Source: Pyrinomonadaceae bacterium
Lineage (GTDB): Bacteria; Acidobacteriota; Blastocatellia; Pyrinomonadales; Pyrinomonadaceae
Length of the DNA stretch: 64,000 bases
Direction: 5' to 3'
Assembly: GCA_036498585.1 (NCBI GenBank)
Contig: DASYFE010000218.1
Coordinates: forward strand, 4,094 to 68,093
Under the pieces are notes generated by a model. That model made no database searches and was not told where the DNA came from. It saw nothing but the letters and a program-made list of their open reading frames with translations. Of this stretch, positions 1-64,000 are shown one piece after another. Each line of letters opens with the position of its first letter. The stretch's first letter is position 1. A program made the position numbers and the translations under genes.

Positions 1-294
1 GTAGTCGTCCCAGTTCAGTCGTTTGTTGCGCCGATTTCGTCGTTCGAATTCTTCGTCGTCCATGTGGCCGGAGAAGGCCATGCGGGCGATCATGAAGTGG
101 TTACTGCCGAGAACTTTGCTGATTCTCTCGATGACGTAGGTGTTGAGTCCGCTGATCGAGGCTCCGACCGTCACGACCGACGCGACGCCGATGATGATGC
201 CGATCAGCGTCAAAAACGCGCGCAGTTTGTGGGCAAAGATCGACTGCAGGGCGATCTTTAGCGCATCGGAGTAAAAGGAAACAATTGCTTTCAT
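1..294 (-). CDS. ABC transporter permease, MacB/FtsX family (N-terminal part; gene runs off the window start)
   Basis: A reverse-strand ATG at 292-294 opens [41 protein letters not shown]. This is the typical first TM segment of MacB/FtsX-type permeases. The frame stays open to position 1. It is absent from the ORF track because it has no stop in-window. Confidence 0.75.
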
Positions 295-319
295 AACACG
301 GAGTCGGGGGCGTATACGC

Positions 320-363
320 CGTGTAAACCCGTGAAGTTCAGTTTGAAGCCACAGGTTTACACG
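320..363. repeat. family-C-like palindrome
   Basis: The arm CGTGTAAACCCGTG pairs with CACAGGTTTACACG with one mismatch. Confidence 0.6.
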
Positions 364-396
364 AGTAAGACGTTAGACACCGCCGTGTTATTAACA

Positions 397-486
397 GCAC
401 AGAACCGAGTGCGGTAGCACCGGGTCAAATTATTAGCTGGCGTGCAGGTTAAATCTGACCCGGCGCTACCGCGCTCGGTTCTGTGC
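397..486. repeat. family-F palindromic repeat
   Basis: GCACAGAACCGAGTGCGGTAGCACCGGGTCA and its inverted copy TGACCCGGCGCTACCGCGCTCGGTTCTGTGC are both present. The same arms recur at 23775, 48555 and 62364. Confidence 0.9.
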
Positions 487-490
487 TCTG

Positions 491-1750
491 TCAGGGAAGA
501 TCGACAGCAGGCTGAGCGGTGGAATTGCCGCCGCCAAATCGCTCCGCCCAGCGCACCCGACCCGTGATCTGCATTACCACGAAAAGCGTCAATATCGACC
601 CGATCGTGATAGCCAGCCCGGTGAATCCCTTGAGGAAGAACGCGTAGGAAAACAACACGAGATAGACGATCTGCGCGAGCGCTGCCTCCCGGCTCGCGAA
701 GCCGATTCCCACGACGAGACGCAGGTAACTCACGACGAGGGCAACTGACACGAGGGACGACAACGCGAAAGCCGCATGAATCGAAATGTGATCGACGAGG
801 TAAGCCAGCAGCAAATGGAACGAGAAGAACGCGGCGGCGAGGAAAAAGTAGTTCATCGGGTGCAGATCGATCCCGCGCATCGTGGTGATGATCAGCATGA
901 GGAAGAAAAAGAAGAAGAGCGATACCGGAGCAAAGAAGCTGATTCGTCCGGCGAGTGGACCCGGCTGCAACTTCTCCGGCATGAGCATCGCGATCTGGTA
1001 GCCAGACAGCAGACTCTTGTAAGACCAGTTCAGTTCCCAGCCGTTACCGGTCTCGGTTTTTTCAGAAGGAGAGAGCGTGTTGTCAGGGAAATCGATGTCT
1101 TTGAAGTTTGTTTTCATGCGCAGGGTGAAATCGCGGACCTGCGCTACGTCGCCCTCTCCAAACCTGTAACGCCACGACTGAAGTCCCTGCGAGCTGTAGC
1201 TGACGGCAAGCTGAGCAGTCTTGCCGGCGGCGACTTTGAACGCGGTGGCGGCGGCGTTCTTTTCATTAGTCAGTGGCATATTGTTGCCATCGACGGTGAA
1301 TATCAGGTCGTCGTAGATCGCCTGCGCGGTGGGGAACGGGAGCTTGAAGTCGACTGTTTGTTCTTTGTCGCTCGTGTTGCGGAAGCCGTAGACGCCGCTG
1401 AATTTGACTTTGTAAGTGCTGTACCAGAGCAGGCCTTTCTGGCGGTGTTGGAGATCGAGATCGACGTCGATCTTGCTGCTTTCGAGCGGCAGCTCTGTTA
1501 TGTGGTCTTCGCTGATCGTCTTGATCACATTAACGCCCATCTCAATACCGGCTTGCTGTCGCGTCGTTGTTGTTTTGTACGACGCTGTGGGTGGGGCTTG
1601 ATTCTGGGCCGTGCCCCACAACGATGCGACCTGGTCTGAAGACACGGAGCCGGAATCGTAGGTCCGCTGGAAGAGCGTAGTGCCGAGGATGGCCCAGGCG
1701 AGGGACGTGCAGACGAAGATAAACACAATCGCGATGATTCTTTTTGTCAT
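491..1750 (-). CDS. CreD-like inner membrane protein
   Basis: The layout is an N-terminal TM, a large soluble domain and a C-terminal cluster of hydrophobic helices (FFAPVSLFFFFFLMLIITT...), which resembles the CreD family. I prefer ATG 1750 (MTKRIIAIVF, GGAGA 11 nt upstream) over the track start GTG 1801. Confidence 0.6.
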   Translation of the reverse strand: MTKRIIAIVFIFVCTSLAWAILGTTLFQRTYDSGSVSSDQVASLWGTAQNQAPPTASYKTTTTRQQAGIEMGVNVIKTISEDHITELPLESSKIDVDLDLQHRQKGLLWYSTYKVKFSGVYGFRNTSDKEQTVDFKLPFPTAQAIYDDLIFTVDGNNMPLTNEKNAAATAFKVAAGKTAQLAVSYSSQGLQSWRYRFGEGDVAQVRDFTLRMKTNFKDIDFPDNTLSPSEKTETGNGWELNWSYKSLLSGYQIAMLMPEKLQPGPLAGRISFFAPVSLFFFFFLMLIITTMRGIDLHPMNYFFLAAAFFSFHLLLAYLVDHISIHAAFALSSLVSVALVVSYLRLVVGIGFASREAALAQIVYLVLFSYAFFLKGFTGLAITIGSILTLFVVMQITGRVRWAERFGGGNSTAQPAVDLP

Positions 1751-1825
1751 AGTCTGGGGATTCTCCGACTGGAGCGATTGGCGGGCAATGTGGTGAGCCA
1801 CAGAAACCGTATGTGGTAAAGGCTA

Positions 1826-2010
1826 GTATAGGTCCTATTCGTCCTACAGGACTGGCTTTGCCCGAAAAGTCGTCATACATGTCCTTCTCTGTGCAACCTC
1901 TGTGTCCTCTGTGTCTCTGTGGTTGACGATGGCTTAGGAAAAACAACCACAGAGACACAGAGGTTGCACAGAGAAATCAGACTTTTCGGGCAAGCGTATA
2001 GGACCTATAC
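1826..2010. repeat. composite nested palindrome (outer GTATAGGTCCTAT...GCCCGAAAAGTC arms enclosing a family-A element)
   Basis: The outer arms at 1826-1871 and 1978-2010 are inverted copies. The inner arms at 1885-1924 and 1945-1975 are family A. The right end overlaps the sucA stop codon. Confidence 0.85.
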
Positions 2011-5000
2011 TTTTAGTGCTTCGCTCACCAGTTCTGCTTGTTCCTTCTGGTGGATGCTGTAGGAGCCGGTGGCGGGGCTCGCGGAGGCGGAGCGTCCCAC
2101 GTATTTCGGGCGCTCGCAGCTCGGCAGCAGGTTCTCGAGTCGCTCCTGGATGAAGGTCCAGCCGCCCATGTTCTGCGGCTCTTCCTGCGCCCACACCAGC
2201 TCTTTCGCGTTGGGATATTTCGCGAGCATTTCGCGCAGGCTTTGCAGCGGAAACGGATAGAACTGCTCGAGCCTCACGATCGCGACACTTCGATCATCGC
2301 TCTTCTTTCGCGCGTCTGCGAGGTCGTAGTAGACCTTGCCGCTGCACAGCACGATCCGCTTCACCGCATCACGATCCTGGATCTCAGCATCGTCAATCAG
2401 TGGCTGGAAACCTCCGCTCGCGAGTTCCTCGATGCTCGACGCCGCCGCCGGCAATCGCAGCAGGCTCTTCGGCGTCATCACGACGAGCGGGCGTTCCATT
2501 CCGGGCCTGACTTGCCGCCGCAGCAGGTGGAAATACTGCGCCGGTGTCGTCGGATAGCAAACCTGTAGATTGTTCTCCGCGCACAGTTGCAGGTATCGCT
2601 CCAGACGCGCGCTGGAATGCTCCGGTCCTTGTCCTTCGTAACCGTGCGGCAGAAGCATCACGAGCCGCGAAGTCTGCTTCCACTTGTCTTCCGAAGCAGC
2701 GATGTACTGGTCGATGATCGTCTGCGCGCCATTTCCGAAATCACCAAACTGCGCTTCCCACAAAACGAGCGCATCTTTATCGACGACGGTATAGCCATAC
2801 TCGAATCCGAGCACGCCTTCTTCCGACAACGAGCTGTCAAACACATCGAAGCGCGCGTCAGGATTTGACTCAGATCGCAATTCCGAAAGCGGCGCCCACG
2901 ATTGCCCGGTTTGCGTGTCGAAAAGCACAGCGTGACGCTGGCTGAATGTTCCGCGTCCGGAATCCTGCCCACTCAGGCGCACGCGCGTGCCCTCGATCAC
3001 GAGCGATCCAAACGCGACGGCTTCGGCAAACGCCCAGTCTACGGCCGTGCTGCCGTCCCCCATCTTCGCGCGTCGCGCAAGCTGGCCCACCATCTTCGGA
3101 TTCACATGAAATCCTTCCGGCACGACCGCGATCTTGTGCGCGATGCTCCTGATCGTTTCAGCCGCGACGCCGGTGGGAACCACTGCCGAACCGTCAAGCT
3201 CTTCGACGCGTGGCTGCGAGTGCTGTGGCTCTTCAGTAACCTTGCGCTTCGCATTCGCGAGCGCGTCTTCATACCGGCGCACGCGCTCTGCGATCAGGTT
3301 GTTTACCTCTTCTTCAGTGACCACGCCTTCCTTGATCAAGCGCTTCGCGTAGACGGTGCGCACGCCCGGATGCGCTTTGACGCGCGCGTACATCAGCGGC
3401 TGCGTGTAGCTCGGCTCGTCAGTCTCGTTGTGACCGAGTCTGCGGAAACCGATCAAATCGAGCACGACGTCTTTGTTGAACTCCTGGCGGTAGTCGAGCG
3501 CGATTATCAGCACGCGATACGCCGCCTCTGGATCGTCGCCGTTGATATGGAAGATCGGCAACTGCGTCATGCGCGCGACGTCAGTCGAATAGATCGTCGA
3601 ACGTCCCGCTGAGGGCGACGTCGTGAATCCGATCTGGTTGTTGATGATGATGTGGATCGTGCCGCCGGTGCGATAGCCTTTCAGACCGGCAAGATTCAGC
3701 GTCTCCATCACGACGCCCTGGCCAGCGAAGGCCGCGTCGCCGTGCAGCAGCACAGGAAGAGCGAGATCGATCACCTGCTCACGTGTTGCATTTCGCAGGC
3801 TTAACATTGTGTCCTGCGTTGCGCGAACCATTCCCTCGACGACCGGATCCACGGCTTCGAGATGGCTCGGATTCGGCGACAAAATGAGCTCGACTTTGCG
3901 GCCGTCAGCCAGAACACGTTCACCCGTCGCGCCCTGGTGATACTTCACGTCACCTTCATCGGCCGGAAACTCCGGATGGACCGAGCCTTCGAACGCCGCG
4001 AAGATTCTTTCGCAAAGGTTTCCGATCACGTTTGCGAGCACGTTCAAGCGTCCGCGATGGGCCATGCCGAACGTGATGTGCTCGACGCCGCGCGCCGCTG
4101 CGCCGTCGATCAGTCGATCGAGAAGCGGAATGATCGTTTCGCAGCCTTCGAGTGAAAAACGTTTCTGTCCGAGATATTTCGTGTGTAGAAAGCGCTCGAA
4201 CTGCTCCGCCGAGATCAGTTTCCACAGCAGACGTTTCTTCACGTCAACCGGAAGCGGTTCGGGTTCGACAAACTCGCGTCTGATCTGGTCGCGAATCCAC
4301 TGCTTTTCTTCTTTGCTTTGAATGTGACGATACTCGATGCCGACCTTGCCGCAGTAAGCACGTTGCAGAACGTCGAGAATTTCGCGGAGCGTCATGATCT
4401 CGCGATTGGCGAGTCCGTCAGTGATGAACGTTCGATCGAGGTCCCAAATCGTCAGGCCGTAATTCTCGATGTCGAGCTCCGGGTGATAGAGAATCGGGAG
4501 GGCGTGCAGCGGATCTGTGTCGGCGATCAAATGGCCGCGCACGCGATACGCGTTGATCAGCTCGATCACTTTCGCTTCCTTGAGCGTCTGCTCGCGCACC
4601 TGATCGCCCTGCAGGAAGAACGGATTGCGATCGAGGTTCCAACCAAACGGCGCGTGCGGAATGCCGAGGTTCAGGAAGATGTGTTTGTAGAAGTCGTGCT
4701 TGCCGATGATGAACTCGTGGATGCGCGCGAGAAACGCTCCCGACTCAGCGCCCTGAATGATGCGATGATCGTAAGTGCTGCTGATCGAGATCGCTTTGCT
4801 GATGCCGAGCTGCGACAGAGCTTCTGGCGCCATCGCCTGGTACTCCGCCGGATACTCGATCGCGCCCGTGGCGATGATCACTGACTGGCCTTCCATCAGT
4901 CGCGGAATCGACGCGACCGTGCCGATCGTTCCGGGGTTAGTTAACGAAACCGATGTGTCCTGGAAATCGGAGATCTGGAGTTTGCCTTCGCGCGCGCGCG

Positions 5001-5667
5001 TGACGACGTCGTCGTAAGCGGTCAGAAACTCCGCGAAGCTCAGCGCGTTTGCGTTCTTGATGTTCGGAACGAGAAGCGTGCGCGTGCCGTCTTTCTTTGT
5101 CACATCGACAGCGACACCGAGATTGACGCCTTTGCGCTTCACGCGCGAGTGAGTGCCGTCAACTTCAGCGTAGCCGTCGTTGAGCTGTGGGTACGTGTCG
5201 AGCGCGCGCAGTACCGCCCACGCGATCAGGTGCGTGTATGAAGCTTTGCCGCGATCCTTCTCTGCGAGGTGCTGGTTGATGATGCGACGGTTTTCATCCA
5301 GCAGCTTCACCGGGATGCGCCGTTCGGAGGTCGCAGTCGGAACGGAGAGACTGCGCTCCATGTTTTCGACGATCTTGAGCGCCGGGCCGCGAATGGGAAG
5401 TACTTCACCCGCGGGCTGCGGTTTGGGTTCGGGAGCTTTCGCAGGCGCAGGAGCGGGTGCAGCAGCGGGCGCCGCGCTGGCTTTTTGTGGCGCTGCGGCT
5501 CCGTCTCCGCCATTGCTGGTTAGTTCACTGAAATACGCACGCCAGGAGTCGTCGACGAGCTCAGGGTTGTTGCGGAAGCGTTCGAGCAGTCCTTCGACGT
5601 AGGTGGCGTTCGCGCCGAATTCCTCAGCGATTAGCTGCGACAAATCGGGTGTATTTTGCTGACTCAA
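2005..5667 (-). CDS. sucA: 2-oxoglutarate dehydrogenase E1, Kgd/OdhA-type with fused E2-like acyltransferase domain
   Basis: The N-terminus reads LIAEEFGANATYVEGLLERFRNNPELVDDSWRAYF, followed by an Ala/Pro-rich linker. An acyltransferase-like domain with DHRIIQGAESGAFL comes next, then the TPP-dependent E1o body (YCGKVGIEYRHI, LLHGDAAFAGQGVV, RLERYLQLC). TTG 5667 has GAGGT 7 nt upstream. The track start is TTG 5700. Confidence 0.9.
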   Translation of the reverse strand: MSQQNTPDLSQLIAEEFGANATYVEGLLERFRNNPELVDDSWRAYFSELTSNGGDGAAAPQKASAAPAAAPAPAPAKAPEPKPQPAGEVLPIRGPALKIVENMERSLSVPTATSERRIPVKLLDENRRIINQHLAEKDRGKASYTHLIAWAVLRALDTYPQLNDGYAEVDGTHSRVKRKGVNLGVAVDVTKKDGTRTLLVPNIKNANALSFAEFLTAYDDVVTRAREGKLQISDFQDTSVSLTNPGTIGTVASIPRLMEGQSVIIATGAIEYPAEYQAMAPEALSQLGISKAISISSTYDHRIIQGAESGAFLARIHEFIIGKHDFYKHIFLNLGIPHAPFGWNLDRNPFFLQGDQVREQTLKEAKVIELINAYRVRGHLIADTDPLHALPILYHPELDIENYGLTIWDLDRTFITDGLANREIMTLREILDVLQRAYCGKVGIEYRHIQSKEEKQWIRDQIRREFVEPEPLPVDVKKRLLWKLISAEQFERFLHTKYLGQKRFSLEGCETIIPLLDRLIDGAAARGVEHITFGMAHRGRLNVLANVIGNLCERIFAAFEGSVHPEFPADEGDVKYHQGATGERVLADGRKVELILSPNPSHLEAVDPVVEGMVRATQDTMLSLRNATREQVIDLALPVLLHGDAAFAGQGVVMETLNLAGLKGYRTGGTIHIIINNQIGFTTSPSAGRSTIYSTDVARMTQLPIFHINGDDPEAAYRVLIIALDYRQEFNKDVVLDLIGFRRLGHNETDEPSYTQPLMYARVKAHPGVRTVYAKRLIKEGVVTEEEVNNLIAERVRRYEDALANAKRKVTEEPQHSQPRVEELDGSAVVPTGVAAETIRSIAHKIAVVPEGFHVNPKMVGQLARRAKMGDGSTAVDWAFAEAVAFGSLVIEGTRVRLSGQDSGRGTFSQRHAVLFDTQTGQSWAPLSELRSESNPDARFDVFDSSLSEEGVLGFEYGYTVVDKDALVLWEAQFGDFGNGAQTIIDQYIAASEDKWKQTSRLVMLLPHGYEGQGPEHSSARLERYLQLCAENNLQVCYPTTPAQYFHLLRRQVRPGMERPLVVMTPKSLLRLPAAASSIEELASGGFQPLIDDAEIQDRDAVKRIVLCSGKVYYDLADARKKSDDRSVAIVRLEQFYPFPLQSLREMLAKYPNAKELVWAQEEPQNMGGWTFIQERLENLLPSCERPKYVGRSASASPATGSYSIHQKEQAELVSEALKV

Positions 5668-5700
5668 TCTTGTTACCTCGGGAACTGGATAGACTAACAA

Positions 5701-5729
5701 ATCCGTCCCGATCCGTGAAATCCGCGGCT
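5701..5729. repeat. family-C half element
   Basis: ATCCGTCCCGATCCGTGAAATCCGCGGCT is a run of ATCCGTG-type units. Confidence 0.7.
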
Positions 5730-5755
5730 TATTTCTAGTAGTTCCTGGTCTGGAT

Positions 5756-5851
5756 TTCTCTGTGCAACCTCTGTGTTCTCTGTGTCTCTGTGGTTAGTAT
5801 TGCCAGAAAACCACCACGGAGACACAGAGAACACAGAGGTTGCACAGAGAA
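5756..5851. repeat. family-A palindromic repeat (CTCTGTG arrays)
   Basis: TTCTCTGTGCAACCTCTGTGTTCTCTGTGTCTCTGTGGTT is followed by a loop and its inverted copy. Confidence 0.95.
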
Positions 5852-5876
5852 GCAGTTCAAATTAGGTCACCACCGC

Positions 5877-6950
5877 TTATTTCTCGATCAGAAACAGAAA
5901 CTCTCGGTTTGTCTGTTCCGCTTCGCGTATCCATTCGTGCGTCCAACGCATGCCGCCCATCACGTTGCGCTTGTAATCCACTTCCACGACGTCGATCAGC
6001 TTTCCGGAGCGGCTGATCGCGTCGTTCAGCTCTTCCGCCGTAGCTCTGCCACCTGAGCTGTAAGAAAGAATGACGTATCGCGCTTTTGTCTGTTGTAGTA
6101 GTCGCTCGATCGCATCGACCACGATGAACCGTCCAGCTTCATTCTTCCTGTAGTCTTCAAACACCGACGCACTCAAGACGTCGCTCGTGTCTGCGCGCCT
6201 GTTTGCTTTCCCGAATAGGGGTGGGGTGTCGAAGAGGCAGATCGAAGTCCAAAGGTGATAGTAGGCAGCGTAGCGGACGCGGGACGGCGGCATCTTGTCG
6301 TTGTTCGAGCCGTATGGCGGATCGTAATAAGCCAGATCCGCGTCTATCGATCCGGCAAGATCGAAAATATCCGCGTTATGAACTTCATGCTCGCGCGTCT
6401 TTGGAATCAATCTCGGCACGCGCAACTTCATCTCGCGAAACGAGCGTGGCGACCAGTCGCTCAGGTACGAAGCGTAATGTCCGAGGGTGCTGTCGACTTC
6501 GTCCATCGCGAGGATGAGACTCGTTAACGCGACTGCTTTTTCATCAGGACTCAATTGCTCGATCGCCTCGCGGATAGCATCGAGCTTGAGAGTGTTGTGT
6601 CGTTGCCACGGTTTCTTTAGATCATCCGCATCCCCGCCATAGTGTTCGGTGAACCATCCGTCCTTGCCGGGAAGCGCGTTGAGATGGTCGACCAAGTCCT
6701 GGTAATGCGCGGCCTGATGAGGGCTCAACAGATAACAATCACCGAACACCCTGGACCACACGGCGATATCGTTTGCGATCACGCGGTAACCGCATTGCGC
6801 GAACGCCTGCGAGACGCGTGTCGTGCCTGAGAAGCCGTCGAACACAGTTCTTGGTTCAACTCGTGCCGACAAGTCGAGGATGTGAGGCAAGAGCTTTAAC
6901 TTCGAGCCGGCGTACTTGATGCCTTCGGTGCGTGGAATTGTTGATAGCAT
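5877..6950 (-). CDS. D12-class N6-adenine DNA methyltransferase (orphan)
   Basis: The motifs are KYAGSKLKLLPHI, FDGFSGTTRV (SAM-binding FxGxG) and YYDPPYGS (the DPPY catalytic motif). No endonuclease-like neighbour is present. Confidence 0.8.
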   Translation of the reverse strand: MLSTIPRTEGIKYAGSKLKLLPHILDLSARVEPRTVFDGFSGTTRVSQAFAQCGYRVIANDIAVWSRVFGDCYLLSPHQAAHYQDLVDHLNALPGKDGWFTEHYGGDADDLKKPWQRHNTLKLDAIREAIEQLSPDEKAVALTSLILAMDEVDSTLGHYASYLSDWSPRSFREMKLRVPRLIPKTREHEVHNADIFDLAGSIDADLAYYDPPYGSNNDKMPPSRVRYAAYYHLWTSICLFDTPPLFGKANRRADTSDVLSASVFEDYRKNEAGRFIVVDAIERLLQQTKARYVILSYSSGGRATAEELNDAISRSGKLIDVVEVDYKRNVMGGMRWTHEWIREAEQTNREFLFLIEK

Positions 6951-6992
6951 TAAGGAAGAAAGTGTACGCTACGCATTACCCGCATAAGCATA

Positions 6993-7595
6993 ATGGAACA
7001 AGTAAACGAGCCACGCACTAAACTCAGGACAATTGTAGTTTTTGCGATGCTGTTCGCCGTCTTCGGCGCGGTCGTCGTCTTCGCTTACTTCTCGACTTTC
7101 TCGCGCCCGGTCACGACTGTGATCCTCGTCCGGCACGCCGAGAAAAAGATCGAACCGACGAATCCCGATCCCGATCTGGCGCCTGAAGGTGTTGAGCGCG
7201 CCCAGGAGATCGCGCGTGTCTTTGGCGACGCAGGCATCAATGCAATCTACGCCACGCAGTACAAGCGCACACAGCAGACCGTCAAACCGCTTTCGGATCG
7301 TACGGGCGTGGCCGTAACGGTGCTCGAGTCGAGCCAGACGAACGAGCTACTAAAGCGAATTCAGACCACTTATCGCGGCCAGACGGTTTTCATTGCCGGT
7401 CACAACAACACGGTTCCGGCGATGGTGTCAGAGCTGAGCGGCCAAACTTACCCCGTGATTCCCGAGAGTGAATACGACAATCTTTATATCGTCACGATCT
7501 ACCGTTTTGGTAAAGCGAAAGTCATCAAGCTGAAATACGGAAGGTCGAGCACACAGGGAGTTGGCACGGGAACGATGGTCCCAATGAATAAATAA
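6993..7595 (+). CDS. histidine phosphatase family protein (membrane-anchored)
   Basis: It has an N-terminal TM (IVVFAMLFAVFGAVVVFAYF), a VILVRHAEK (RHG-type) motif and a downstream AGHNNTV histidine. Confidence 0.75.
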   Translation: MEQVNEPRTKLRTIVVFAMLFAVFGAVVVFAYFSTFSRPVTTVILVRHAEKKIEPTNPDPDLAPEGVERAQEIARVFGDAGINAIYATQYKRTQQTVKPLSDRTGVAVTVLESSQTNELLKRIQTTYRGQTVFIAGHNNTVPAMVSELSGQTYPVIPESEYDNLYIVTIYRFGKAKVIKLKYGRSSTQGVGTGTMVPMNK

Positions 7596-7601
7596 ACTAC
7601 C

Positions 7602-9398
7602 ATGAAGAAGAACAAGAAGCCCCGCAAAACAAACGTTGACCGCCGCAATTTTGTAAAACTGCTTCCGGCACTTGGAGCCGCCGGTTTGGCCTCTACAAAC
7701 CTGCCGCTCGACGCGCTTGCGCAAACACCATCACCGACACCCGTTCCTTCGCCCAGCCCGTCGCCGACGCCGCCACTGCGCATCACGCAGGAAATGATGC
7801 ACCAGGCTGAGAAGCTGATCGGCATTGAGCTCACTGACGCGCAGGAAGCGATGGCGCTCAGCGGCGTCAATCGCAATCTCGACGCATACGAGGCGAACCG
7901 GAAGATCGATGTGCCGCTCGATACCGAGCCGGCAATCGCCTTTCATCCCGCGCGCGCTAAGAAGGAGTTGTACGCGCCGAAGACGAAGTTTCGCTTCGGC
8001 AAGGTTGAGCTGCCGCAGTTCAACAACATCGAAGAGCTTGCCTTTGCGACTGTTCCTCAGCTCGCCGAATTGATTCGCACGCGCCGGATCAGTTCGACTG
8101 ATCTCACGAAGATGTATCTCGCGCGGCTGAAGACTTTCGGGACAAAACTGCTTTGCGTCGTGACGCTGACGGAAGATCTCGCGCTCAAACAAGCTGCCGC
8201 CGCCGACGCGGAGATCAAGCGTGGAAAATATCGTGGTCCGCTGCACGGAATACCGTGGGGCGCGAAGGATCTCTTCGCCACCAAAGGCATCAAGACGACG
8301 TGGGGCGCTGAGCCATATCGCGACCAGGTAATCGATTACGACTCGACTGTCGTCGAGCGATTGAACGAAGCCGGCGCGGTGCTCGTCGCGAAGTTGTCGA
8401 TGGGTGCACTCGCGCAAGGTGGGCGCTGGTTTGCCGGTGTGACGCGAAATCCCTGGCAGCCTGAGGAAGCTCAAATCGGATCGAGCGGCTCGTCGGCTGG
8501 TCCGGCGTCTGCGACTGCGGCTGGGCTGGTCGGGTTCTCAATCGGCACTGAGACGCTCGGCTCGATCGTTTCGCCTTCATCGCGTTGTGGCGCCACGGGG
8601 CTGCGTCCGACGTACGGCCGCGTGAGTCGTTACGGGGCGATGGGCTTGAGCTGGACCATGGACAAGATCGGTCCGATCTGTCGCGGCGTGGAGGATTGCG
8701 CCGCCGCATTGCACGCGATCTATGGTCCTGACGGGAAAGACATCACGGTGGGCGATGCGCCGTTCAACTGGAACCCCGATACAAACATCAGCACGCTGCG
8801 TATTGGTTATCTCAAGACGGAATTCGAGCCGAACATTGGCGGTACAGGGGCGCCATCGGCTCAGATCGAACAACGTCGCGCGCTCTACAAAGACGCGCTC
8901 GCAGTGCTCGAAAAAGCGGGCGCGAAATTGACGCCGATCGAGATGCCGAAGATCGCAGCGGGTTCGTTGCGGTTCATCCTGTCGGCGGAAGCGGCGGCGG
9001 CATTCGACGACATCACGCGCGACGGACGTGTCAACCAGTTGTCAGGGCAATCGCCTAACGACTGGCCCAACACGTTCCGCACGTCGAGATTCATTCCCGC
9101 TGTTGAGTATTTGCGGGCGCAGCGGGCGCGTACGCTGCTCATTCACGAGATGGAGAAGCTGATGTCGCAGTGGGACGTTTTTGTTAGTCCCGCGCCGGGT
9201 AGTGCGAGTTTGCTGGTTACAAACCTCACGGGAAATCCCGCGGTGGTGCTGCCGTGCGGCTTTGTGAACAATCTGCCGATCGCGATCATGTTTACCGGAG
9301 GCGTTTACGACGAGGAGTCGCCGTTGCGGGTGGCGCTGGCGTTCGAGCGCGCGACGAAGTGGCACACGATGCATCCGAAGATGGAAGCCACGGATTAG
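7602..9398 (+). CDS. amidase-signature family amidase with Tat signal
   Basis: It has a twin-arginine signal (DRRNFVKLLPALGAAGLAS), a Pro/Ser-rich linker, and amidase signature motifs GIPWGAKD and GSSGSSAGPASATAAG. Confidence 0.85.
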   Translation: MKKNKKPRKTNVDRRNFVKLLPALGAAGLASTNLPLDALAQTPSPTPVPSPSPSPTPPLRITQEMMHQAEKLIGIELTDAQEAMALSGVNRNLDAYEANRKIDVPLDTEPAIAFHPARAKKELYAPKTKFRFGKVELPQFNNIEELAFATVPQLAELIRTRRISSTDLTKMYLARLKTFGTKLLCVVTLTEDLALKQAAAADAEIKRGKYRGPLHGIPWGAKDLFATKGIKTTWGAEPYRDQVIDYDSTVVERLNEAGAVLVAKLSMGALAQGGRWFAGVTRNPWQPEEAQIGSSGSSAGPASATAAGLVGFSIGTETLGSIVSPSSRCGATGLRPTYGRVSRYGAMGLSWTMDKIGPICRGVEDCAAALHAIYGPDGKDITVGDAPFNWNPDTNISTLRIGYLKTEFEPNIGGTGAPSAQIEQRRALYKDALAVLEKAGAKLTPIEMPKIAAGSLRFILSAEAAAAFDDITRDGRVNQLSGQSPNDWPNTFRTSRFIPAVEYLRAQRARTLLIHEMEKLMSQWDVFVSPAPGSASLLVTNLTGNPAVVLPCGFVNNLPIAIMFTGGVYDEESPLRVALAFERATKWHTMHPKMEATD

Positions 9399-9406
9399 AC
9401 AGATTT
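9387..9406. repeat. family-C remnant spanning the amidase/kinase stop codons
   Basis: GCCACGGATTAGACAGATT resembles GCCACGGATTACACGGAT at 42677. Confidence 0.4.
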
Positions 9407-10399
9407 TGGAATGGTGATTGTGAAGGTCGAGCCCCGGTTGATTTCGCTTTCGACTTTCACGGATCCGGCGCGAGCTTCCACTGTGGTTTTGACGACGTCG
9501 AGGCCGACGCCGCGGCCCGAGATTTCGGATACTTGGGATGCGGTGGAATAGCCGGGTTGGAAGAGTAGGCCGGAGGCGATTGTTTGCGGATCGATACCGC
9601 GGCCGTCGTCCGTCACGCTGATTTTGAGTTGATCTTCGTCGTTCGTGGCCGAGATAGTGATCGTTCCCCGTGATTCAATCCCGTGATGAACTGCGTTGCG
9701 AACCATATGGATCAAGCAATCCGCGATTGCGTCGTCCAATGGAATCTCGACGCCGCGCAGGTTGAAGTTGATGTCCTTGCCTAGCGTGGTTGCTGCCGAT
9801 TCTCCTGCGCGCACGATTCGATCCCACAGGTTACTTTCCGGTTTAAAGATTGGTTCGACGCTGACGTTGGGCGCGAGCTCGAGGTTTTCAGATTGTGTTG
9901 CGTAAAGGATCCGGAAGTTGATCTTCTCGTTTTCCACCTTCGGAGCGACGGATATCACCTCGCCGTTGAGGCTCAGTCTCGCTTTCAAATTCTGAAACTG
10001 TTGATCGAAGTCCGACTGGTCGAAGCTCGTCTGGACGAGAAAGAGTTTCGCGCCTTCTTTGAGCGACTGTTTGAGGGCATGTTTTTCTTCTGTCTTAAGG
10101 GAAGTTGATATGTCGTCGGGAATCGGGAGGGTTTCTACGAGGGCTTCCCCGAGTTGTTGTAGTACGTGATTGTCGAGTGTTGATTCGCCGGTGCGTAGCG
10201 AGTGGAGCACGTTTTCGAGCTCGTGAGCGGCGCGGCTCAGGTCAGTCAGACCATCGGCGGCGGCGACTGCCTTGACGTTGTGTACCTGGCGAAAGAGTGC
10301 GTCGAGCTGTTGGCGTGTTGCGGGGCCGTCTGCGGTCGAAGAGCGTAGTTCTGCGAGGGTGGTCTTTATTTGTTCGAGCTTGTCTTCAAGGTCCGACAA
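9395..10399 (-). CDS. Hpt domain + HATPase_c histidine kinase (minimal CheA-like, no CheW-like domain)
   Basis: An Hpt motif FRQVHNVKAVAA places His40 at nt 10280-10282. The CheA-like N box is HMVRNAVHHGIE, G1 is DDGRGID and G2 is GRGVGLD. The TTG start lies 6 nt after the nusB stop. Confidence 0.75.
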   Translation of the reverse strand: MSDLEDKLEQIKTTLAELRSSTADGPATRQQLDALFRQVHNVKAVAAADGLTDLSRAAHELENVLHSLRTGESTLDNHVLQQLGEALVETLPIPDDISTSLKTEEKHALKQSLKEGAKLFLVQTSFDQSDFDQQFQNLKARLSLNGEVISVAPKVENEKINFRILYATQSENLELAPNVSVEPIFKPESNLWDRIVRAGESAATTLGKDINFNLRGVEIPLDDAIADCLIHMVRNAVHHGIESRGTITISATNDEDQLKISVTDDGRGIDPQTIASGLLFQPGYSTASQVSEISGRGVGLDVVKTTVEARAGSVKVESEINRGSTFTITIPKSV

Positions 10400-10405
10400 G
10401 TTTTT

Positions 10406-10894
10406 CTACTCGTCTTCGGCGGGCTCACTCGGTTCTGGCTCAGAGTCTTCCGCTTCGGGTTGGACGTTTTTCTGCGGCTGCTGTTCGTCGAGGTCACGCT
10501 TTATGGCGTCGAGAATGCCGTTGATGAATTGTGTAGCTTCGTAAGTCGAGAACCGGCGCGCGATTTCGAGGGCTTCGTTGATCGCGACGGTGCGCGGCGT
10601 CGGTTCGTACAGAAATTCGTAGACGGCGAGCCGCAGTATATTGCGATCGACCACGGCCATGCGTGAGATGCGCCAGTGCTCGGCGCGCGAGCGAATGCGC
10701 TCGTCGAGCAGCTCGAGATTTGAGAGCGTACGCGCAGCGAGGCGCGTGGCAAATTCCCGCGCTGTGGCGTCGAGGTCAGTTTCTCCAAGCTCAGCCCAGT
10801 AGCTTCGGACGACCTCGTCCGCAGACATTTCGGCAACATCAGCCGCAAAGAGCATTTGCAAGGCGCATTCACGCGCCTTACGTCGCGAACCCAT
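10406..10894 (-). CDS. nusB: transcription antitermination factor NusB
   Basis: The N-terminus MGSRRKARECALQMLFA and the segment AVVDRNILRLAVYEFLY are typical NusB. An acidic C-terminal tail is present. Confidence 0.9.
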   Translation of the reverse strand: MGSRRKARECALQMLFAADVAEMSADEVVRSYWAELGETDLDATAREFATRLAARTLSNLELLDERIRSRAEHWRISRMAVVDRNILRLAVYEFLYEPTPRTVAINEALEIARRFSTYEATQFINGILDAIKRDLDEQQPQKNVQPEAEDSEPEPSEPAEDE

Positions 10895-10916
10895 AAAGTA
10901 TTACCAAAAACTATTT

Positions 10917-11017
10917 AAGCCACAAAAAGGCACAAAGGGAAACAAAGCGCTCTTCTAATATAAATCATTAATGCATTATGTTTCTGCTTCGGTGCCTTTT
11001 GTGCCTCTCTGTGGCTT
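10917..11017. repeat. family-E palindromic repeat (GGCACAAA arrays)
   Basis: AAGCCACAAAAAGGCACAAAGGGAAACAAAGCG pairs with GCTTCGGTGCCTTTTGTGCCTCTCTGTGGCTT. It sits between the nusB start and the ribH stop. Confidence 0.85.
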
Positions 11018-11489
11018 ATTCGAAAGCTTCCTTATAAAGATTTACCAACTCCACCGCCGTCATGGCGGCTTCAAACCCTTTGTTCCCGAGTTTCACACCT
11101 GCACGATCGAGCGCCTGATCGACCGTGTCCGCTGTAACGATTCCGAATACGACCGGCAACCCGCTCGTCAAACCTGCATGTGAGATGCCACGCGCGACCT
11201 CGCTCGCGATGTAATCGAAATGCGGCGTTTGACCACGTATGATCGTGCCGAGACAAATCACTGCGTCAAACTTCCGCGACTGTGCGAGTCGCAACGCCAG
11301 CAGCGGAATCTCGAATGCGCCCGGCACGCGATAAACGCTGACGTTCATGTCCTTCGCGCCGAGCCGCTTCAGACTATCGAGCGCGCCTTCGACGAGTCGA
11401 GCCGAGATCAACTCGTTCCAGCGACTGGCCACGATGGCGAAGCGAAACGCTTCAGCATTGAGACGTCCTTCGTACACCGTTGGCTGCAA
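11016..11489 (-). CDS. ribH: 6,7-dimethyl-8-ribityllumazine synthase
   Basis: The sequence FRFAIVASRWNELISARLVEGALDSL...GAFEIP...GTIIRGQTPHFDYIA is RibH-like. TTG 11489 (GGAG 9 nt upstream) gives the usual length of about 157 aa. Alternative starts are ATG 11555 (ATGA overlap with the upstream stop) and the track start 11606. Confidence 0.85.
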   Translation of the reverse strand: MQPTVYEGRLNAEAFRFAIVASRWNELISARLVEGALDSLKRLGAKDMNVSVYRVPGAFEIPLLALRLAQSRKFDAVICLGTIIRGQTPHFDYIASEVARGISHAGLTSGLPVVFGIVTADTVDQALDRAGVKLGNKGFEAAMTAVELVNLYKEAFE

Positions 11490-11554
11490 CCGATTCGACT
11501 CCGCGAGCTGAATAGTAACTACGTTTCGCAGTATAGGAGATGCTTCCAGACGCA

Positions 11555-11980
11555 TCAAGTTGATGAATTCTGCTGATTGCGATCTGCTATAAGCTTGTTG
11601 AGCCACTCGTTGACGGTGAAAAAGTCCACCTGCATTCGGCGAACTGCATCGTTGGTTACGATCTGGTCACTATTAATTGTGCGCACAGCGCTGCTGAGTT
11701 CACCGATATCTTTGTGTATGGTCTCTTCAAGACGTTTTTGGCCATCTTCAAGACGTTTTTGGCCAGACTGTAACTCAGCAATCTCCGCGACAACCTTGTG
11801 CCAGATCGGACGGGTGTCGTATAGGCGCTCATCAACCTTCTTTTCAAGGCTGTCGACCTTCTTTTCGACGCTCTGAAGTCGAGTGTCAATCTGAGTGACG
11901 TGTGTATCGAGATCTTTGATCGCTGTGAGAATTTCATCGTTTCCGTTCTTTGGTAGTTTCTGTGTGAAGTCTTCGCTCAT
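11555..11980 (-). CDS. hypothetical coiled-coil protein
   Basis: This 141-aa protein has heptad-like, charge-rich sequence (VEKKVDSLEKKVDERL, GQKRLEDGQKRLEE). A strong SD (GGGGAG) lies 6 nt upstream. The gene sits directly upstream of ribH. Confidence 0.6.
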   Translation of the reverse strand: MSEDFTQKLPKNGNDEILTAIKDLDTHVTQIDTRLQSVEKKVDSLEKKVDERLYDTRPIWHKVVAEIAELQSGQKRLEDGQKRLEETIHKDIGELSSAVRTINSDQIVTNDAVRRMQVDFFTVNEWLNKLIADRNQQNSST

Positions 11981-12033
11981 TCATTTCTCCCCTCTGAGAG
12001 CATCCTACCATCTCGATCCCAACTAAGATAGAT

Positions 12034-12068
12034 GCGAAAACGGCTATTTGTTGTCGAAAACGGCTATT
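12034..12068 (-). promoter_or_regulatory. direct repeat, candidate operator upstream of the coiled-coil/ribH/nusB operon
   Basis: CGAAAACGGCTATT occurs twice with exactly a 20-bp period (12035-12048 and 12055-12068), 55-90 nt upstream of the 11980 start. Confidence 0.25.
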
Positions 12069-12073
12069 CTTAC

Positions 12074-12102
12074 GCCGATGAACCTAGACGAGGTTCATCG
12101 GC
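12074..12102 (-). terminator. perfect 11-bp hairpin straddling the hbd stop codon
   Basis: GCCGATGAACC / GGTTCATCGGC with a 7-nt loop. No U-tract follows, so its terminator function is uncertain. Confidence 0.3.
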
Positions 12103-12977
12103 GTGGGGTTTTTGGCGTCCTTGGTGTAGTCGTAGAATCCGCGGCCCGACTTGCGACCGTACAAACCCGCCAGCACCATGCGCTTCAACAATGGCGGCGG
12201 CGCAAAACGCTTCTCGCGAAACTCATTGAACATGATCTCCGCGATGTAGTACGTCGTATCTAACCCCACGAAATCTCCTAACGTAAACGGACCCATCGGA
12301 TATCCACACCCGAGCTTCATCGCGTTGTCAATATCAACAATCGACCCAACACCCTCTTCCAGCGCGCGAATCGCGTCGAGCATGTACGGCACCAGCAGAC
12401 GATTCACGATGAAACCCGTCTTATCACCTGCACGCACCGGAACCTTCCCAAGCTTCTTCCCAAACTCAACCGCCTGCTCGTACACATCGTCATCCGTCAA
12501 AATCGTCTTCACGACCTCAACCAGCTTCATCAACGGCACTGGATTGAAAAAATGCATTCCAATGAAACGACGCTGACGCTCCGCTGACGTCGCCGTCATC
12601 ATCTCCGTGATCGAGAGTGACGACGTATTCGACGCAAAGATAGTCTCGGGTTTGCAGAGCTCGTCCAACTGTTTATACGTGCTGCGCTTCTCGTCGAGGT
12701 TCTCGATAATCGCTTCGATGATGATGTCGCAGTCTGCAAGGTCGTTGAATGAAGTCGTGCCCGACAACCGGCCGCGAATCTCTTTTTGCTGATCGGTCGT
12801 GATCGTCCCCTTCTCGGCAAACCTCGCGAGGGACTTCTCGATACCGCTAAAACCTTTCGCAATCAGATCCTCAGAAACTTCCTTCACGACCGTGTCGAAT
12901 CCAGCCGTGGCCGACACCTGCGCTATACCTGATCCCATGAGTCCGCATCCTAAAACTCCGACTTTCCTGATCTCCAT
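12084..12977 (-). CDS. hbd: 3-hydroxybutyryl-CoA / 3-hydroxyacyl-CoA dehydrogenase
   Basis: It has the Rossmann motif VGVLGCGLMGSGIAQV, the segments HFFNPVPLMKLVEV and GFIVNRLL, and the 3HCDH C-terminal domain. Confidence 0.9.
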   Translation of the reverse strand: MEIRKVGVLGCGLMGSGIAQVSATAGFDTVVKEVSEDLIAKGFSGIEKSLARFAEKGTITTDQQKEIRGRLSGTTSFNDLADCDIIIEAIIENLDEKRSTYKQLDELCKPETIFASNTSSLSITEMMTATSAERQRRFIGMHFFNPVPLMKLVEVVKTILTDDDVYEQAVEFGKKLGKVPVRAGDKTGFIVNRLLVPYMLDAIRALEEGVGSIVDIDNAMKLGCGYPMGPFTLGDFVGLDTTYYIAEIMFNEFREKRFAPPPLLKRMVLAGLYGRKSGRGFYDYTKDAKNPTPMNLV

Positions 12978-13000
12978 TTCTCTCTCCTATAAAAGTTTGA

Positions 13001-14272
13001 TCACGGCGTTCCCGTGTATGTTTTTGCAGCGACCTTCAACCACTCATCGTATTCCTTACGCCAATTCGTATACTCGTCAACCAGCTTTTGGTCCAACACC
13101 GGCGGTCGGTGGGGCGCGTTTTCCGGCGGCGGGTTTGCCTCGGCTGCGGCTGCCGCCAGTCTCGAAAGAATGTCCAGCAATCGAAATCTCAATTCGGCGG
13201 CACGCGCATCGGGCACCGGCGCCTGCATGGCGCTTTGAGTCACCTGCTCGAGATTAGACAAGTCGTTGGTATGAATCACCGCCGAAACTTTTTCCTGAAC
13301 CCCGTTCATCGCATTCACATAGTTCAGAAAAAGCGCGTTCCCATTTGGCGTGGCGCGTGCGAACCCCGGTATCGGACGACTAAAATTTCTTACGACTTTG
13401 TACGCTCCAAACGCGATCGCAACCAAACACACGACCTGCAACGCTCGCCATGCCGTCGTCACACTCGCACGCGCTCCCGGTCTCCGATAATCGATAACCA
13501 ACGCCAGTAAAGCGCCGGTGAAGAGCCCCGCCAGGTGCGCGGCATTGCTGATAACGCTGCGCCCTAAAAAACCAATGAACAAATTTATGAAGATGATCGG
13601 CAACAGGCCCGTGCCAAACACGCGCCTGAATCCTTCTGGAAGCTCGCGCCGGTACTTAATGCCGAACACAAACAAAACGCCGACGAGTCCAAAGAGGGCT
13701 CCGGAAGCCCCCGCTGAAGGCGCGTCGACGCTTTTGAAAATAAAGCTGCCCAACAGTCCGCGAGCAAGCGACGGCTGCAGCGCGAGATAACTTCCCACCG
13801 TGCCCGCAATGCCCGTCAGCACGTAGAACACAACGAACTTCGCCGAACCGTAAAGCTTCTCGACAAACGGTCCAATTATCAGCAGGCTGAACATGTTCAT
13901 CACGAGGTGCAGTAACTCGATGTGAACAAACATCGGTGTGATGAAGCGCCACCACTGATTAATCGGCGGATTGATCAGGTAGTTGAGCTTTGCGCCGTAT
14001 GTGACCAGGACTGTTTCAGGAAAGACCTGTCCCAGCGCGCTGAACGTGAGCCCGCTCGATTCCCACATCAGTAGAAACACGAACAGGTTGACGACGAAGA
14101 ACGCGATCGTAAACTTGTACGGCCGACTCAGAACGGCGCGAGCGAAGCGGATCGTTTCGCGGTCCGGCGGGCGTGGACCAGCGTGAGCGGTGGGTTGTGT
14201 AGCGGTTGATGCGCCGCAGACGCCGCATTGAGTTTCACCGGCGCCGACGATTGCCCCGCAACTACGGCACAT
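13001..14272 (-). CDS. rhomboid family intramembrane serine protease with N-terminal zinc ribbon
   Basis: It starts MCRSCGAIVGAGETQCGVCG (CxxC...CxxC). The rhomboid motifs are HLVMNM, GASGALFG (catalytic Ser) and AHLAGL (His). A soluble C-terminal tail of about 150 aa follows. I prefer ATG 14272 over the track start 14335. Confidence 0.8.
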   Translation of the reverse strand: MCRSCGAIVGAGETQCGVCGASTATQPTAHAGPRPPDRETIRFARAVLSRPYKFTIAFFVVNLFVFLLMWESSGLTFSALGQVFPETVLVTYGAKLNYLINPPINQWWRFITPMFVHIELLHLVMNMFSLLIIGPFVEKLYGSAKFVVFYVLTGIAGTVGSYLALQPSLARGLLGSFIFKSVDAPSAGASGALFGLVGVLFVFGIKYRRELPEGFRRVFGTGLLPIIFINLFIGFLGRSVISNAAHLAGLFTGALLALVIDYRRPGARASVTTAWRALQVVCLVAIAFGAYKVVRNFSRPIPGFARATPNGNALFLNYVNAMNGVQEKVSAVIHTNDLSNLEQVTQSAMQAPVPDARAAELRFRLLDILSRLAAAAAEANPPPENAPHRPPVLDQKLVDEYTNWRKEYDEWLKVAAKTYTGTP

Positions 14273-14377
14273 TGTTGGCCGGCCGGGGTTGGTTTGGTTG
14301 GATTGACTTTCGGACAACGAGCAGAAGACTAACAAGCGTGATGCTTCGTACGCAAAGCATCACGCTGCAAGTCGTTT

Positions 14378-14442
14378 CACAGGATTAACAAGATGCGACA
14401 TGATTTACATGTTAATCCTGAAAAATCTTGAAAATCCTGTCT
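14378..14442. repeat. family-D repeat (ATCCTG arrays)
   Basis: CACAGGATTAACAAGAT ... TTAATCCTGAAAAATCTTGAAAATCCTGTCT. Confidence 0.8.
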
Positions 14443-14450
14443 ATAACTGA

Positions 14451-14987
14451 CTAGCCCATCTTCTGAAGCATGTTCACAAGGTCGTCGGCGTGTTCCTCTT
14501 CAACGGCAAGAATTTCTTCCATCAGCCGTCTCGAGGTCACATCCTGGTTGCCGAAATACGTAATCAGCTCGCGATAACTGTCGATCGCGATACGCTCGGC
14601 AACGAGATCCTCCTTGATCATGTCGATGAGCGTCGTTCCTTCGACGTACTCCGCATGACTACGTGTCAGAAGTCCTTCGGGGTTGAAGTCCGGCTCACCT
14701 TGTAACTGCACGATCCGATGCGCAATCTGGTCGGCGTGGCCCTGTTCTTCGTTTGCGTGCTGTAGAAACTCGGCGGCAACGCTTTCCGCATTGATGCCGG
14801 AGGCCATGAAATAATGGCGACGGTACCGGAGCACACAAACGATCTCCGTTGCGAGCGCTTCGTTCAAAAGTTTGATTACGGTTTCGCGGTCCGCGCTATA
14901 GCCTGATGTGACAGCACCATTCTCGATGTGTTGTCGGGCGCGTTCGCGCAAAGTTTTGATATCAGTGAGAAATGGTTGATCAGCCAC
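14451..14987 (-). CDS. ferritin-like (bacterioferritin/Dps-like) protein
   Basis: Di-iron-type motifs are present: EALATEIVCVLRY, EEQGHADQIAHRI and EEEHADDLVNML. GTG 14987 has AGGAG 7 nt upstream. The track start is TTG 15005. Confidence 0.7.
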   Translation of the reverse strand: MADQPFLTDIKTLRERARQHIENGAVTSGYSADRETVIKLLNEALATEIVCVLRYRRHYFMASGINAESVAAEFLQHANEEQGHADQIAHRIVQLQGEPDFNPEGLLTRSHAEYVEGTTLIDMIKEDLVAERIAIDSYRELITYFGNQDVTSRRLMEEILAVEEEHADDLVNMLQKMG

Positions 14988-15050
14988 GAGCTCACTCCTC
15001 TGCAATATGAATTTAGGGGAGCCCGGATCTTAACACAGATCAGAACAGAA

Positions 15051-15090
15051 TTCTCTGCGGCCCTCTGCGTATCTCTGCGACCGCAGAGAA
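15051..15090. repeat. family-B short palindrome (CTCTGCG arrays)
   Basis: TTCTCTGCGGCCCTCTGCGTATCTCTGCGACCGCAGAGAA. Confidence 0.8.
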
Positions 15091-15098
15091 AATCAAAA

Positions 15099-17078
15099 TT
15101 AGGGCGCTACCGAAAGCTTGCCGCGCACTTTCAACTCTGTTGGCGCATTCGCATCACTCGTCACCTCGACCGGTACTTGCCACACGAGCGTTTTAATCCG
15201 ACATGTGCCGGTGTTGTCTTCACGACAGTAAAACAACGTGACTTGCGCGCGAATAGTCGCCGAGCCGTTAGCAGTCGCATTTAGTGGCACACGCACCGGA
15301 AGCTTCAGATCTTTACTGGAGCGTGCGGCAGTCTTCTCATCGACCGCCAAATTCTTCCCGTCAACAGAAACTTTGTAACGCTGCGGCGCGAGCGGATTCA
15401 GGTGGTAGCCTTCGGGTAGCTCGACGTCGATCTGAAGCGCGCCATCCGCGCCTGCACGAAGCTTCTGCGCTGCGACTTTGATCTCTTCAGCATTTGGACC
15501 AGACGCCGTTTCCAGCGCCTGCACGTTTTTCATCGGCGGCGTGAGACCGTTGATCTTCAACGTGCTCGCACGCTTTGTTTTTAGATCGACGACGCGAATC
15601 GCGTGATTGTTTGTGTCGGCGACGTAGAGATTTCCGTTCGCGAGCGCCAGTCCGGCGGGTTCGTAAAACGAAGGCGCTGCCCCATCTGACTGTCCGGGCT
15701 TTCCGGTGCCGAGCAGGCTCGTGACTTTCTCCGCTTTCGGATCGAGCTCTTTGATCTTGTGATTGTAAGTGTCGGCGATCAGGAGTTTGTCACCGTAAGT
15801 TAGGAGACCGAGCGGATGTTGCAGTCGCACATCGTCACCGTTGCCGTCAACATCGCCAAACTCAAACAGATCGCCGCCCACGAGAGTCTTCACTGAACGT
15901 CCGGCAAGATCGATCTCGCGAATGATGTTCGACTCAGCGTCAGCGACGTAAAGTTTCTTGCCGTCGGTCGCCATGCCGGAAGGTTGTGCGAAGCCTGCTT
16001 CGAGAACCCGACCATCAATACGTGCTTCGCGACCCGAGCCGGCGAAAGTCGAGACCTCGTTCTTGTCGAGATCGAGCTGCCAGATTTGGTGTGGACCAGC
16101 CATCGCGATGTAGAGGACGCGATCGACGAGTTGCAAATCCCACGGCGAGCTCAGAGCAATCGACCGCGCGGGTCCGACTTTGAAATACTCGCGCGATTGC
16201 TGGCCGGTGCCGGCGATCGTTTCGACGTTGCGTGATTTCAGATCGACACGCCGAATCAAATGGTTTTCAGTGTCAGCGACGTAGAGACTATCACCGGCGA
16301 GCGCCATGCCCTGCGGACGATAGAAAGTCGCTTTGTCGAATGCGCCGTCAGCAGCGCCGGCGTCGCCTGTGCCGATAGTATCGACTAGCGTACCGTCGAG
16401 TTTCGTGACCACAATGCGGTTGTGATTGGAGTCGGCGATAAAGAGTCGATCAGTCTTCGCGTCTGCGAGAATCTTTCCGGGAAAGGCGAGCGGCAGCTCC
16501 CCGACTTTGGCGCGTTCGAGAACGAGTTTCAAAGGCTCTTCATTTAGCTCGCCTTTGCTGCGAAAGTCTGTAACAAGTTTCGCGACCGTTTGATCGATGA
16601 CGTCGTAATTGCCTTCGCCGGAAACGCCGCCGACGATGTAACCCGCGGGATCGATCAGCACCTGCGTGGGCCAGGCGCGCACGCCGTAACTCTGCCAGAC
16701 CGCGTATTCCGAATCGTTGTAAACCGGATGCTCGATCTCGTAGCGCAGAATGATGCGACGGATGTTCTCCGTCTCCTTTTCGTTCTGAAACTTGGCGGAG
16801 TGAACGCCGATCACCACGAGCTGGCCCGCGTATTTCGCTTCAAGCTTCTTCAGATCGGGAATAATGTGGATACAGTTGATGCAGCCGTAGGTCCAGAAAT
16901 CGAGTAGGACGATTTTGCCTTTCAAACCGGCGAGCGAGAGCGGCTTGTCAGTGTTGAGCCAGCCCTGGCCGCCGGTGATTTCCGGAGCGCGAACTTTTGG
17001 TCGTTCTTGTGCAGACATGGAGATACCCTGAGCTATCAAAATCAAAACTAATACAACCACGGATTTTACGGATTTCAT
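15099..17078 (-). CDS. thioredoxin-like (redoxin) domain + NHL-repeat protein (NHLRC2-like), secreted
   Basis: It has a signal peptide (MKSVKSVVVLVLILIAQGISMSAQ), the motif LLDFWTYGCINCIH (CxxC) and repeated NHL-type units (LYVADTxNHxIR). Confidence 0.85.
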   Translation of the reverse strand: MKSVKSVVVLVLILIAQGISMSAQERPKVRAPEITGGQGWLNTDKPLSLAGLKGKIVLLDFWTYGCINCIHIIPDLKKLEAKYAGQLVVIGVHSAKFQNEKETENIRRIILRYEIEHPVYNDSEYAVWQSYGVRAWPTQVLIDPAGYIVGGVSGEGNYDVIDQTVAKLVTDFRSKGELNEEPLKLVLERAKVGELPLAFPGKILADAKTDRLFIADSNHNRIVVTKLDGTLVDTIGTGDAGAADGAFDKATFYRPQGMALAGDSLYVADTENHLIRRVDLKSRNVETIAGTGQQSREYFKVGPARSIALSSPWDLQLVDRVLYIAMAGPHQIWQLDLDKNEVSTFAGSGREARIDGRVLEAGFAQPSGMATDGKKLYVADAESNIIREIDLAGRSVKTLVGGDLFEFGDVDGNGDDVRLQHPLGLLTYGDKLLIADTYNHKIKELDPKAEKVTSLLGTGKPGQSDGAAPSFYEPAGLALANGNLYVADTNNHAIRVVDLKTKRASTLKINGLTPPMKNVQALETASGPNAEEIKVAAQKLRAGADGALQIDVELPEGYHLNPLAPQRYKVSVDGKNLAVDEKTAARSSKDLKLPVRVPLNATANGSATIRAQVTLFYCREDNTGTCRIKTLVWQVPVEVTSDANAPTELKVRGKLSVAP

Positions 17079-17416
17079 ACGGATGGTTCTTCGAGCAGTT
17101 GATCGACGCGCTCAATCGCACGTCTTAAATGGGGAATTGTGATCGAGCCGCCGACTACGAGCGCCACGTTGAATGCGTCGAGAAACTCTTCACGATTTAT
17201 GCCGATCTCCGCGCATTGTTTGATGTGATACGTGATGCAGTCGTCGCAGCGCAGCACAGCCGACGCGACGAGGCCCATCAGCTCTTTGGTCTTCTTGTCG
17301 AGCGCGCCGTCTTCATAAGCCTGTGTGTCGAGTGCGAAAAAACGTTTGATGCCGAGGTGATTGCTGCCGAGCAGCTTCTCGTTCATCGCCGCGCGATAGC
17401 GGTCAAACTCATCCAT
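17075..17416 (-). CDS. carboxymuconolactone decarboxylase / AhpD-like family protein
   Basis: The sequence LVASAVLRCDDCITYHIKQC carries an AhpD-like CxxC. Its stop overlaps the downstream Trx-NHL gene start by 4 nt. Confidence 0.8.
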   Translation of the reverse strand: MDEFDRYRAAMNEKLLGSNHLGIKRFFALDTQAYEDGALDKKTKELMGLVASAVLRCDDCITYHIKQCAEIGINREEFLDAFNVALVVGGSITIPHLRRAIERVDQLLEEPSV

Positions 17417-17456
17417 TGCGTGCGCCCTTTCAGTTGACGGAATGAGACCATTGTAC

Positions 17457-17487
17457 GATCCGTCTGCATCCGTGCAAATCCGTGGCT
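17457..17487. repeat. family-C half element
   Basis: GATCCGTCTGCATCCGTGCAAATCCGTGGCT. Confidence 0.8.
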
Positions 17488-17509
17488 AATATTTTAACCT
17501 TTACGCCTC

Positions 17510-19960
17510 GTGAATAAGCAGGCGTTTACAACTCTCGAATACCAGCATCTGCTGGAGCTGATTAAACGAAACGCGCAGACCGAAGCCGGGCAGCGTCGCG
17601 TTGAAGAACTGTCGCCGATTGACGACGCGGCTGAGCTGCGTCACGCGCTCGCCGCGCTTGCTGAATGCGTGCGGCTACGCGCGCGTGGGGTCAAATGGTA
17701 TTTCAACGGATTGACCGAGCCGTCTGAAACGATTGGACGATTGCGTGTTGAAGGCGCGAGCCTCGATCCACTGGCGATCTTGCAGACGGCGCGTCTTTGC
17801 GACCAGGCGATGTCAGCGCGTGCTGCGATTCTGGCCGAGCGCGATGAAGCGCCCGTGCTGTGGCAACTGGTTCAGGATCTGCCGCGCGAGCTCAACACGC
17901 TCATCGCACGTGTCACGAATAAAATCCTGCCAAGCGGAGAGATCGACGACCGCGCGAGCCCGGAGCTGGCCAACATTCGTCACGAGATCAACGTTCTCCG
18001 TTCGCGCATCACGCGCTCGCTTGAAGGACTGATGCGACGTTCGGCCGAAGCGATTCAGGATGAGCTCGTGACGATCCGCAACGATCGTTTCGTAATTCCG
18101 GTGAAGGCCGATCATCGCGGGCGCGTTCAGGGCGTCGCTCATGGTTATTCATCTTCCGGCGCCACCGCTTTCATCGAGCCGCTCGAGACGATCGATGCGA
18201 ACAACGAGTTGCAGAACCTGCATGAGAGCGAAGCGCGTGAGATCGCAAAGATTCTTTTCGGTCTGTCAGAAGAATTGCGCGCGCAACTGCCTGCGATCGA
18301 GATGGCGGCGGAGGCCGTCGCCGAGCTCGATTTTATCAACGCGCGCGCGGTTTTTCACTGGGGCTTCGACTGCGTCATTCCCGAGATTCAAACGGAGACA
18401 AACGGTAGCGGCGAGCTGGAGTTGATCGAAGCTCGACATCCGCTACTCGAAGAAAACCTGCGCGCGACGGGCGGCTCCGTTGTGCCTGTTTCGTTTGCAC
18501 TCGACAACGAAAAGAATGCGATGGTGATCTCGGGCGCGAACGCCGGCGGTAAGACGGTGGTATTAAAGACGACGGGCTTGCTTGCGTTGATGGCGATCTC
18601 GGGGATTTCCGTGCCGGCGCGCGCGGCGCGTTTTCCGTTTTACGCATCAGTGCTTGCGGATATCGGCGATCATCAATCGCTGGCTGCGAACCTCTCGACA
18701 TTTACGTCACACGCGGCCAACATCGCGCGGATGATCGAGTTGTGCGAAGCGCCGGCGCTCGTTTTGCTCGACGAAGTCGGAACTGGAACTGATCCCGAAG
18801 AGGGATCGGCGCTCGGTGTCGCTGTCGTCGATCATTTCAGACGCGCTTGCAGTGCGCATGTCATAGCGACCACGCATTACAGTGGAGTGAAGATGTATGC
18901 CGCCAACGAAGAGGGCGTGCTGAACGCGAGTGTTGAGTTTGACGAAAAGACTCTGCGCCCGACTTACCGTTTGCTCGTCGGCGTCGCTGGTGCATCTTCT
19001 GGTCTGGAGATCGCGCGACGGTTTGGCGTTCCGACGCAAATCGTGGAAAACGCGATGCGATCGGTGGCAGACTCGTCGTTGCAGGCGTCGGAGTATCTGC
19101 GTCGAATCAAGCGCGAGTCTGAAGAAGCTGAAGCATTGCGTATCGCGTTAGAGGAGGAACGACAGGCCGTCGCGGAGAAGTTCGCGTCGCTTGATAAGGA
19201 AGCCGCGAAACAGGAACGTGAGCGCCAGTCGGCGTTTGATCAGACGGTGCAGCGCGTGATTTCTGGGCTCGAGAAGCATGCTCGCGAGCTCGTCGCCAGG
19301 ATTGAAGACCGCACGGAGCGTGTTCGTGTCGAACGTGATGCGCAACGGCGGATCGCGGAAATAAAGCGCACGGCGCAGCGGGAAGTTCGTGTCGTGCGTG
19401 AGGGGCAGCCGGTTCAACCAGAACGTGTTGAGCCCGAAGTTTCCGTCGAGGAAGCTCCGGAATACGTCGCGGCTGCGCCGCGTGAAATCGTTGTTGGCGA
19501 TCGCGTTAAGCTGCGCTCGTTCGGATCGGTTGGTATCGTGGACCAGATCAAGAATGGAGTAGCGGAAGTGCGGGTGAAATCACTAAGGCTCCGCGAGAAG
19601 CTCGAAAACCTTGATTTAGTTGAGGCTACGAACCCGAAACCGCCAGCAGGCAAACTAGAAAAACTGCGACGCTCCGCAGAAACCGAAAGTCGTCTCGCGC
19701 CTGCAGATGACAAAGCGCAATCGGAGTTGAACGTCATCGGACAGACGACTGACGAAGCAGTTGACGCCGTCGACAAGTTTCTCGATGAAGCCTCTTTAGC
19801 AAGTTTGAGCAAAGTCCGAATCATTCACGGTCACGGCACAGGCGCCCTCCGCCGCGCAATCGGCGCCCTACTCGACGGCCACCCTCACGTGTCGCGTTTC
19901 CTACCCGCCCCACCCGACCAGGGCGGTGCTGGTGCAACACTCGTTGAGTTGAGACAATGA
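17510..19960 (+). CDS. mutS2: endonuclease MutS2 (MutS domain V ATPase + C-terminal Smr)
   Basis: It has the Walker A motif GANAGGKTVVLKT, the segment LLDEVGTGTDPEEG and a C-terminal Smr domain (VRIIHGHGTGALRRAI). The start is GTG. Confidence 0.9.
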   Translation: MNKQAFTTLEYQHLLELIKRNAQTEAGQRRVEELSPIDDAAELRHALAALAECVRLRARGVKWYFNGLTEPSETIGRLRVEGASLDPLAILQTARLCDQAMSARAAILAERDEAPVLWQLVQDLPRELNTLIARVTNKILPSGEIDDRASPELANIRHEINVLRSRITRSLEGLMRRSAEAIQDELVTIRNDRFVIPVKADHRGRVQGVAHGYSSSGATAFIEPLETIDANNELQNLHESEAREIAKILFGLSEELRAQLPAIEMAAEAVAELDFINARAVFHWGFDCVIPEIQTETNGSGELELIEARHPLLEENLRATGGSVVPVSFALDNEKNAMVISGANAGGKTVVLKTTGLLALMAISGISVPARAARFPFYASVLADIGDHQSLAANLSTFTSHAANIARMIELCEAPALVLLDEVGTGTDPEEGSALGVAVVDHFRRACSAHVIATTHYSGVKMYAANEEGVLNASVEFDEKTLRPTYRLLVGVAGASSGLEIARRFGVPTQIVENAMRSVADSSLQASEYLRRIKRESEEAEALRIALEEERQAVAEKFASLDKEAAKQERERQSAFDQTVQRVISGLEKHARELVARIEDRTERVRVERDAQRRIAEIKRTAQREVRVVREGQPVQPERVEPEVSVEEAPEYVAAAPREIVVGDRVKLRSFGSVGIVDQIKNGVAEVRVKSLRLREKLENLDLVEATNPKPPAGKLEKLRRSAETESRLAPADDKAQSELNVIGQTTDEAVDAVDKFLDEASLASLSKVRIIHGHGTGALRRAIGALLDGHPHVSRFLPAPPDQGGAGATLVELRQ

Positions 19961-19965
19961 TTACC

Positions 19966-20167
19966 ACGCCGAAGGCGTTGGCTAATTTCGGCCCAGGGTT
20001 GGAAGCGAAGCGACAACCCTGGGATTACAACAAATAATTTATTGAACCCTGAAAGGGTTCGGCGGTTGGCGAACCCTTTCAGGGTTTAAACGCCTCTTGA
20101 TGTGATGGTCCCCCAAGGTTCTCGCAAGCTCGAACCCTGGGCTGAAATTAGCCAACGCCTTCGGCGT
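19966..20167. mobile_element. MITE-like 202-bp element with 35-bp terminal inverted repeats (family H, AACCCTG units)
   Basis: The left arm ACGCCGAAGGCGTTGGCTAATTTCGGCCCAGGGTT (19966-20000) pairs with the right arm AACCCTGGGCTGAAATTAGCCAACGCCTTCGGCGT (20133-20167) with 1 mismatch in 35. Internal hairpins are GAACCCTGAAAGGGTTC and GAACCCTTTCAGGGTT. It has no coding capacity. Confidence 0.7.
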
Positions 20168-20203
20168 TAGAGCCCTTTTAGTTCAGCGTTCGAGCCCATT
20201 TAA

Positions 20204-22015
20204 ATGCGTTACCCCCAGACATTCATCGACGATCTAAAACGACAGGCAGACATCGTCCGGGTCATACAGGATTACGTGCAGCTCAAGAAGAAGGGCGCGA
20301 ATTGGATGGCGTGCTGCCCATTTCACAAGGAAAAGACGCCCTCGTTTTCCGTCAGTCCCGCGAAGGAAATCTTCTACTGCTTCGGCTGTCATAAAGGTGG
20401 CTCGGTGTTCAATTTTGTAATGGAGATCGAGCGTGTCCCGTTTCCTGAAGCGATCAAGATCGTCGCTGATAAAGTCGGAATGCCGTTGCCGAAAATGGTT
20501 GACGACGGCCGCTTCGAAGCGCGTCGACAGGAGTCAGATCTCGTCATCCAGCTCAACGGCTGGGCAATGGAATGGTGGCAACAGCAGCTCGAATCCAGCA
20601 GCGAAGGCCGCATCGCGCGCGAGTATCTGAAAGACCGCGGCATCACCGATGAGACTGTAAAAACGTTTCGTCTCGGCTACGCGCCCGACAGTTGGGACGC
20701 ACTCTCGATCTACCTGAGAAACAAAGGCGCCACTCAGGACCATATAGATAGAAGCGGGCTCGTTGCCAGGAACGAAGACAATACTCGATCCTGGGATCGC
20801 TTTCGTGGTCGACTGATGTTTCCCGTGCTCGACGCGCAGGGCCGGCCTATCGCTTTCGGTGGCCGCACGCTCAAAGGCGAAGACGCGAAATACATCAACT
20901 CACCCGAAACCACCGCATACGTAAAGGGTCGAAATCTGTTTGGACTGAATCTCACGCGCGACGAGATTCGCCGCCAGGGTTTCGCGATCTTGGTCGAAGG
21001 ATTTCTCGATCTGATCGTGCCTTATCAATTCGGTGTGCGAAACGTCGCCGCGAGTTTGGGAACGGCATTGACGCCCGATCAGGTAAAGCTTCTAAGCAGG
21101 TTTGCGCGTAAAGTTGTAGTCAACTATGATGGCGACCGAGCCGGCATAAACGCAGCAAAGAAAGCGATCGAAATTCTCCTCGCTGAAGATTTCGATGTAA
21201 AAGTGCTGGTGCTTCCCGACAACGCGGATCCGGATGAATACATCCGCAAGTTTGGAGTAAGTGAATATCAGCAACAAAGAGCGCAGGCACAACCACACAT
21301 CCAATTCGTAATCGAAAGCGCTTTACGCGACCGTAATCTTCACCGGCCCGCGGAAAAGGCTGAAGCCGTCGAAGAAGTTCTTCCCTACATTCGCGCCGTC
21401 AACAGCCGCATTACGAAGCGTGAATATTTCGACATGGCGATGGATGCGCTCGGGATCGATCGTGAGAACACGAACACATCCACATGGCGACGTGAGTTGT
21501 GGCAGATGGTGCGGGACAACCGGAAGCTTCGTCCCACCACCGTTCAGGCGTTGACAAGACGAACTGAGGCCACCGCCGCAGAACAGCGTCTGCTTGGCTT
21601 GATTCTTGCCGACGAAAACCTGCGACACGAAGTCCTCGAAATGTTGCGTGAAGAAGATTACGAAGATTTGGCCACCGCGCCGCTCTTCAAAGCGTTGTTT
21701 GATCTCGAACGTGAAGGCGCAGAGATTGATTACGACAATCTGACTCGCAAAACCGAGGATGACGAGTCTGCCGCAGCGATGATCCCAATGGTTCTGATGA
21801 ACTCGTCCCTGCACGCCTCAAACGAGCATTACATCGCCGCCGAGTGCGTCACCACGTTCAGATTGATGAAAGTTGACCTGCGGATCGAAGAGTTGAGAAG
21901 AGAGCTCGTGATCGCCGAGCGTGAACAGGACATGGATCGGCTTTCGAAACTCTCGTCAGAGCAGATTCAGCTTTCTGCACAGCGGCAGTCGATGTTGTTG
22001 CAATCGCCGAGATAG
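20204..22015 (+). CDS. dnaG: DNA primase
   Basis: It has a zinc ribbon (CCPFHKEKTPSFSVSPAKEIFYCFGCHKGG) and a Toprim region (ILVEGFLDLI, VNYDGDRAG). Confidence 0.95.
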   Translation: MRYPQTFIDDLKRQADIVRVIQDYVQLKKKGANWMACCPFHKEKTPSFSVSPAKEIFYCFGCHKGGSVFNFVMEIERVPFPEAIKIVADKVGMPLPKMVDDGRFEARRQESDLVIQLNGWAMEWWQQQLESSSEGRIAREYLKDRGITDETVKTFRLGYAPDSWDALSIYLRNKGATQDHIDRSGLVARNEDNTRSWDRFRGRLMFPVLDAQGRPIAFGGRTLKGEDAKYINSPETTAYVKGRNLFGLNLTRDEIRRQGFAILVEGFLDLIVPYQFGVRNVAASLGTALTPDQVKLLSRFARKVVVNYDGDRAGINAAKKAIEILLAEDFDVKVLVLPDNADPDEYIRKFGVSEYQQQRAQAQPHIQFVIESALRDRNLHRPAEKAEAVEEVLPYIRAVNSRITKREYFDMAMDALGIDRENTNTSTWRRELWQMVRDNRKLRPTTVQALTRRTEATAAEQRLLGLILADENLRHEVLEMLREEDYEDLATAPLFKALFDLEREGAEIDYDNLTRKTEDDESAAAMIPMVLMNSSLHASNEHYIAAECVTTFRLMKVDLRIEELRRELVIAEREQDMDRLSKLSSEQIQLSAQRQSMLLQSPR

Positions 22016-22033
22016 GAATTCGGAGCTACAACG

Positions 22034-23770
22034 GTGAGTAGTATGGAAGAAAAAGATCGTGACGACGTGATGGAGCGACTGCTCGAGCTCGGCGGCGACA
22101 AGAAATACCTGACGTTTGACGATCTCAATCGCGAGTTGCCGGACAATGTCGTGTCTCCTGACGACATTGAAGATGTACTTCAGAAGCTCGAAGGCTCGAA
22201 TATTCCGGTTGCGGATTCAGACGAAAGACTGCTCGAACAGGCGGCTGCGACCGCCGCTGACGAAGACGAAGAAGCCCTCGACGAGGACATTGAATTAGAC
22301 CTTTCCGCCGGCGCACTCGAAAAGACAAACGATCCGGTTCGACTTTACCTCCGCGAGATGGGCGTTGTGCCGTTGCTCACGCGCGAAGGCGAAGTCGCGA
22401 TCGCGAAGCGCATCGAGCGTGGTCAACTCAAGACACAGAAAGCAGTCACGCGTTCTCCAATCGCCGTCCGCGAAGTGTTGAAGATCGGCGAAGATCTAGA
22501 GAACGGCCGTATCAACATCCGCGACACCGTTACTTTTTCGGAGCAAGCCGAGCTCACCGGCGACGAAGACAAAGCCGAAGAGTATCGGACCTGGACTGTG
22601 GAAGGCATCCAGAACATCAACAAGAACTGCAAAGTCGGATTGAAAGAGCTCGAGAAGATGAGGCTCGAGCAGAAAGAGTGTCACGGAAAGAAGAGCAAGA
22701 AGCTCGCGAAACTCAAAAGAAGAGTGGCGCGGTGTCGACTCGAGATCGCGCAGGAGATCGGGCGTCTCAACTTAACCGAACGTGCGCGCCAGCGACTGAT
22801 CAATGCGATTCGCGCCGTGCAGAAATCTGTGCGTGAAGCTGAGCGTGAGATCGATAGTGCAAACGAGAAGCTAAACAATCGAAAGCGACTCAAGCCCGAG
22901 GAGCAGAGAGATCTCAAGCGCCGGATTTTGATGGCGAAGAAAAAGCTTCTGCAGATCGAGATCGATAACTACGTCAGCCCGGTTGAGATCAAGCGATCGT
23001 TACAGTCGATCGTCATCGGCGAGCAGCAGACGGGCCAGGCGAAACGCGAGCTGGTTGAAGCGAATTTGCGGCTGGTGGTGTCGATCGCGAAGAAGTATAC
23101 GAATCGTGGTTTGCAGTTTCTGGATCTGATCCAGGAAGGCAACATCGGTTTGATGAAGGCGGTCGACAAGTTTGAATGGCGGCGCGGTTACAAGTTTTCG
23201 ACGTACGCGACGTGGTGGATTCGCCAGGCGATCACACGCGCGATTGCGGATCAGGCGCGCACGATACGCATTCCGGTTCATATGATCGAGACGATCAATA
23301 AGCTGATTCGCACGTCGCGATCCCTCGTCCAGGAGTTGGGCCGCGAGCCGACGAGTGAAGAGATCGCGCGGAAGATGGATATTCCGGTCTCGAAAGTGCG
23401 GAAGGTTTTGAAGATTGCTCAGGAGCCGATCTCTTTGGAGACGCCGATCGGCGAAGAAGAGGACTCGCACCTCGGCGATTTCATTGAAGACAAGTCGATC
23501 TTGAATCCGGCGGATGCAGTGGTTGCGTCGAACCTGCGCGAGATCACGGATGAGGTTCTAGCCACGCTCACGCCGCGCGAGGAGAAAGTGATCAAGATGC
23601 GGTTTGGGCTCGGGACCACCGGTTCGGAGCACACGCTTGAGGAAGTCGGTCAGCACTTCGCAGTGACGCGCGAACGTATCCGCCAGATCGAAGCGAAAGC
23701 TCTACGAAAGCTGCGTCACCCCTCACGCTCCCGTAAACTCAAAGCCTTCCTCGACGGCGCACCAAGATAA
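22034..23770 (+). CDS. rpoD: RNA polymerase sigma factor RpoD (sigma-70)
   Basis: Regions 1.2 to 4 are present: [47 protein letters not shown] and [30 protein letters not shown]. An alternative start is ATG 22043. Confidence 0.95.
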
Positions 23771-23774
23771 GAAA

Positions 23775-23865
23775 GCACAGAACCGAGCGCGGTAGCGCCG
23801 GGTCAACCTGCCCACGAGATATGATTCGGAATGTTGACCCGGCGCTACCGCGCTCGGTTCTGTGC
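23775..23865. repeat. family-F palindromic repeat
   Basis: GCACAGAACCGAGCGCGGTAGCGCCGGGTCAAC is followed by a loop and its inverted copy. It sits between the convergent rpoD and 23876 genes and is probably a bidirectional terminator. Confidence 0.95.
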
Positions 23866-23875
23866 GTGCCAGGAT

Positions 23876-24250
23876 CTATTTGAAAGCCAGGAACGCAGTG
23901 CTCTTCACGGTCTCATCGAATTCGTAGTTATACGTATACCCCGGAAACTCAATCACCCGAACATACTGAACCCTCACCTCGATCCGGTTATCCCGTTGCG
24001 CAACTGTGATGTTGGCGTCCGTAGGGATCTCGTATTCAGGCGCGCTCTTCCTCAGCTGTTCCCCGGCCCATGACGGCGAATAACCCTGGGCCACCGAAAC
24101 GTCCGCGTAGTGCTGCATCAAATCCTTGAACGTTTTTGCCTGAAAAGCTACAGGCACGTAGAGATATCCCGCATATGCAGTCGAGCACATGATCGCCATC
24201 ACGACGACAAACTTGAGGGTCGCACTCCCTCGTTCGCCTGATCTCTGCAT
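23876..24250 (-). CDS. hypothetical membrane-anchored protein
   Basis: With start ATG 24250, 2 nt after the aroB stop, the protein is 124 aa and has one TM (LKFVVVMAIMCSTAYAGYLYVPV). The track start 24367 would overlap aroB by 115 nt. Confidence 0.5.
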   Translation of the reverse strand: MQRSGERGSATLKFVVVMAIMCSTAYAGYLYVPVAFQAKTFKDLMQHYADVSVAQGYSPSWAGEQLRKSAPEYEIPTDANITVAQRDNRIEVRVQYVRVIEFPGYTYNYEFDETVKSTAFLAFK

Positions 24251-24252
24251 TC

Positions 24253-25380
24253 TCAGAAGCTCTCCTGTAGGCGTAATCCCGCTCGCAATGAAAGTCGCAG
24301 GTTCTTCGCGCTGATAAGCCGGCCTTCCACGATCTTGGGCCGGCCTATCCCTTCGAGCAACACCCAATTGATCTGACCACCGACGCTCTTCTTATCGTGC
24401 TTGAGTGCGCCGGTGATCTGGTTCGTATCGAGTTGGTCTGCGCGTGGCAGTGGTCCGCAAAGTCTTACTGCATCGCGCAGCGAATCATGAGTCCCGGAGT
24501 CGATCAGACCCAGGTTTCTCGAAAGTTCCCCGGCAACTAACATTCCATAACCAACCGCTTCGCCGTGACGGAAGTAGCGATAGTTCGTGATCGTCTCAAG
24601 CGCGTGGGCCGTTGTGTGTCCAAAATTGAGCACGCGCCGCGATTTTGTGTCGGTGCGGCTGGTCGACTCGCGCTCGTCGTTCGCGACGATCGAAGCCTTG
24701 AAACCGCACTGCGCCGCGATCAGTTCTTCAAATTCCGGCGAGAGTAAAAAATCGTGTTTTTGAAGACAATCAACGGTCATTTCAAATAGCGATTTATCAG
24801 CCATCAGCGCTTGTTTGACCATTTCACAGAAGCCGGAAACGAGCTCGCGCGGAGGCAGGGACACGAGTGTTTCCGTGTCGATAAAGACTGAGGCCGGCTG
24901 ATGAAAAGCGCCGACGAGGTTTTTTCCGGTCGCGAGATTAATCCCGGTCTTGCCGCCGACTGACGAGTCGATCTGCGACAAAAGCGTCGTCGGCACTTGG
25001 ACGAGCGGCAACCCGCGCAGGTAAATCGCAGCGGCGAAACCCGCGAGATCGCCGACGACGCCACCACCAAGCGCGAGTACGAGATCGTCCCTTTCAAAGC
25101 GGTTTTCGCTCAGGAAAATCACCGCTTTTTCAAGACTACGGAACGACTTGTACCGTTCGCCCTCAGGCATGAGCCAATCGAGGGTTGTGAATCCTGCTGT
25201 CTTCAAAGAGCGCTTAACTTCGCGGCCGTACAGTTGAAATACTCGCTCATTGGAAATGATCCCAACACGACGAGGAGGCTTTACTGGTAGCGATTGCCCG
25301 AGGTTTCGCCTGATACCGGCGGCGATGTTGATTTCACTTTTGCGGGCTTGTTGATTTAGCGAGATTTCCAGCCTATGCAT
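24253..25380 (-). CDS. aroB: 3-dehydroquinate synthase
   Basis: It contains LALGGGVVGDLAGFAAAIYLRG, VQVPTTLLSQIDSSVGGKTGIN and LNFGHTTAHALE. I prefer ATG 25380 over GTG 25401. Confidence 0.9.
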   Translation of the reverse strand: MHRLEISLNQQARKSEINIAAGIRRNLGQSLPVKPPRRVGIISNERVFQLYGREVKRSLKTAGFTTLDWLMPEGERYKSFRSLEKAVIFLSENRFERDDLVLALGGGVVGDLAGFAAAIYLRGLPLVQVPTTLLSQIDSSVGGKTGINLATGKNLVGAFHQPASVFIDTETLVSLPPRELVSGFCEMVKQALMADKSLFEMTVDCLQKHDFLLSPEFEELIAAQCGFKASIVANDERESTSRTDTKSRRVLNFGHTTAHALETITNYRYFRHGEAVGYGMLVAGELSRNLGLIDSGTHDSLRDAVRLCGPLPRADQLDTNQITGALKHDKKSVGGQINWVLLEGIGRPKIVEGRLISAKNLRLSLRAGLRLQESF

Positions 25381-25400
25381 GCTGAGGCCGGATTCTAACA

Positions 25401-25428
25401 CGGCTTTCTTTGTGCTTTTTGGTGGCTA
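25401..25428. repeat. family-E half element
   Basis: CGGCTTTCTTTGTGCTTTTTGGTGGCTA resembles GGTGCCTTTTGTGCCTCTCTGTGGCTT at 10990. Confidence 0.5.
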
Positions 25429-25441
25429 GCTTTAAAAGCGA

Positions 25442-25477
25442 ATGGGCGCGACATACGTGGGAGTGCGTCGCGCCCAT
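25442..25477 (-). terminator. perfect 11-bp hairpin, possible terminator on the minus strand
   Basis: ATGGGCGCGAC / GTCGCGCCCAT with a 14-nt loop. On the minus strand it is followed by TCGCTTTTAAAG. It lies 230 nt downstream of the glmM stop and upstream of aroB. Confidence 0.4.
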
Positions 25478-25706
25478 CCATATTCGTGGTTACTGTCCTC
25501 ACCCCAGCAACCACTTGAGACGGAGGATCCACCAACCGTCTCTCTTGCCCCGCAATATACACCGCAACGCCTGTGCCGTGCAAGGGGGTTTTTGTCTTTG
25601 CTACGAGACCCCTGTGTTTACTTAGTAAACAGTCATTGAGGCAACGAAGAGTCGATTCGTCAGGCGTGAGTCGTGTAGATTTTTCTTGGGTGTGGGTGTA
25701 GAAATT

Positions 25707-27062
25707 TCACGAGACGCCGATCTCGCTCTCGATGACGCGGGCGATGCGCGCCGCGTATTCGTCGATTTGATTCTGGTTCTCACCTTCGATCATGACCCGG
25801 GCCAGCTTCTCCGTTCCTGAGTAGCGAAGCAGCAGCCGTCCTTTCTGCGAAAGCAGTTCCTCAACCTCTGCGACCGCAGTCTGCACCGAAGTGAGCTCAC
25901 TGAACGGGATCTTCTCGCGCACACGTACATTCACCAGAATTTGCGGATACTGCGTGAACCCGGCCGTCATCTCAGCCAGTGTCTTTCGTGATTCGCGAAG
26001 CGCCCGCAAGAGGCATAGAGCGGTGATCATCCCATCGCCCGCGAGACTCAGCTCCGGCATGATGATGTGACCCGACTGCTCACCGCCCAAACTTGCGCCG
26101 AGTCGCAGCAGCTCTTCCAACACGTACTTGTCGCCGACGTCAGCTCGGACGAGCCGGATTCCGACGGAGCGCAAGGCGATCTCAAGACCGATGTTGCTCA
26201 TGACTGTCGCGACGACGATGTTGTCTTTCAAGTTACCGTGCGACTGAAGATGAGTGGCGAGCGCCCAGAGCGTGGCGTCACCATCGACGAAGTTGCCGTT
26301 GCCGTCGACGAAGAGCGAGCGGTCGGCGTCACCATCGAAAGCCACGCCCAGATCGGCGCGCTCGTTGAAGACTTTCTCGCGCAGCGAATCGATATGAAGC
26401 GAGCCGCAATTAAGATTGATGTTTCGACCATCCGGCGAAGCATTGATCGCGATGACGCGCGCACCGAGACGCTCGAACAGAACCGGCGCAAACGCAGAGC
26501 TGGCGCCATTTGCGCAATCGACGACGATTGTCAGGCCGTCGAGCGTCAATCCTTTACCAATGTCATCGGCGAGGAACGATAGGTAATCCTCATGAAGTTG
26601 CTCTTCGATCTTCGGTGAACGCTCTACGGAACCGGGCTGAGCATCGACGGGTTGCTTGTTTTCGAAGATGTCCAATTCGATTTGACGCTCGACCGTGTCG
26701 TCCATCTTTCGCCCTGAAGGAGCGAAGATCTTGATGCCATTGTCCTGGTAAGGATTGTGCGAGGCGCTGATCACGACGCCTGCCGACGCCTGGAATTTGC
26801 GAGTTAAGAACGCGACGCCCGGAGTAGTGATTACACCAGCAGACATGCACTTCGCGCCCGCGCGTGTGGCGCCTGCGATGAGCGCATGCTCGATCGATTC
26901 GCCGGATTCGCGCGTGTCGCGACCGATGATGATTTGCGGTGTTGGAGTGCGTTCGGCGAGATGTGAGGCGAGTGAAAACCCGATCGCGCTTACAGTCGCT
27001 GAATCGAGTGGAAACTGTCCTGCTTCGCCTCGTATACCGTCAGTACCAAAGAGAGCTTTCAT
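25707..27062 (-). CDS. glmM: phosphoglucosamine mutase
   Basis: It starts MKALFGTDGIRG and has the phosphoserine loop SASHNPYQDNGIK, the metal-binding DGDADR and GGEQSGH. Confidence 0.95.
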   Translation of the reverse strand: MKALFGTDGIRGEAGQFPLDSATVSAIGFSLASHLAERTPTPQIIIGRDTRESGESIEHALIAGATRAGAKCMSAGVITTPGVAFLTRKFQASAGVVISASHNPYQDNGIKIFAPSGRKMDDTVERQIELDIFENKQPVDAQPGSVERSPKIEEQLHEDYLSFLADDIGKGLTLDGLTIVVDCANGASSAFAPVLFERLGARVIAINASPDGRNINLNCGSLHIDSLREKVFNERADLGVAFDGDADRSLFVDGNGNFVDGDATLWALATHLQSHGNLKDNIVVATVMSNIGLEIALRSVGIRLVRADVGDKYVLEELLRLGASLGGEQSGHIIMPELSLAGDGMITALCLLRALRESRKTLAEMTAGFTQYPQILVNVRVREKIPFSELTSVQTAVAEVEELLSQKGRLLLRYSGTEKLARVMIEGENQNQIDEYAARIARVIESEIGVS

Positions 27063-28018
27063 TTCGTAGGTATAAACCTCGAAGTGTGGACAGATTTCAA
27101 AACGACTTTTCCTTTCAATGCGTCGGGCAGGTCCAGACGCGGTTTGAGATCCGCGCCCTGCAAAACGATCTTCATCTCCTCGGGCTTCAACGATTCGAGA
27201 AAACTCGCAACGCCTAACACCGTCACCGAAGTCGTCGCCGGCTGGACTTTACCGCCGTCTTGAGTCGTGACTGCCACGTCTCCGAAGGTCTTCTCAATTC
27301 GTCGTTCACCGATCTCGACAGCGACATTCACCATTGGTTCGAGCAGATCGACTTTCGGATCCGGAACGTCGAGCGCCACGTTTGGCTGAGTGAAACTTTG
27401 ATTGTGCCCCGCGAGCCAGACGCTTTCAGTCGCCACTTTTTGAAGCGCGTTCACGCGGCTCGCGGGGCCGCGCACCACCACGCTGCCTTTGCTCGGGTAA
27501 ACGGAATAAACCTCGAATCCGTCGGCGGGCTTGCCTTCGAGTTTCGGCTCGACTTCGATTTGCCGCTCCAGAATTTCTTCGAGGCGAATCGGGATCGCGC
27601 TCGGTTGAAAGCCGTCGACTTTGATCCCTTGCGGCAAGGTGATCTGCGCTTTGTCGGCGAGACGCAAAACTCTCTCGCCCGCGCGTTGATCGCTGATGTC
27701 GACGGTTGCGACCAGGTCGAGCGTGGTCAGATCGTCGAGCTTGGTGCGGCTGCCCGTAAGCATCACGTCGACGGTGCGTGGTGGATCGTTACTGATTTCC
27801 AGTGATTGAGGCCGGATGAAATTGAGCTGGACGTTGACGTGCGCCGTCACGGGTTGATTTTGTCCGGTGACGAGCAGCCACAACACGATCGCGATCGCGA
27901 GCGACAGAAGTTTCAGGCTCCAGTCTTCGATGAAGATCCGTCGCAGTATCTTCTCGACGCGGTTCGGCGCCGGCCGCGGATCTGATGTGGTGACTTCGTC
28001 TTCGTCCTGGAATGGCAT
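27059..28018 (-). CDS. cdaR: YbbR-domain protein (CdaR-like regulator of diadenylate cyclase)
   Basis: It has an N-terminal TM and repeated YbbR-like beta-rich units. It lies between cdaA and glmM, with an ATGA overlap onto the glmM start. Confidence 0.7.
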   Translation of the reverse strand: MPFQDEDEVTTSDPRPAPNRVEKILRRIFIEDWSLKLLSLAIAIVLWLLVTGQNQPVTAHVNVQLNFIRPQSLEISNDPPRTVDVMLTGSRTKLDDLTTLDLVATVDISDQRAGERVLRLADKAQITLPQGIKVDGFQPSAIPIRLEEILERQIEVEPKLEGKPADGFEVYSVYPSKGSVVVRGPASRVNALQKVATESVWLAGHNQSFTQPNVALDVPDPKVDLLEPMVNVAVEIGERRIEKTFGDVAVTTQDGGKVQPATTSVTVLGVASFLESLKPEEMKIVLQGADLKPRLDLPDALKGKVVLKSVHTSRFIPTK

Positions 28019-28029
28019 GCTAAATGTCT

Positions 28030-28111
28030 ATCTTGTAAATCTTGAAACATCATGTAAATCCTGTCTCCAGCTTAGACAGGATTAACAGGATGCTTCAGGA
28101 TTTACAAGATT
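28030..28111. repeat. family-D palindromic repeat
   Basis: ATCTTGTAAATCTTGAAACATCATGTAAATCCTGTCT is followed by a loop and AGACAGGATTAACAGGATGCTTCAGGATTTACAAGATT. It lies between cdaA and cdaR. Confidence 0.9.
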
Positions 28112-28953
28112 CAAATCGAGGCAATCTCCTTGGCTTCGCTCTCAGCCTCTGAGTGCTTTGGTTCTTTCTTTGGACTTCCTTGCAGCGCCTCGAAGATCGC
28201 CCGGCGCAGCTTTGTTGCGTCGAGGCCGCGGCGGAGATCGCCACGTTGCACCAGCGATATCAATCCGGTTTCCTCAGACACAACCACAGCAACCGCATCC
28301 GTATCCTCAGTCACACCGATCGCAGCGCGATGGCGCGTGCCAAGATCTCTCGATAGTCTCGGATTCAAAGTCAGCGGCAGAAAGCACGAAGCCGCCGCAA
28401 TTCGATGGCGTCGCACAACCACCGCACCATCGTGCAACGGGCTCGCCGTGTTGAAAATACTCACCAGCAAGTCGTAACTCAGCTCCGCGTCGAGCTGCAC
28501 GCCGCCGTCAGTCACATTTTTCAACCCGACATTTCGCTCGATAACGATCAGCGCGCCGGTCTTTGTCGAAGCAAGCGTCGTCGCTGCGAGTATTACCTCG
28601 TCGTACACGCCTTCACCAAACTGTCCGCGATGCCTCGTAAACGGCACCCGAAATCGATTCCCAAACGTAATCAACGCCTGCCGAATTTCCGACTGGAACA
28701 AAACGATGATCGCGATACCGATATACAGCAGCCCGTTACTGAGAACGAACTCCAGCGTCGCGAGATCTTGTTTGACTGAAAGCCAGTAGAGAAAAACGAG
28801 GGCGATGATACCGGCGGCCATTGGAGCGGCGCGTGTGCCCCGCAGGAGTTTCAAGACTCCATACACAAGCAAAAAGACGAACAAGATGTCCGCGACATTG
28901 CGCGGCTCGATCATCCGTCTCAAATACTCGGTGTATGGCAGTAGCAACAACAT
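28111..28953 (-). CDS. cdaA: diadenylate cyclase CdaA (DisA_N/DAC domain)
   Basis: Three N-terminal TM segments precede the DAC motifs TGALIVIERN, HDGAVVV, GTRHRAAIG and SEETGLISL. Confidence 0.9.
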   Translation of the reverse strand: MLLLLPYTEYLRRMIEPRNVADILFVFLLVYGVLKLLRGTRAAPMAAGIIALVFLYWLSVKQDLATLEFVLSNGLLYIGIAIIVLFQSEIRQALITFGNRFRVPFTRHRGQFGEGVYDEVILAATTLASTKTGALIVIERNVGLKNVTDGGVQLDAELSYDLLVSIFNTASPLHDGAVVVRRHRIAAASCFLPLTLNPRLSRDLGTRHRAAIGVTEDTDAVAVVVSEETGLISLVQRGDLRRGLDATKLRRAIFEALQGSPKKEPKHSEAESEAKEIASI

Positions 28954-28966
28954 CTCTGAGCAGTAT

Positions 28967-28988
28967 TCATCCGTGAAATCCGTGGGCT
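28967..28988. repeat. family-C half element
   Basis: TCATCCGTGAAATCCGTGGGCT. Confidence 0.75.
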
Positions 28989-29003
28989 TCGCATTTCAAC
29001 TCT

Positions 29004-29939
29004 TCAACCAATATGGTCGGGGTCGTCAACCTGCTCGCCGCGAGCAACCTCGATAAACATCATTTCAACTTTGGGCTCAGCGCGTTTGATGCGATCCTCG
29101 ACCTCGAGGATCGACTGCTCGATATCGCTGGTTTTCAGATCCGGCCGCAGCTTCACGTGCGCGTTAATCAAAATCTGTTTCGGCGCCAGGTGCATCGTCA
29201 AAAGCTCGACAACTCTTTCCACGTTGGGATGACTTTCGATCGCCTGCTTGATCGCCGCCAGCACTTTCGGATTAGCCGCTTCGCCGAGCAACAGCCCGCG
29301 CGATGAACGTGCAAGGACGAAAGCTACGACCGCGAGCACGAGCCCGATGCTTATCGACGCGACGCCGTCCCAGTATGCCCCAGCGGCGCCGCCCACCTGA
29401 TAGTCGGTCAGCAAAAGTCCGGTAGTCGCGATCACGATTCCGATCAGCGCGGCTGAGTCTTCAAAGATCACTGTCTTGGCCGTCGGATCTTTCGATTCGC
29501 GCAGATACTGCCCGAACGTCAGTCCTTCGTGATGCGCCTCTTTAATTTCCTGGTACAACGCCAGTGCGATCGAGCCACTCTCCAACACGAAGGAGATGGC
29601 GAGCACGGCATAAGCCCATTTCAAGTTCGTCGGCGGATGTGGATGCGCGAGTTTTTCGATGCCTTCGTAGATCGCGTAAGTCGCACCGACGCCGAAAATG
29701 AAAATAGCCGCTATGAAAGACCAGAAAAACCGCTCCTTGCCGTACCCGAACGGGTGCTTGTCGGAAGCCGGTCGCTTGTAAAACCGCAAACCCAACAACA
29801 GAAAGATCTGGTTTGTCGTATCGGCAACCGAGTGGAGCGCCTCAGCCATCATGCCGGAGGAACCTGTGATCACCGCCGCCACCAGCTTTAGTATCGCGAT
29901 CAATCCGTTGGCAAAGAGCGCGCCGAGTACGGCCACCAT
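29004..29939 (-). CDS. cation diffusion facilitator (CDF) family transporter
   Basis: It contains LKLVAAVITGSSGMMAEALHSVADT, further TM helices and a C-terminal cation-efflux dimerisation domain. I prefer ATG 29939. The 14 codons upstream in the track ORF are encoded by a family-C repeat. Confidence 0.85.
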   Translation of the reverse strand: MVAVLGALFANGLIAILKLVAAVITGSSGMMAEALHSVADTTNQIFLLLGLRFYKRPASDKHPFGYGKERFFWSFIAAIFIFGVGATYAIYEGIEKLAHPHPPTNLKWAYAVLAISFVLESGSIALALYQEIKEAHHEGLTFGQYLRESKDPTAKTVIFEDSAALIGIVIATTGLLLTDYQVGGAAGAYWDGVASISIGLVLAVVAFVLARSSRGLLLGEAANPKVLAAIKQAIESHPNVERVVELLTMHLAPKQILINAHVKLRPDLKTSDIEQSILEVEDRIKRAEPKVEMMFIEVARGEQVDDPDHIG

Positions 29940-29941
29940 AT

Positions 29942-30008
29942 GCCGACAGATTACACAGAACACGCAGATTCTGTAAAACAATCTGTGTGATCCGTATAAA
30001 TCTGTGAC
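29942..30008. repeat. family-C palindromic repeat
   Basis: GCCGACAGATTACACAGAACACGCAGATT is followed by a loop and AATCTGTGTGATCCGTATAAATCTGTGAC. Confidence 0.85.
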
Positions 30009-31154
30009 TTATTTTTTACGTTTGGTTCGTTTGAACTTGCCGCTCTGAAGAAAACCGACGAGCTCGCCGGTTTTTCCGACTACGGCAACCGAGCCGATTC
30101 CGTTTCGCTTCATCAACTCCTGCGCGTAAGCGAGAGTCGCATTTGGCTCGACGAAAAACCGCGGCGCGATGGGTCGCATGACGTCGCGCGCGCGCGTGAG
30201 GTGCCAGCGTTCGCGCGGTAGTGTCTTCAGATCTTCGAGCGACAACATCCCGAACAGACGCCGGTTTTGTGCGACTGGAAAAGCGACCTGGCGATGCAAG
30301 GGCAAAACGGAGTCGATCAAATAACTGATGAGAGCGTCCGGCTCGACTGAAAACGGGGCTGACATCGCTTCGCTGACGACGTTCCGGATTCTTCGGCGAA
30401 CTTGCTTCACGACGCTGTAAGCCGCGTCGAATAGAAATAAACCAACGAGCACCGACCAGAAGCCCATGAAGTATGAGCGGAAAGTCGGCGCGATGGCCAT
30501 GTAGACGCCGAAGATGATCAGAATAGCGGCGATCAACATGCCGCAAATTCCGGCGAGGCGCGTGGCTTCGCGAATGTCGCCGGTGCGTCGCCAGAGCAGC
30601 GCGCGCAACACGCGACCGCCATCCAGCGGATAACCAGGAAAGAGATTGAAGACAGCGAGGAGCAGATTGCCGGCGCATAGTAATAACAGGACGCCACCGG
30701 CGATCGGGTACTCAAACATCATCGCCGGCAGCATCAGTACAAAACTAATCGCTGCAAACAGAAAACTCGCTGCTGGACCAGCAACCGCGATGCGAAACTC
30801 GGCGCGCGGACTTTCGGGCTCGTTTCGTAGACGTGCGAGTCCGCCAAACGGGTGCAGCACGATCTCTTCGATCTCGATTCCTTCGGCGCGGCCCATGAGC
30901 GCGTGCGAGAGCTCGTGACCCAGCACGGAGAGAAACAGACCTACAGTTGTGACGACGGCGAGGAGCCACGCGACGGCGACACTCACGGGCATGAGCTTGA
31001 ATGAGCCGACCCACATGCCGCCGCGACTGAGGTTCATCGCGATGAGCCAAACACTCAAGACAAAAACTATGAACCAGCGGTAATCGAAACGCACCGGAAT
31101 CCCGAAGATGTGCGCCACCGTGACCTGACGTTTAAAGATTTCCGCTACCTTCAT
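30009..31154 (-). CDS. site-2 protease (M50) family metalloprotease with CBS pair
   Basis: It has the HExxH motif HELSHALMGR, a second-site motif FNLFPGYPLDGGRV and C-terminal CBS-like repeats. Confidence 0.85.
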   Translation of the reverse strand: MKVAEIFKRQVTVAHIFGIPVRFDYRWFIVFVLSVWLIAMNLSRGGMWVGSFKLMPVSVAVAWLLAVVTTVGLFLSVLGHELSHALMGRAEGIEIEEIVLHPFGGLARLRNEPESPRAEFRIAVAGPAASFLFAAISFVLMLPAMMFEYPIAGGVLLLLCAGNLLLAVFNLFPGYPLDGGRVLRALLWRRTGDIREATRLAGICGMLIAAILIIFGVYMAIAPTFRSYFMGFWSVLVGLFLFDAAYSVVKQVRRRIRNVVSEAMSAPFSVEPDALISYLIDSVLPLHRQVAFPVAQNRRLFGMLSLEDLKTLPRERWHLTRARDVMRPIAPRFFVEPNATLAYAQELMKRNGIGSVAVVGKTGELVGFLQSGKFKRTKRKK

Positions 31155-31168
31155 TGATCCTTCTATAA

Positions 31169-31264
31169 CAACTGTAGGGGTGGCCCCTCCGTGGCCACCC
31201 GTTCCGTAAGAAACACGCCTTTATCCTCGAAACGGGTGGCCACGGAGGGCCACCCCTACAGTTG
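31169..31264. repeat. family-G palindromic repeat
   Basis: CAACTGTAGGGGTGGCCCCTCCGTGGCCACCCGTT is followed by a loop and AACGGGTGGCCACGGAGGGCCACCCCTACAGTTG. A second copy is at 43722. Confidence 0.95.
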
Positions 31265-31267
31265 TTT

Positions 31268-32371
31268 TCAAGTCTCGAACGCGGTTGCTTCGGTGTCGAT
31301 TAATGGATGTGGCTCGGTGCGCGATACGCGTCGCAGCAACAACGGCTCTTCGTACAGTTGCGACAATCCACGCACGATCGCGAATCGCGGATCGTCAGCC
31401 ACTCGCACATCGAGGTTGAGCTCCTTCTCGAGATAGCTCGGCAGCCCTTCCAACGACGCGCCACCGCCAGTCAGTATCAACCCGCGATCGAAAATGTCGC
31501 CCGCCACCTCCGGCGAGAGATCGCCGAGCAACGATCGCACCTCTTCAGCGATTTTCTTAATCACCGGCGCCGTGATCGTGTAAACCTCGCCCGCCGTCAG
31601 ATCGACAGCGCCCGGACTGCCCGTCTGCACGTCGCGACCGCGCACGTGGACCTTCTTGTCCGGATCCTCAGGCTCGATCGCCGTGCTCAGCTCGATTTTC
31701 AGTCGTTCCGCAGTTTGCACACCGATCGTTAGACCCCGGTGACGGCGCAAACGATCCATGATTGCGACGTCAATATCCGAGCTGCCGATCCGCTCGGCGC
31801 GCGACGCGATGATCGATCCGCTGATAATGGCCGCAACGTTCGTCGTACCACCGCCAATATCAACAACTGCCGCGGCGCGGTGGTCGTTGAGCGGAACGCC
31901 CGCGCCGATTGCCGCTGCCTGGCCTTCTTCAATCATGTAAACACGGCTGATACGTGCTTCTTCCGCAGCCGCCAGCAGCGCGCGTTGCTCAACCTGCGTT
32001 ACTTCCGAAAGCACGCTCATGATGGCGCGGCGGCTGAAGTGCGAAAGACCGCTGCGCGCCGCCCTGACGAAGTAGTCGAGCATTGTCCGCGTTCTTTCAA
32101 AATCAGCGACGACGCCATCGACGAGCGGCGCAATTACCGTGACGTCGCGCGCCTCGCGTCCCTGCATCTTGTGCGCTTCGTCGCCGACAGCGATGACTTC
32201 GCCCGTGACCTTGTTAACAGCGACGACCGACGGCTCGTCAACGACGATGCCGCGCCCGCGTACGGCAATGATCGTGCTTGCCGAACCCATGTCGATTGCC
32301 ATCGAATCGGAGACGAGGTTCTGGAGGGCGTTGAGGCCGAGGAGAGTTTTAGTTTTCCCGATGAACGACAT
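31268..32371 (-). CDS. MreB/Mbl-like actin-family ATPase (divergent paralog)
   Basis: It is collinear with MreB: AIDMGSASTII, EPSVVAV, PLVDGVVADF, VDIGGGTTNVA and LTGGGASL. It has a divergent N-terminus and a C-terminal extension of about 30 aa. No mreC or mreD is adjacent. Confidence 0.75.
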   Translation of the reverse strand: MSFIGKTKTLLGLNALQNLVSDSMAIDMGSASTIIAVRGRGIVVDEPSVVAVNKVTGEVIAVGDEAHKMQGREARDVTVIAPLVDGVVADFERTRTMLDYFVRAARSGLSHFSRRAIMSVLSEVTQVEQRALLAAAEEARISRVYMIEEGQAAAIGAGVPLNDHRAAAVVDIGGGTTNVAAIISGSIIASRAERIGSSDIDVAIMDRLRRHRGLTIGVQTAERLKIELSTAIEPEDPDKKVHVRGRDVQTGSPGAVDLTAGEVYTITAPVIKKIAEEVRSLLGDLSPEVAGDIFDRGLILTGGGASLEGLPSYLEKELNLDVRVADDPRFAIVRGLSQLYEEPLLLRRVSRTEPHPLIDTEATAFET

Positions 32372-32386
32372 ACGAACCTGCTACTA

Positions 32387-34042
32387 CTAAAAAGATCCGC
32401 TTGCTCTTTGCCAGTCAACTTCCCAAAGATTTACGGGCTGCTGGCGATTCTTGACCATGATCGGCTCGCGTGGGTTCAGTTTGTACCGACTGTGCGCGGC
32501 CTTAGCTGTCACATCACTGACCAGAATCTCGCCGCCTCGGGCATTAGACTCCAGTCGCGAAGAGGTGTTTACAGTATCGCCGATCGCTGTGTATTCCGAA
32601 CGCCGGTCGGAGCCGATGTACCCGACGACCACTTCACCGGTGTGAAGTCCCATGCCGACGCCAATCTCCGGAAATCCTTCATCGTGCAGCTCGCGATTGA
32701 TTCCCAGCATGCGCCGCTGCATCGCCACGGCCGCGTTCAGGGCGTTGGATGCGTCGTCGGGCGTGGCGGTGGGCGCGCCGAAAAGCGCCATCAAACCGTC
32801 GCCGAGATACTTATCGAGCGTGCCGCCGTGCGCGAAAATGATCTCAGTCATCGCTGAAAAATAGCGATTGAGCAGGCTAACAATCTTTTCCGGCGGTGCG
32901 TGTTCTGAGATGCGCGTGAAGCCGCGAATGTCAGCAAACAAGATCGTGATGGTCTGACTGACGCCGCCGAGCTTGAACGAGTCAGGATTCTCCAGCATCT
33001 GTTTCACCACAACCTCTGGAAGGAACCGGCTGTAATTCGCGCGCGCCACTTCTTCCCGCGCCAAACGCTCGTGCGCGCGCGCATTCTCCACCGCGATCGC
33101 AGTCTGCGCCGCGACGGCGCTAATCAATTCCAGATCGTCCGGCTTGAACGCCGCAAACGGATCGAGACGATCGGCATAAAGCGCACCGTGAACGCGCGTC
33201 TCGGCGACGAGCGGCGCACAGATCGTCGATCGCACGCCTTGCGAGACGATCGAATCCACGCCCGCAAACTGTTCGTCTGACGCGGCGTCCTGCGACAGCA
33301 GCGCGACGCGATCCTTCATCACTTTGCGCGTGATCGTGCGGCCGATGGAAAGCCTGCGCGCGTGTGCTTCGAGCTTGTTATCGCGCGCGCGCATCGCGAT
33401 CGGCGTCAGGTTTTCCGAGCCGTCCTGTTCGGCGAGTAAAGCCACCACGCGATCGGCCGGCGTCGATCGAAAAATAATATCGGTCGCTTTTTCAAATATG
33501 GCGTTTAAATCAAAGACCGAGCCGAGCGTTTTGCTCATTTCGTAAAGCGCGCTCAGAATATTTGCCTTGCGTTGCAACGCTTCGAGCACTTTGTCGCGCT
33601 GCTGCGGCGCTGAGACTTCTTCTTTCGAACGCAGCACCGTTGACATCACGTCGTTTGCTGAAATCAGCAACTGCGTGTGACCGAGTGGCTTGTCGTCGTA
33701 ACGGACGTCGGTGGTGCGCTCTTCGATTGGTTGCTCGAAACGCAACGTGCTCGCGCCGATGGTGACGCGGTCGCCGTTCTTGAGCTGTTGCTCGAAACGG
33801 GGCTCGCCGTTGATGAAGACTTTATTTGCGCTGCGACGTAGCTGGCCGTTGATTACAGCGCCGTCGACGATCGTGAAATGGCCGTTGTCCGATTGATTGA
33901 TGTGTGCGTGATAACGTGAGGCGCGCGGATCATCCAGCACCACTGTGTTGTCGGGTGCGCGACCGATTGTGCAAGCAACATTGGGCAAAAAACTAAACTG
34001 CCACTGGCGCCCGCTGGCATCGGTGATTTTAAGATGAGCCAT
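32387..34042 (-). CDS. FHA + GAF + class III adenylate/guanylate cyclase
   Basis: The FHA domain (CTIGRAPDNTVVLDDPRASRYHAHI) is followed by a central GAF-like region and a cyclase catalytic domain (ITILFADIRGFT, GDGLMALFGAP, YTAIGDTVNTSSRLE). Confidence 0.85.
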   Translation of the reverse strand: MAHLKITDASGRQWQFSFLPNVACTIGRAPDNTVVLDDPRASRYHAHINQSDNGHFTIVDGAVINGQLRRSANKVFINGEPRFEQQLKNGDRVTIGASTLRFEQPIEERTTDVRYDDKPLGHTQLLISANDVMSTVLRSKEEVSAPQQRDKVLEALQRKANILSALYEMSKTLGSVFDLNAIFEKATDIIFRSTPADRVVALLAEQDGSENLTPIAMRARDNKLEAHARRLSIGRTITRKVMKDRVALLSQDAASDEQFAGVDSIVSQGVRSTICAPLVAETRVHGALYADRLDPFAAFKPDDLELISAVAAQTAIAVENARAHERLAREEVARANYSRFLPEVVVKQMLENPDSFKLGGVSQTITILFADIRGFTRISEHAPPEKIVSLLNRYFSAMTEIIFAHGGTLDKYLGDGLMALFGAPTATPDDASNALNAAVAMQRRMLGINRELHDEGFPEIGVGMGLHTGEVVVGYIGSDRRSEYTAIGDTVNTSSRLESNARGGEILVSDVTAKAAHSRYKLNPREPIMVKNRQQPVNLWEVDWQRASGSF

Positions 34043-34087
34043 GGCGGCGCGATCCTAACAGTAGATAATCATGCTGACAACAGTAAT

Positions 34088-34179
34088 ACCTCTGCGGCTC
34101 TCTGCGTATCTCAGCGTTCTCTGCGTTAAATGGCAGCTTAAACGCAGAGCGCGCAGAGATACGCAGAGAGCCGCAGAGA
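34088..34179. repeat. family-B palindromic repeat
   Basis: ACCTCTGCGGCTCTCTGCGTATCTCAGCGTTCTCTGCGTT is followed by a loop and its inverted copy. Confidence 0.9.
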
Positions 34180-34253
34180 TAGCTCTTTCCACACGACTGG
34201 TCTTCCGCTATCATGCGACGCGCGTATCCTCGCATCCCAGAAGGAGTCATGGA

Positions 34254-35909
34254 ATGAGTTCCTCCGCTCGTTATCTGCCCGCGGTCCTGCTCACGATTTT
34301 GAGTCTCCCGATTTCGCTGTGGGCCCAGGCTGCGCCCAAACAACCCACCAAAGCGCCGAGTGGCTCGATCTCCGGTCGAGTAACGATCAAGGAAAAGGCT
34401 GCGGAAGGAGTCGTGGTCGCGCTACGTAAAAACGTGCAGACAAATCCATTCGAGGTGGCGCTAAGAGCCACGACGGATCAGGATGGCCGCTATCGCATCA
34501 CGAACGTTCCGCCGGGAACTTATGAAGTCACGCCTTCGGCTCCTGCTTTTGTGCCGTCAGAACTGAAAGAGCAGCGCAACAAGACCGTCCTCGTCGGCGA
34601 GGATGAAAACATCGAAAACATAAACTTCGTGCTCGTCCGTGGCGGCGTTATCACTGGAAAAGTCACGGACGCAGATGGACGTCCGGTCATTCAGCAGCAG
34701 GTCAATATTTTTCGCACAGAGGCCATTGAGCAACAGGGACAACAACCGCGCCCGGCTTATCCAAACGCCGGAGGCCAAACCGACGATCGCGGAATTTATC
34801 GCGTGTTCGGGCTGATGCCGGGACGCTACAAGGTTGCGGTGGGTCGCAGCGACCAGCTTTTGAACCAATCATTCGGCGGCGCACAGCGTTCGACATACCA
34901 ACAGGTTTTCCATCCTGACGTAACCGATCAGGCCAAGGCCACTGTGATCGAAGTCGGTCAAGGTACCGAAGCTAAAGACATCGACATTGCGCTTGGTCGT
35001 GCTTTGCAGACTTTCTCGGTTTCCGGGCGAGTGGTCGACGATAAAGGTTCACCGGCGCCGAACATCCGCCTGGGTCTACAACGGACTATGGGCCAGCGTG
35101 CCGAGTTTGTTAACACGTTTCCATCGACGAATACCCAGGGCGATTTCGTTGTCGAAGGATTGATCCCGAGCAAATATGAAATCTTCCTGTTGCCGAACCA
35201 GAATAGTGCTCAGCGACTCGAGACATTCACGTTTGACGTAATCGATCAGGATATCAGTGGAATAACTCTCAAACTCGTGCTGGGTGCGAGCGTGAGCGGC
35301 GTCGTCGTGGTCGAGGGTGACAGCAAGGCTGGCATCGCGAAATTTTCAGAGCTTCAGTTGGGGGCGTATGTTTCGAACCCGACCGGCGGAGGCGGCCTCG
35401 GATCGACAGCAAGATCGCCAATTGCTCCCGATGGAGGCTTTCTGGTGCAAGGCCTGCCCGGTGGAATACTGAACTTCAGTGTAGGTGGGGTGAGTATTCC
35501 GTACTCAACAAGAGGATTCTCCATTGCGCGAATCGAGCGTGATGGTGTTCGCATGGAGCGCGGCATTGAGATTAAGGACGGTGAACAGTTAACCGGTATT
35601 CGCGTTGTGCTCGCTTATGGGAACGGGAAGGTTCGCGGAGTGGTGAATCTCGAGAATGGTCCGGCGCCCAATGGCGCACGCTTTTTTGTGAGAATCTTTA
35701 AGTCGGGTCAACCTGTAAGCAACTTCCGACCGCCGGAAGTCGACGCGCGGGGACATTTTTTGATCGAAGATTTGCCGGCCGGCGTGTACGAGATTCAGGC
35801 TGGTGTTACCGGTCTTCCGCAAATTGTAAAGCGCGAAGTTAGTGTTCAGGACGGCGCGACAACCGACATAACAATCACGATCGAACAGCCACAGACTCCA
35901 AAGCCGTAA
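34254..35909 (+). CDS. secreted carboxypeptidase-regulatory-like domain repeat protein
   Basis: It has a signal peptide (MSSSARYLPAVLLTILSLPISLWAQ) and repeated units of the type GRVT..G.GV.V....TD.DGRYRI.N.PPGTY. ATG 34254 has AAGGAG upstream. The track start 34071 lies inside a family-B repeat. Confidence 0.8.
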   Translation: MSSSARYLPAVLLTILSLPISLWAQAAPKQPTKAPSGSISGRVTIKEKAAEGVVVALRKNVQTNPFEVALRATTDQDGRYRITNVPPGTYEVTPSAPAFVPSELKEQRNKTVLVGEDENIENINFVLVRGGVITGKVTDADGRPVIQQQVNIFRTEAIEQQGQQPRPAYPNAGGQTDDRGIYRVFGLMPGRYKVAVGRSDQLLNQSFGGAQRSTYQQVFHPDVTDQAKATVIEVGQGTEAKDIDIALGRALQTFSVSGRVVDDKGSPAPNIRLGLQRTMGQRAEFVNTFPSTNTQGDFVVEGLIPSKYEIFLLPNQNSAQRLETFTFDVIDQDISGITLKLVLGASVSGVVVVEGDSKAGIAKFSELQLGAYVSNPTGGGGLGSTARSPIAPDGGFLVQGLPGGILNFSVGGVSIPYSTRGFSIARIERDGVRMERGIEIKDGEQLTGIRVVLAYGNGKVRGVVNLENGPAPNGARFFVRIFKSGQPVSNFRPPEVDARGHFLIEDLPAGVYEIQAGVTGLPQIVKREVSVQDGATTDITITIEQPQTPKP

Positions 35910-37624
35910 TGTTTATTCAGAAACTCATCGCAGCGTCGTTTCTTCTCATCGCCTCGTGCGTGATGTTGTGTGCGCAACAGCCTGTGCCAACGCCGAAGAA
36001 AGCGGACGAGCCCGTAACAAATGGTGTCATCGACGGGAGAGTGGTGAACGAGAGTGGCCAGGGAATGTCAGGAGCGACAGTGTTCGTCAGAGCGGCAAAT
36101 TCCGCGGGAGCTGGACGACAGACCACCGCCGACATCGAAGGAAACTTTCGCGTGGTCGGCCTCGAACCGGCGCTCTACACCGTATCCGCGAATGCGCCCG
36201 CATATACGGCGGCCGGTTCCGCGGATCCATTTACACCGACTTACTACCGCATCGGCGACACGGTGCGAATCGAGATGGTTCGCGGCGGAGCTATTACTGG
36301 AACTGTTACGAACGCCGTGGGAGAGCCGGTCGTCGCAGTTCGTGTGCGCGCAACAATGGTCCGCGACACGCGAGGTGAGGGCGCAAAGCTGGCGGCGTAT
36401 ATAACACAGGAACAACCCACAGACGACCGCGGCATTTATCGAATCTACGGACTGCGCCCGGGCACTTATATCGTCAGCGCCGGCGGTTCAGGTTTCGCCT
36501 ACCAGTTCAATCCATACGATCAGGACCTGCCGACGTATGCACCCTCCGCCAGTCGTGATACCGCAGCGGAGATTCTTGTGCGCAGCGGCGAAGACTCGAA
36601 CATCGACATTCGTTATCGTGGCGAGCCAGGCCATTTGATCAGCGGTACGGTTAAAGTGGCTGGCACTAACGGCTCGGCAGTAGCGTTGACGCAAGCCGGC
36701 AGTGCCGTTCCGCTAGGAAACACGTATCAACCTGATGGCGCTCGAGGGTTCACTTTCACTGGTCTGGGCGATGGTGATTACGACGTCGTTGCTCAGGAGC
36801 TAGCGTCAAATCCGAATAATCTCACCACGCCGGCGTTCTCGCTGTCGGAGCCGAAACGTGTCAGCATAAAAGGCGCTGACGTTACGGGAATCGAGCTATC
36901 AACGAGACCGCTGTCATCGATCAGCGGAAAGATCGCGCTCGAGCCATCGAAGGCCCCGGAGTGTCAGGGCAAGCGTCCACCGCTGTTTGCAGAAACGGTG
37001 GTCCGGATTCAGAAACCTGAAAAAGAAAAGGACCAGGAAGATTCTATGGCTCTGCGATTCCTGGCGGGCTCGGCGTCACCCGATGCAAGCGGTGCGTTTC
37101 AGTTGCGCAATCTTGTTGCCGGTAAATATCAATTCGAGCCGCGGTTCTATGCACGTTACTGGTATCTGCAATCGATTACGACGACAACCGGAACACCGAA
37201 GCCGCAGAAGTTCGATGCCGCAGCAAACTGGATGACGGTGAAATCAGGCGAGCAACTATCGAATCTCACGATCACGCTTGCGCAGGGAGCGGCGTCGATT
37301 CGCGGGCGCGTCGTGGTGCCCGAGGGCGCTGCGACACCGGCGACGTCGTCTCTTTATCTCGTGCCGGCTGAGCCCGACAAAACAAATGATGTTTTGCGTT
37401 ACTTCGTGAGCGATGTTGGCGACGACCAGACGTTCACATTCAACAACCTGCCGCCGGGACGATACCTTACTTATCTCGATACGCAGACCATGACACTAAA
37501 GAAGCTACGCCAACCAGAAGCCGCTCCCGAGCGCCTCAAAGTCCGCCGCGGTGCTGAGACAAAGAAGAACGAAATCGAATTAAAGCCCTGCCAAAACCTG
37601 GTGGACTATCAACTGAAACCATAA
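35909..37624 (+). CDS. secreted carboxypeptidase-regulatory-like domain repeat protein (paralog)
   Basis: It has a signal peptide (MFIQKLIAASFLLIASCVMLCAQ) and units such as GRVVNESGQGMSGATVFV...GNFRVVGLEPALYTV. Its ATG overlaps the upstream TAA by 1 nt (TAATG). Confidence 0.8.
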   Translation: MFIQKLIAASFLLIASCVMLCAQQPVPTPKKADEPVTNGVIDGRVVNESGQGMSGATVFVRAANSAGAGRQTTADIEGNFRVVGLEPALYTVSANAPAYTAAGSADPFTPTYYRIGDTVRIEMVRGGAITGTVTNAVGEPVVAVRVRATMVRDTRGEGAKLAAYITQEQPTDDRGIYRIYGLRPGTYIVSAGGSGFAYQFNPYDQDLPTYAPSASRDTAAEILVRSGEDSNIDIRYRGEPGHLISGTVKVAGTNGSAVALTQAGSAVPLGNTYQPDGARGFTFTGLGDGDYDVVAQELASNPNNLTTPAFSLSEPKRVSIKGADVTGIELSTRPLSSISGKIALEPSKAPECQGKRPPLFAETVVRIQKPEKEKDQEDSMALRFLAGSASPDASGAFQLRNLVAGKYQFEPRFYARYWYLQSITTTTGTPKPQKFDAAANWMTVKSGEQLSNLTITLAQGAASIRGRVVVPEGAATPATSSLYLVPAEPDKTNDVLRYFVSDVGDDQTFTFNNLPPGRYLTYLDTQTMTLKKLRQPEAAPERLKVRRGAETKKNEIELKPCQNLVDYQLKP

Positions 37625-37694
37625 GTCCTATCAGACATATAGATCCTATACGCTGACAAGATTTTTGCCCCCCGCCGGAACGCGGCAGTGAACC

Positions 37695-37724
37695 TTGACC
37701 TTTCGCAAGATAGCTTGCTAGACT
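37695..37724 (+). promoter_or_regulatory. sigma-70-like promoter candidate for carD
   Basis: TTGACC (37695-37700), an 18-nt spacer and TAGACT (37719-37724) lie about 110 nt upstream of the carD start. Confidence 0.3.
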
Positions 37725-37832
37725 CCATCTACTTACCAAATAGGGCTTCGACGCAATCCTGCGTCCTCGGACAAACTCCCACAGACCTGCGCGTGCGGCG
37801 CGGTCTGATATTTTCAAATTCGATGGAGGTGC

Positions 37833-38381
37833 ATGGTGGGCTTCAAAGTCGGCCAGAAAGTCGTTTACCCGAATCATGGAATCGGGACCATCGAGCAAAT
37901 AGAACAGAAGCAAATCGGCTCAACACTCCTGCCCTTTTACACGCTTCGTCTTGCTGCTAATAACTCAGTGGTCTTAGTTCCCGTATCCAATGCTTCAGAA
38001 GTTGGCCTGCGCGCCCCAATCTCATCGGGTGAGTGTGACATGCTTTTCAAAGCACTAGCAGATGATTTCTCCTCCCCCGCTAATGATTGGAAGGACCGCT
38101 TTAAGGAATTCTCGGAAAAAATGCGCACTGGCGACATCTTCGAGGTTGCCGACGTGCTCAAGCATTTGACCTATCTCAGCAACATCAAGCCACTCTCTTT
38201 CCGCGAACAGCGGATGCTCGAACGTTCTCGCTATCTTGTGGTGTCGGAGTTGGCCGCAGTTTGCCGCCAGCCCGAGTGCAATATCGACCCGCGCGTCGAT
38301 CAGGCACTCGCGCGTGCTCACTCCAAGCACGACCGGCATCCGGTCCGCGCCCGCGCCGCCGGGGCCGCACTTGGACACTAA
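37833..38381 (+). CDS. carD: CarD/CdnL family transcriptional regulator
   Basis: The sequence FKVGQKVVYPNHGIGTIEQIEQKQIG...FYTLRL matches the CarD_CdnL_TRCF N-terminal domain. Confidence 0.85.
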   Translation: MVGFKVGQKVVYPNHGIGTIEQIEQKQIGSTLLPFYTLRLAANNSVVLVPVSNASEVGLRAPISSGECDMLFKALADDFSSPANDWKDRFKEFSEKMRTGDIFEVADVLKHLTYLSNIKPLSFREQRMLERSRYLVVSELAAVCRQPECNIDPRVDQALARAHSKHDRHPVRARAAGAALGH

Positions 38382-38391
38382 GTAAAACTCA

Positions 38392-38450
38392 GCCACAGAT
38401 TTCACTGATTTGATACGGATTGATCCGTGTTATGGGTGAGATCTGTGGTT
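38392..38450. repeat. family-C palindromic repeat
   Basis: GCCACAGATTTCACTGATTTGATACGGATT pairs with GATCCGTGTTATGGGTGAGATCTGTGGTT. Confidence 0.85.
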
Positions 38451-38482
38451 ACATCCTCTCCGTGATATGATTTCCGCCCCAC

Positions 38483-41126
<2,644 letters not shown>

Positions 41127-41129
41127 AAT

Positions 41130-42677
41130 ATGACTAAGAAACGCGGGCCGCTGGCCCTGATCATTATCGACGGCTGGGGCTATTCGGCGTCGCGCGAAGG
41201 CAACGCGATCGCACTCGCCACTACACCTTTCTACGACGAGCTCTGTGAAAAATACCCGCAAACACTGCTCGAGGCGCACGGATCGCGCGTCGGTCTGCCC
41301 GCCGGTGTGATGGGAAATTCTGAAGTCGGACATTTGAACATCGGCTCGGGACGAGTGATTCGCATGGACGTGTCGCTCGTCGATCACGAGATTGAGACGG
41401 GCGAGTTTTTCCGCAACAAGGTTCTGGTCGAGGCGATGGATGGCGCAAAGACGCGCGGCAAAGCGTTGCACTTGATGGGACTGATGTCAGACGGCCAGGT
41501 CCACTCTTCGCTCACTCATCTCTACGCGCTCTTGAAACTCGCGAAAGATCGCGGCCTGGACTCCGTCTACGTTCACTGTTTTCTCGACGGCCGCGACACG
41601 CCGCCTTCTTCGGGAGCGCAGTACGTCGCAGCGTTGCAACGAAAGCTGGACGAGATCGGCTGCGGTGAGATCGCGACCGTTGTCGGTCGTTATTACGCGA
41701 TGGACCGCGACAAGCGTTGGGAACGAACGCAGCGTGCTTTTGATCTATTAACTAAGGCGATTGGAGAGCGAGCGCTCGATCCAATCACGGCCATCAATGA
41801 GTCGTACGCCCGCGGCGTGACCGATGAGTTTGTCGAGCCCGTAGCGATCGTGCGTAAAGATGGCGCTCCAGTCGCGACGATCAAAGACGACGACTCAGTC
41901 ATCTTCTTTAACTTCCGCCCCGATCGCGCGCGCCAGTTAACCAGAGCTTTCACGGTCGCTGACTTCAATGAGTTTGACGCTTCCGATCGGCCGCATGTGC
42001 ACTTTGTCTGCTTCACGATGTACGACCACACGTTGGACCTGCCTGTGGCTTTTCCGCCGCGACATCACCGCAACGTGTTGGCGGAAGCCTGGGGCGGTAC
42101 AGGGGTTCGCAACTACCGGCTCGCGGAAACGGAGAAGTACGCGCACGTCACTTACTTCTTTAATGGCGGTGTCGAGCAGGCGTATCCGTGCGAGCAACGA
42201 CTGCTCGTGCCGTCGCCGAAGATCGCGACTTACGATCTGCAGCCTGAGATGTCGGCGTTCAAAGTCACTGACAAAGTGTTGCGCGGGATTGATGAAGGCG
42301 ACACGGACGTTTTCGTGATCAACTTCGCGAACCCTGACATGGTGGGCCACACGGGCAAGCTGGATAAGACGATCGAAGCGTGCCAGTACGTCGATACCTG
42401 TCTCGGTTGGATCACGAAGCAAATGCGCACTGCGAATGGCGTCACGCTGATCACTGCCGATCACGGTAACGCCGAGCAGATGATCGATCCGACGACCGGT
42501 GGTCCGCACACCGCGCACACGATAAACCCCGTTCCGTTTCATTTGATCGATGAAGAGTCGATCGGCGTAAAGCTGCGAACAGGTGGAGCGCTCGAAGATG
42601 TCGCGCCGACGTTGCTCGGTTTGCTGGGGCTCGAGAAGCCAAATGAAATGACGGGTCGCGATCTGCGAGAACTTTAG
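41130..42677 (+). CDS. gpmI: 2,3-bisphosphoglycerate-independent phosphoglycerate mutase
   Basis: It contains [32 protein letters not shown] and ADHGNAE. Confidence 0.95.
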
Positions 42678-42694
42678 CCACGGATTACACGGAT
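42677..42694. repeat. family-C half element
   Basis: GCCACGGATTACACGGAT sits between the gpmI stop and the GT9 start. Confidence 0.8.
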
Positions 42695-42695
42695 A

Positions 42696-43721
42696 ATGTT
42701 CGACCCGCGCAACATACTCGTCATCGATTTTGGTCAGCTCGGAGACGTCGTGATGAGTCTCCCGGCGCTGCGGGCGATACGCGAAAAGTTTCCGTACGCA
42801 AAGATCACGGTCGCCGTGGGAACGCCCGGCAAGGAGCTTCTGAATCTTTGTGGTTACGCCAACGAGATCCTCGAAGTCGATCGTGTTTCGCTGCGTGACG
42901 GTCCAACACTGATCTCGATCGGCCGCATCGCGAAGTTCGTGTCGCAGGTCCGCAAGCAGAAGTTTGAGTTCGTCATCGACCTGCACAGCTATTACGAAAC
43001 AAACATTCTCGGCTTCCTTTCCGGCGCGCCTCAACGGCTTTACTCGCGCCGTGAAAACCGCTCGCTCGACTTTCTCGCCAACTTTAAACCGCAACCCGCG
43101 AGAGAAAGACCGGGCGCGCACCTCGTCGATCGTTATCTCGACATGCTCAAGCCGCTGGGAATCGAGAACGTGCCGCGGATTCCGGTGTTGAAGACGAGTC
43201 CGGCCGAGGATAAAGCAGTCGAAGCAATGTTGAAGAAAGAGAAGGCGCAGTCGCGGGAGCTTCTAGTCGGCATGTTTCCGGGCGCCGGGAACGCCAGCCG
43301 CGTGTGGCCGCTCGAGAAGTTTGCGGAAGTCGCCGACCACCTGATTCGCAACGACCGGGTACGCGTGATCGTCTTTGCAGGGCCGGAAGAACGGGCGCTC
43401 GTGCCGCAGATGCGGTCGGTTTTCCCGTCAGGAACGATCTTTTTCGACCGGCTAACAATTCCCCAGTTGGCGTCAACGCAGGCGCGTCTAACTCTCTTCA
43501 TCTCGAACGACACCGGGCCGGCCCACATTGCAGCGGCTGTCGGGACGCCCGTCATCGTGATTCTCGACCAGCCCGACCTGAACAGCTTCACGCCCCTTGG
43601 CGAGCAAAATCGCTTCATTGGCGGGCCTTTAATCACAAATATCCCAGTCTCAGATATCTACCGCGCCGCCCACGAACTCCTCGCCATCAACCGCACCGAC
43701 CAGCTTTTTCAAACTCGTTAA
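42696..43721 (+). CDS. glycosyltransferase family 9 (heptosyltransferase-like)
   Basis: It contains ILVIDFGQLGDVVMSLPALRAIREKFP and ISNDTGPAHIAAAVGTPV. Confidence 0.8.
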   Translation: MFDPRNILVIDFGQLGDVVMSLPALRAIREKFPYAKITVAVGTPGKELLNLCGYANEILEVDRVSLRDGPTLISIGRIAKFVSQVRKQKFEFVIDLHSYYETNILGFLSGAPQRLYSRRENRSLDFLANFKPQPARERPGAHLVDRYLDMLKPLGIENVPRIPVLKTSPAEDKAVEAMLKKEKAQSRELLVGMFPGAGNASRVWPLEKFAEVADHLIRNDRVRVIVFAGPEERALVPQMRSVFPSGTIFFDRLTIPQLASTQARLTLFISNDTGPAHIAAAVGTPVIVILDQPDLNSFTPLGEQNRFIGGPLITNIPVSDIYRAAHELLAINRTDQLFQTR

Positions 43722-43800
43722 CAACTGTAGGGGTGGCCCTCCGTGGCCACCCGCTCGTGTGATCAACGAACGGGTGGCCACGGAGAGCCACCCCTACAGT
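43722..43800. repeat. family-G palindromic repeat
   Basis: CAACTGTAGGGGTGGCCCTCCGTGGCCACCCG is followed by a loop and CGGGTGGCCACGGAGAGCCACCCCTACAGTT. Confidence 0.95.
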
Positions 43801-43824
43801 TCGGCCCATGGTTCTAAATACCTG

Positions 43825-43854
43825 TAGACAAACATCGTTTAACTTCGTTAGTAT
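43825..43854 (+). promoter_or_regulatory. sigma-70-like promoter candidate for the TonB_C gene
   Basis: TAGACA, an 18-nt spacer and TAGTAT lie about 70 nt upstream of ATG 43923. Confidence 0.25.
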
Positions 43855-43922
43855 GGCTTGGGCCGCGTGACCTGCCCAGCCTCACGCTAAATCTATCCAA
43901 ATTTGGCCTGCCTCAACGAATT

Positions 43923-45023
43923 ATGGAGACGACAATGTTCAGAATGTTCAACCGCTTATGCTTGATTACGCTTTGCCTGATGGGTTTGAGCGCTGCGGCA
44001 AGTGCTCAGACAAACCTGACAGCCAAGGCCGGTAGTGCCCCCGCCTCCGCCCCCGTCGCCGAAACCGACCGATCCCGGGACGGATTGATTGGCCCAGTCC
44101 GGCGCGTGCGCACGGAGGTCGCCAAGCTTCTGTCCGCTGACGGGCAGGAAGGCAAGCACCAGGTCGTCGAGGTCGTCGCTTACGACATCAAGGGCGCCAA
44201 AATCGAGAACCAGTATTTCCCGATCGCCGGCGCGACACTGACCGGTAAGGAAGTCTACAAGTACGACGAAAAGGGAAATATCAGCGAGATGACGCTGCTT
44301 AACCCCGATGGCACGTTGCTGAGCAAAGAGATCTACAAGTATGAGTTTGACTTCCTCGGCAACTGGAGCAAGATGACCACCTCGGTCGCAATGGTTGATT
44401 CTCGTGGCATCAATTTCGAGCCCACTGAAGTGACCTATCGCTCGATCATGTATTACCTCGACGAGAACATGGTCCGAATGGTTACGCCAGGCGCAGCGAC
44501 AACTCCGCAACCTGCGGCTCCAGCTACCAAGCCTGCTGAGTCGAAGCCAACTCCGGCCAGCAAGAACAACAACAAGAAAGCTCCTGTGGTTCCCGAGTTA
44601 CCGTCAGCGTCGAATTCGGCGTCGAAGCTTGCGTCTGGTCCAGTTGACGTGAAGGTCCAGGCCGTGAGCACGAACCAGCCCCTCCCGGTTATCAATATCG
44701 ATGAACCACCGCCAAGCCCGGGACCGAAGCCGATTCTCAAGCCCGTGTCTGGTGGAGTTCTAAACGGCACTGCCGTCTCGCTGCCGCCACCGGTTTATCC
44801 TGATGCTGCGAAGCGCATGAGGACCCAAGGCGTCGTTACAGTTGATGTGATTCTTGACGAGACCGGCAAAGTAGTTTCGGCAAGTGCTTCGGCTGGTCCA
44901 GCAATCCTGCGCGATGCGGCTGTGCAGGCGGCACTCAAAGCGAGGTTTTCTCCCACGAAGCTTTCCGGTCAACCGGTCAAGGTTTCCGGCGTGATTAACT
45001 ACAAGTTCGCGCTGGTTCCCTAA
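43923..45023 (+). CDS. secreted protein with C-terminal TonB_C domain
   Basis: It has a signal peptide, a Pro/Ala-rich linker and a TonB C-terminal domain (PPPVYPDAAKRMRTQGVVTVDVILDETGKV...GQPVKVSGVINYKF). Confidence 0.75.
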   Translation: METTMFRMFNRLCLITLCLMGLSAAASAQTNLTAKAGSAPASAPVAETDRSRDGLIGPVRRVRTEVAKLLSADGQEGKHQVVEVVAYDIKGAKIENQYFPIAGATLTGKEVYKYDEKGNISEMTLLNPDGTLLSKEIYKYEFDFLGNWSKMTTSVAMVDSRGINFEPTEVTYRSIMYYLDENMVRMVTPGAATTPQPAAPATKPAESKPTPASKNNNKKAPVVPELPSASNSASKLASGPVDVKVQAVSTNQPLPVINIDEPPPSPGPKPILKPVSGGVLNGTAVSLPPPVYPDAAKRMRTQGVVTVDVILDETGKVVSASASAGPAILRDAAVQAALKARFSPTKLSGQPVKVSGVINYKFALVP

Positions 45024-45034
45024 CCTACCTTTGG

Positions 45035-45062
45035 TGGCGCGCCGGACCTCTTCGGCGCGCCA
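45035..45062 (+). terminator. Rho-independent terminator candidate after the TonB_C gene
   Basis: A 10-bp GC-rich stem (TGGCGCGCCG / CGGCGCGCCA) with an 8-nt loop is followed by TTCTCCCCCTCTTTT. Confidence 0.6.
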
Positions 45063-45112
45063 TTCTCCCCCTCTTTTCCAACAAGCGTTCTTTCTAGAAG
45101 GGACTAGTTCTC

Positions 45113-46036
45113 ATGGCATTAACCGGACACCTCAGTGACCTTTCACTTTCTGAGTTAATCGAGTTTTTCTGTAACCAGCGCAAGAGCGGCCGTCTCAAAG
45201 TTTTGTATCCGAAGGGTGCGGGATACTTTTACTTGCAGGCGGGTTCCGTCGTCGATGCGCGTATCGGCGTGCTGCATGGAATCGACGCTGTTTACTACGC
45301 GCTGACGCTTCCGAATGCCGAGTTTGAATTCAGTGCTGACGTAGAAGCGAAGAGCCGGACCATCAATCAACCGTGGACACAGGTTGTGCTTGAAGGTTTG
45401 CGGCGATTGGATGAGAGCATTGCCCCGGGCGTCGCGTTTCCTCCGGAATATGTTCCCGAGCCGGATGAGCTCGAAGGCAAGTCGGTCCAGGTCGAAACGC
45501 AAACGGATGTTGAGAAGTCGTTTTCCCCCGCGTTCCTTTCGTTTGGGAAAGAAAACGGCAGTCGACGCAAGCCGCTCTTCATTGGTGCGATAGCGGTAGC
45601 GGTCGTGGCGAGTGTGGCGGTGATTGGCGTGCCGGCTGGTTGGTACAGCAAGAAAGCTGCGCCGCCGGCGCCTGTTGTGAGCCAGGCTCCTGCGCCTGCT
45701 CCAGTTGAAACTTCATCGCAGCCGCAACCGACGAGCACAGAAGCTACGCCGGCTGCTGAAGATCCTGCGGCGGTGGCATTGCGAAAGCAGCGTGAGAAAG
45801 AGCGCAAGGCTCGCGAAGCGAAGAATGCTGAAGGGCAAACGGCTGCTGCTGCTGCGCCGGCAGTTGAAGGAGTGAAGCCGGGTGCGAAGCGCGTTGTAGT
45901 GACCGTGACTTATGACGAGTCAGGGCGCGTGACGCAGGCGTCAGGTGGTGATGCGAATGCGCTGCGTATCGCGCGGCAGAAGCGCTTCCCACCGGGGAAA
46001 GCCGGATCAGCGACCGTTGCCATACCGATTAATTGA
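45113..46036 (+). CDS. DUF4388 (PATAN-like) domain protein
   Basis: The N-terminus LTGHLSDLSLSELIEFFCNQRKSGRLKV...YFYLQAGSVVDA...GIDAVYYAL matches DUF4388. One TM follows, then an Ala/Pro-rich linker and a short C-terminal segment weakly resembling TonB_C. Confidence 0.65.
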   Translation: MALTGHLSDLSLSELIEFFCNQRKSGRLKVLYPKGAGYFYLQAGSVVDARIGVLHGIDAVYYALTLPNAEFEFSADVEAKSRTINQPWTQVVLEGLRRLDESIAPGVAFPPEYVPEPDELEGKSVQVETQTDVEKSFSPAFLSFGKENGSRRKPLFIGAIAVAVVASVAVIGVPAGWYSKKAAPPAPVVSQAPAPAPVETSSQPQPTSTEATPAAEDPAAVALRKQREKERKAREAKNAEGQTAAAAAPAVEGVKPGAKRVVVTVTYDESGRVTQASGGDANALRIARQKRFPPGKAGSATVAIPIN

Positions 46037-46042
46037 GAACAG

Positions 46043-46118
46043 CTTGTAAATCCTGTGAATCCTGAAATCCTGTCTCACATTTAGACAAGATTTCAGGATT
46101 TACAGGATTTACAGGATT
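46043..46118. repeat. family-D palindromic repeat
   Basis: CTTGTAAATCCTGTGAATCCTGAAATCCTGTCT is followed by a loop and AGACAAGATTTCAGGATTTACAGGATTTACAGGATT. It overlaps the M20 gene stop. Confidence 0.9.
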
Positions 46119-47287
46119 ACTCCCACCATTCCGAGAACTACTAACAATCCACGTTTCAATCCGAGGTCGCGGCCGCGCGGGTCGTACCATTCATCGAGAC
46201 TGTGCGAAAACGCCGAGCTCCCACCAGCCCCGAGCGTGATCGCCGGAATGCCTAACGATATCGGCAGGTTTGAATCAGTCGATGACTGATCGAGACGCGG
46301 GTCGACGCCGATTAGTTTAGTTGCTTCGATCGCGAGCTCAACGAGCGGTGAATCCGCTGGAGTCTCGCCCGTCGGTCTCTCGCCAATCAAATCAACTTTC
46401 AGTTCCAGCAACGGATCACCAGCGCGTCGCGTCGCATTCTCCTCATCAACCGCATCTCTCACCGCTCGCCTGAAAAACGCATCCAGCCGTTGCAACTCCG
46501 CTTCAGCCGCAGAGCGCAGATCGACTTCCATCGATGCTTCACTCGGTATCGAATTGACACTGCGACCACCTTCAATGCGTCCGACATTGAACGTCGTGCG
46601 CGGCTCTTTCGGCGCGGGATAACCAGCAAGTCTCGAGATCGCGCGCCCGATTGCGTGTACCGGATTCGGCAGACCGAAATCGCCCCACGAATGCCCGCCT
46701 GGTCCAGTTACCTCGACTCGGTAACGATGAGATCCCAACGCACGATTCGTAATTCGATCGAGGCCTGGACCGTCAAAACTCAGAAACGAATCGATATGCC
46801 CCGCCCAACGTCCCTTCGTAAACAGATGTCGAACACCGCGCAGGTTTCCTTCACCTTCTTCACCGACCGTTCCTACAAACAGAATCGAGCCGTCAATCGG
46901 TATTCGCTCTGACTGAATTGCCTGGACAAGCGCGATCAGCGCCGCGAGGCCACAGCCGTCATCAGCGATGCCCGGCGCGTACAACCTACCGTCACGTCGA
47001 ACGACATGAAAATCCGTATCGGCGGAAAAAACCGTATCGAGATGAGCGCTGACAACCATTAGAGGCGAACGCGAAGAGCCGCGCAGCAGCCCGAGGCAAT
47101 TGCCTTCTTCATCGATCTCAACCTCAGTCAACCCGAGCTCTGAAAACTTTCGACTGAAATATTCCGCACGTTCCTGCTCGCCGAACGGACTCGCCGGTAT
47201 CGAGCAGATACGAATTTGCTCTTCAGTAATTGCCTCAGCTTTGGTTTCGAAGAAACGAAGTGCGCGCGCGACGTGAGGCGTCGCCAT
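46109..47287 (-). CDS. M20 family metallopeptidase (peptidase T / ArgE / DapE-like)
   Basis: It contains VVSAHLDTV, ADDGCGLAALI and TVGEEGEGNLRG. I prefer ATG 47287. The upstream codons in the track ORF are encoded by a family-C repeat. Confidence 0.8.
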   Translation of the reverse strand: MATPHVARALRFFETKAEAITEEQIRICSIPASPFGEQERAEYFSRKFSELGLTEVEIDEEGNCLGLLRGSSRSPLMVVSAHLDTVFSADTDFHVVRRDGRLYAPGIADDGCGLAALIALVQAIQSERIPIDGSILFVGTVGEEGEGNLRGVRHLFTKGRWAGHIDSFLSFDGPGLDRITNRALGSHRYRVEVTGPGGHSWGDFGLPNPVHAIGRAISRLAGYPAPKEPRTTFNVGRIEGGRSVNSIPSEASMEVDLRSAAEAELQRLDAFFRRAVRDAVDEENATRRAGDPLLELKVDLIGERPTGETPADSPLVELAIEATKLIGVDPRLDQSSTDSNLPISLGIPAITLGAGGSSAFSHSLDEWYDPRGRDLGLKRGLLVVLGMVGVIL

Positions 47288-47294
47288 TAGCTGG

Positions 47295-47324
47295 GCCACG
47301 GATTTACACGGATGAACACGGATC
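47295..47324. repeat. family-C half element
   Basis: GCCACGGATTTACACGGATGAACACGGATC. Confidence 0.85.
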
Positions 47325-48537
47325 ACAACAGCGACAAAATCTCACTCTCCTCGAGCACTCCACTAGCCGACTTGGCGTGCTCGTAAATGCGATTGACGCG
47401 ACTCTCGCTCGGTTCGAGGCCGCGTTTCTCGAGCCAATAAATAACATTTGATTTGCCGCTCATCGGTCCGATCTCGATCACTTGCTCCAGTCCAAACTCA
47501 CCTGCCGGAACTCCCGAGTAAACAATGTCCGCCAGTCGCTGGTCGCCTTTTTTATAACTCTTAATCACAGCCGCTGCATGAACGCCCGTCGCCGTGCGAA
47601 ACGCGTCCCGACCAAATACCGGATAATTCAACGGCACAGTCCAATGACACGCGCGCGCCGCCGTTTGAATATAGTCGCCGAGATGCGACAGATCGTTATC
47701 AATCCAACCCAGCAGTTTAAGATTTACAAGCAACTGGTCCAGCGGCGTGTTGCCGACGCGCTCGCCCATTCCGAGCGCTGAGCCGTGCACCTGATCTGCC
47801 CCCGCCTCGATCGCCGCGAGGGAATTGATCACGCCCAGTCCGCGGTCCTGGTGGCCGTGCCAGTCGAGACGAATGCCGCCGCCTTGTTCCTCAATGATGT
47901 TCTTCACAAAGCGTACGACGGCTCGCGCGCCGTCGGGCGTCGAATGTCCGACAGTGTCGCAAACGCAAACAGCCTTCGCGCCACATTGAATCGCGGTGGT
48001 GTAGAGCGCGCGGATTGTTTCCGGTTTCGCGCGGGTTGTGTCTTCAGTGACGTACATGACCGGCAGGCCCTGGCTCACCGCAAAAGTGACGGCGTCTTCA
48101 GTCATCTGCAACAGTTTTTCAAGCGTCCAGTCTTCAGCAAAAAATCGAACGGCTGAAGAACCGATGAACGTACACGCTTCGATCGGAATGCCGTTGCGTT
48201 GCGAGATCTCGACGATCGGCGTGATGTCGTTGCGATGTGTGCGCGCGGCGCAGTTGGGCCGGATCTTGAGCTTATTATCGGCGATCTCGCGGGCCAGTCG
48301 CTCAACTCCCGCGGCATGTGTGCCGCCGGCGCCGGGCAGTCCGATGTCAGCAGTGTCGATGCCGAGCGACTCCATCAAGTGAAGCAGCTCGAGTTTTTGT
48401 TCGACTGGCGGTTCGCAAACCGATGGCGACTGCAAACCGTCGCGCAATGTCTCATCGTCAATTCCGATGTGGCGATTGGGAGCCTTGAGAGACGGTTCGA
48501 TTGTATTCCAGTCGTAAACCAGCTCGTCGATTGTCAT
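47323..48537 (-). CDS. LeuA/HMGL-like family protein (2-isopropylmalate/homocitrate synthase-like)
   Basis: An HMGL-like TIM-barrel is indicated by IDDETLRDGLQSP, DTVGHSTP and HGHQDRGLG. The exact substrate cannot be assigned. I prefer ATG 48537. Confidence 0.7.
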   Translation of the reverse strand: MTIDELVYDWNTIEPSLKAPNRHIGIDDETLRDGLQSPSVCEPPVEQKLELLHLMESLGIDTADIGLPGAGGTHAAGVERLAREIADNKLKIRPNCAARTHRNDITPIVEISQRNGIPIEACTFIGSSAVRFFAEDWTLEKLLQMTEDAVTFAVSQGLPVMYVTEDTTRAKPETIRALYTTAIQCGAKAVCVCDTVGHSTPDGARAVVRFVKNIIEEQGGGIRLDWHGHQDRGLGVINSLAAIEAGADQVHGSALGMGERVGNTPLDQLLVNLKLLGWIDNDLSHLGDYIQTAARACHWTVPLNYPVFGRDAFRTATGVHAAAVIKSYKKGDQRLADIVYSGVPAGEFGLEQVIEIGPMSGKSNVIYWLEKRGLEPSESRVNRIYEHAKSASGVLEESEILSLL

Positions 48538-48554
48538 GCCGACAGTATAAGTAA

Positions 48555-48639
48555 ACAGAACCGAGCGCGGTAGCGCCGGGTACATTTATCGTCACGCCAC
48601 TCGCGAAAATTCACCCGGCGCTACCGCGCTCGGTTCTGT
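48555..48639. repeat. family-F palindromic repeat
   Basis: ACAGAACCGAGCGCGGTAGCGCCGGGTA is followed by a loop and CACCCGGCGCTACCGCGCTCGGTTCTGT. Confidence 0.95.
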
Positions 48640-48682
48640 ATACTACGTCCGCCTTTGCCTTTCTCTTAGGAGATCGTTAGCT

Positions 48683-49234
48683 ATCAACGAAGAATCGTTC
48701 GCATCCCTACTAGCCTGGCTTTACCCAGACCCCGAAGTAGCCGGGCAAAAGTATGAAGTAATCCGCGCTGGTTTGATCAGGATATTTGTGTCTAAAGGCT
48801 TCAGCGATGCGGAGGATCTTGCAGACGAGACGATTAACCGCGTGATGAAGAGGCTGCCTGAGATTCAGGACACATACGTCGGCGAGCCCGCGCGGTATTT
48901 CCATGGCGTCGCGCGTTACATAATTCGCGAGATGATGCGACGCAAGGAAGTCGCGGTCGAAGAAGTTCCGGGGTTTACGACCGAGGCGGAAGTTCACAGC
49001 GACGAGTACGACTGTTTACAGAAGTGTCTGCGGTTTCTGCCTACAGACAGACGCGAGCTGATTCTCGACTATTACGTCTACGACGGGCGTGACAAAATCG
49101 CGCAACACCGGCGGATGGCGAGCGAGCTTGGGATAACGGAAGGCGCGCTACGTGGCCGGGCGCACCAGGTTCGTGGAAACCTTGAAAAATGCATACAGCA
49201 GTGTATCGAGCGATTGAAGGCAAACGAAAGTTAG
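48683..49234 (+). CDS. ECF-like sigma-70 family sigma factor (sigma-1), putative non-canonical ATC start
   Basis: It is a paralog of 59804-60358, with 30 of 51 hand-aligned positions identical across ESFASLLAWL...EDLADETINRV. Conserved sequence extends 30 codons upstream of the first canonical start (TTG 48773). ATC 48683 lies 10 nt after AGGAG. The conservative coordinates are 48773-49234. Confidence 0.7.
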   Translation: MNEESFASLLAWLYPDPEVAGQKYEVIRAGLIRIFVSKGFSDAEDLADETINRVMKRLPEIQDTYVGEPARYFHGVARYIIREMMRRKEVAVEEVPGFTTEAEVHSDEYDCLQKCLRFLPTDRRELILDYYVYDGRDKIAQHRRMASELGITEGALRGRAHQVRGNLEKCIQQCIERLKANES

Positions 49235-49283
49235 TGTTGGAGACATAGTCAGTAGCGGTGGCTGTAAGTGGGGGAAAATTCTC

Positions 49284-50201
49284 ATCATCAATCAGACGGA
49301 AAAAACTGAATTAAAAGACTATCTTCTCGGCAAGCTCAGGGAAGAAGACGAGGAACGGGTCGAAATTAAATTATTGAGTGACCCGGTTTATATCGAAGAG
49401 TTTGACGTTGTTGTAGATGAATTAACGGATCGATACGTGGCGGGAGAAGTTCAGGACGCGGAGCGCGAGCAAATGGAGCGGCATTTCTTCGCTTCGCCTG
49501 CGCGACGCGAAAAGTTGAGGATTGCCGCGGCGCTGAAAGAGCGCCAACAGAAGAATCGGAGGCGTTGGCTGCCTTCGCTTGAGCTGCGAATTGCGGCTTC
49601 GATTCTCATTATCGCCGGGCTGGCTTTCGGAATCTGGTGGGCGCTCAGAGGTGGTGAATCCGAGTTTGAGAAAGGACTGGCCGCGCTGCAAACGGCTTAC
49701 GCGGGACAACGACCTATCGAGGCGCGTGTCTCGGCGTTGCCGTATTCGACTTACTCGCAAACACGCGGATCCAGCGTTGACGACGGGCGATCCGACAATC
49801 TCCGCCGCGCTCAGTTGCATCTCGAGCAAGCTGTAAAAGAAAAACCGACACCCGAAGCCCATCACGCGCTCGGCAAGGTATATTTAGCGCAAGGCAGGAT
49901 CGACGAGGCTATCAAAGAATTCGAACAGTCGCTCAGCGGAAGTAAAAACCAGGCGCAGGTTTATAACGATCTTGGCGTCGCCTGGCTCGAGAAAGGCGAC
50001 TACACTCGTAGCATCGACAGTTTCAACAAAGCGCTCCAGCTCGACGGCAATTTGCAGGAGGCGCTCTTCAACCGCGCGCTCGCTTACGAAAAACAATCCC
50101 GATCGAACGAGGCGAAGACAGACTGGAACGAGTATCTAAAACGCGACTCGACTTCACCCTGGGCAGACGAAGCACGCCGCCATTTAACCAGGATCAGTTA
50201 A
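49284..50201 (+). CDS. anti-sigma-like membrane protein with extracytoplasmic TPR domain (anti-sigma-1), putative non-canonical ATC start
   Basis: Its N-terminus (TELKDYLLGKL...DELTDRYVAGE...MERHFFASP) is a paralog of 58961-59746. One TM follows (IAASILIIAGLAFGIWWAL), then TPR repeats. The conserved YLLGxL motif lies upstream of the first canonical start (TTG 49374). In-frame ATC codons at 49284 and 49287 follow GGGGA. The conservative coordinates are 49374-50201. Confidence 0.65.
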   Translation: MINQTEKTELKDYLLGKLREEDEERVEIKLLSDPVYIEEFDVVVDELTDRYVAGEVQDAEREQMERHFFASPARREKLRIAAALKERQQKNRRRWLPSLELRIAASILIIAGLAFGIWWALRGGESEFEKGLAALQTAYAGQRPIEARVSALPYSTYSQTRGSSVDDGRSDNLRRAQLHLEQAVKEKPTPEAHHALGKVYLAQGRIDEAIKEFEQSLSGSKNQAQVYNDLGVAWLEKGDYTRSIDSFNKALQLDGNLQEALFNRALAYEKQSRSNEAKTDWNEYLKRDSTSPWADEARRHLTRIS

Positions 50202-50227
50202 ACTGGTCGTGATCGAATTTGAGTTTC

Positions 50228-50313
50228 TTCTCTGTGCAACCTCTGTGTTCTCTGTGTGTCTGTGGTTAAGAAACACCACGGAGACACAGAGAACACAGAG
50301 GTTGCACAGAGAA
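50228..50313. repeat. family-A palindromic repeat
   Basis: TTCTCTGTGCAACCTCTGTGTTCTCTGTGTGTCTGTGGTT is followed by a loop and its inverted copy. Confidence 0.95.
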
Positions 50314-50323
50314 ATCCTATCGA

Positions 50324-50899
50324 ATGCATATCAAGACTATCGCGCTCGGCTCCGATCGTGCGTCGAAGATCATGGCCGTGCGCGCCAGCGTCGCCCGTAT
50401 TGCTACAATCGATCCCGATTGGGCTAACGCAAACGTTATCGCGCGTCGGGTTGAATCAAACGTCCCTTCCATGCCGCTGACTGATTGGCAGTTGATGCAG
50501 GGCGCCCAGGAAAGAGCCTTTGCCGTGCGCGACTCGCTCAAGAATCGTCGCCTTGAAGCGGATATCTATGTTGGGTTAGAAGGCGGGTTTCACTCGGTCT
50601 CCATCGAGGGCGAGTGGCACACCTTCCTGCGCGGTTGGGCTTACGCGACCAACGGCGAGCGCGGCGCGTTTGGCGCTGCGCCTTCGATTACTGTGCCGCC
50701 TGACATCGTCAAGAAGGTGGTCGAAGGTCGACGCGAGTTGGGTATTGTGATAGACGAAGTCACAGGCGGTCGGGATTTACGCAGCAAACAGGGCGCGTGG
50801 GGCGTGCTTTCGCGCGATCTGGTGACGCGATCGATGAGTTTTGAGCTGGCCCTGGTCGCTGCTTTTGCACCGTTTTACAATCCGAAATTTTATTCCTGA
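50324..50899 (+). CDS. yjjX: inosine/xanthosine triphosphatase (YjjX/DUF84 family)
   Basis: It is collinear with E. coli YjjX as I remember it: VGLEGG, ELGIVIDEVTG, KQGAWGVLSRDLVTR and APFYNPKFY. Confidence 0.7.
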   Translation: MHIKTIALGSDRASKIMAVRASVARIATIDPDWANANVIARRVESNVPSMPLTDWQLMQGAQERAFAVRDSLKNRRLEADIYVGLEGGFHSVSIEGEWHTFLRGWAYATNGERGAFGAAPSITVPPDIVKKVVEGRRELGIVIDEVTGGRDLRSKQGAWGVLSRDLVTRSMSFELALVAAFAPFYNPKFYS

Positions 50900-50921
50900 T
50901 GAGAATTAACTAAAAACGAGA

Positions 50922-51542
50922 ATGGATGAACTAGTCACACAAGTTAACCATGAAGAACCGCCGCCACAGTCGCGCGGCGCCGGCTGGATAGAAGTGATTG
51001 CGGGCTCAATGTTTTCCGGCAAGTCGGAAGAGCTCATTCGCCGTTTGCGGCGTGCGAAGATCGCGCGGCAGAAGGTGCAGGTTTTCAAACCCGAGCTGGA
51101 TTCGAGATTTTCAGAGAACCAGATTGTTTCCCACTCCGAGATGCGTCACGACTCGGCGAACAGCCGCTCGGCTGCTGAGATAATCGAGAAAGTCGACGCG
51201 GACACGGAAGTTGTCGGCATCGACGAGGGACAGTTTTTTGATAACGATCTGGTTGAGGTGGCGAATGCCCTCGCTCGCCGTGGGGTGCGCGTGATCATCG
51301 CCGGCTTGGATCAGGACTACACCGGCAGGCCCTGGGAACCGATGCCGCAGCTACTCGCGATTGCCGAGTACATCACGAAGACGCATGCGATCTGCATGAA
51401 GTGTGGCCAACCGGCCAATTACTCGCAGCGGACCTTCGAATCGGAAGAGCGCGTCGCGGTCGGCGCCTCAGACAAATACGAAGCGCGTTGTCGCGGCTGC
51501 TTCGTTCCCCACGCCGACGCCCCGACAGTGCATTCGAATTAG
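50922..51542 (+). CDS. tdk: thymidine kinase
   Basis: It has the P-loop [14 protein letters not shown], the segment [10 protein letters not shown] and a zinc-ribbon lasso (CMKCG...CRGC). Confidence 0.9.
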
Positions 51543-51570
51543 GCCGCAAAGAGGCACAAAGCACAAAAAT
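51542..51570. repeat. family-E half element
   Basis: GGCCGCAAAGAGGCACAAAGCACAAAAAT abuts the next family-A element. Confidence 0.7.
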
Positions 51571-51572
51571 CT

Positions 51573-51673
51573 TTCTCTGTGCAACCTCTGTGTCCTCTGT
51601 GTCTCTGTGGTGTGGTTTTACTCGGAATTCATCAACCACAGAGACACAGAGGACACAGAGGTTGCACAGAGAA
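51573..51673. repeat. family-A palindromic repeat
   Basis: TTCTCTGTGCAACCTCTGTGTCCTCTGTGTCTCTGTGGTGTGGTT is followed by a loop and its inverted copy. Confidence 0.95.
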
Positions 51674-51798
51674 GAGTGCGATCGAGACTTTTTGTGCAAA
51701 GCCTCTCAGCTCAGCATTTTTGTATCTTTTGAACGAAACGTTTTCGCCCGGAAACGACATACGTTAGTGAACCTTCTCTTTTTTAAGGGAGTTCACGT

Positions 51799-54700
51799 AT
51801 GAACATCCGCAAAACTTCCCGGCATCAGTGGTTATCGCGCGCACGTCACTCACGCCGTACCCTCCTGATCATCGCCCTGCTTTCGCTACTCGCCGGCGGT
51901 GCTAGCTTTCGATTTTTCTATTCTGGAAAGTCAGCCGTCACCACCGGTCTTGAAGCGTTGGTTCATGCTTATGAAGGTCGCCGGCCGCTCCAGGCGCGTA
52001 TCTCTGGTCTTGCGTATGCCCCCTTTATCTCCCGTAGAGGTGAATCTGACGATTTCGATGCAGTCAATCGGGACCTCGCCGAACGATTGCTGCTAGAAGC
52101 GGTAGCTGAGAAACCCACATCTTCAGCACGTCAGGCGCTCGGCCAGTTCTATCTGATGTCGGGAAGTCCCACCAAAGCCACAGTCCAATTCGAAGAGGCC
52201 CTGAAGCAGGACAGCAACAACGCATCGCTTCGAAACGACTTTGGCGTAGCCCTCATGGAGATGAGTCACAAGTCTCCCGCCGCTGATTCTGACAACACTT
52301 TGCTTTACGCGGCGAAGGCTCTCGAAGAGTTTGAGACCGCATTAAAGCTCGATTCCAAAAGCGTCGAGGCCTTACACAATCGCGCGTTAGTGCTGGACCA
52401 ACTGAAGCTGCCGCAACAGCGCGACCAGGCATGGCAGGCTTATCTCGCCCGTGAAACGAACCCAGACTGGACGTCGGAAGCAAAACGAACGATTCAAAAC
52501 CTGTCCCAGCCGAATTCAGAGCGGTTGAACCACACTCAGTTGTTGGAAAGTTTCCTCGCCGCAACTCTCGCCGCCGATGACGAAACGTCGTGGCGTGAGT
52601 TGACTCGCAACCAGGAGATGATTACAGAAACGTTCATCCCCCAGGAGCTCACCTACTCTCTGCTCTCTGCGTTGTTGAATAAGAACGCAGACGAGGCGAG
52701 GAAACTAACTAATGCCCTGCGCTACGCCGGAAAGCTCGAGCAGGAAAAAGCCGGCGACCCGTTCGTTTCTGAGATGGCTGCTTTTTACTCGCATCTTTCA
52801 GTCGGGCAACAAAACCAGCTTCACGAGGCCCACGTCCTGCTCAGGAACGGTTACGCCGAATGCCAGAAAGGCAATTACAACTCAGATCTGTTCGAGCAGT
52901 CGCGCAAGTTGTTTCTGCGCGCCGGCGACGTGTTGGAAGCGAAGATCTGTGACTACTGGATTGCTTATTGTCTGAGTCAAAAACCGGACATTGAAAAGAG
53001 CACTGAGCTGCTGTCGTCGCTCGCGAAGTTTGCCAAAGCAAAGCATTACTACTGGCTCGAAGGACAGGCGACCGCCTGGATCGCAAACAATCACACAGAG
53101 CGGCGCGAGTATTCGAAATCGCTCGAAAGTTACAACGACGCGCTCCCGATCGTGACGCGGATTAACGACGTCTACAACCAGCAAAAGGTTCTCACTCAAA
53201 CCGGTAACAACTACATGCTGCTCGGTCAGCCCGAGCGTGCCCTGCAATACGACTGGCGGGCGCTGCGACTCATCGATCCGGTGTCAAACAGCGTCCGCCA
53301 AACGTGGCGCACTTATCTTTACACCGCTCGCGCACTGGCCGCGCTGGGCTTATATGAAGCTGCCGCGCAATACGGCGCGGCGATGCTCAGCCTGGCGGTG
53401 AACGATCCGGCGATGGTGCACTTTTCTTACCGGTATCTGGCCCAGATCAACGGCGGCAAGAAAGATTTTGCGGAAGCATTTCGGCTCGCTTCGGAGAGCA
53501 TGAAATTTGCGAATACAGTGAAGCTTCGAACCGAATCTTTGTTGCTGCTCGGTCACCTCCAGCGCCAGTCTGGCGCGATTGAAGACGCAGTCAAGAACTA
53601 CAGCGAGGCGATTGATAACTACAACAAAATAAACCCGGGTGTTTATAAATACGATGCTCTCAAGGGACGTCTGCTCTGTTACCTCGCGCTCAAAGACACC
53701 GCGAATTTCGAAGCCCAGCTTCCGATCGTGCTCGAAGAGTTTGAGAAGCAGCGTGAGGACATCTTCGAAGAGCAGAATCGAAACGTCTTTTTCGATCGCG
53801 AACAGAACGTCTACGACTTCGCGATCGATCATGAGTTTGAAAAGCACGACTATCTGAGTGCGTTGAATTATTCGGAACAGTCACGCGCTCGCTCGCTGCT
53901 CAAGGCGCTAAATGAAAAGAACCCTGAGACCGCTTCTGCCGCGCCGCTGCATCCAGCCGAGTTACAGCGCGGGCTGCCGGCGAACGTACAGGTCTTGCAG
54001 TATGCAGTGCTGGACGACAAGCTCGTCGTCTGGCTGGTAACCAACAACAAGATCGATGCTAAAACTAAGAACATTCGCGCTGACGAGTTGCGCGCCCTGG
54101 TGACTGAATACGTCAAGGGGATTTCCAGCGGTCCAGGTAAGGCCGACAAGTTGCGAGCCGTCTCGCAGAAACTTTACGACACGTTGATTGGACCGTTCAG
54201 CGACGCTCTCGATCCACGTCGTGTGCTCTGCATCATTCCCGACAAGGCGCTGAGTTACGTTCCCTTCGACGCACTCATCTCGCCCGTATCGCAACGATAT
54301 CTGCTCAGTGAGTTCTCGGTATTTACGTCACCAAGCTTGAACGTCCTCGTGCGCGCTTCGTGGATCGCGAAAGATTACTCGAATGCGAGCGCTGAAACAC
54401 TGCTCAGCATCGGTAATCCATCTTTCGATCGCGGAGAGTATCCGGAGCTCGACGATTTGCCGGCAGCGGCGCGAGAAGCCACCGGGATCGCGGCTAACTA
54501 TTCGAAGTCGTACCAGCTCATTGGCCCACAAGCAGTCAAGAACGTTATCGAAAAGCAATTGCCCGGCGCCGACGTAATCCACTTTGCGGGTCACTACGTC
54601 ACCAACCAGGCGGAGCCGCTCATGTCAAAACTCGTGCTCGCAAAGCAAAAAGGATCCGAGAACGGCGATTTAAGTCTCGGCGAGCTGGTCAACATGAAAC

Positions 54701-55023
54701 TGACGCGCACGAAGCTGGTGGTGTTATCGGCATGTGAGACGAGTGGAAAAGACTACTACAACGGTGAAGGTCTGATCGGAGTCGCGCGAACGTTTTTGCG
54801 CACCGGCATTCCGCTCGTAGTCGCCAGCCAGTGGTCAGTCGAATCGGAATCCACCGCGCAACTGATGTTGAAGTTTCACCGTTATCGAAAACTGCCCGGA
54901 ATTTCCAGTCTTGCAGCCCTGCGTAAGGCACAGCTCGAGTTGCTCGAAGATCCAAACGGTCTTTACAGCGACCCATATTACTGGGCGGCCTTCACCACAG
55001 TCGGCGGCTATGCAGATTTCTAA
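51799..55023 (+). CDS. membrane-anchored TPR repeat + CHAT (caspase-like) domain protein
   Basis: A basic N-terminus is followed by one TM (TLLIIALLSLLAGGASF). About 650 aa of TPR-like helical repeats precede a C-terminal CHAT domain. The catalytic dyad motifs are VIHFAGH (His932, nt 54592-54594) and LVVLSACETS (Cys979, nt 54733-54735). The protein ends PYYWAAFTTVG. AAGGGAG SD is present upstream. Confidence 0.85.
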   Translation: MNIRKTSRHQWLSRARHSRRTLLIIALLSLLAGGASFRFFYSGKSAVTTGLEALVHAYEGRRPLQARISGLAYAPFISRRGESDDFDAVNRDLAERLLLEAVAEKPTSSARQALGQFYLMSGSPTKATVQFEEALKQDSNNASLRNDFGVALMEMSHKSPAADSDNTLLYAAKALEEFETALKLDSKSVEALHNRALVLDQLKLPQQRDQAWQAYLARETNPDWTSEAKRTIQNLSQPNSERLNHTQLLESFLAATLAADDETSWRELTRNQEMITETFIPQELTYSLLSALLNKNADEARKLTNALRYAGKLEQEKAGDPFVSEMAAFYSHLSVGQQNQLHEAHVLLRNGYAECQKGNYNSDLFEQSRKLFLRAGDVLEAKICDYWIAYCLSQKPDIEKSTELLSSLAKFAKAKHYYWLEGQATAWIANNHTERREYSKSLESYNDALPIVTRINDVYNQQKVLTQTGNNYMLLGQPERALQYDWRALRLIDPVSNSVRQTWRTYLYTARALAALGLYEAAAQYGAAMLSLAVNDPAMVHFSYRYLAQINGGKKDFAEAFRLASESMKFANTVKLRTESLLLLGHLQRQSGAIEDAVKNYSEAIDNYNKINPGVYKYDALKGRLLCYLALKDTANFEAQLPIVLEEFEKQREDIFEEQNRNVFFDREQNVYDFAIDHEFEKHDYLSALNYSEQSRARSLLKALNEKNPETASAAPLHPAELQRGLPANVQVLQYAVLDDKLVVWLVTNNKIDAKTKNIRADELRALVTEYVKGISSGPGKADKLRAVSQKLYDTLIGPFSDALDPRRVLCIIPDKALSYVPFDALISPVSQRYLLSEFSVFTSPSLNVLVRASWIAKDYSNASAETLLSIGNPSFDRGEYPELDDLPAAAREATGIAANYSKSYQLIGPQAVKNVIEKQLPGADVIHFAGHYVTNQAEPLMSKLVLAKQKGSENGDLSLGELVNMKLTRTKLVVLSACETSGKDYYNGEGLIGVARTFLRTGIPLVVASQWSVESESTAQLMLKFHRYRKLPGISSLAALRKAQLELLEDPNGLYSDPYYWAAFTTVGGYADF

Positions 55024-55043
55024 ATCAAGCTAAGGAGAAAACG

Positions 55044-55964
55044 ATGCCCCTATCACATAACAACGTAACCGCAACCGTTTCGTTAACAGGCCTGGCACTC
55101 GGCTGTTACAACGAATCCACTCAAAATTATGAAGTCGGATTGATCCGGCAAGAGACCCACACTTTGACAATTGAAGTCACTAAAAAACTCGCCGGGGGAG
55201 ATTCTGTGATGAAGTTTACGCTCGACAAGAATCACCGGATCTTCATTGACGCCGAGAATGCCATCTTGCCGGAGTACCCCATTTACATGGACGGCGAGAA
55301 TTTCAGTCGTAGTGATGATACCCATGACAAGGAAGACTTCCGGTGGGTGATCGACTTCGAAAAGGAATTGAATAATGGAAACCCGGTCACGTTACAGCGC
55401 CCGGAGAAGCTTGTCGTGACGGAGATGTATGTGTCGAAACCGACACTATATGCTGATCGTTTATTGATGTCCGCCGATCCGTTCTCGCTTGTAACAATCG
55501 ATCCCACCACTAACGGTCCTGTGAACGAAGCGCCGAAAGATTTCGGATTGTTCACCGAGGGGATCAAGGCCGATATCAGATGTCAAAACGGTGGCGCCGT
55601 GATCCTTAGAGTCGATGGTCCACAAGGATTTCAGATACACCTTCCGCATGGTTCGGCTGCGCCCCACGAAATCGTTATCGAGAACATTTGCCCGCCGAAG
55701 GCAAATGGTACGAATAACGAGGCTAACGGCGAGGAAGCGGCCGGCACGACTGAGGGGGAATCAAATGGCGCTTCCGCTTCCTCTGACACAGAATTTATTC
55801 CGTCTGATTTCACTCTGTATTACTCGCTGATTGTCGATACGGACGGAAAAAAGTTTGACCTCAAACGATCGAACCCTGACGAAGAAGGCGAGGGCGCGGT
55901 GTGCAACGGCAGTTCTCTCGGATCCCGAGCGAGTCTGTTTCCATTGCCAGCGTCGTCGTCCTAA
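55044..55964 (+). CDS. hypothetical protein (no recognisable domain), cotranscribed between CHAT and S8 genes
   Basis: The 306-aa ORF has AAGGAG 7 nt upstream and begins 20 nt after the CHAT stop. I see no signal peptide or TM. The composition is beta-rich, with an acidic, Gly/Asn/Ser-rich low-complexity segment near the C-terminus. Confidence 0.7.
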   Translation: MPLSHNNVTATVSLTGLALGCYNESTQNYEVGLIRQETHTLTIEVTKKLAGGDSVMKFTLDKNHRIFIDAENAILPEYPIYMDGENFSRSDDTHDKEDFRWVIDFEKELNNGNPVTLQRPEKLVVTEMYVSKPTLYADRLLMSADPFSLVTIDPTTNGPVNEAPKDFGLFTEGIKADIRCQNGGAVILRVDGPQGFQIHLPHGSAAPHEIVIENICPPKANGTNNEANGEEAAGTTEGESNGASASSDTEFIPSDFTLYYSLIVDTDGKKFDLKRSNPDEEGEGAVCNGSSLGSRASLFPLPASSS

Positions 55965-55991
55965 TCGTTCCTCATCCCAAAGGAGCAGATT

Positions 55992-57530
55992 ATGGAATGG
56001 AATCTCAAGTTCAACGGAACTCCCGTCACCTTGCAAGTAGCCAATCCGCTTGTAGTACTGCCCGAGATCGCCACGTCTGTGGTACCCGAGGGTATCAAAA
56101 CAAAGGCGCCAGACGATGCAGGAGACAGTCTCGAGGACTACGATCACCGGCAAAGAGATCGCGAGGTATTTCAAAAAGCAGGTTGGCAATTCGGTGGGTC
56201 TGGCTCGCTGGCGGCTACTGTGCCACAGACCAAAGGATCTCGTCCGGGCACTGAAACTCCTCGTCCGGTATTTGTTACGGATACCGGCGACTTTCTGATT
56301 GGAACTGACGTCGCTACCGTGCAACTGAACGCGGCTGCTGTGACGACGGAAGCCACAGCGAAAAAAGTGCTCGCTGAAGATGGTCTAACAATACTTCACC
56401 AGCTCAGTTTTGCTCCTCATCTTTACGCCGTTCGTTTGCCTTGGAAAGCACCATTGCAAGAGACGATCAATGCGCTGCAGGCAAAGACTCACCGCTACGT
56501 CTTTGCAGAGCCCAGCATGCTGCAGCGGATGAGCGGCCGCGAAATGCCCAACGATGCGGATTTCAAGTTCGCGTGGCAGCATGGCGCGACACCAGATAAT
56601 GGTGGTGGTTTTGGTCTGGATTCGATACCCGCGTGGGAGTTAACTACGGGCAAGAGTGAACAGCGTCCGGTGCGAATAGCCGTCATCGACAATGGTATGG
56701 ACATCGCTCATGTTGACTTACGAGGCGCTATAGTCGACGGCGGCTTTTTCATTCCTGAAGAGCCAGGTGCGGGTACGGTCACGTTCACTCGTTTTACGCC
56801 TGAGATAACAGGCTTTCCGCGCCGTGGTCATGGGACGTTCTGTCTGGGAATGGTGGGCGCAAGGCGGAACAATGGCAACGGAGGCTGTGGAGTTGCTCCT
56901 GATTCAGAGCTGATTGCGCTCGCGTGTGCGCACGATCAAACAGGGAACCAGCTCACACTCGCGCGCGCGATCGAGTTTGCAGTTAATCCCAAATCTGTAG
57001 ATCCTGACGGGCCGGAAACCCTCGGGGCTGACATCATCTCCTGCAGTCTCAGGACGGCAGGTGTACTGGAGACGGTGTTGGAGATGGCGATCAACTCAAC
57101 TACTTCGGGACGTGGTGGCCTGGGAATTCCGCTCTTCTGGGCGGTTAGTAATTTAAACGACCGGCCTATCAGCGTAGACAAGGTTTGTTCACATGAAACG
57201 GTAATCGCTGTTGGCCGTTCGAATCGAGATGGCTTACCGGACGGGTCAGCGTCTGGTCCAGAGCTGGATTTCCTCGCTCCGGGAGTTGATGTTTTAGGAC
57301 CTACGCAGGGGGAAGACAACATCAAGAACACTGGTACGAGCTTCGCTGCGCCGCTGGCGGCTGGCGTTGCGGCTCTGGTTATGGCTCGTCATCCTGAGTG
57401 GCCTGCTAAAAAAATCCGCCAGCGTCTCCAGGACACTTGCGACAAACCGATCGTCGCGGATCGGACCACTATCGGGTTTGGTCGTATTAACGCTCACCGC
57501 GCCGTTCAGGAGAATCAAAACGGTAATTGA
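55992..57530 (+). CDS. S8 family subtilisin-like serine protease with long N-terminal extension, no signal peptide
   Basis: The catalytic triad motifs are VAVIDNGMD (Asp), GHGTFCLGMVGA (His) and GTSFAAPLAAGVAAL (Ser). A region of about 215 aa precedes the catalytic domain. AAGGAG lies 6 nt upstream, 27 nt after the preceding stop. Confidence 0.85.
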   Translation: MEWNLKFNGTPVTLQVANPLVVLPEIATSVVPEGIKTKAPDDAGDSLEDYDHRQRDREVFQKAGWQFGGSGSLAATVPQTKGSRPGTETPRPVFVTDTGDFLIGTDVATVQLNAAAVTTEATAKKVLAEDGLTILHQLSFAPHLYAVRLPWKAPLQETINALQAKTHRYVFAEPSMLQRMSGREMPNDADFKFAWQHGATPDNGGGFGLDSIPAWELTTGKSEQRPVRIAVIDNGMDIAHVDLRGAIVDGGFFIPEEPGAGTVTFTRFTPEITGFPRRGHGTFCLGMVGARRNNGNGGCGVAPDSELIALACAHDQTGNQLTLARAIEFAVNPKSVDPDGPETLGADIISCSLRTAGVLETVLEMAINSTTSGRGGLGIPLFWAVSNLNDRPISVDKVCSHETVIAVGRSNRDGLPDGSASGPELDFLAPGVDVLGPTQGEDNIKNTGTSFAAPLAAGVAALVMARHPEWPAKKIRQRLQDTCDKPIVADRTTIGFGRINAHRAVQENQNGN

Positions 57531-57532
57531 GA

Positions 57533-57595
57533 TTTCTCTGCGATCTCTGCGGACTCTGCGTTGAATAGCTCTTTAACGCAGAGAACCGCAGAGTC
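57533..57595. repeat. family-B palindromic repeat
   Basis: TTTCTCTGCGATCTCTGCGGACTCTGCGTT is followed by a loop and AACGCAGAGAACCGCAGAGTC. It starts 3 nt after the S8 stop. Confidence 0.9.
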
Positions 57596-57711
57596 AGGCA
57601 ACTAACCTCCCATCAACATCGTCTCACCGCGCAAGAAGTCTTCATAATTTCGTTCCTTTAGTCTCCCCGCGGTTGTCTCCCCGGCAATCCACCTTCACTA
57701 GGAGTACGACA

Positions 57712-58746
57712 ATGAAGCCTAAGCACCTAACCACAACAACCTTTTTCTGTCTCCTCCTCGCATTAGGACTGTTCATCAACGCCATGGCCCAAAGAGGGCA
57801 GGACGCGGCGGCTGAGTCGAATTACCGGCTTTCCGGTCCATACACTCACGGCAATCTGACCGTGTTTCTCGTCCACGGAAAGGATTTGACTAGCAAGACC
57901 TTCCTCACGCTTCAGGAAGCTCTCGCGCAAAAGAAGGTCAGGGTTTATGAAACCAAAGACGTGAACGAGCTTGCCATCAGAAATCTTTCGAACCAGGACA
58001 TCTACGTTCAAGCCGGCGATATCGTGCGCGGCGGCGATCAGGACCGCATGATCTCGATCGACTTTATCGTTCCGCCAAACTCAGGCCGCATGCCGATCGC
58101 GGCGTTCTGTGTCGAATCGGGACGTTGGAGCAAACGTGGAAACGAGGAAAATGCGTTATTCGACAGCTCTGAAAACATGATCGCCGGGAAGGATCTCAAG
58201 CTCGCGGCTAAACGAGAGCGGTCGCAGGAAGCCGTTTGGAAGAACGTCAGCGTTGCGCAGGAGAAGTTAAGTGCGAACGTTGGCGGCAACGTGCAGGCTA
58301 CCGCGTCAGCGTCGAGTCTTGAGTTGACGGTTGAGAATGCGAAAGTGAAAGAAAACACGGAAGCCTACATCAAGGCGCTTTCCGGAATACTGCAAAACAA
58401 GTCAGACGTGATTGGTTATGTCTTTGCGATTAACGGACACGTCAACAGCGCGGACGTTTACGCTTCACGCGCATTGTTCGCGAAGCTCTGGCCCAAGTTG
58501 CTGAAGGCGAGCGCGGTCGAAGCGGTGGCGGAGTTGAATAAAGACGCCGCAGCGTCGCCGGTCGTGAGTGAGGTCGTGCATACATTTCTCACAGACTCAG
58601 AGAAGGCGCGGGCCGAAGAGCGACAAGTCACGCGGCGCGTGAAGGTCGTGACGCGAGAAGACGAGAAGAACATCTTCTTCGAAACCCAGGACCGTGCGGC
58701 AAACGATGGCTGGGTTCATCGAAACTACATCCGTAAAGAGCAGTGA
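57712..58746 (+). CDS. secreted DUF6569 / ARPP-1-like domain protein
   Basis: It has a signal peptide (MKPKHLTTTTFFCLLLALGLFINAMAQ). The N-terminal block HGNLTVFLVHG...LTLQEAL...VRVYE...VNELAIRNLSNQDIYVQAGDIVRGGDQDRMI...IAAFCVESGRW matches my memory of the DUF6569/ARPP-1 signature (GxKQNR ... CxExxRW). This was not verified by search. I prefer ATG 57712 (AGGAG 7 nt upstream) over the track start 57673. Confidence 0.55.
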   Translation: MKPKHLTTTTFFCLLLALGLFINAMAQRGQDAAAESNYRLSGPYTHGNLTVFLVHGKDLTSKTFLTLQEALAQKKVRVYETKDVNELAIRNLSNQDIYVQAGDIVRGGDQDRMISIDFIVPPNSGRMPIAAFCVESGRWSKRGNEENALFDSSENMIAGKDLKLAAKRERSQEAVWKNVSVAQEKLSANVGGNVQATASASSLELTVENAKVKENTEAYIKALSGILQNKSDVIGYVFAINGHVNSADVYASRALFAKLWPKLLKASAVEAVAELNKDAAASPVVSEVVHTFLTDSEKARAEERQVTRRVKVVTREDEKNIFFETQDRAANDGWVHRNYIRKEQ

Positions 58747-58755
58747 GATCTTCAT

Positions 58756-58795
58756 CCACAGATTACACAGATAAAAATCCGCGTAATCTGTGGCT
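58756..58795. repeat. family-C palindromic repeat
   Basis: CCACAGATTACACAGATAAAAATCCGCGTAATCTGTGGCT. Confidence 0.85.
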
Positions 58796-58807
58796 AAAAA
58801 CCGCAAA

Positions 58808-58838
58808 GGCGAGCGACTGTTCACAAGGTCGCTCGTCA
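58808..58838 (+). terminator. hairpin / possible terminator after the DUF6569-like gene
   Basis: A GGCGAGCGAC / GTCGCTCGTC stem with one G-U pair is followed by ATTGCTTT. Confidence 0.4.
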
Positions 58839-58960
58839 TTGCTTTAGGGGTGAGGGGTATGTCGCGCGTGGGGTGTTTATTCAATGCGACGCTTCAATGG
58901 TTATGACTTTAGCGGCTCAAACATTTCAGAAATATTTTTAGGCGGTTGGTTAGTGAGGAC

Positions 58961-59746
58961 TTACTCGATTACACGGAAAGAATATTTCTCGATAAACTCG
59001 TCGGCGCCAGATTCCCGCACGCCACTCAACTTCAATTCATAATCACCCGGACTCAGAACCTCTCCAGTGATAGTGACCGGAACAATGTACTGCTGGCCCT
59101 TGGGTTCCACTCTTAACTCCCCATGGGTCTGCACTGACTTGTTTTCCCGAAACAGCTCAGACTTGTAGTTTCGAAAGCTCGGGTTTGCCAGCTCGAGCTC
59201 CAGTTTTAAGTCGTACCCTTTAGGTGGAACGTTCACTCGTGGCGCAGCCGCGGCTGCAAGCGTGACCACAACCACCGGCTCGTCGCGCTGCTGGGCCAAA
59301 CGCGACTGCGGTCTTCTGTAGCCCAACCAGCACAGCAAAGCTACGCCGAGCAGAACCACGCCTGCGACGCTAAACACCATCACTGGCCGGCCAGCCGCAG
59401 GCAACATAGAAAAGGTCAAAGATTTTTTCGCGGGAGCGCTATTTTCGACGTGAGGTATTACGGCGGCGGCTGGATTCGAGTTCACATAGCGTTTCAGCAA
59501 TTGCCCGAAGCGCAGGTTCTTTTGACGTTCAGCCGTGATCAGGAAGTGAGTCTCAAACTGCCGGCGTTCGTGTTCGGAGAGAGCACCGGCTGCGTATTGA
59601 TCGATCAACTCTTCTTCAACGAGCAAAAGTTCTTCGTAAGTCTCGGGCGCAGAAAGAACCTGCTCTTCCAACTGCGTTTTGCGATCGGCATCCAAAACGC
59701 CCAACAAATAGCTTCTTACCTCTTGTTTGTCAGCGGTGAGATTCAA
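58961..59746 (-). CDS. anti-sigma-like membrane protein (anti-sigma-2)
   Basis: Its N-terminus (VRSYLLGVLD...EELIDQYAAGAL...FETHFL) is a paralog of anti-sigma-1. One TM follows (VMVFSVAGVVLLGVALLCWLGY), then a beta-rich ectodomain of about 100 aa with no TPR. Confidence 0.7.
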   Translation of the reverse strand: MNLTADKQEVRSYLLGVLDADRKTQLEEQVLSAPETYEELLLVEEELIDQYAAGALSEHERRQFETHFLITAERQKNLRFGQLLKRYVNSNPAAAVIPHVENSAPAKKSLTFSMLPAAGRPVMVFSVAGVVLLGVALLCWLGYRRPQSRLAQQRDEPVVVVTLAAAAAPRVNVPPKGYDLKLELELANPSFRNYKSELFRENKSVQTHGELRVEPKGQQYIVPVTITGEVLSPGDYELKLSGVRESGADEFIEKYSFRVIE

Positions 59747-59803
59747 ATTGTGTCTCCGGCAACAGGTACTTCTGATCTTTATGACTGTAGAGCGCCACTT
59801 ATT

Positions 59804-60358
59804 TCATCCAAGTGAGCGCTCGATACACTTCTCCACACACTCTTTCAGGCCCATCCGAATACGATAAACCCGAATACGCAAAGCATTTGGAGCGATTCCG
59901 AGCTCTTCTGCGAGGGCGCGTCGATGTTCTGTTTCCGCGGGACCAGCCGCGCCGTGATACCGCAGCAGCAGCTCGCGATGCTCTTTGCTTAGTCGCTCGA
60001 TACAGCGTTCGAGACAACTATATTCCAACTCGATCCGGTCTGGATCGGTTGTTGGAGGCGGCGCAGGCTGAGGGAGTTTCCGCCTCAGGTGTTCAAGATG
60101 AACTTTGTTAGCGACGCCGAAGAAGTAGCGTGTGCGGTCGCCGCTAAATTCTTTTTCGATTTCTTTGAGCTTGCTGGTGACGCGGTTAATTGTTTCGTCG
60201 GCGAGGTCTTCGGGCTCGACGCACCCGCGCCCGGTGAAGATCTTGATCAGGCTGCGCCTGATTTTCTCGTACTTAAGGGCGGCTTGTTCGCGATCGGAAT
60301 CAAGCCAATCAAGCAACGCGTCAAAAGCTTCCTGTGACAATTCCCAATCTTTGTTCAT
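59804..60358 (-). CDS. ECF-like sigma-70 family sigma factor (sigma-2)
   Basis: It starts MNKDWELSQEAFDALLDWL and has a region-2-like segment DLADETINRV. The region-4-like HTH is LAEELGIAPNALRIRVYRIRMGL. It lies directly upstream of anti-sigma-2. Confidence 0.8.
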   Translation of the reverse strand: MNKDWELSQEAFDALLDWLDSDREQAALKYEKIRRSLIKIFTGRGCVEPEDLADETINRVTSKLKEIEKEFSGDRTRYFFGVANKVHLEHLRRKLPQPAPPPTTDPDRIELEYSCLERCIERLSKEHRELLLRYHGAAGPAETEHRRALAEELGIAPNALRIRVYRIRMGLKECVEKCIERSLG

Positions 60359-60571
60359 TAGACGGCCAGACTTTTACCGAATCGTTCGGATGTGGGAGAT
60401 AGAACTTCACGGTAGCCGAGACTAATAATGGGAACTACCCTCGTTTTGGTTACGTGCTCAGAACTGAAGGGACGCAAGGATAAAACTAAAGAGCCTGGTA
60501 ACTCGCAGGCACAGTTAGCCTAATTAGGAGGGCATGTCAACGATAAATTTTATGGGGCAAATTGCCGCACA

Positions 60572-60666
60572 CCCCTCTGCGTAGCCTCTGTGATCTCTGC
60601 GTCTCTGCGGTTTACCAGTTATATTCACCGCCGAGGCGCAGAGATCGCAGAGGCTACGCAGAGATC
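60572..60666. repeat. family-B palindromic repeat
   Basis: CCCCTCTGCGTAGCCTCTGTGATCTCTGCGTCTCTGCGGTTT is followed by a loop and its inverted copy. Confidence 0.9.
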
Positions 60667-61293
60667 TCAATGCGTGATCTTTGTTGAGTAGAGAATGCCG
60701 TACATCGCATCTTTGTGCTGGTCGTAGCCTTTGCCGGTGGTGGCGAGCATTAGGTTGATCATCTGCACCTGACCCAAATACTTCCGGTACGCGAGCCATT
60801 GCAGACGTCGGAAGTCGTCGGGCTTTTCGGGATTCGCTTCGCGAAACTGAACACCTGTGAGCCCGTCGATCTCGACCCACTTCAATTCATCAACTTCACC
60901 ATTCTGCGCGCGCGTCTTCGCTTGATCGTAAAACGCCTGAATACTCGTGTCGGTCGGGAAGTCCGCACCCATCGGCGAGATGTTCACATTCAACGTCGCG
61001 CCATCACTGCCGCCGGGCGAACGCCAGACAAACGACTTCGATTCATTTTCGAGCTGGGTCCAGCTTGCCGGCACAGTAAACGACATACCCTGACGGTCCC
61101 ACTTCACCTGTTGGCCGCCGGAGAGCGCCGCTGTTTGCGCGGCTGTCGGTTGCCCGTGCTCAGCGGATCGCGCGCTGCCGCCGCCTGGCGCGGATGGACC
61201 AGAAGAAGCTGAGTTGGAATTCTTGAATTTACCGGCGAGGTTGCAAAGTGAAAGGGCAAAGCCGAGAAGCAGCAGGACCAGTATGTTTTTCAT
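60667..61293 (-). CDS. hypothetical lipoprotein
   Basis: It has a lipobox-type signal (MKNILVLLLLGFALSLC) and a Ser/Gly/Ala-rich linker. No domain was recognised. Confidence 0.6.
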   Translation of the reverse strand: MKNILVLLLLGFALSLCNLAGKFKNSNSASSGPSAPGGGSARSAEHGQPTAAQTAALSGGQQVKWDRQGMSFTVPASWTQLENESKSFVWRSPGGSDGATLNVNISPMGADFPTDTSIQAFYDQAKTRAQNGEVDELKWVEIDGLTGVQFREANPEKPDDFRRLQWLAYRKYLGQVQMINLMLATTGKGYDQHKDAMYGILYSTKITH

Positions 61294-61426
61294 GTTTGTC
61301 TTTTACCACAAGATTTGCGGGATTCACATAATAGATCCATCTCGTGTTATCCTATGGCCCTTCCCTTCTTAAACACCCCCTGTAAATAACGTCGCGCGCG
61401 AGCGCGAACTATTCGGAGAATGCCAT

Positions 61427-62362
61427 ATGAAACACACCGACGTCAGACCGCCGGTCTTTATGCTCGTATTAGCTATCTCAGTATTCGTTATCGCAGCGAG
61501 TGGTTGTGCGCGTGGCCCAGTTGCGAATGCAAATGTGAATACCAACATCAACACCAACGTTAATGCCAACGTCGCCGCCAACACGAACATCAACGCCAAC
61601 ACCGCGCCCTCAACATTGTCGGCGCGCGAGCCGGACGCCTACAAGGCCACGATCGTCTTTACTGCCGAAACTGAAGGAGGCGACAAAGCCCTCGGTATCC
61701 CAACGCTCTCCGCCGAAGTTGCGAAGAGCGGCAGCGATCGTCGTCTTTCGTTCAAGCTTCCAGACGGCTCTGATCTGATCTACCTGGAGCACGCAGGCGT
61801 TCAATACGGCATCGCGCCCGCGCGCAAGCAGTATGCAGAGCTGACACCGGAAGCCACGGGCTTTCAAATTCACAAGCTGATGACGCCGGGTCAACTCGTG
61901 GCGTACCTCGATAGACTTCAGGGCATCGAATTCGTCGGCGAAGAACAACAGGCGGGTCGAACAGCACTGAAATATCGCTACGCGAAAACCGCGGAAACAA
62001 AAACATCGGCCGGCGAAGTCCATACAGAATCGTTTATCTACGTCGATAAAGACACGGGATTGCCGCTGCGCGCGGAACTTTTCAGCGAAGCGAGTGGTAA
62101 TGTACAGGGAGTCAAAGGCGCGAAGGTCGTCGCAGAGATGCGCGACATTCAAACGAACCCCGATCCGAGTCTTTTCGAAATACCAGCGGGCATGAACAAA
62201 GTTTCGGAGCAGCAGGTGCGCGCGCAAGTGAACGCAGTGACAAACACGGTTGCGGCAGTGCTCAGAACGCTTTTGCAGAACATGAACACAACGCCGCAGC
62301 CTTCGGCTTCGCCGACTGCGTCAGCAACTGTGTCACCTGCGACCAGTCCAAGCCCGAGATAA
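61427..62362 (+). CDS. hypothetical lipoprotein with Asn-rich dipeptide-repeat linker
   Basis: It has a lipobox (VIAASGC) followed by ANANVNTNINTNVNANVAANTNINANTA. The globular domain may be LolA-like (weak impression), and the tail is Pro/Ser/Thr-rich. Confidence 0.6.
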   Translation: MKHTDVRPPVFMLVLAISVFVIAASGCARGPVANANVNTNINTNVNANVAANTNINANTAPSTLSAREPDAYKATIVFTAETEGGDKALGIPTLSAEVAKSGSDRRLSFKLPDGSDLIYLEHAGVQYGIAPARKQYAELTPEATGFQIHKLMTPGQLVAYLDRLQGIEFVGEEQQAGRTALKYRYAKTAETKTSAGEVHTESFIYVDKDTGLPLRAELFSEASGNVQGVKGAKVVAEMRDIQTNPDPSLFEIPAGMNKVSEQQVRAQVNAVTNTVAAVLRTLLQNMNTTPQPSASPTASATVSPATSPSPR

Positions 62363-62363
62363 A

Positions 62364-62391
62364 CACAGAACCGAGCGCGGTAGCGCCGGGT
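62364..62391. repeat. family-F solo half element
   Basis: Only one arm is present: CACAGAACCGAGCGCGGTAGCGCCGGGT. Confidence 0.85.
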
Positions 62392-62403
62392 AGGTAAAAA
62401 AAC

Positions 62404-63144
62404 ATGAAATACGTTGCCATTCTCCTAATCGGAATTTTGCTCGGCGGCGGTGCTGCGGTTTACTTCCTCGGCACGCCGTCGGCGAAGGCCGCGCCCGGTC
62501 ACGCGATTAAGCCGCCTGACCAAAGTGGAAATCAGCCGGGCGCGGTTGTGATCTCGTTGGAGCAGAGTTTTATCGACGCCGTGCTCGCGACGACGTTCAG
62601 CGGGCTCGGTACGCCAACGTTTCAGCTCGGGCAATCGCGAAATGGTGACGAGCGGATCGACCACGCGCTGTTTCAAGGCGGCTGCACAAACTCGATCACG
62701 CTCCTGCCGGAAGGCAGCGGCGTGAAGACGGGTGTGGAGTTTCGCAACGGCAACGTTTATGCGCCGATGGCGTTTACGGGAAGCTACAACCTCGCTGGCA
62801 GTTGTATGCAGTTCAAGGGTTGGGCCCAGAACAAGATCAAATTGTCGTTCGATCAGGCGAAGCAGACGGTTTTCGGATACGTCGACGTCGAGGGCGTGAA
62901 CCTCGAAGGCGTGAATCCGGTCGCGAATACGTTCGTGACTGTGTTTGTGCAGGGCGCGATCAATCAGAAGGTGAATCCACTCGTGCTCGTGAGTGAGCCG
63001 CAGTTGTCGTTGCAGATTCCGGTGAAGGCGAGCAACGGCGCGGTCAAGGCAACCGCGAAAGACGTGCGCGCCGAGATCCTTGATGGATCGTTGAAGCTTT
63101 ATCTGACTTATGAATTCAGTGGGGTAAAGGGTCAGGGGACTTAG
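62404..63144 (+). CDS. hypothetical membrane-anchored protein
   Basis: It has an N-terminal TM (MKYVAILLIGILLGGGAAVYFLG) and a beta-rich soluble domain. I prefer it over the Arg-rich antisense ORF 62425-63228. Confidence 0.55.
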   Translation: MKYVAILLIGILLGGGAAVYFLGTPSAKAAPGHAIKPPDQSGNQPGAVVISLEQSFIDAVLATTFSGLGTPTFQLGQSRNGDERIDHALFQGGCTNSITLLPEGSGVKTGVEFRNGNVYAPMAFTGSYNLAGSCMQFKGWAQNKIKLSFDQAKQTVFGYVDVEGVNLEGVNPVANTFVTVFVQGAINQKVNPLVLVSEPQLSLQIPVKASNGAVKATAKDVRAEILDGSLKLYLTYEFSGVKGQGT

Positions 63145-64000
63145 AATCCGTGTAATCAGTGGCTGTATTCGCGAGCATTCGCTGGCGCTCAAAGTGTTCT
63201 GCGATCTCTTCGGCGGTCTTTCTGCCAACGAAAGGTGTCAGCTCCGAAACACCCGCGCGTGAGATTCTTTGTATCGATCCGAAGTGCCGCAACAGCCTTC
63301 CTTTCCGTTTATCTCCAACACCAGGAATGGCAGTTAATTCGGAAGTGAAGTCGCGCAGCTCGCGGCGCTTGCGATGATAAGTAACCGCGAAACGGTGCGT
63401 CTCGTCGCGAATCATTTGCAGCAGACGGAGTATCAACGAGTGTGAGTCGAGATAGATCGGCTCGTCCTCACGACCCTTCATCAGTAGGTACGCAACGTCA
63501 TTATGTCTTTGAGGTGGTTTTACAATTCCGACCATCGGAATCGCCTCAAGCCCGAGCTCGCTCATCGCACTCCCCGCTGCATTCAACTGCGCTTTGCCAC
63601 CGTCAATCATGATCAGATCGGGTAGCGGCTTTCCTTCTTCCAGCAAGCGCCGATAACGCCGCGTCACAACCTCATTCATCGACGCAACGTCGTTTGCGCC
63701 TTCAACACTTCTGATTCTGAACTTCCGGTACTCGGAACGATTCATCTTGCCGTTGTCGCACACGACCATGCCCGCGACGTTCTCCGCGCCCTGAATGTGC
63801 GAGATATCAAACGACTCGATCCGCGCAGGAAAGTGCGGCAGCTCCAGCGTCTCCTGCAACTCCTCGAGCACGAGCTTCATGTCGGGCTTGAGAATCCGGA
63901 AGCGCTGCTCAAACGCGAGCTTTGCATTTTTGTCGACGAGATCGATCATGTCGCGTTTCTCGCCGCGTTGCGGATCGTAGATTTTGACGCGCCGGCCTTT
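63116..64000 (-). CDS. uvrC: excinuclease ABC subunit C (C-terminal part; gene runs off the window end)
   Basis: It has the endonuclease domain (IESFDISHIQG, LIMIDGGKAQL) and a C-terminal (HhH)2 (LTAIPGVGDKRKGRLLRHFGS). The frame stays open from 63949 to 64000. The last roughly 19 aa lie in or next to a family-C repeat. Confidence 0.9.
   Translation of the reverse strand, partial: KGRRVKIYDPQRGEKRDMIDLVDKNAKLAFEQRFRILKPDMKLVLEELQETLELPHFPARIESFDISHIQGAENVAGMVVCDNGKMNRSEYRKFRIRSVEGANDVASMNEVVTRRYRRLLEEGKPLPDLIMIDGGKAQLNAAGSAMSELGLEAIPMVGIVKPPQRHNDVAYLLMKGREDEPIYLDSHSLILRLLQMIRDETHRFAVTYHRKRRELRDFTSELTAIPGVGDKRKGRLLRHFGSIQRISRAGVSELTPFVGRKTAEEIAEHFERQRMLANTATDYTDSKSPDPLPH
63146..63164. repeat. 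family-C half element
   Basis: ATCCGTGTAATCAGTGGCT lies in the uvrC 3' end, 2 nt past the 62404-63144 stop. Confidence 0.7.

Follow-up and report, generated by a model that had tools for sequence, protein, structure and literature searches.

Two sigma/anti-sigma pairs flank a run of protease genes in a Pyrinomonadaceae genome, and their arrangement raises the question of whether these genes form one system and, if so, whether the sigma factors control the proteases or proteolysis controls a sigma factor. The DNA analysed, referred to here as the window, is 64,000 nucleotides long. A sequence-only reading had proposed a single seven-protein system in which the sigma factors gate an envelope-located proteolytic cascade for signalling or defence. 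All nine open reading frames that it listed were found at the coordinates it gave (Table 1), and the CHAT, orphan and S8 genes have the spacing and ribosome-binding sites that it described (gaps of 20 nt and 27 nt; AAGGGAG, AAGGAG and AAGGAG).

Table 1. Features of the region, with positions counted from the first nucleotide of the window.
Feature	Position	Strand	Description
Sigma-1	48683..49234	+	Divergent ECF-type sigma factor, 183 aa
Anti-sigma-1	49284..50201	+	305 aa; starts at ATC
REP-like perfect hairpin repeat	50227..50314	.	CTCTGTG...CACAGAG family; left bracket of yjjX-tdk
yjjX (NTPase_I-T, PF01931) and tdk (PF00265)	50324..51542	+	Housekeeping; between the cassette halves
REP-like hairpin, second copy	51574..51672	.	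Right bracket of yjjX-tdk
Candidate promoter, bipartite motif GAAACGTTT-N14-CATA	51735..51761	+	For the CHAT-orphan-S8 operon
TM-TPR-CHAT	51799..55023	+	1074 aa
Orphan	55044..55964	+	306 aa; unannotated all-beta family, downstream of DdvA-type CHAT genes
S8 subtilase	55992..57530	+	512 aa; PF00082, E 1.8e-27
ECF-type promoter candidate GGCAAC-N17-CGTCT	57597..57623	+	Upstream of ARPP-1
ARPP-1 domain protein, secreted	57712..58746	+	344 aa; PF20208, E 6.3e-61; signal peptide 6-27
Anti-sigma-2	58961..59746	-	261 aa; Cys-free anti-sigma domain as in anti-sigma-1; TM helix 117-144
Sigma-2	59804..60358	-	184 aa; sigma-1 paralogue, same CHAT-associated ECF family

Comparison with related loci (numbered L001 onwards) shows one conserved cassette made up of sigma-1, anti-sigma-1, TM-TPR-CHAT, orphan and S8. 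Clustering far exceeds chance for these five genes, and in unrelated contexts, with GC contents of 39-65%, their order is repeated with a peptidase gene in the S8 position. The cassette is also contiguous in L013 and L018, whose genomic contexts are unrelated; L013 reads sigma(197)-antisigma TPR(332)-CHAT(1102)-orphan(274)-S8(527), and L018 keeps this order with two orphan paralogues and unrelated flanks (SurA, ABC-F and carotenoid genes). In the same comparison no clustering beyond chance was found for ARPP-1 or for sigma-2/anti-sigma-2, which are missing from every non-orthologous occurrence. What remains of the seven-protein system is a conserved and functionally linked unit of sigma/anti-sigma, CHAT, orphan and S8, with ARPP-1 and the second pair outside it.

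The genes outside the core behave as local neighbours. The yjjX and tdk genes are absent between the anti-sigma and CHAT genes of L013 and L018 and are not cassette members. ARPP-1 is found in orthologous loci only and is a lineage-specific neighbour in a separate transcription unit (for background on ARPP, see PMC9503650). Immediately before its candidate promoter there is a hairpin, located after the S8 stop codon; across six orthologous loci the -35 and -10 boxes do not vary but the spacer does, and the bare GGCAAC-N17-CGTCT pattern occurs in the window at chance frequency. Sigma-2/anti-sigma-2 is missing from L001 and L014 although these loci are orthologous; it is a more recent paralogous pair in which TPR-CHAT has been lost. 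This lineage-specific behaviour and the interruption by yjjX-tdk would be expected if the proteases were ordinary secreted nutrient enzymes that merely happened to lie beside unrelated ECF pairs, and Acidobacteria do encode many ECF sigma factors, TPR proteins and peptidases. We nevertheless regard chance proximity as highly improbable, given that the S8 subtilase carries no secretion signal; for the five-gene core it is contradicted by the recurrent gene order and by the existence of anti-sigma-CHAT gene fusions.

Judged from profile comparisons, both sigma assignments are weak but real. Single sigma sequences fall below threshold for Sigma70_r2/r4 and TIGR02937 (39.3 bits against a cutoff of 42.9), and the family profile matches the ECF sigma factors SigL, SigE and SigW with E values of 4e-5 to 8e-4 across sigma2-sigma4. 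Sigma-1 contains conserved C..CxxxC..CxxxC cysteines. The two sigma factors are paralogous, as had been suggested (42% identity, E 7e-44); sigma-1 is 58% identical to the sigma factor of the independent cassette L018, and sigma-2 is 50-55% identical to those of L001, L006 and L013. Neither sigma-1 nor anti-sigma-1 has a canonical start codon at the coordinates first proposed; each starts at ATC behind a Shine-Dalgarno sequence (AGGAG for sigma-1), and these non-canonical starts are kept as ATC or ATA in L002 and L017. The regions upstream of the sigma genes yielded no convincing ECF promoter common to them.

The paralogy proposed for the two anti-sigma proteins holds for their N-termini (37% identity over 86 aa, E 4e-10) but not for their C-termini, which are unrelated. 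Anti-sigma-1 comprises a Cys-free N-terminal anti-sigma domain (residues ~1-90), a TM helix (96-123), and a periplasmic linker and TPR domain. CHAT residues 33-236 align with it at 36% identity over 208 aa (E 3e-32), and its whole periplasmic part is shown to be a paralogue of the juxtamembrane linker and first TPRs of the CHAT protein. The extracytoplasmic C-terminal domain of anti-sigma-2 is short and unrelated to TPR-CHAT.

The CHAT protein itself is predicted to be single-pass, with a short basic cytoplasmic N-terminus, a TM segment (21-41), a linker (~58-87), a long TPR solenoid and a caspase-like CHAT domain (~727-1074; PF12770, E 1.7e-60, residues 787-1069 of 1074, in addition to TPRs), and this topology places the CHAT domain in the periplasm. 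The linker at 58-87 has no structure in the AF2 model (pLDDT 87.7), yet it is strongly conserved. In Myxococcus xanthus the ECF sigma factor DdvS is found with a TPR-CHAT transmembrane anti-sigma factor, DdvA (PMC6061681, PMC11506125). Foldseek searches with the AlphaFold model returned DdvA as the best PDB matches (8RW5 and 8ROT_A; E 3.5e-21 and 6.3e-21; TM 0.57-0.68 over 1000 aligned columns), ranked above Csx29 and separase, and the CHAT-family profile matches DdvA with an E value of 7e-15. As modelled, the window CHAT protein is shown to have the DdvA fold with an intact His-Cys dyad; the dyad reported earlier, H932 (HFAGH) and C979 (LSACET), is invariant in 43 homologues.

Related loci suggest how the two proteins work together. 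In L001, L006, L007, L009, L011, L019 and L021 a single fused protein of about 1200 aa combines the anti-sigma domain with TPR-CHAT, and in all of these except L007, where no sigma gene was identified upstream, an ASD-TM-TPR-CHAT protein of 1174-1203 aa is encoded directly behind a sigma gene. In the window the anti-sigma protein is split from CHAT. Because the anti-sigma domain lies within the TPR-CHAT protein in these seven loci, CHAT would be the sensor and inactivator of the anti-sigma factor and more than an effector induced by sigma. The suggestion that sigma factors gate the proteases thus probably has the logic reversed, and most likely proteolysis gates transcription.

We consider that the core of the region is probably an acidobacterial, split form of a DdvS/DdvA-type ECF sigma switch. 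The Cys-free N-terminal domain of anti-sigma-1 would tether sigma-1 to the membrane, and the periplasmic TPR of anti-sigma-1 would pair with its homologous counterpart in the membrane-anchored TPR-CHAT protein, mimicking the DdvA homodimer. A periplasmic signal may then lead CHAT, as site-1 protease, to cut the anti-sigma protein at the conserved unstructured linker RPxEARxS..YAP....RG, and subsequent intramembrane proteolysis would release sigma-1 for transcription of its targets.

The place of the orphan and S8 proteins in such a switch is less direct. The orphan is a beta-sandwich protein of a large, unannotated family (439 cluster representatives) with no match in Pfam, NCBIfam, PADLOC or PHROGs. 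Conserved features are an N-terminal MPLxH, H39, Y136 and C287; four cysteines are conserved (C21, C180, C216 and C287). An acidic, disordered linker (221-247), whose length varies, leads into a conserved C-terminal segment with the invariant C287. In 11 of the 12 non-orthologous contexts sampled (GC 39-65%) the orphan gene comes after a CHAT gene of this kind, and on this count the orphan is an obligate partner of such CHAT anti-sigma proteins. The next gene often encodes a peptidase of varying class (S8, trypsin/NAL1-like or C39-like), a frequent, interchangeable partner; S8 orthologues occupy this position in L013, L018, L014, L015 and L017. The window S8 has the intact catalytic residues claimed for it (triad D233, H280 and S450, with N387), behind an N-terminal extension of ~220 aa that by eye is a putative subtilase propeptide. 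Topology prediction found no signal peptide, TM or hydrophobic segment in the orphan or S8. As both lack export signals, contact with the periplasmic CHAT domain would require unconventional export, so that the proposed mechanism does not account for two of the five cassette genes. A proteolysis-linked envelope signalling system is retained from the earlier proposal, but not an envelope location for these two proteins.

The predicted meeting of orphan and S8 in the cytoplasm would suit a different arrangement, a sigma-gated effector cascade as in the earlier proposal, in which the sigma factors switch on CHAT-orphan-S8 and S8 and/or CHAT cut the orphan at its disordered linker, freeing an active and possibly toxic or defensive beta-sandwich fragment, by a logic like that of protease-activated gasdermins. 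The variable linker and the conserved C-terminal segment fit such processing, and the changing peptidase class (C25 in Myxococcus) suggests a generic need for a protease. The operon also has a conserved candidate promoter of its own: the motif GAAACGTTT-N14-CATA has a single copy in the window and a single copy each in L002, L003, L016 and L017, and every copy lies upstream of the CHAT gene. In Myxococcus, genes for an unknown protein and for a C25-type peptidase lie within the DdvS-induced operon (PMC11506125). We still think this arrangement unlikely. Neither in sequence nor in fold does the orphan resemble gasdermins or any toxin, a periplasmic CHAT domain could not act on a cytoplasmic orphan, and the fusion of anti-sigma domain and CHAT in most relatives puts CHAT upstream of sigma, not downstream. 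Moreover, the L006 and L021 cassettes have no adjacent peptidase. Nothing was found that points to defence: PADLOC matched none of the proteins except through a generic subtilase model, and the locus is flanked by housekeeping genes and vertically inherited across the family, outside any defence island.

The orphan could instead be a periplasmic accessory of the RseB/DegS kind, binding the TPR-CHAT/anti-sigma complex as ligand sensor or protector, with the peptidase as the true site-1 protease or as the enzyme that turns the orphan into an activating ligand. Some family members do carry export signals (Tat in the two L006 paralogues; Sec or Tat in representatives including P0132, P0133, P0136 and P0139), the four cysteines could form disulfides, and the orphan is linked to CHAT more tightly than the peptidase is. 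The DdvA authors, too, anticipate a periplasmic protein, still to be identified, as signal or partner (PMC11506125). We nonetheless find this account quite improbable, since the window orphan and most CHAT-linked members begin directly at MPLxH with no signal peptide, S8 likewise has none, and in L020, the single genomic context examined for a clearly secreted member (n=1), no CHAT gene is adjacent to it. Within the split DdvS/DdvA-type switch that we favour, the orphan and peptidase may act on the switch as a regulator or ligand that is processed by a protease, or may form its cytoplasmic output.

The combination had been thought to have no described counterpart; precedents have in fact been published. 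Besides its sigma and anti-sigma genes, the ddvS-ddvA operon encodes an unknown protein and a peptidase of the C25 type (PMC11506125), and the ECF54 neighbourhood includes carboxypeptidase, subtilase and CHAT genes (PMC8999054). The fused ASD-TM-TPR-CHAT proteins of the related loci have the architecture of DdvA, for which the published proposal is that trans autoproteolysis in the TM-TPR linker comes first and cleavage by RseP second (PMC11506125). The window proteins differ from this system in several respects: the anti-sigma domain of DdvA has a CHCC zinc site whereas that of the window has no Cys, neither window sigma factor matches DdvS by sequence, and no counterpart of the window linker motif can be detected in DdvA. 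The orphan and second protease may be missing parts of the poorly understood DdvS/DdvA-type pathway.

Every open reading frame that the sequence-only reading had listed for the cassette region is present, and Pfam supports its CHAT, S8, ARPP-1, NTPase_I-T and TK assignments. The operon spacing that it described was likewise recovered, with gaps of 20 nt between the CHAT and orphan genes and 27 nt between the orphan and S8 genes, and AGGAG-type ribosome-binding sites before all three. The catalytic motifs are intact, as it had stated: the CHAT dyad, H932 and C979, is invariant in 43 homologues, and the S8 protein carries the triad D233, H280 and S450 in D-H-S order together with the oxyanion Asn, N387. 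Its description of two paralogous sigma/anti-sigma pairs also holds, with the sigma factors 42% identical (E 7e-44) and the anti-sigma N-termini 37% identical over 86 aa; the C-termini of the two anti-sigma proteins are unrelated. A hydropathy scan assigned a single transmembrane (TM) helix each to anti-sigma-1, the CHAT protein and anti-sigma-2, and a signal peptide to the ARPP-1 protein; in the same scan neither the orphan, an unannotated all-beta protein, nor the S8 protein showed a signal peptide or TM segment.

Coordinates and annotation of the cassette region in the window
Feature	Position	Strand	Basis
sigma-1	48683-49234	+	window ORF
anti-sigma-1	49284-50201	+	window ORF; ASD-TM-TPR
yjjX	50324-50899	+	Pfam NTPase_I-T
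tdk	50922-51542	+	Pfam TK
TM-TPR-CHAT protein, 1074 aa	51799-55023	+	Pfam CHAT, E 1.7e-60
orphan, 306 aa	55044-55964	+	no Pfam, NCBIfam, PADLOC or PHROGs match
S8 subtilase	55992-57530	+	PF00082, E 1.8e-27
secreted ARPP-1 protein	57712-58746	+	PF20208, E 6.3e-61
anti-sigma-2	58961-59746	-	window ORF
sigma-2	59804-60358	-	window ORF

The cassette region is flanked by HMGL-like, M20, yjjX, tdk, uvrC and PfkB genes, and PADLOC gave no match beyond one to a generic subtilase model. A simple scan for sigma-70 promoters and terminators returned counts equal to or under those of shuffled controls. Between the divergent HMGL-like and sigma-1 genes, the intergenic DNA (48538-48682) contains an inverted repeat of 27 bp, ACAGAACCGAGCGCGGTAGCGCCGGGT ... 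ACCCGGCGCTACCGCGCTCGGTTCTGT; for the HMGL-like ORF, the ATG given at 48585 is probably upstream of the true start (MTIDELV...).

To our knowledge, DdvA, the TPR-CHAT anti-sigma factor of the Myxococcus xanthus ECF sigma factor DdvS, is the sole characterised anti-sigma factor carrying a caspase-like domain. An AlphaFold2 model of the window CHAT protein (43 sequences, pLDDT 87.7, pTM 0.78) found DdvA as its top PDB matches in Foldseek (8RW5 and 8ROT_A; E 3.5e-21 and 6.3e-21; TM 0.57-0.68 over 1000 columns), with Csx29 of Craspase and separases ranking below, and a CHAT-family sequence profile matched DdvA in the first TPR region with an E of 7e-15. DdvA is a single-pass anti-sigma factor whose N-terminal domain binds zinc and whose periplasmic TPR-CHAT region spans ~900 residues (PMC6061681, PMC11506125). 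Its cryo-EM dimer suggests that CHAT cuts the TM-TPR linker in trans, after which RseP cleavage would release DdvS (PMC11506125). We consider it probable that the window cassette of sigma factor, anti-sigma factor, TM-TPR-CHAT protein, orphan and S8 protease is of this DdvA type.

Comparison of the anti-sigma and CHAT proteins gives insight into how such a protein is divided in the window. The entire extracytoplasmic part of anti-sigma-1 (residues 111-305) is homologous to residues 33-236 of the CHAT protein, with 36% identity (E 3e-32), and the shared region contains a conserved juxtamembrane motif, GLxAL..AY...RPxEARxS...YAP....RG, which in the AlphaFold model of the CHAT protein forms an unstructured linker (residues 58-87). 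This TM-TPR linker motif has no match among PDB sequences, DdvA included. Fused relatives carry a Cys-free anti-sigma domain (RxYLLGxL...EDELIDxY...FExxFL), TM helix, linker, TPRs and CHAT domain in one polypeptide, as seen in seven of the relatives' loci (L001, L006, L007, L009, L011, L019 and L021), and the split form is found in the window and in L002, L003, L013, L016, L017 and L018. In the window's own lineage yjjX and tdk lie between the split halves, with a copy of a REP-like hairpin on each side. The anti-sigma domains gave weak matches to zf-HC2 and anti-sigma models in Pfam and NCBIfam; anti-sigma-1 has no cysteines, and anti-sigma-2 has one, inside its TM helix.

The gene neighbourhoods of relatives show which of these parts belong together. 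A scan of the genome collection gave five loci and a metagenome scan with the narrow orphan alignment A4 gave three, all orthologous; relatives are labelled Pyrinomonadaceae. L001-L004 and L014-L017 are orthologous to the window locus, with the same housekeeping flanks, and are thus evidence of vertical inheritance only; in L001 one sigma gene is followed by a single 1197-aa protein comprising an anti-sigma domain and TM-TPR-CHAT. Elsewhere, L013 has the contiguous order sigma (197 aa), anti-sigma TPR (332), CHAT (1102), orphan (274) and S8 (527), and L018 repeats this order except that it has two orphan paralogues, flanked by SurA/ABC-F and carotenoid genes; no carboxypeptidase is conserved across these two independent cassettes. 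In L009/L010 and L011/L012 (flanks T2SSE/RND and trmE-yidC-rnpA) a sigma gene is followed by a fused CHAT gene (protein of 1174 or 1181 aa), then by an orphan-like gene and by one whose product has His/Asp/Ser trypsin motifs. In L007 the gene for a 1200-aa fused CHAT protein precedes an orphan-like gene and that of a 614-aa S8 protease; L008, from Heliomicrobium, takes in the end of a CHAT gene, next to which come an orphan-like gene and a C39-like peptidase; and L022 (64.5% GC) has a CHAT gene followed after 23 nt by an orphan-like gene. A sigma gene and fused CHAT gene are followed by two orphan paralogues in L006, where both bear Tat-type signals, and in L019 and L021 (fused CHAT of 1191 or 1203 aa), with a NAL1/trypsin-like protease a few genes 3' of the paralogues in L019. 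Overall, of the 12 contexts sampled, 11 have an orphan-family gene 3' of a DdvA-type CHAT gene, with GC contents of 39-65% among the loci; the sole context without a CHAT gene is L020, a lone family member with a Sec signal.

The conserved unit is sigma, anti-sigma, TPR-CHAT and one or more orphans, usually with a peptidase of varying catalytic class next. The linkage of seven proteins proposed from the sequence alone stands in part: sigma, anti-sigma, CHAT and orphan recur and a peptidase is usual, but ARPP-1 and the second sigma pair are confined to the window's lineage, with no occurrence outside it in the sampled contexts.

Several further features of these loci are recorded here. Tandem duplication of orphan-family genes is frequent within cassettes, with paralogues 25-45% identical (L017 13991-14890; L018 11303-12163; L006 8740-10789; L019 8997-9890; L021 8966-9841). 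The trypsin-like call for the fourth gene of L009 and L011 comes from the motifs LSNAHVLAD, DAAIA and GDSGS and a weak Nal1_C match (E 0.012), and the PDB search gave no support for this identity. Cassette-linked trypsin-like proteases (L019 11466-13556; L009 10989-12053) have weak matches to plant NARROW LEAF 1 (NAL1_N, Nal1_C), which hints at a putative bacterial NAL1-like protease family. Upstream of the L018 cassette, and divergent from it, is a gene for a 1076-aa secreted protein (2654-5884, minus strand) with weak proprotein-convertase P-domain and TIG matches.

The orphan itself has 95 close cluster representatives at 43-95% identity, and a profile search of 1.84 billion representatives returned 439 at E<=0.001, of which 181 reach E<=1e-10; they are all about 260-320 aa long and none is annotated. 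Searches of Pfam, NCBIfam, PADLOC and PHROGs gave no match for the orphan. The AlphaFold2 model (30 sequences) is confident and all-beta (pLDDT 80.4, pTM 0.79), with a disordered acidic linker at residues 221-247 and a conserved C-terminal segment; Foldseek found nothing at E<=0.001 for this fold in the PDB or BFVD. Across 60 diverse members G16, H39, Y136 and C287 are invariant and G168, N214, D255 and Y260 nearly so. Most CHAT-linked members start at a conserved M-P/T/S-L-x-H, and a minority carry Tat or Sec signals. Gasdermin-like, phage-protein-like and toxin-like identities were considered and ruled out by the PADLOC, PHROGs, PDB and BFVD searches; unlike the bacterial gasdermin-protease pairs, the orphan has no PADLOC or Pfam match, and its model (pLDDT 80) has no fold match at E<=0.001 in the PDB or BFVD.

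The sigma factors are divergent members of their class. As single sequences sigma-1 and sigma-2 fall slightly under the TIGR02937/ECF cutoffs, with generic sub-threshold ECF matches only in NCBIfam; a profile of ten family members matches the ECF factors SigL, SigE and SigW over sigma2-sigma4 (E 4e-5 to 8e-4). The sigma gene lies directly 5' of the anti-sigma gene, sigma-1 ending at 49234 and anti-sigma-1 starting at 49284. Neither sigma-1 nor sigma-2 matched DdvS in the PDB search, and the family is not detectably related to it. The CHAT-associated sigma family (alignment A10) has conserved cysteines flanking sigma4, C46, C115xxxC119 and C174xxxC178 in sigma-2 numbering. Their cognate anti-sigma domains lack cysteines, a pattern that hints at a putative site for metal binding or redox chemistry in the sigma factor and not in its partner.

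Sigma-1 and anti-sigma-1 have apparent non-canonical Ile starts in the window (ATC; 48683-48685 and 49284-49286), each after a good Shine-Dalgarno sequence. Such apparent Ile start codons (ATC; ATA in L017) also occur in the orthologous loci L002, at 3820 and 4418, and L017, at 4848 and 5446, with a stop codon 1-4 codons 5' of the Ile start; this upstream stop excludes a canonical start for sigma-1 in both loci and for anti-sigma-1 in L002, and the L017 anti-sigma-1 has an in-frame TTG six codons 5' of its ATC. The N-terminal residues are kept at the protein level, and the independent cassettes L013 and L018 start with ATG or TTG. The Ile starts may hold down translation of sigma-1 and anti-sigma-1 or render it IF3-sensitive.

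Searches for a shared regulatory signal in the DNA 5' of every sigma and CHAT gene found no consistent common ECF promoter of the form AAC-N15-19-CGT. Across the window, GCAAC-N16-18-CGTC and GAAC-N16-18-CGTC are about as frequent as expected by chance. Because such bare ECF-type patterns are no more frequent than chance, we give promoter candidates as phylogenetic footprints only. Upstream of the CHAT operon the window lineage has a conserved motif, GAAACGTTT-N14-CATA, at 51735-51761, which occurs once in the window and once per locus in four orthologous loci. The intergenic DNA also holds a family of long perfect-hairpin repeats (TCTCTGTGCAACCTCTGTGT..CTCTGTG / CACAGAG..) at 50227-50314, 51574-51672 and 60573-60665, and also at about 1898 and at 5769-5838; its 16-nt core has 10 matches against 0.44 expected. 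On these hairpins Rfam (48-61.5 kb) returned only spurious, sub-threshold miRNA-model matches, and we read them as REP-like repeats rather than as RNA genes.

The ARPP-1 gene is a transcription unit of its own. The S8 stop codon is followed by a hairpin and then by GGCAAC-N17-CGTCT at 57597-57623; the GGCAAC and CGTCT boxes are invariant and the spacer variable in six orthologous loci. This looks like a candidate ECF promoter, but in the window the bare pattern is no more frequent than chance. L001 and L014 have no sigma-2/anti-sigma-2, and ARPP-1 there adjoins the next conserved gene; L014 keeps the GGCAAC/CGTCT motif without sigma-2. The ~90-nt ARPP-1 leader (57624-57711), which includes GCAAGAAGTCTTCA, TTCGTTCC and two copies of GTCTCCCCG, is strongly conserved at the DNA level, also in L002, L003, L004, L014 and L017. 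The intergenic DNA around it is less conserved, so the leader may be a 5' UTR that is structured or has a regulatory role; it matched no Rfam family. The full-length ARPP-1 domain (residues 38-339; 206.7 bits against a Pfam cutoff of 27) recalls conflict systems, in which ARPP is a probable sugar-acting enzyme domain with known exported variants (PMC9503650). Unlike the ARG-centred systems of this kind, the window protein is exported and stand-alone, with no ARG, Macro or REase partner seen, and it is tied to a CHAT cassette in one lineage only.

Taken together, we observe a conserved cassette, gene fusions, a DdvA-like fold with its dyad, single-pass topology and paralogous periplasmic domains, and we hold with moderate confidence that the cassette works as a switch of the DdvA type, with transcription gated by proteolysis. 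Anti-sigma-1 would sequester sigma-1, and the TM-TPR-CHAT protein would pair with anti-sigma-1 through their homologous periplasmic regions; on a signal, the CHAT protease would cut the conserved linker, and intramembrane proteolysis would then free sigma-1. The sequence-only reading had proposed a transcriptionally gated envelope proteolytic cascade for signalling or defence. Its linked proteolytic signalling parts remain, but the fusions and the DdvA fold point to the opposite direction of control.

The place of the orphan and S8 proteins in such a switch is less clear-cut. Neither carries an export signal, which speaks against their touching the periplasmic CHAT domain directly. This favours either an output module in the cytoplasm, with the output role that the sequence-only reading implied, or arrival of the two proteins in the periplasm by unconventional export. 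A bolder proposal, which we advance tentatively and consider rather unlikely as a whole, is that the orphan family is a specific partner of TPR-CHAT anti-sigma factors and the cassette a widespread self-contained relay, in which a second protease would process the beta-sandwich protein; the processed protein could be the signal that fires CHAT or an effector released after firing. If true, this would define a new protein family and the first candidate ligand or substrate for DdvA-type signalling.

For the DdvA-type switch more generally, the design is common in Acidobacteriota, in genomes of widely differing GC content. It exists naturally in fused and split forms, and the split form puts sigma binding and protease on separate proteins, an arrangement that offers a ready test of in-trans cleavage. 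One unannotated family is encoded nearly always directly 3' of the CHAT gene, usually with some class of protease, and its members are concrete candidate partners of the switch; the conserved linker motif is a candidate cleavage site.

Consideration of other known systems helps to place the cassette. In the sigma-E system of RseA, RseB, DegS and RseP, a single-pass anti-sigma factor is switched off by successive site-1 and site-2 proteolysis, and genes for accessory proteins lie in or near the operon. The window shares the single-pass anti-sigma factor and accessory proteins encoded in or beside the operon, but its presumed site-1 protease is a caspase-like domain within, or paired with, the anti-sigma protein, and the orphan and S8 proteins are unrelated to RseB or DegS and lack export signals. 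The type III-E Craspase, with Cas7-11, the TPR-CHAT protein Csx29, Csx30, Csx31 and RpoE, is cytoplasmic, RNA-guided and CRISPR-associated. It also links a TPR-CHAT protease genetically to an ECF sigma factor and the protease substrate that regulates it, and Csx29 is the second-best fold match of the window CHAT protein. Unlike Craspase, the cassette CHAT protein is membrane-anchored and predicted to be periplasmic; PADLOC, Pfam and NCBIfam found no Cas proteins, Cas7-11 included, among the cassette proteins, and in our database and fold searches the orphan matched no PDB chain, including those of Craspase-Csx30 complexes.

The actinobacterial ECF54 group is reported to have subtilase, CHAT, carboxypeptidase and 4Fe-4S proteins nearby, is described without an anti-sigma factor, and has been proposed to be under proteolytic control (PMC8999054, PMC7826278). 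The window also has subtilase and CHAT proteins beside a sigma gene, but unlike ECF54 it has clear anti-sigma domains. The sequence-only reading knew of no described system joining such parts; with DdvS/DdvA and this group as precedents, that view does not hold.

The closest relationship is with DdvS/DdvA itself, where the Myxococcus xanthus operon encodes ddvS, ddvA, an unknown protein and a C25-type peptidase, and DdvA-like proteins have been reported only from Myxococcota and one Comamonas (PMC6061681, PMC11506125). Both systems have an ECF sigma gene followed by a single-pass anti-sigma factor, a large periplasmic TPR-CHAT region with a His-Cys dyad and a flexible linker between TM helix and TPRs, and by gene order the window operon likewise continues with an unannotated protein, the orphan, and a peptidase. 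The peptidase is S8 rather than C25, and the sigma factor is not detectably related to DdvS and has its own CxxxC pairs. DdvS/DdvA controls a defence island next to it (CBASS, type III-B CRISPR); the window cassette has no such neighbours. In contrast to DdvA, with its CHCC zinc site (ZASD), the window anti-sigma domain has no zinc ligands, its fused relatives being equally Cys-free, and the anti-sigma factor is divided between two proteins, ASD-TM-TPR and TM-TPR-CHAT, with yjjX-tdk between them; its host belongs to the Acidobacteriota rather than to Myxococcus. What is new here is a DdvA-like switch from the Acidobacteriota, split in two and lacking the zinc site, that comes with a tightly linked, previously unrecognised partner family and an interchangeable protease.
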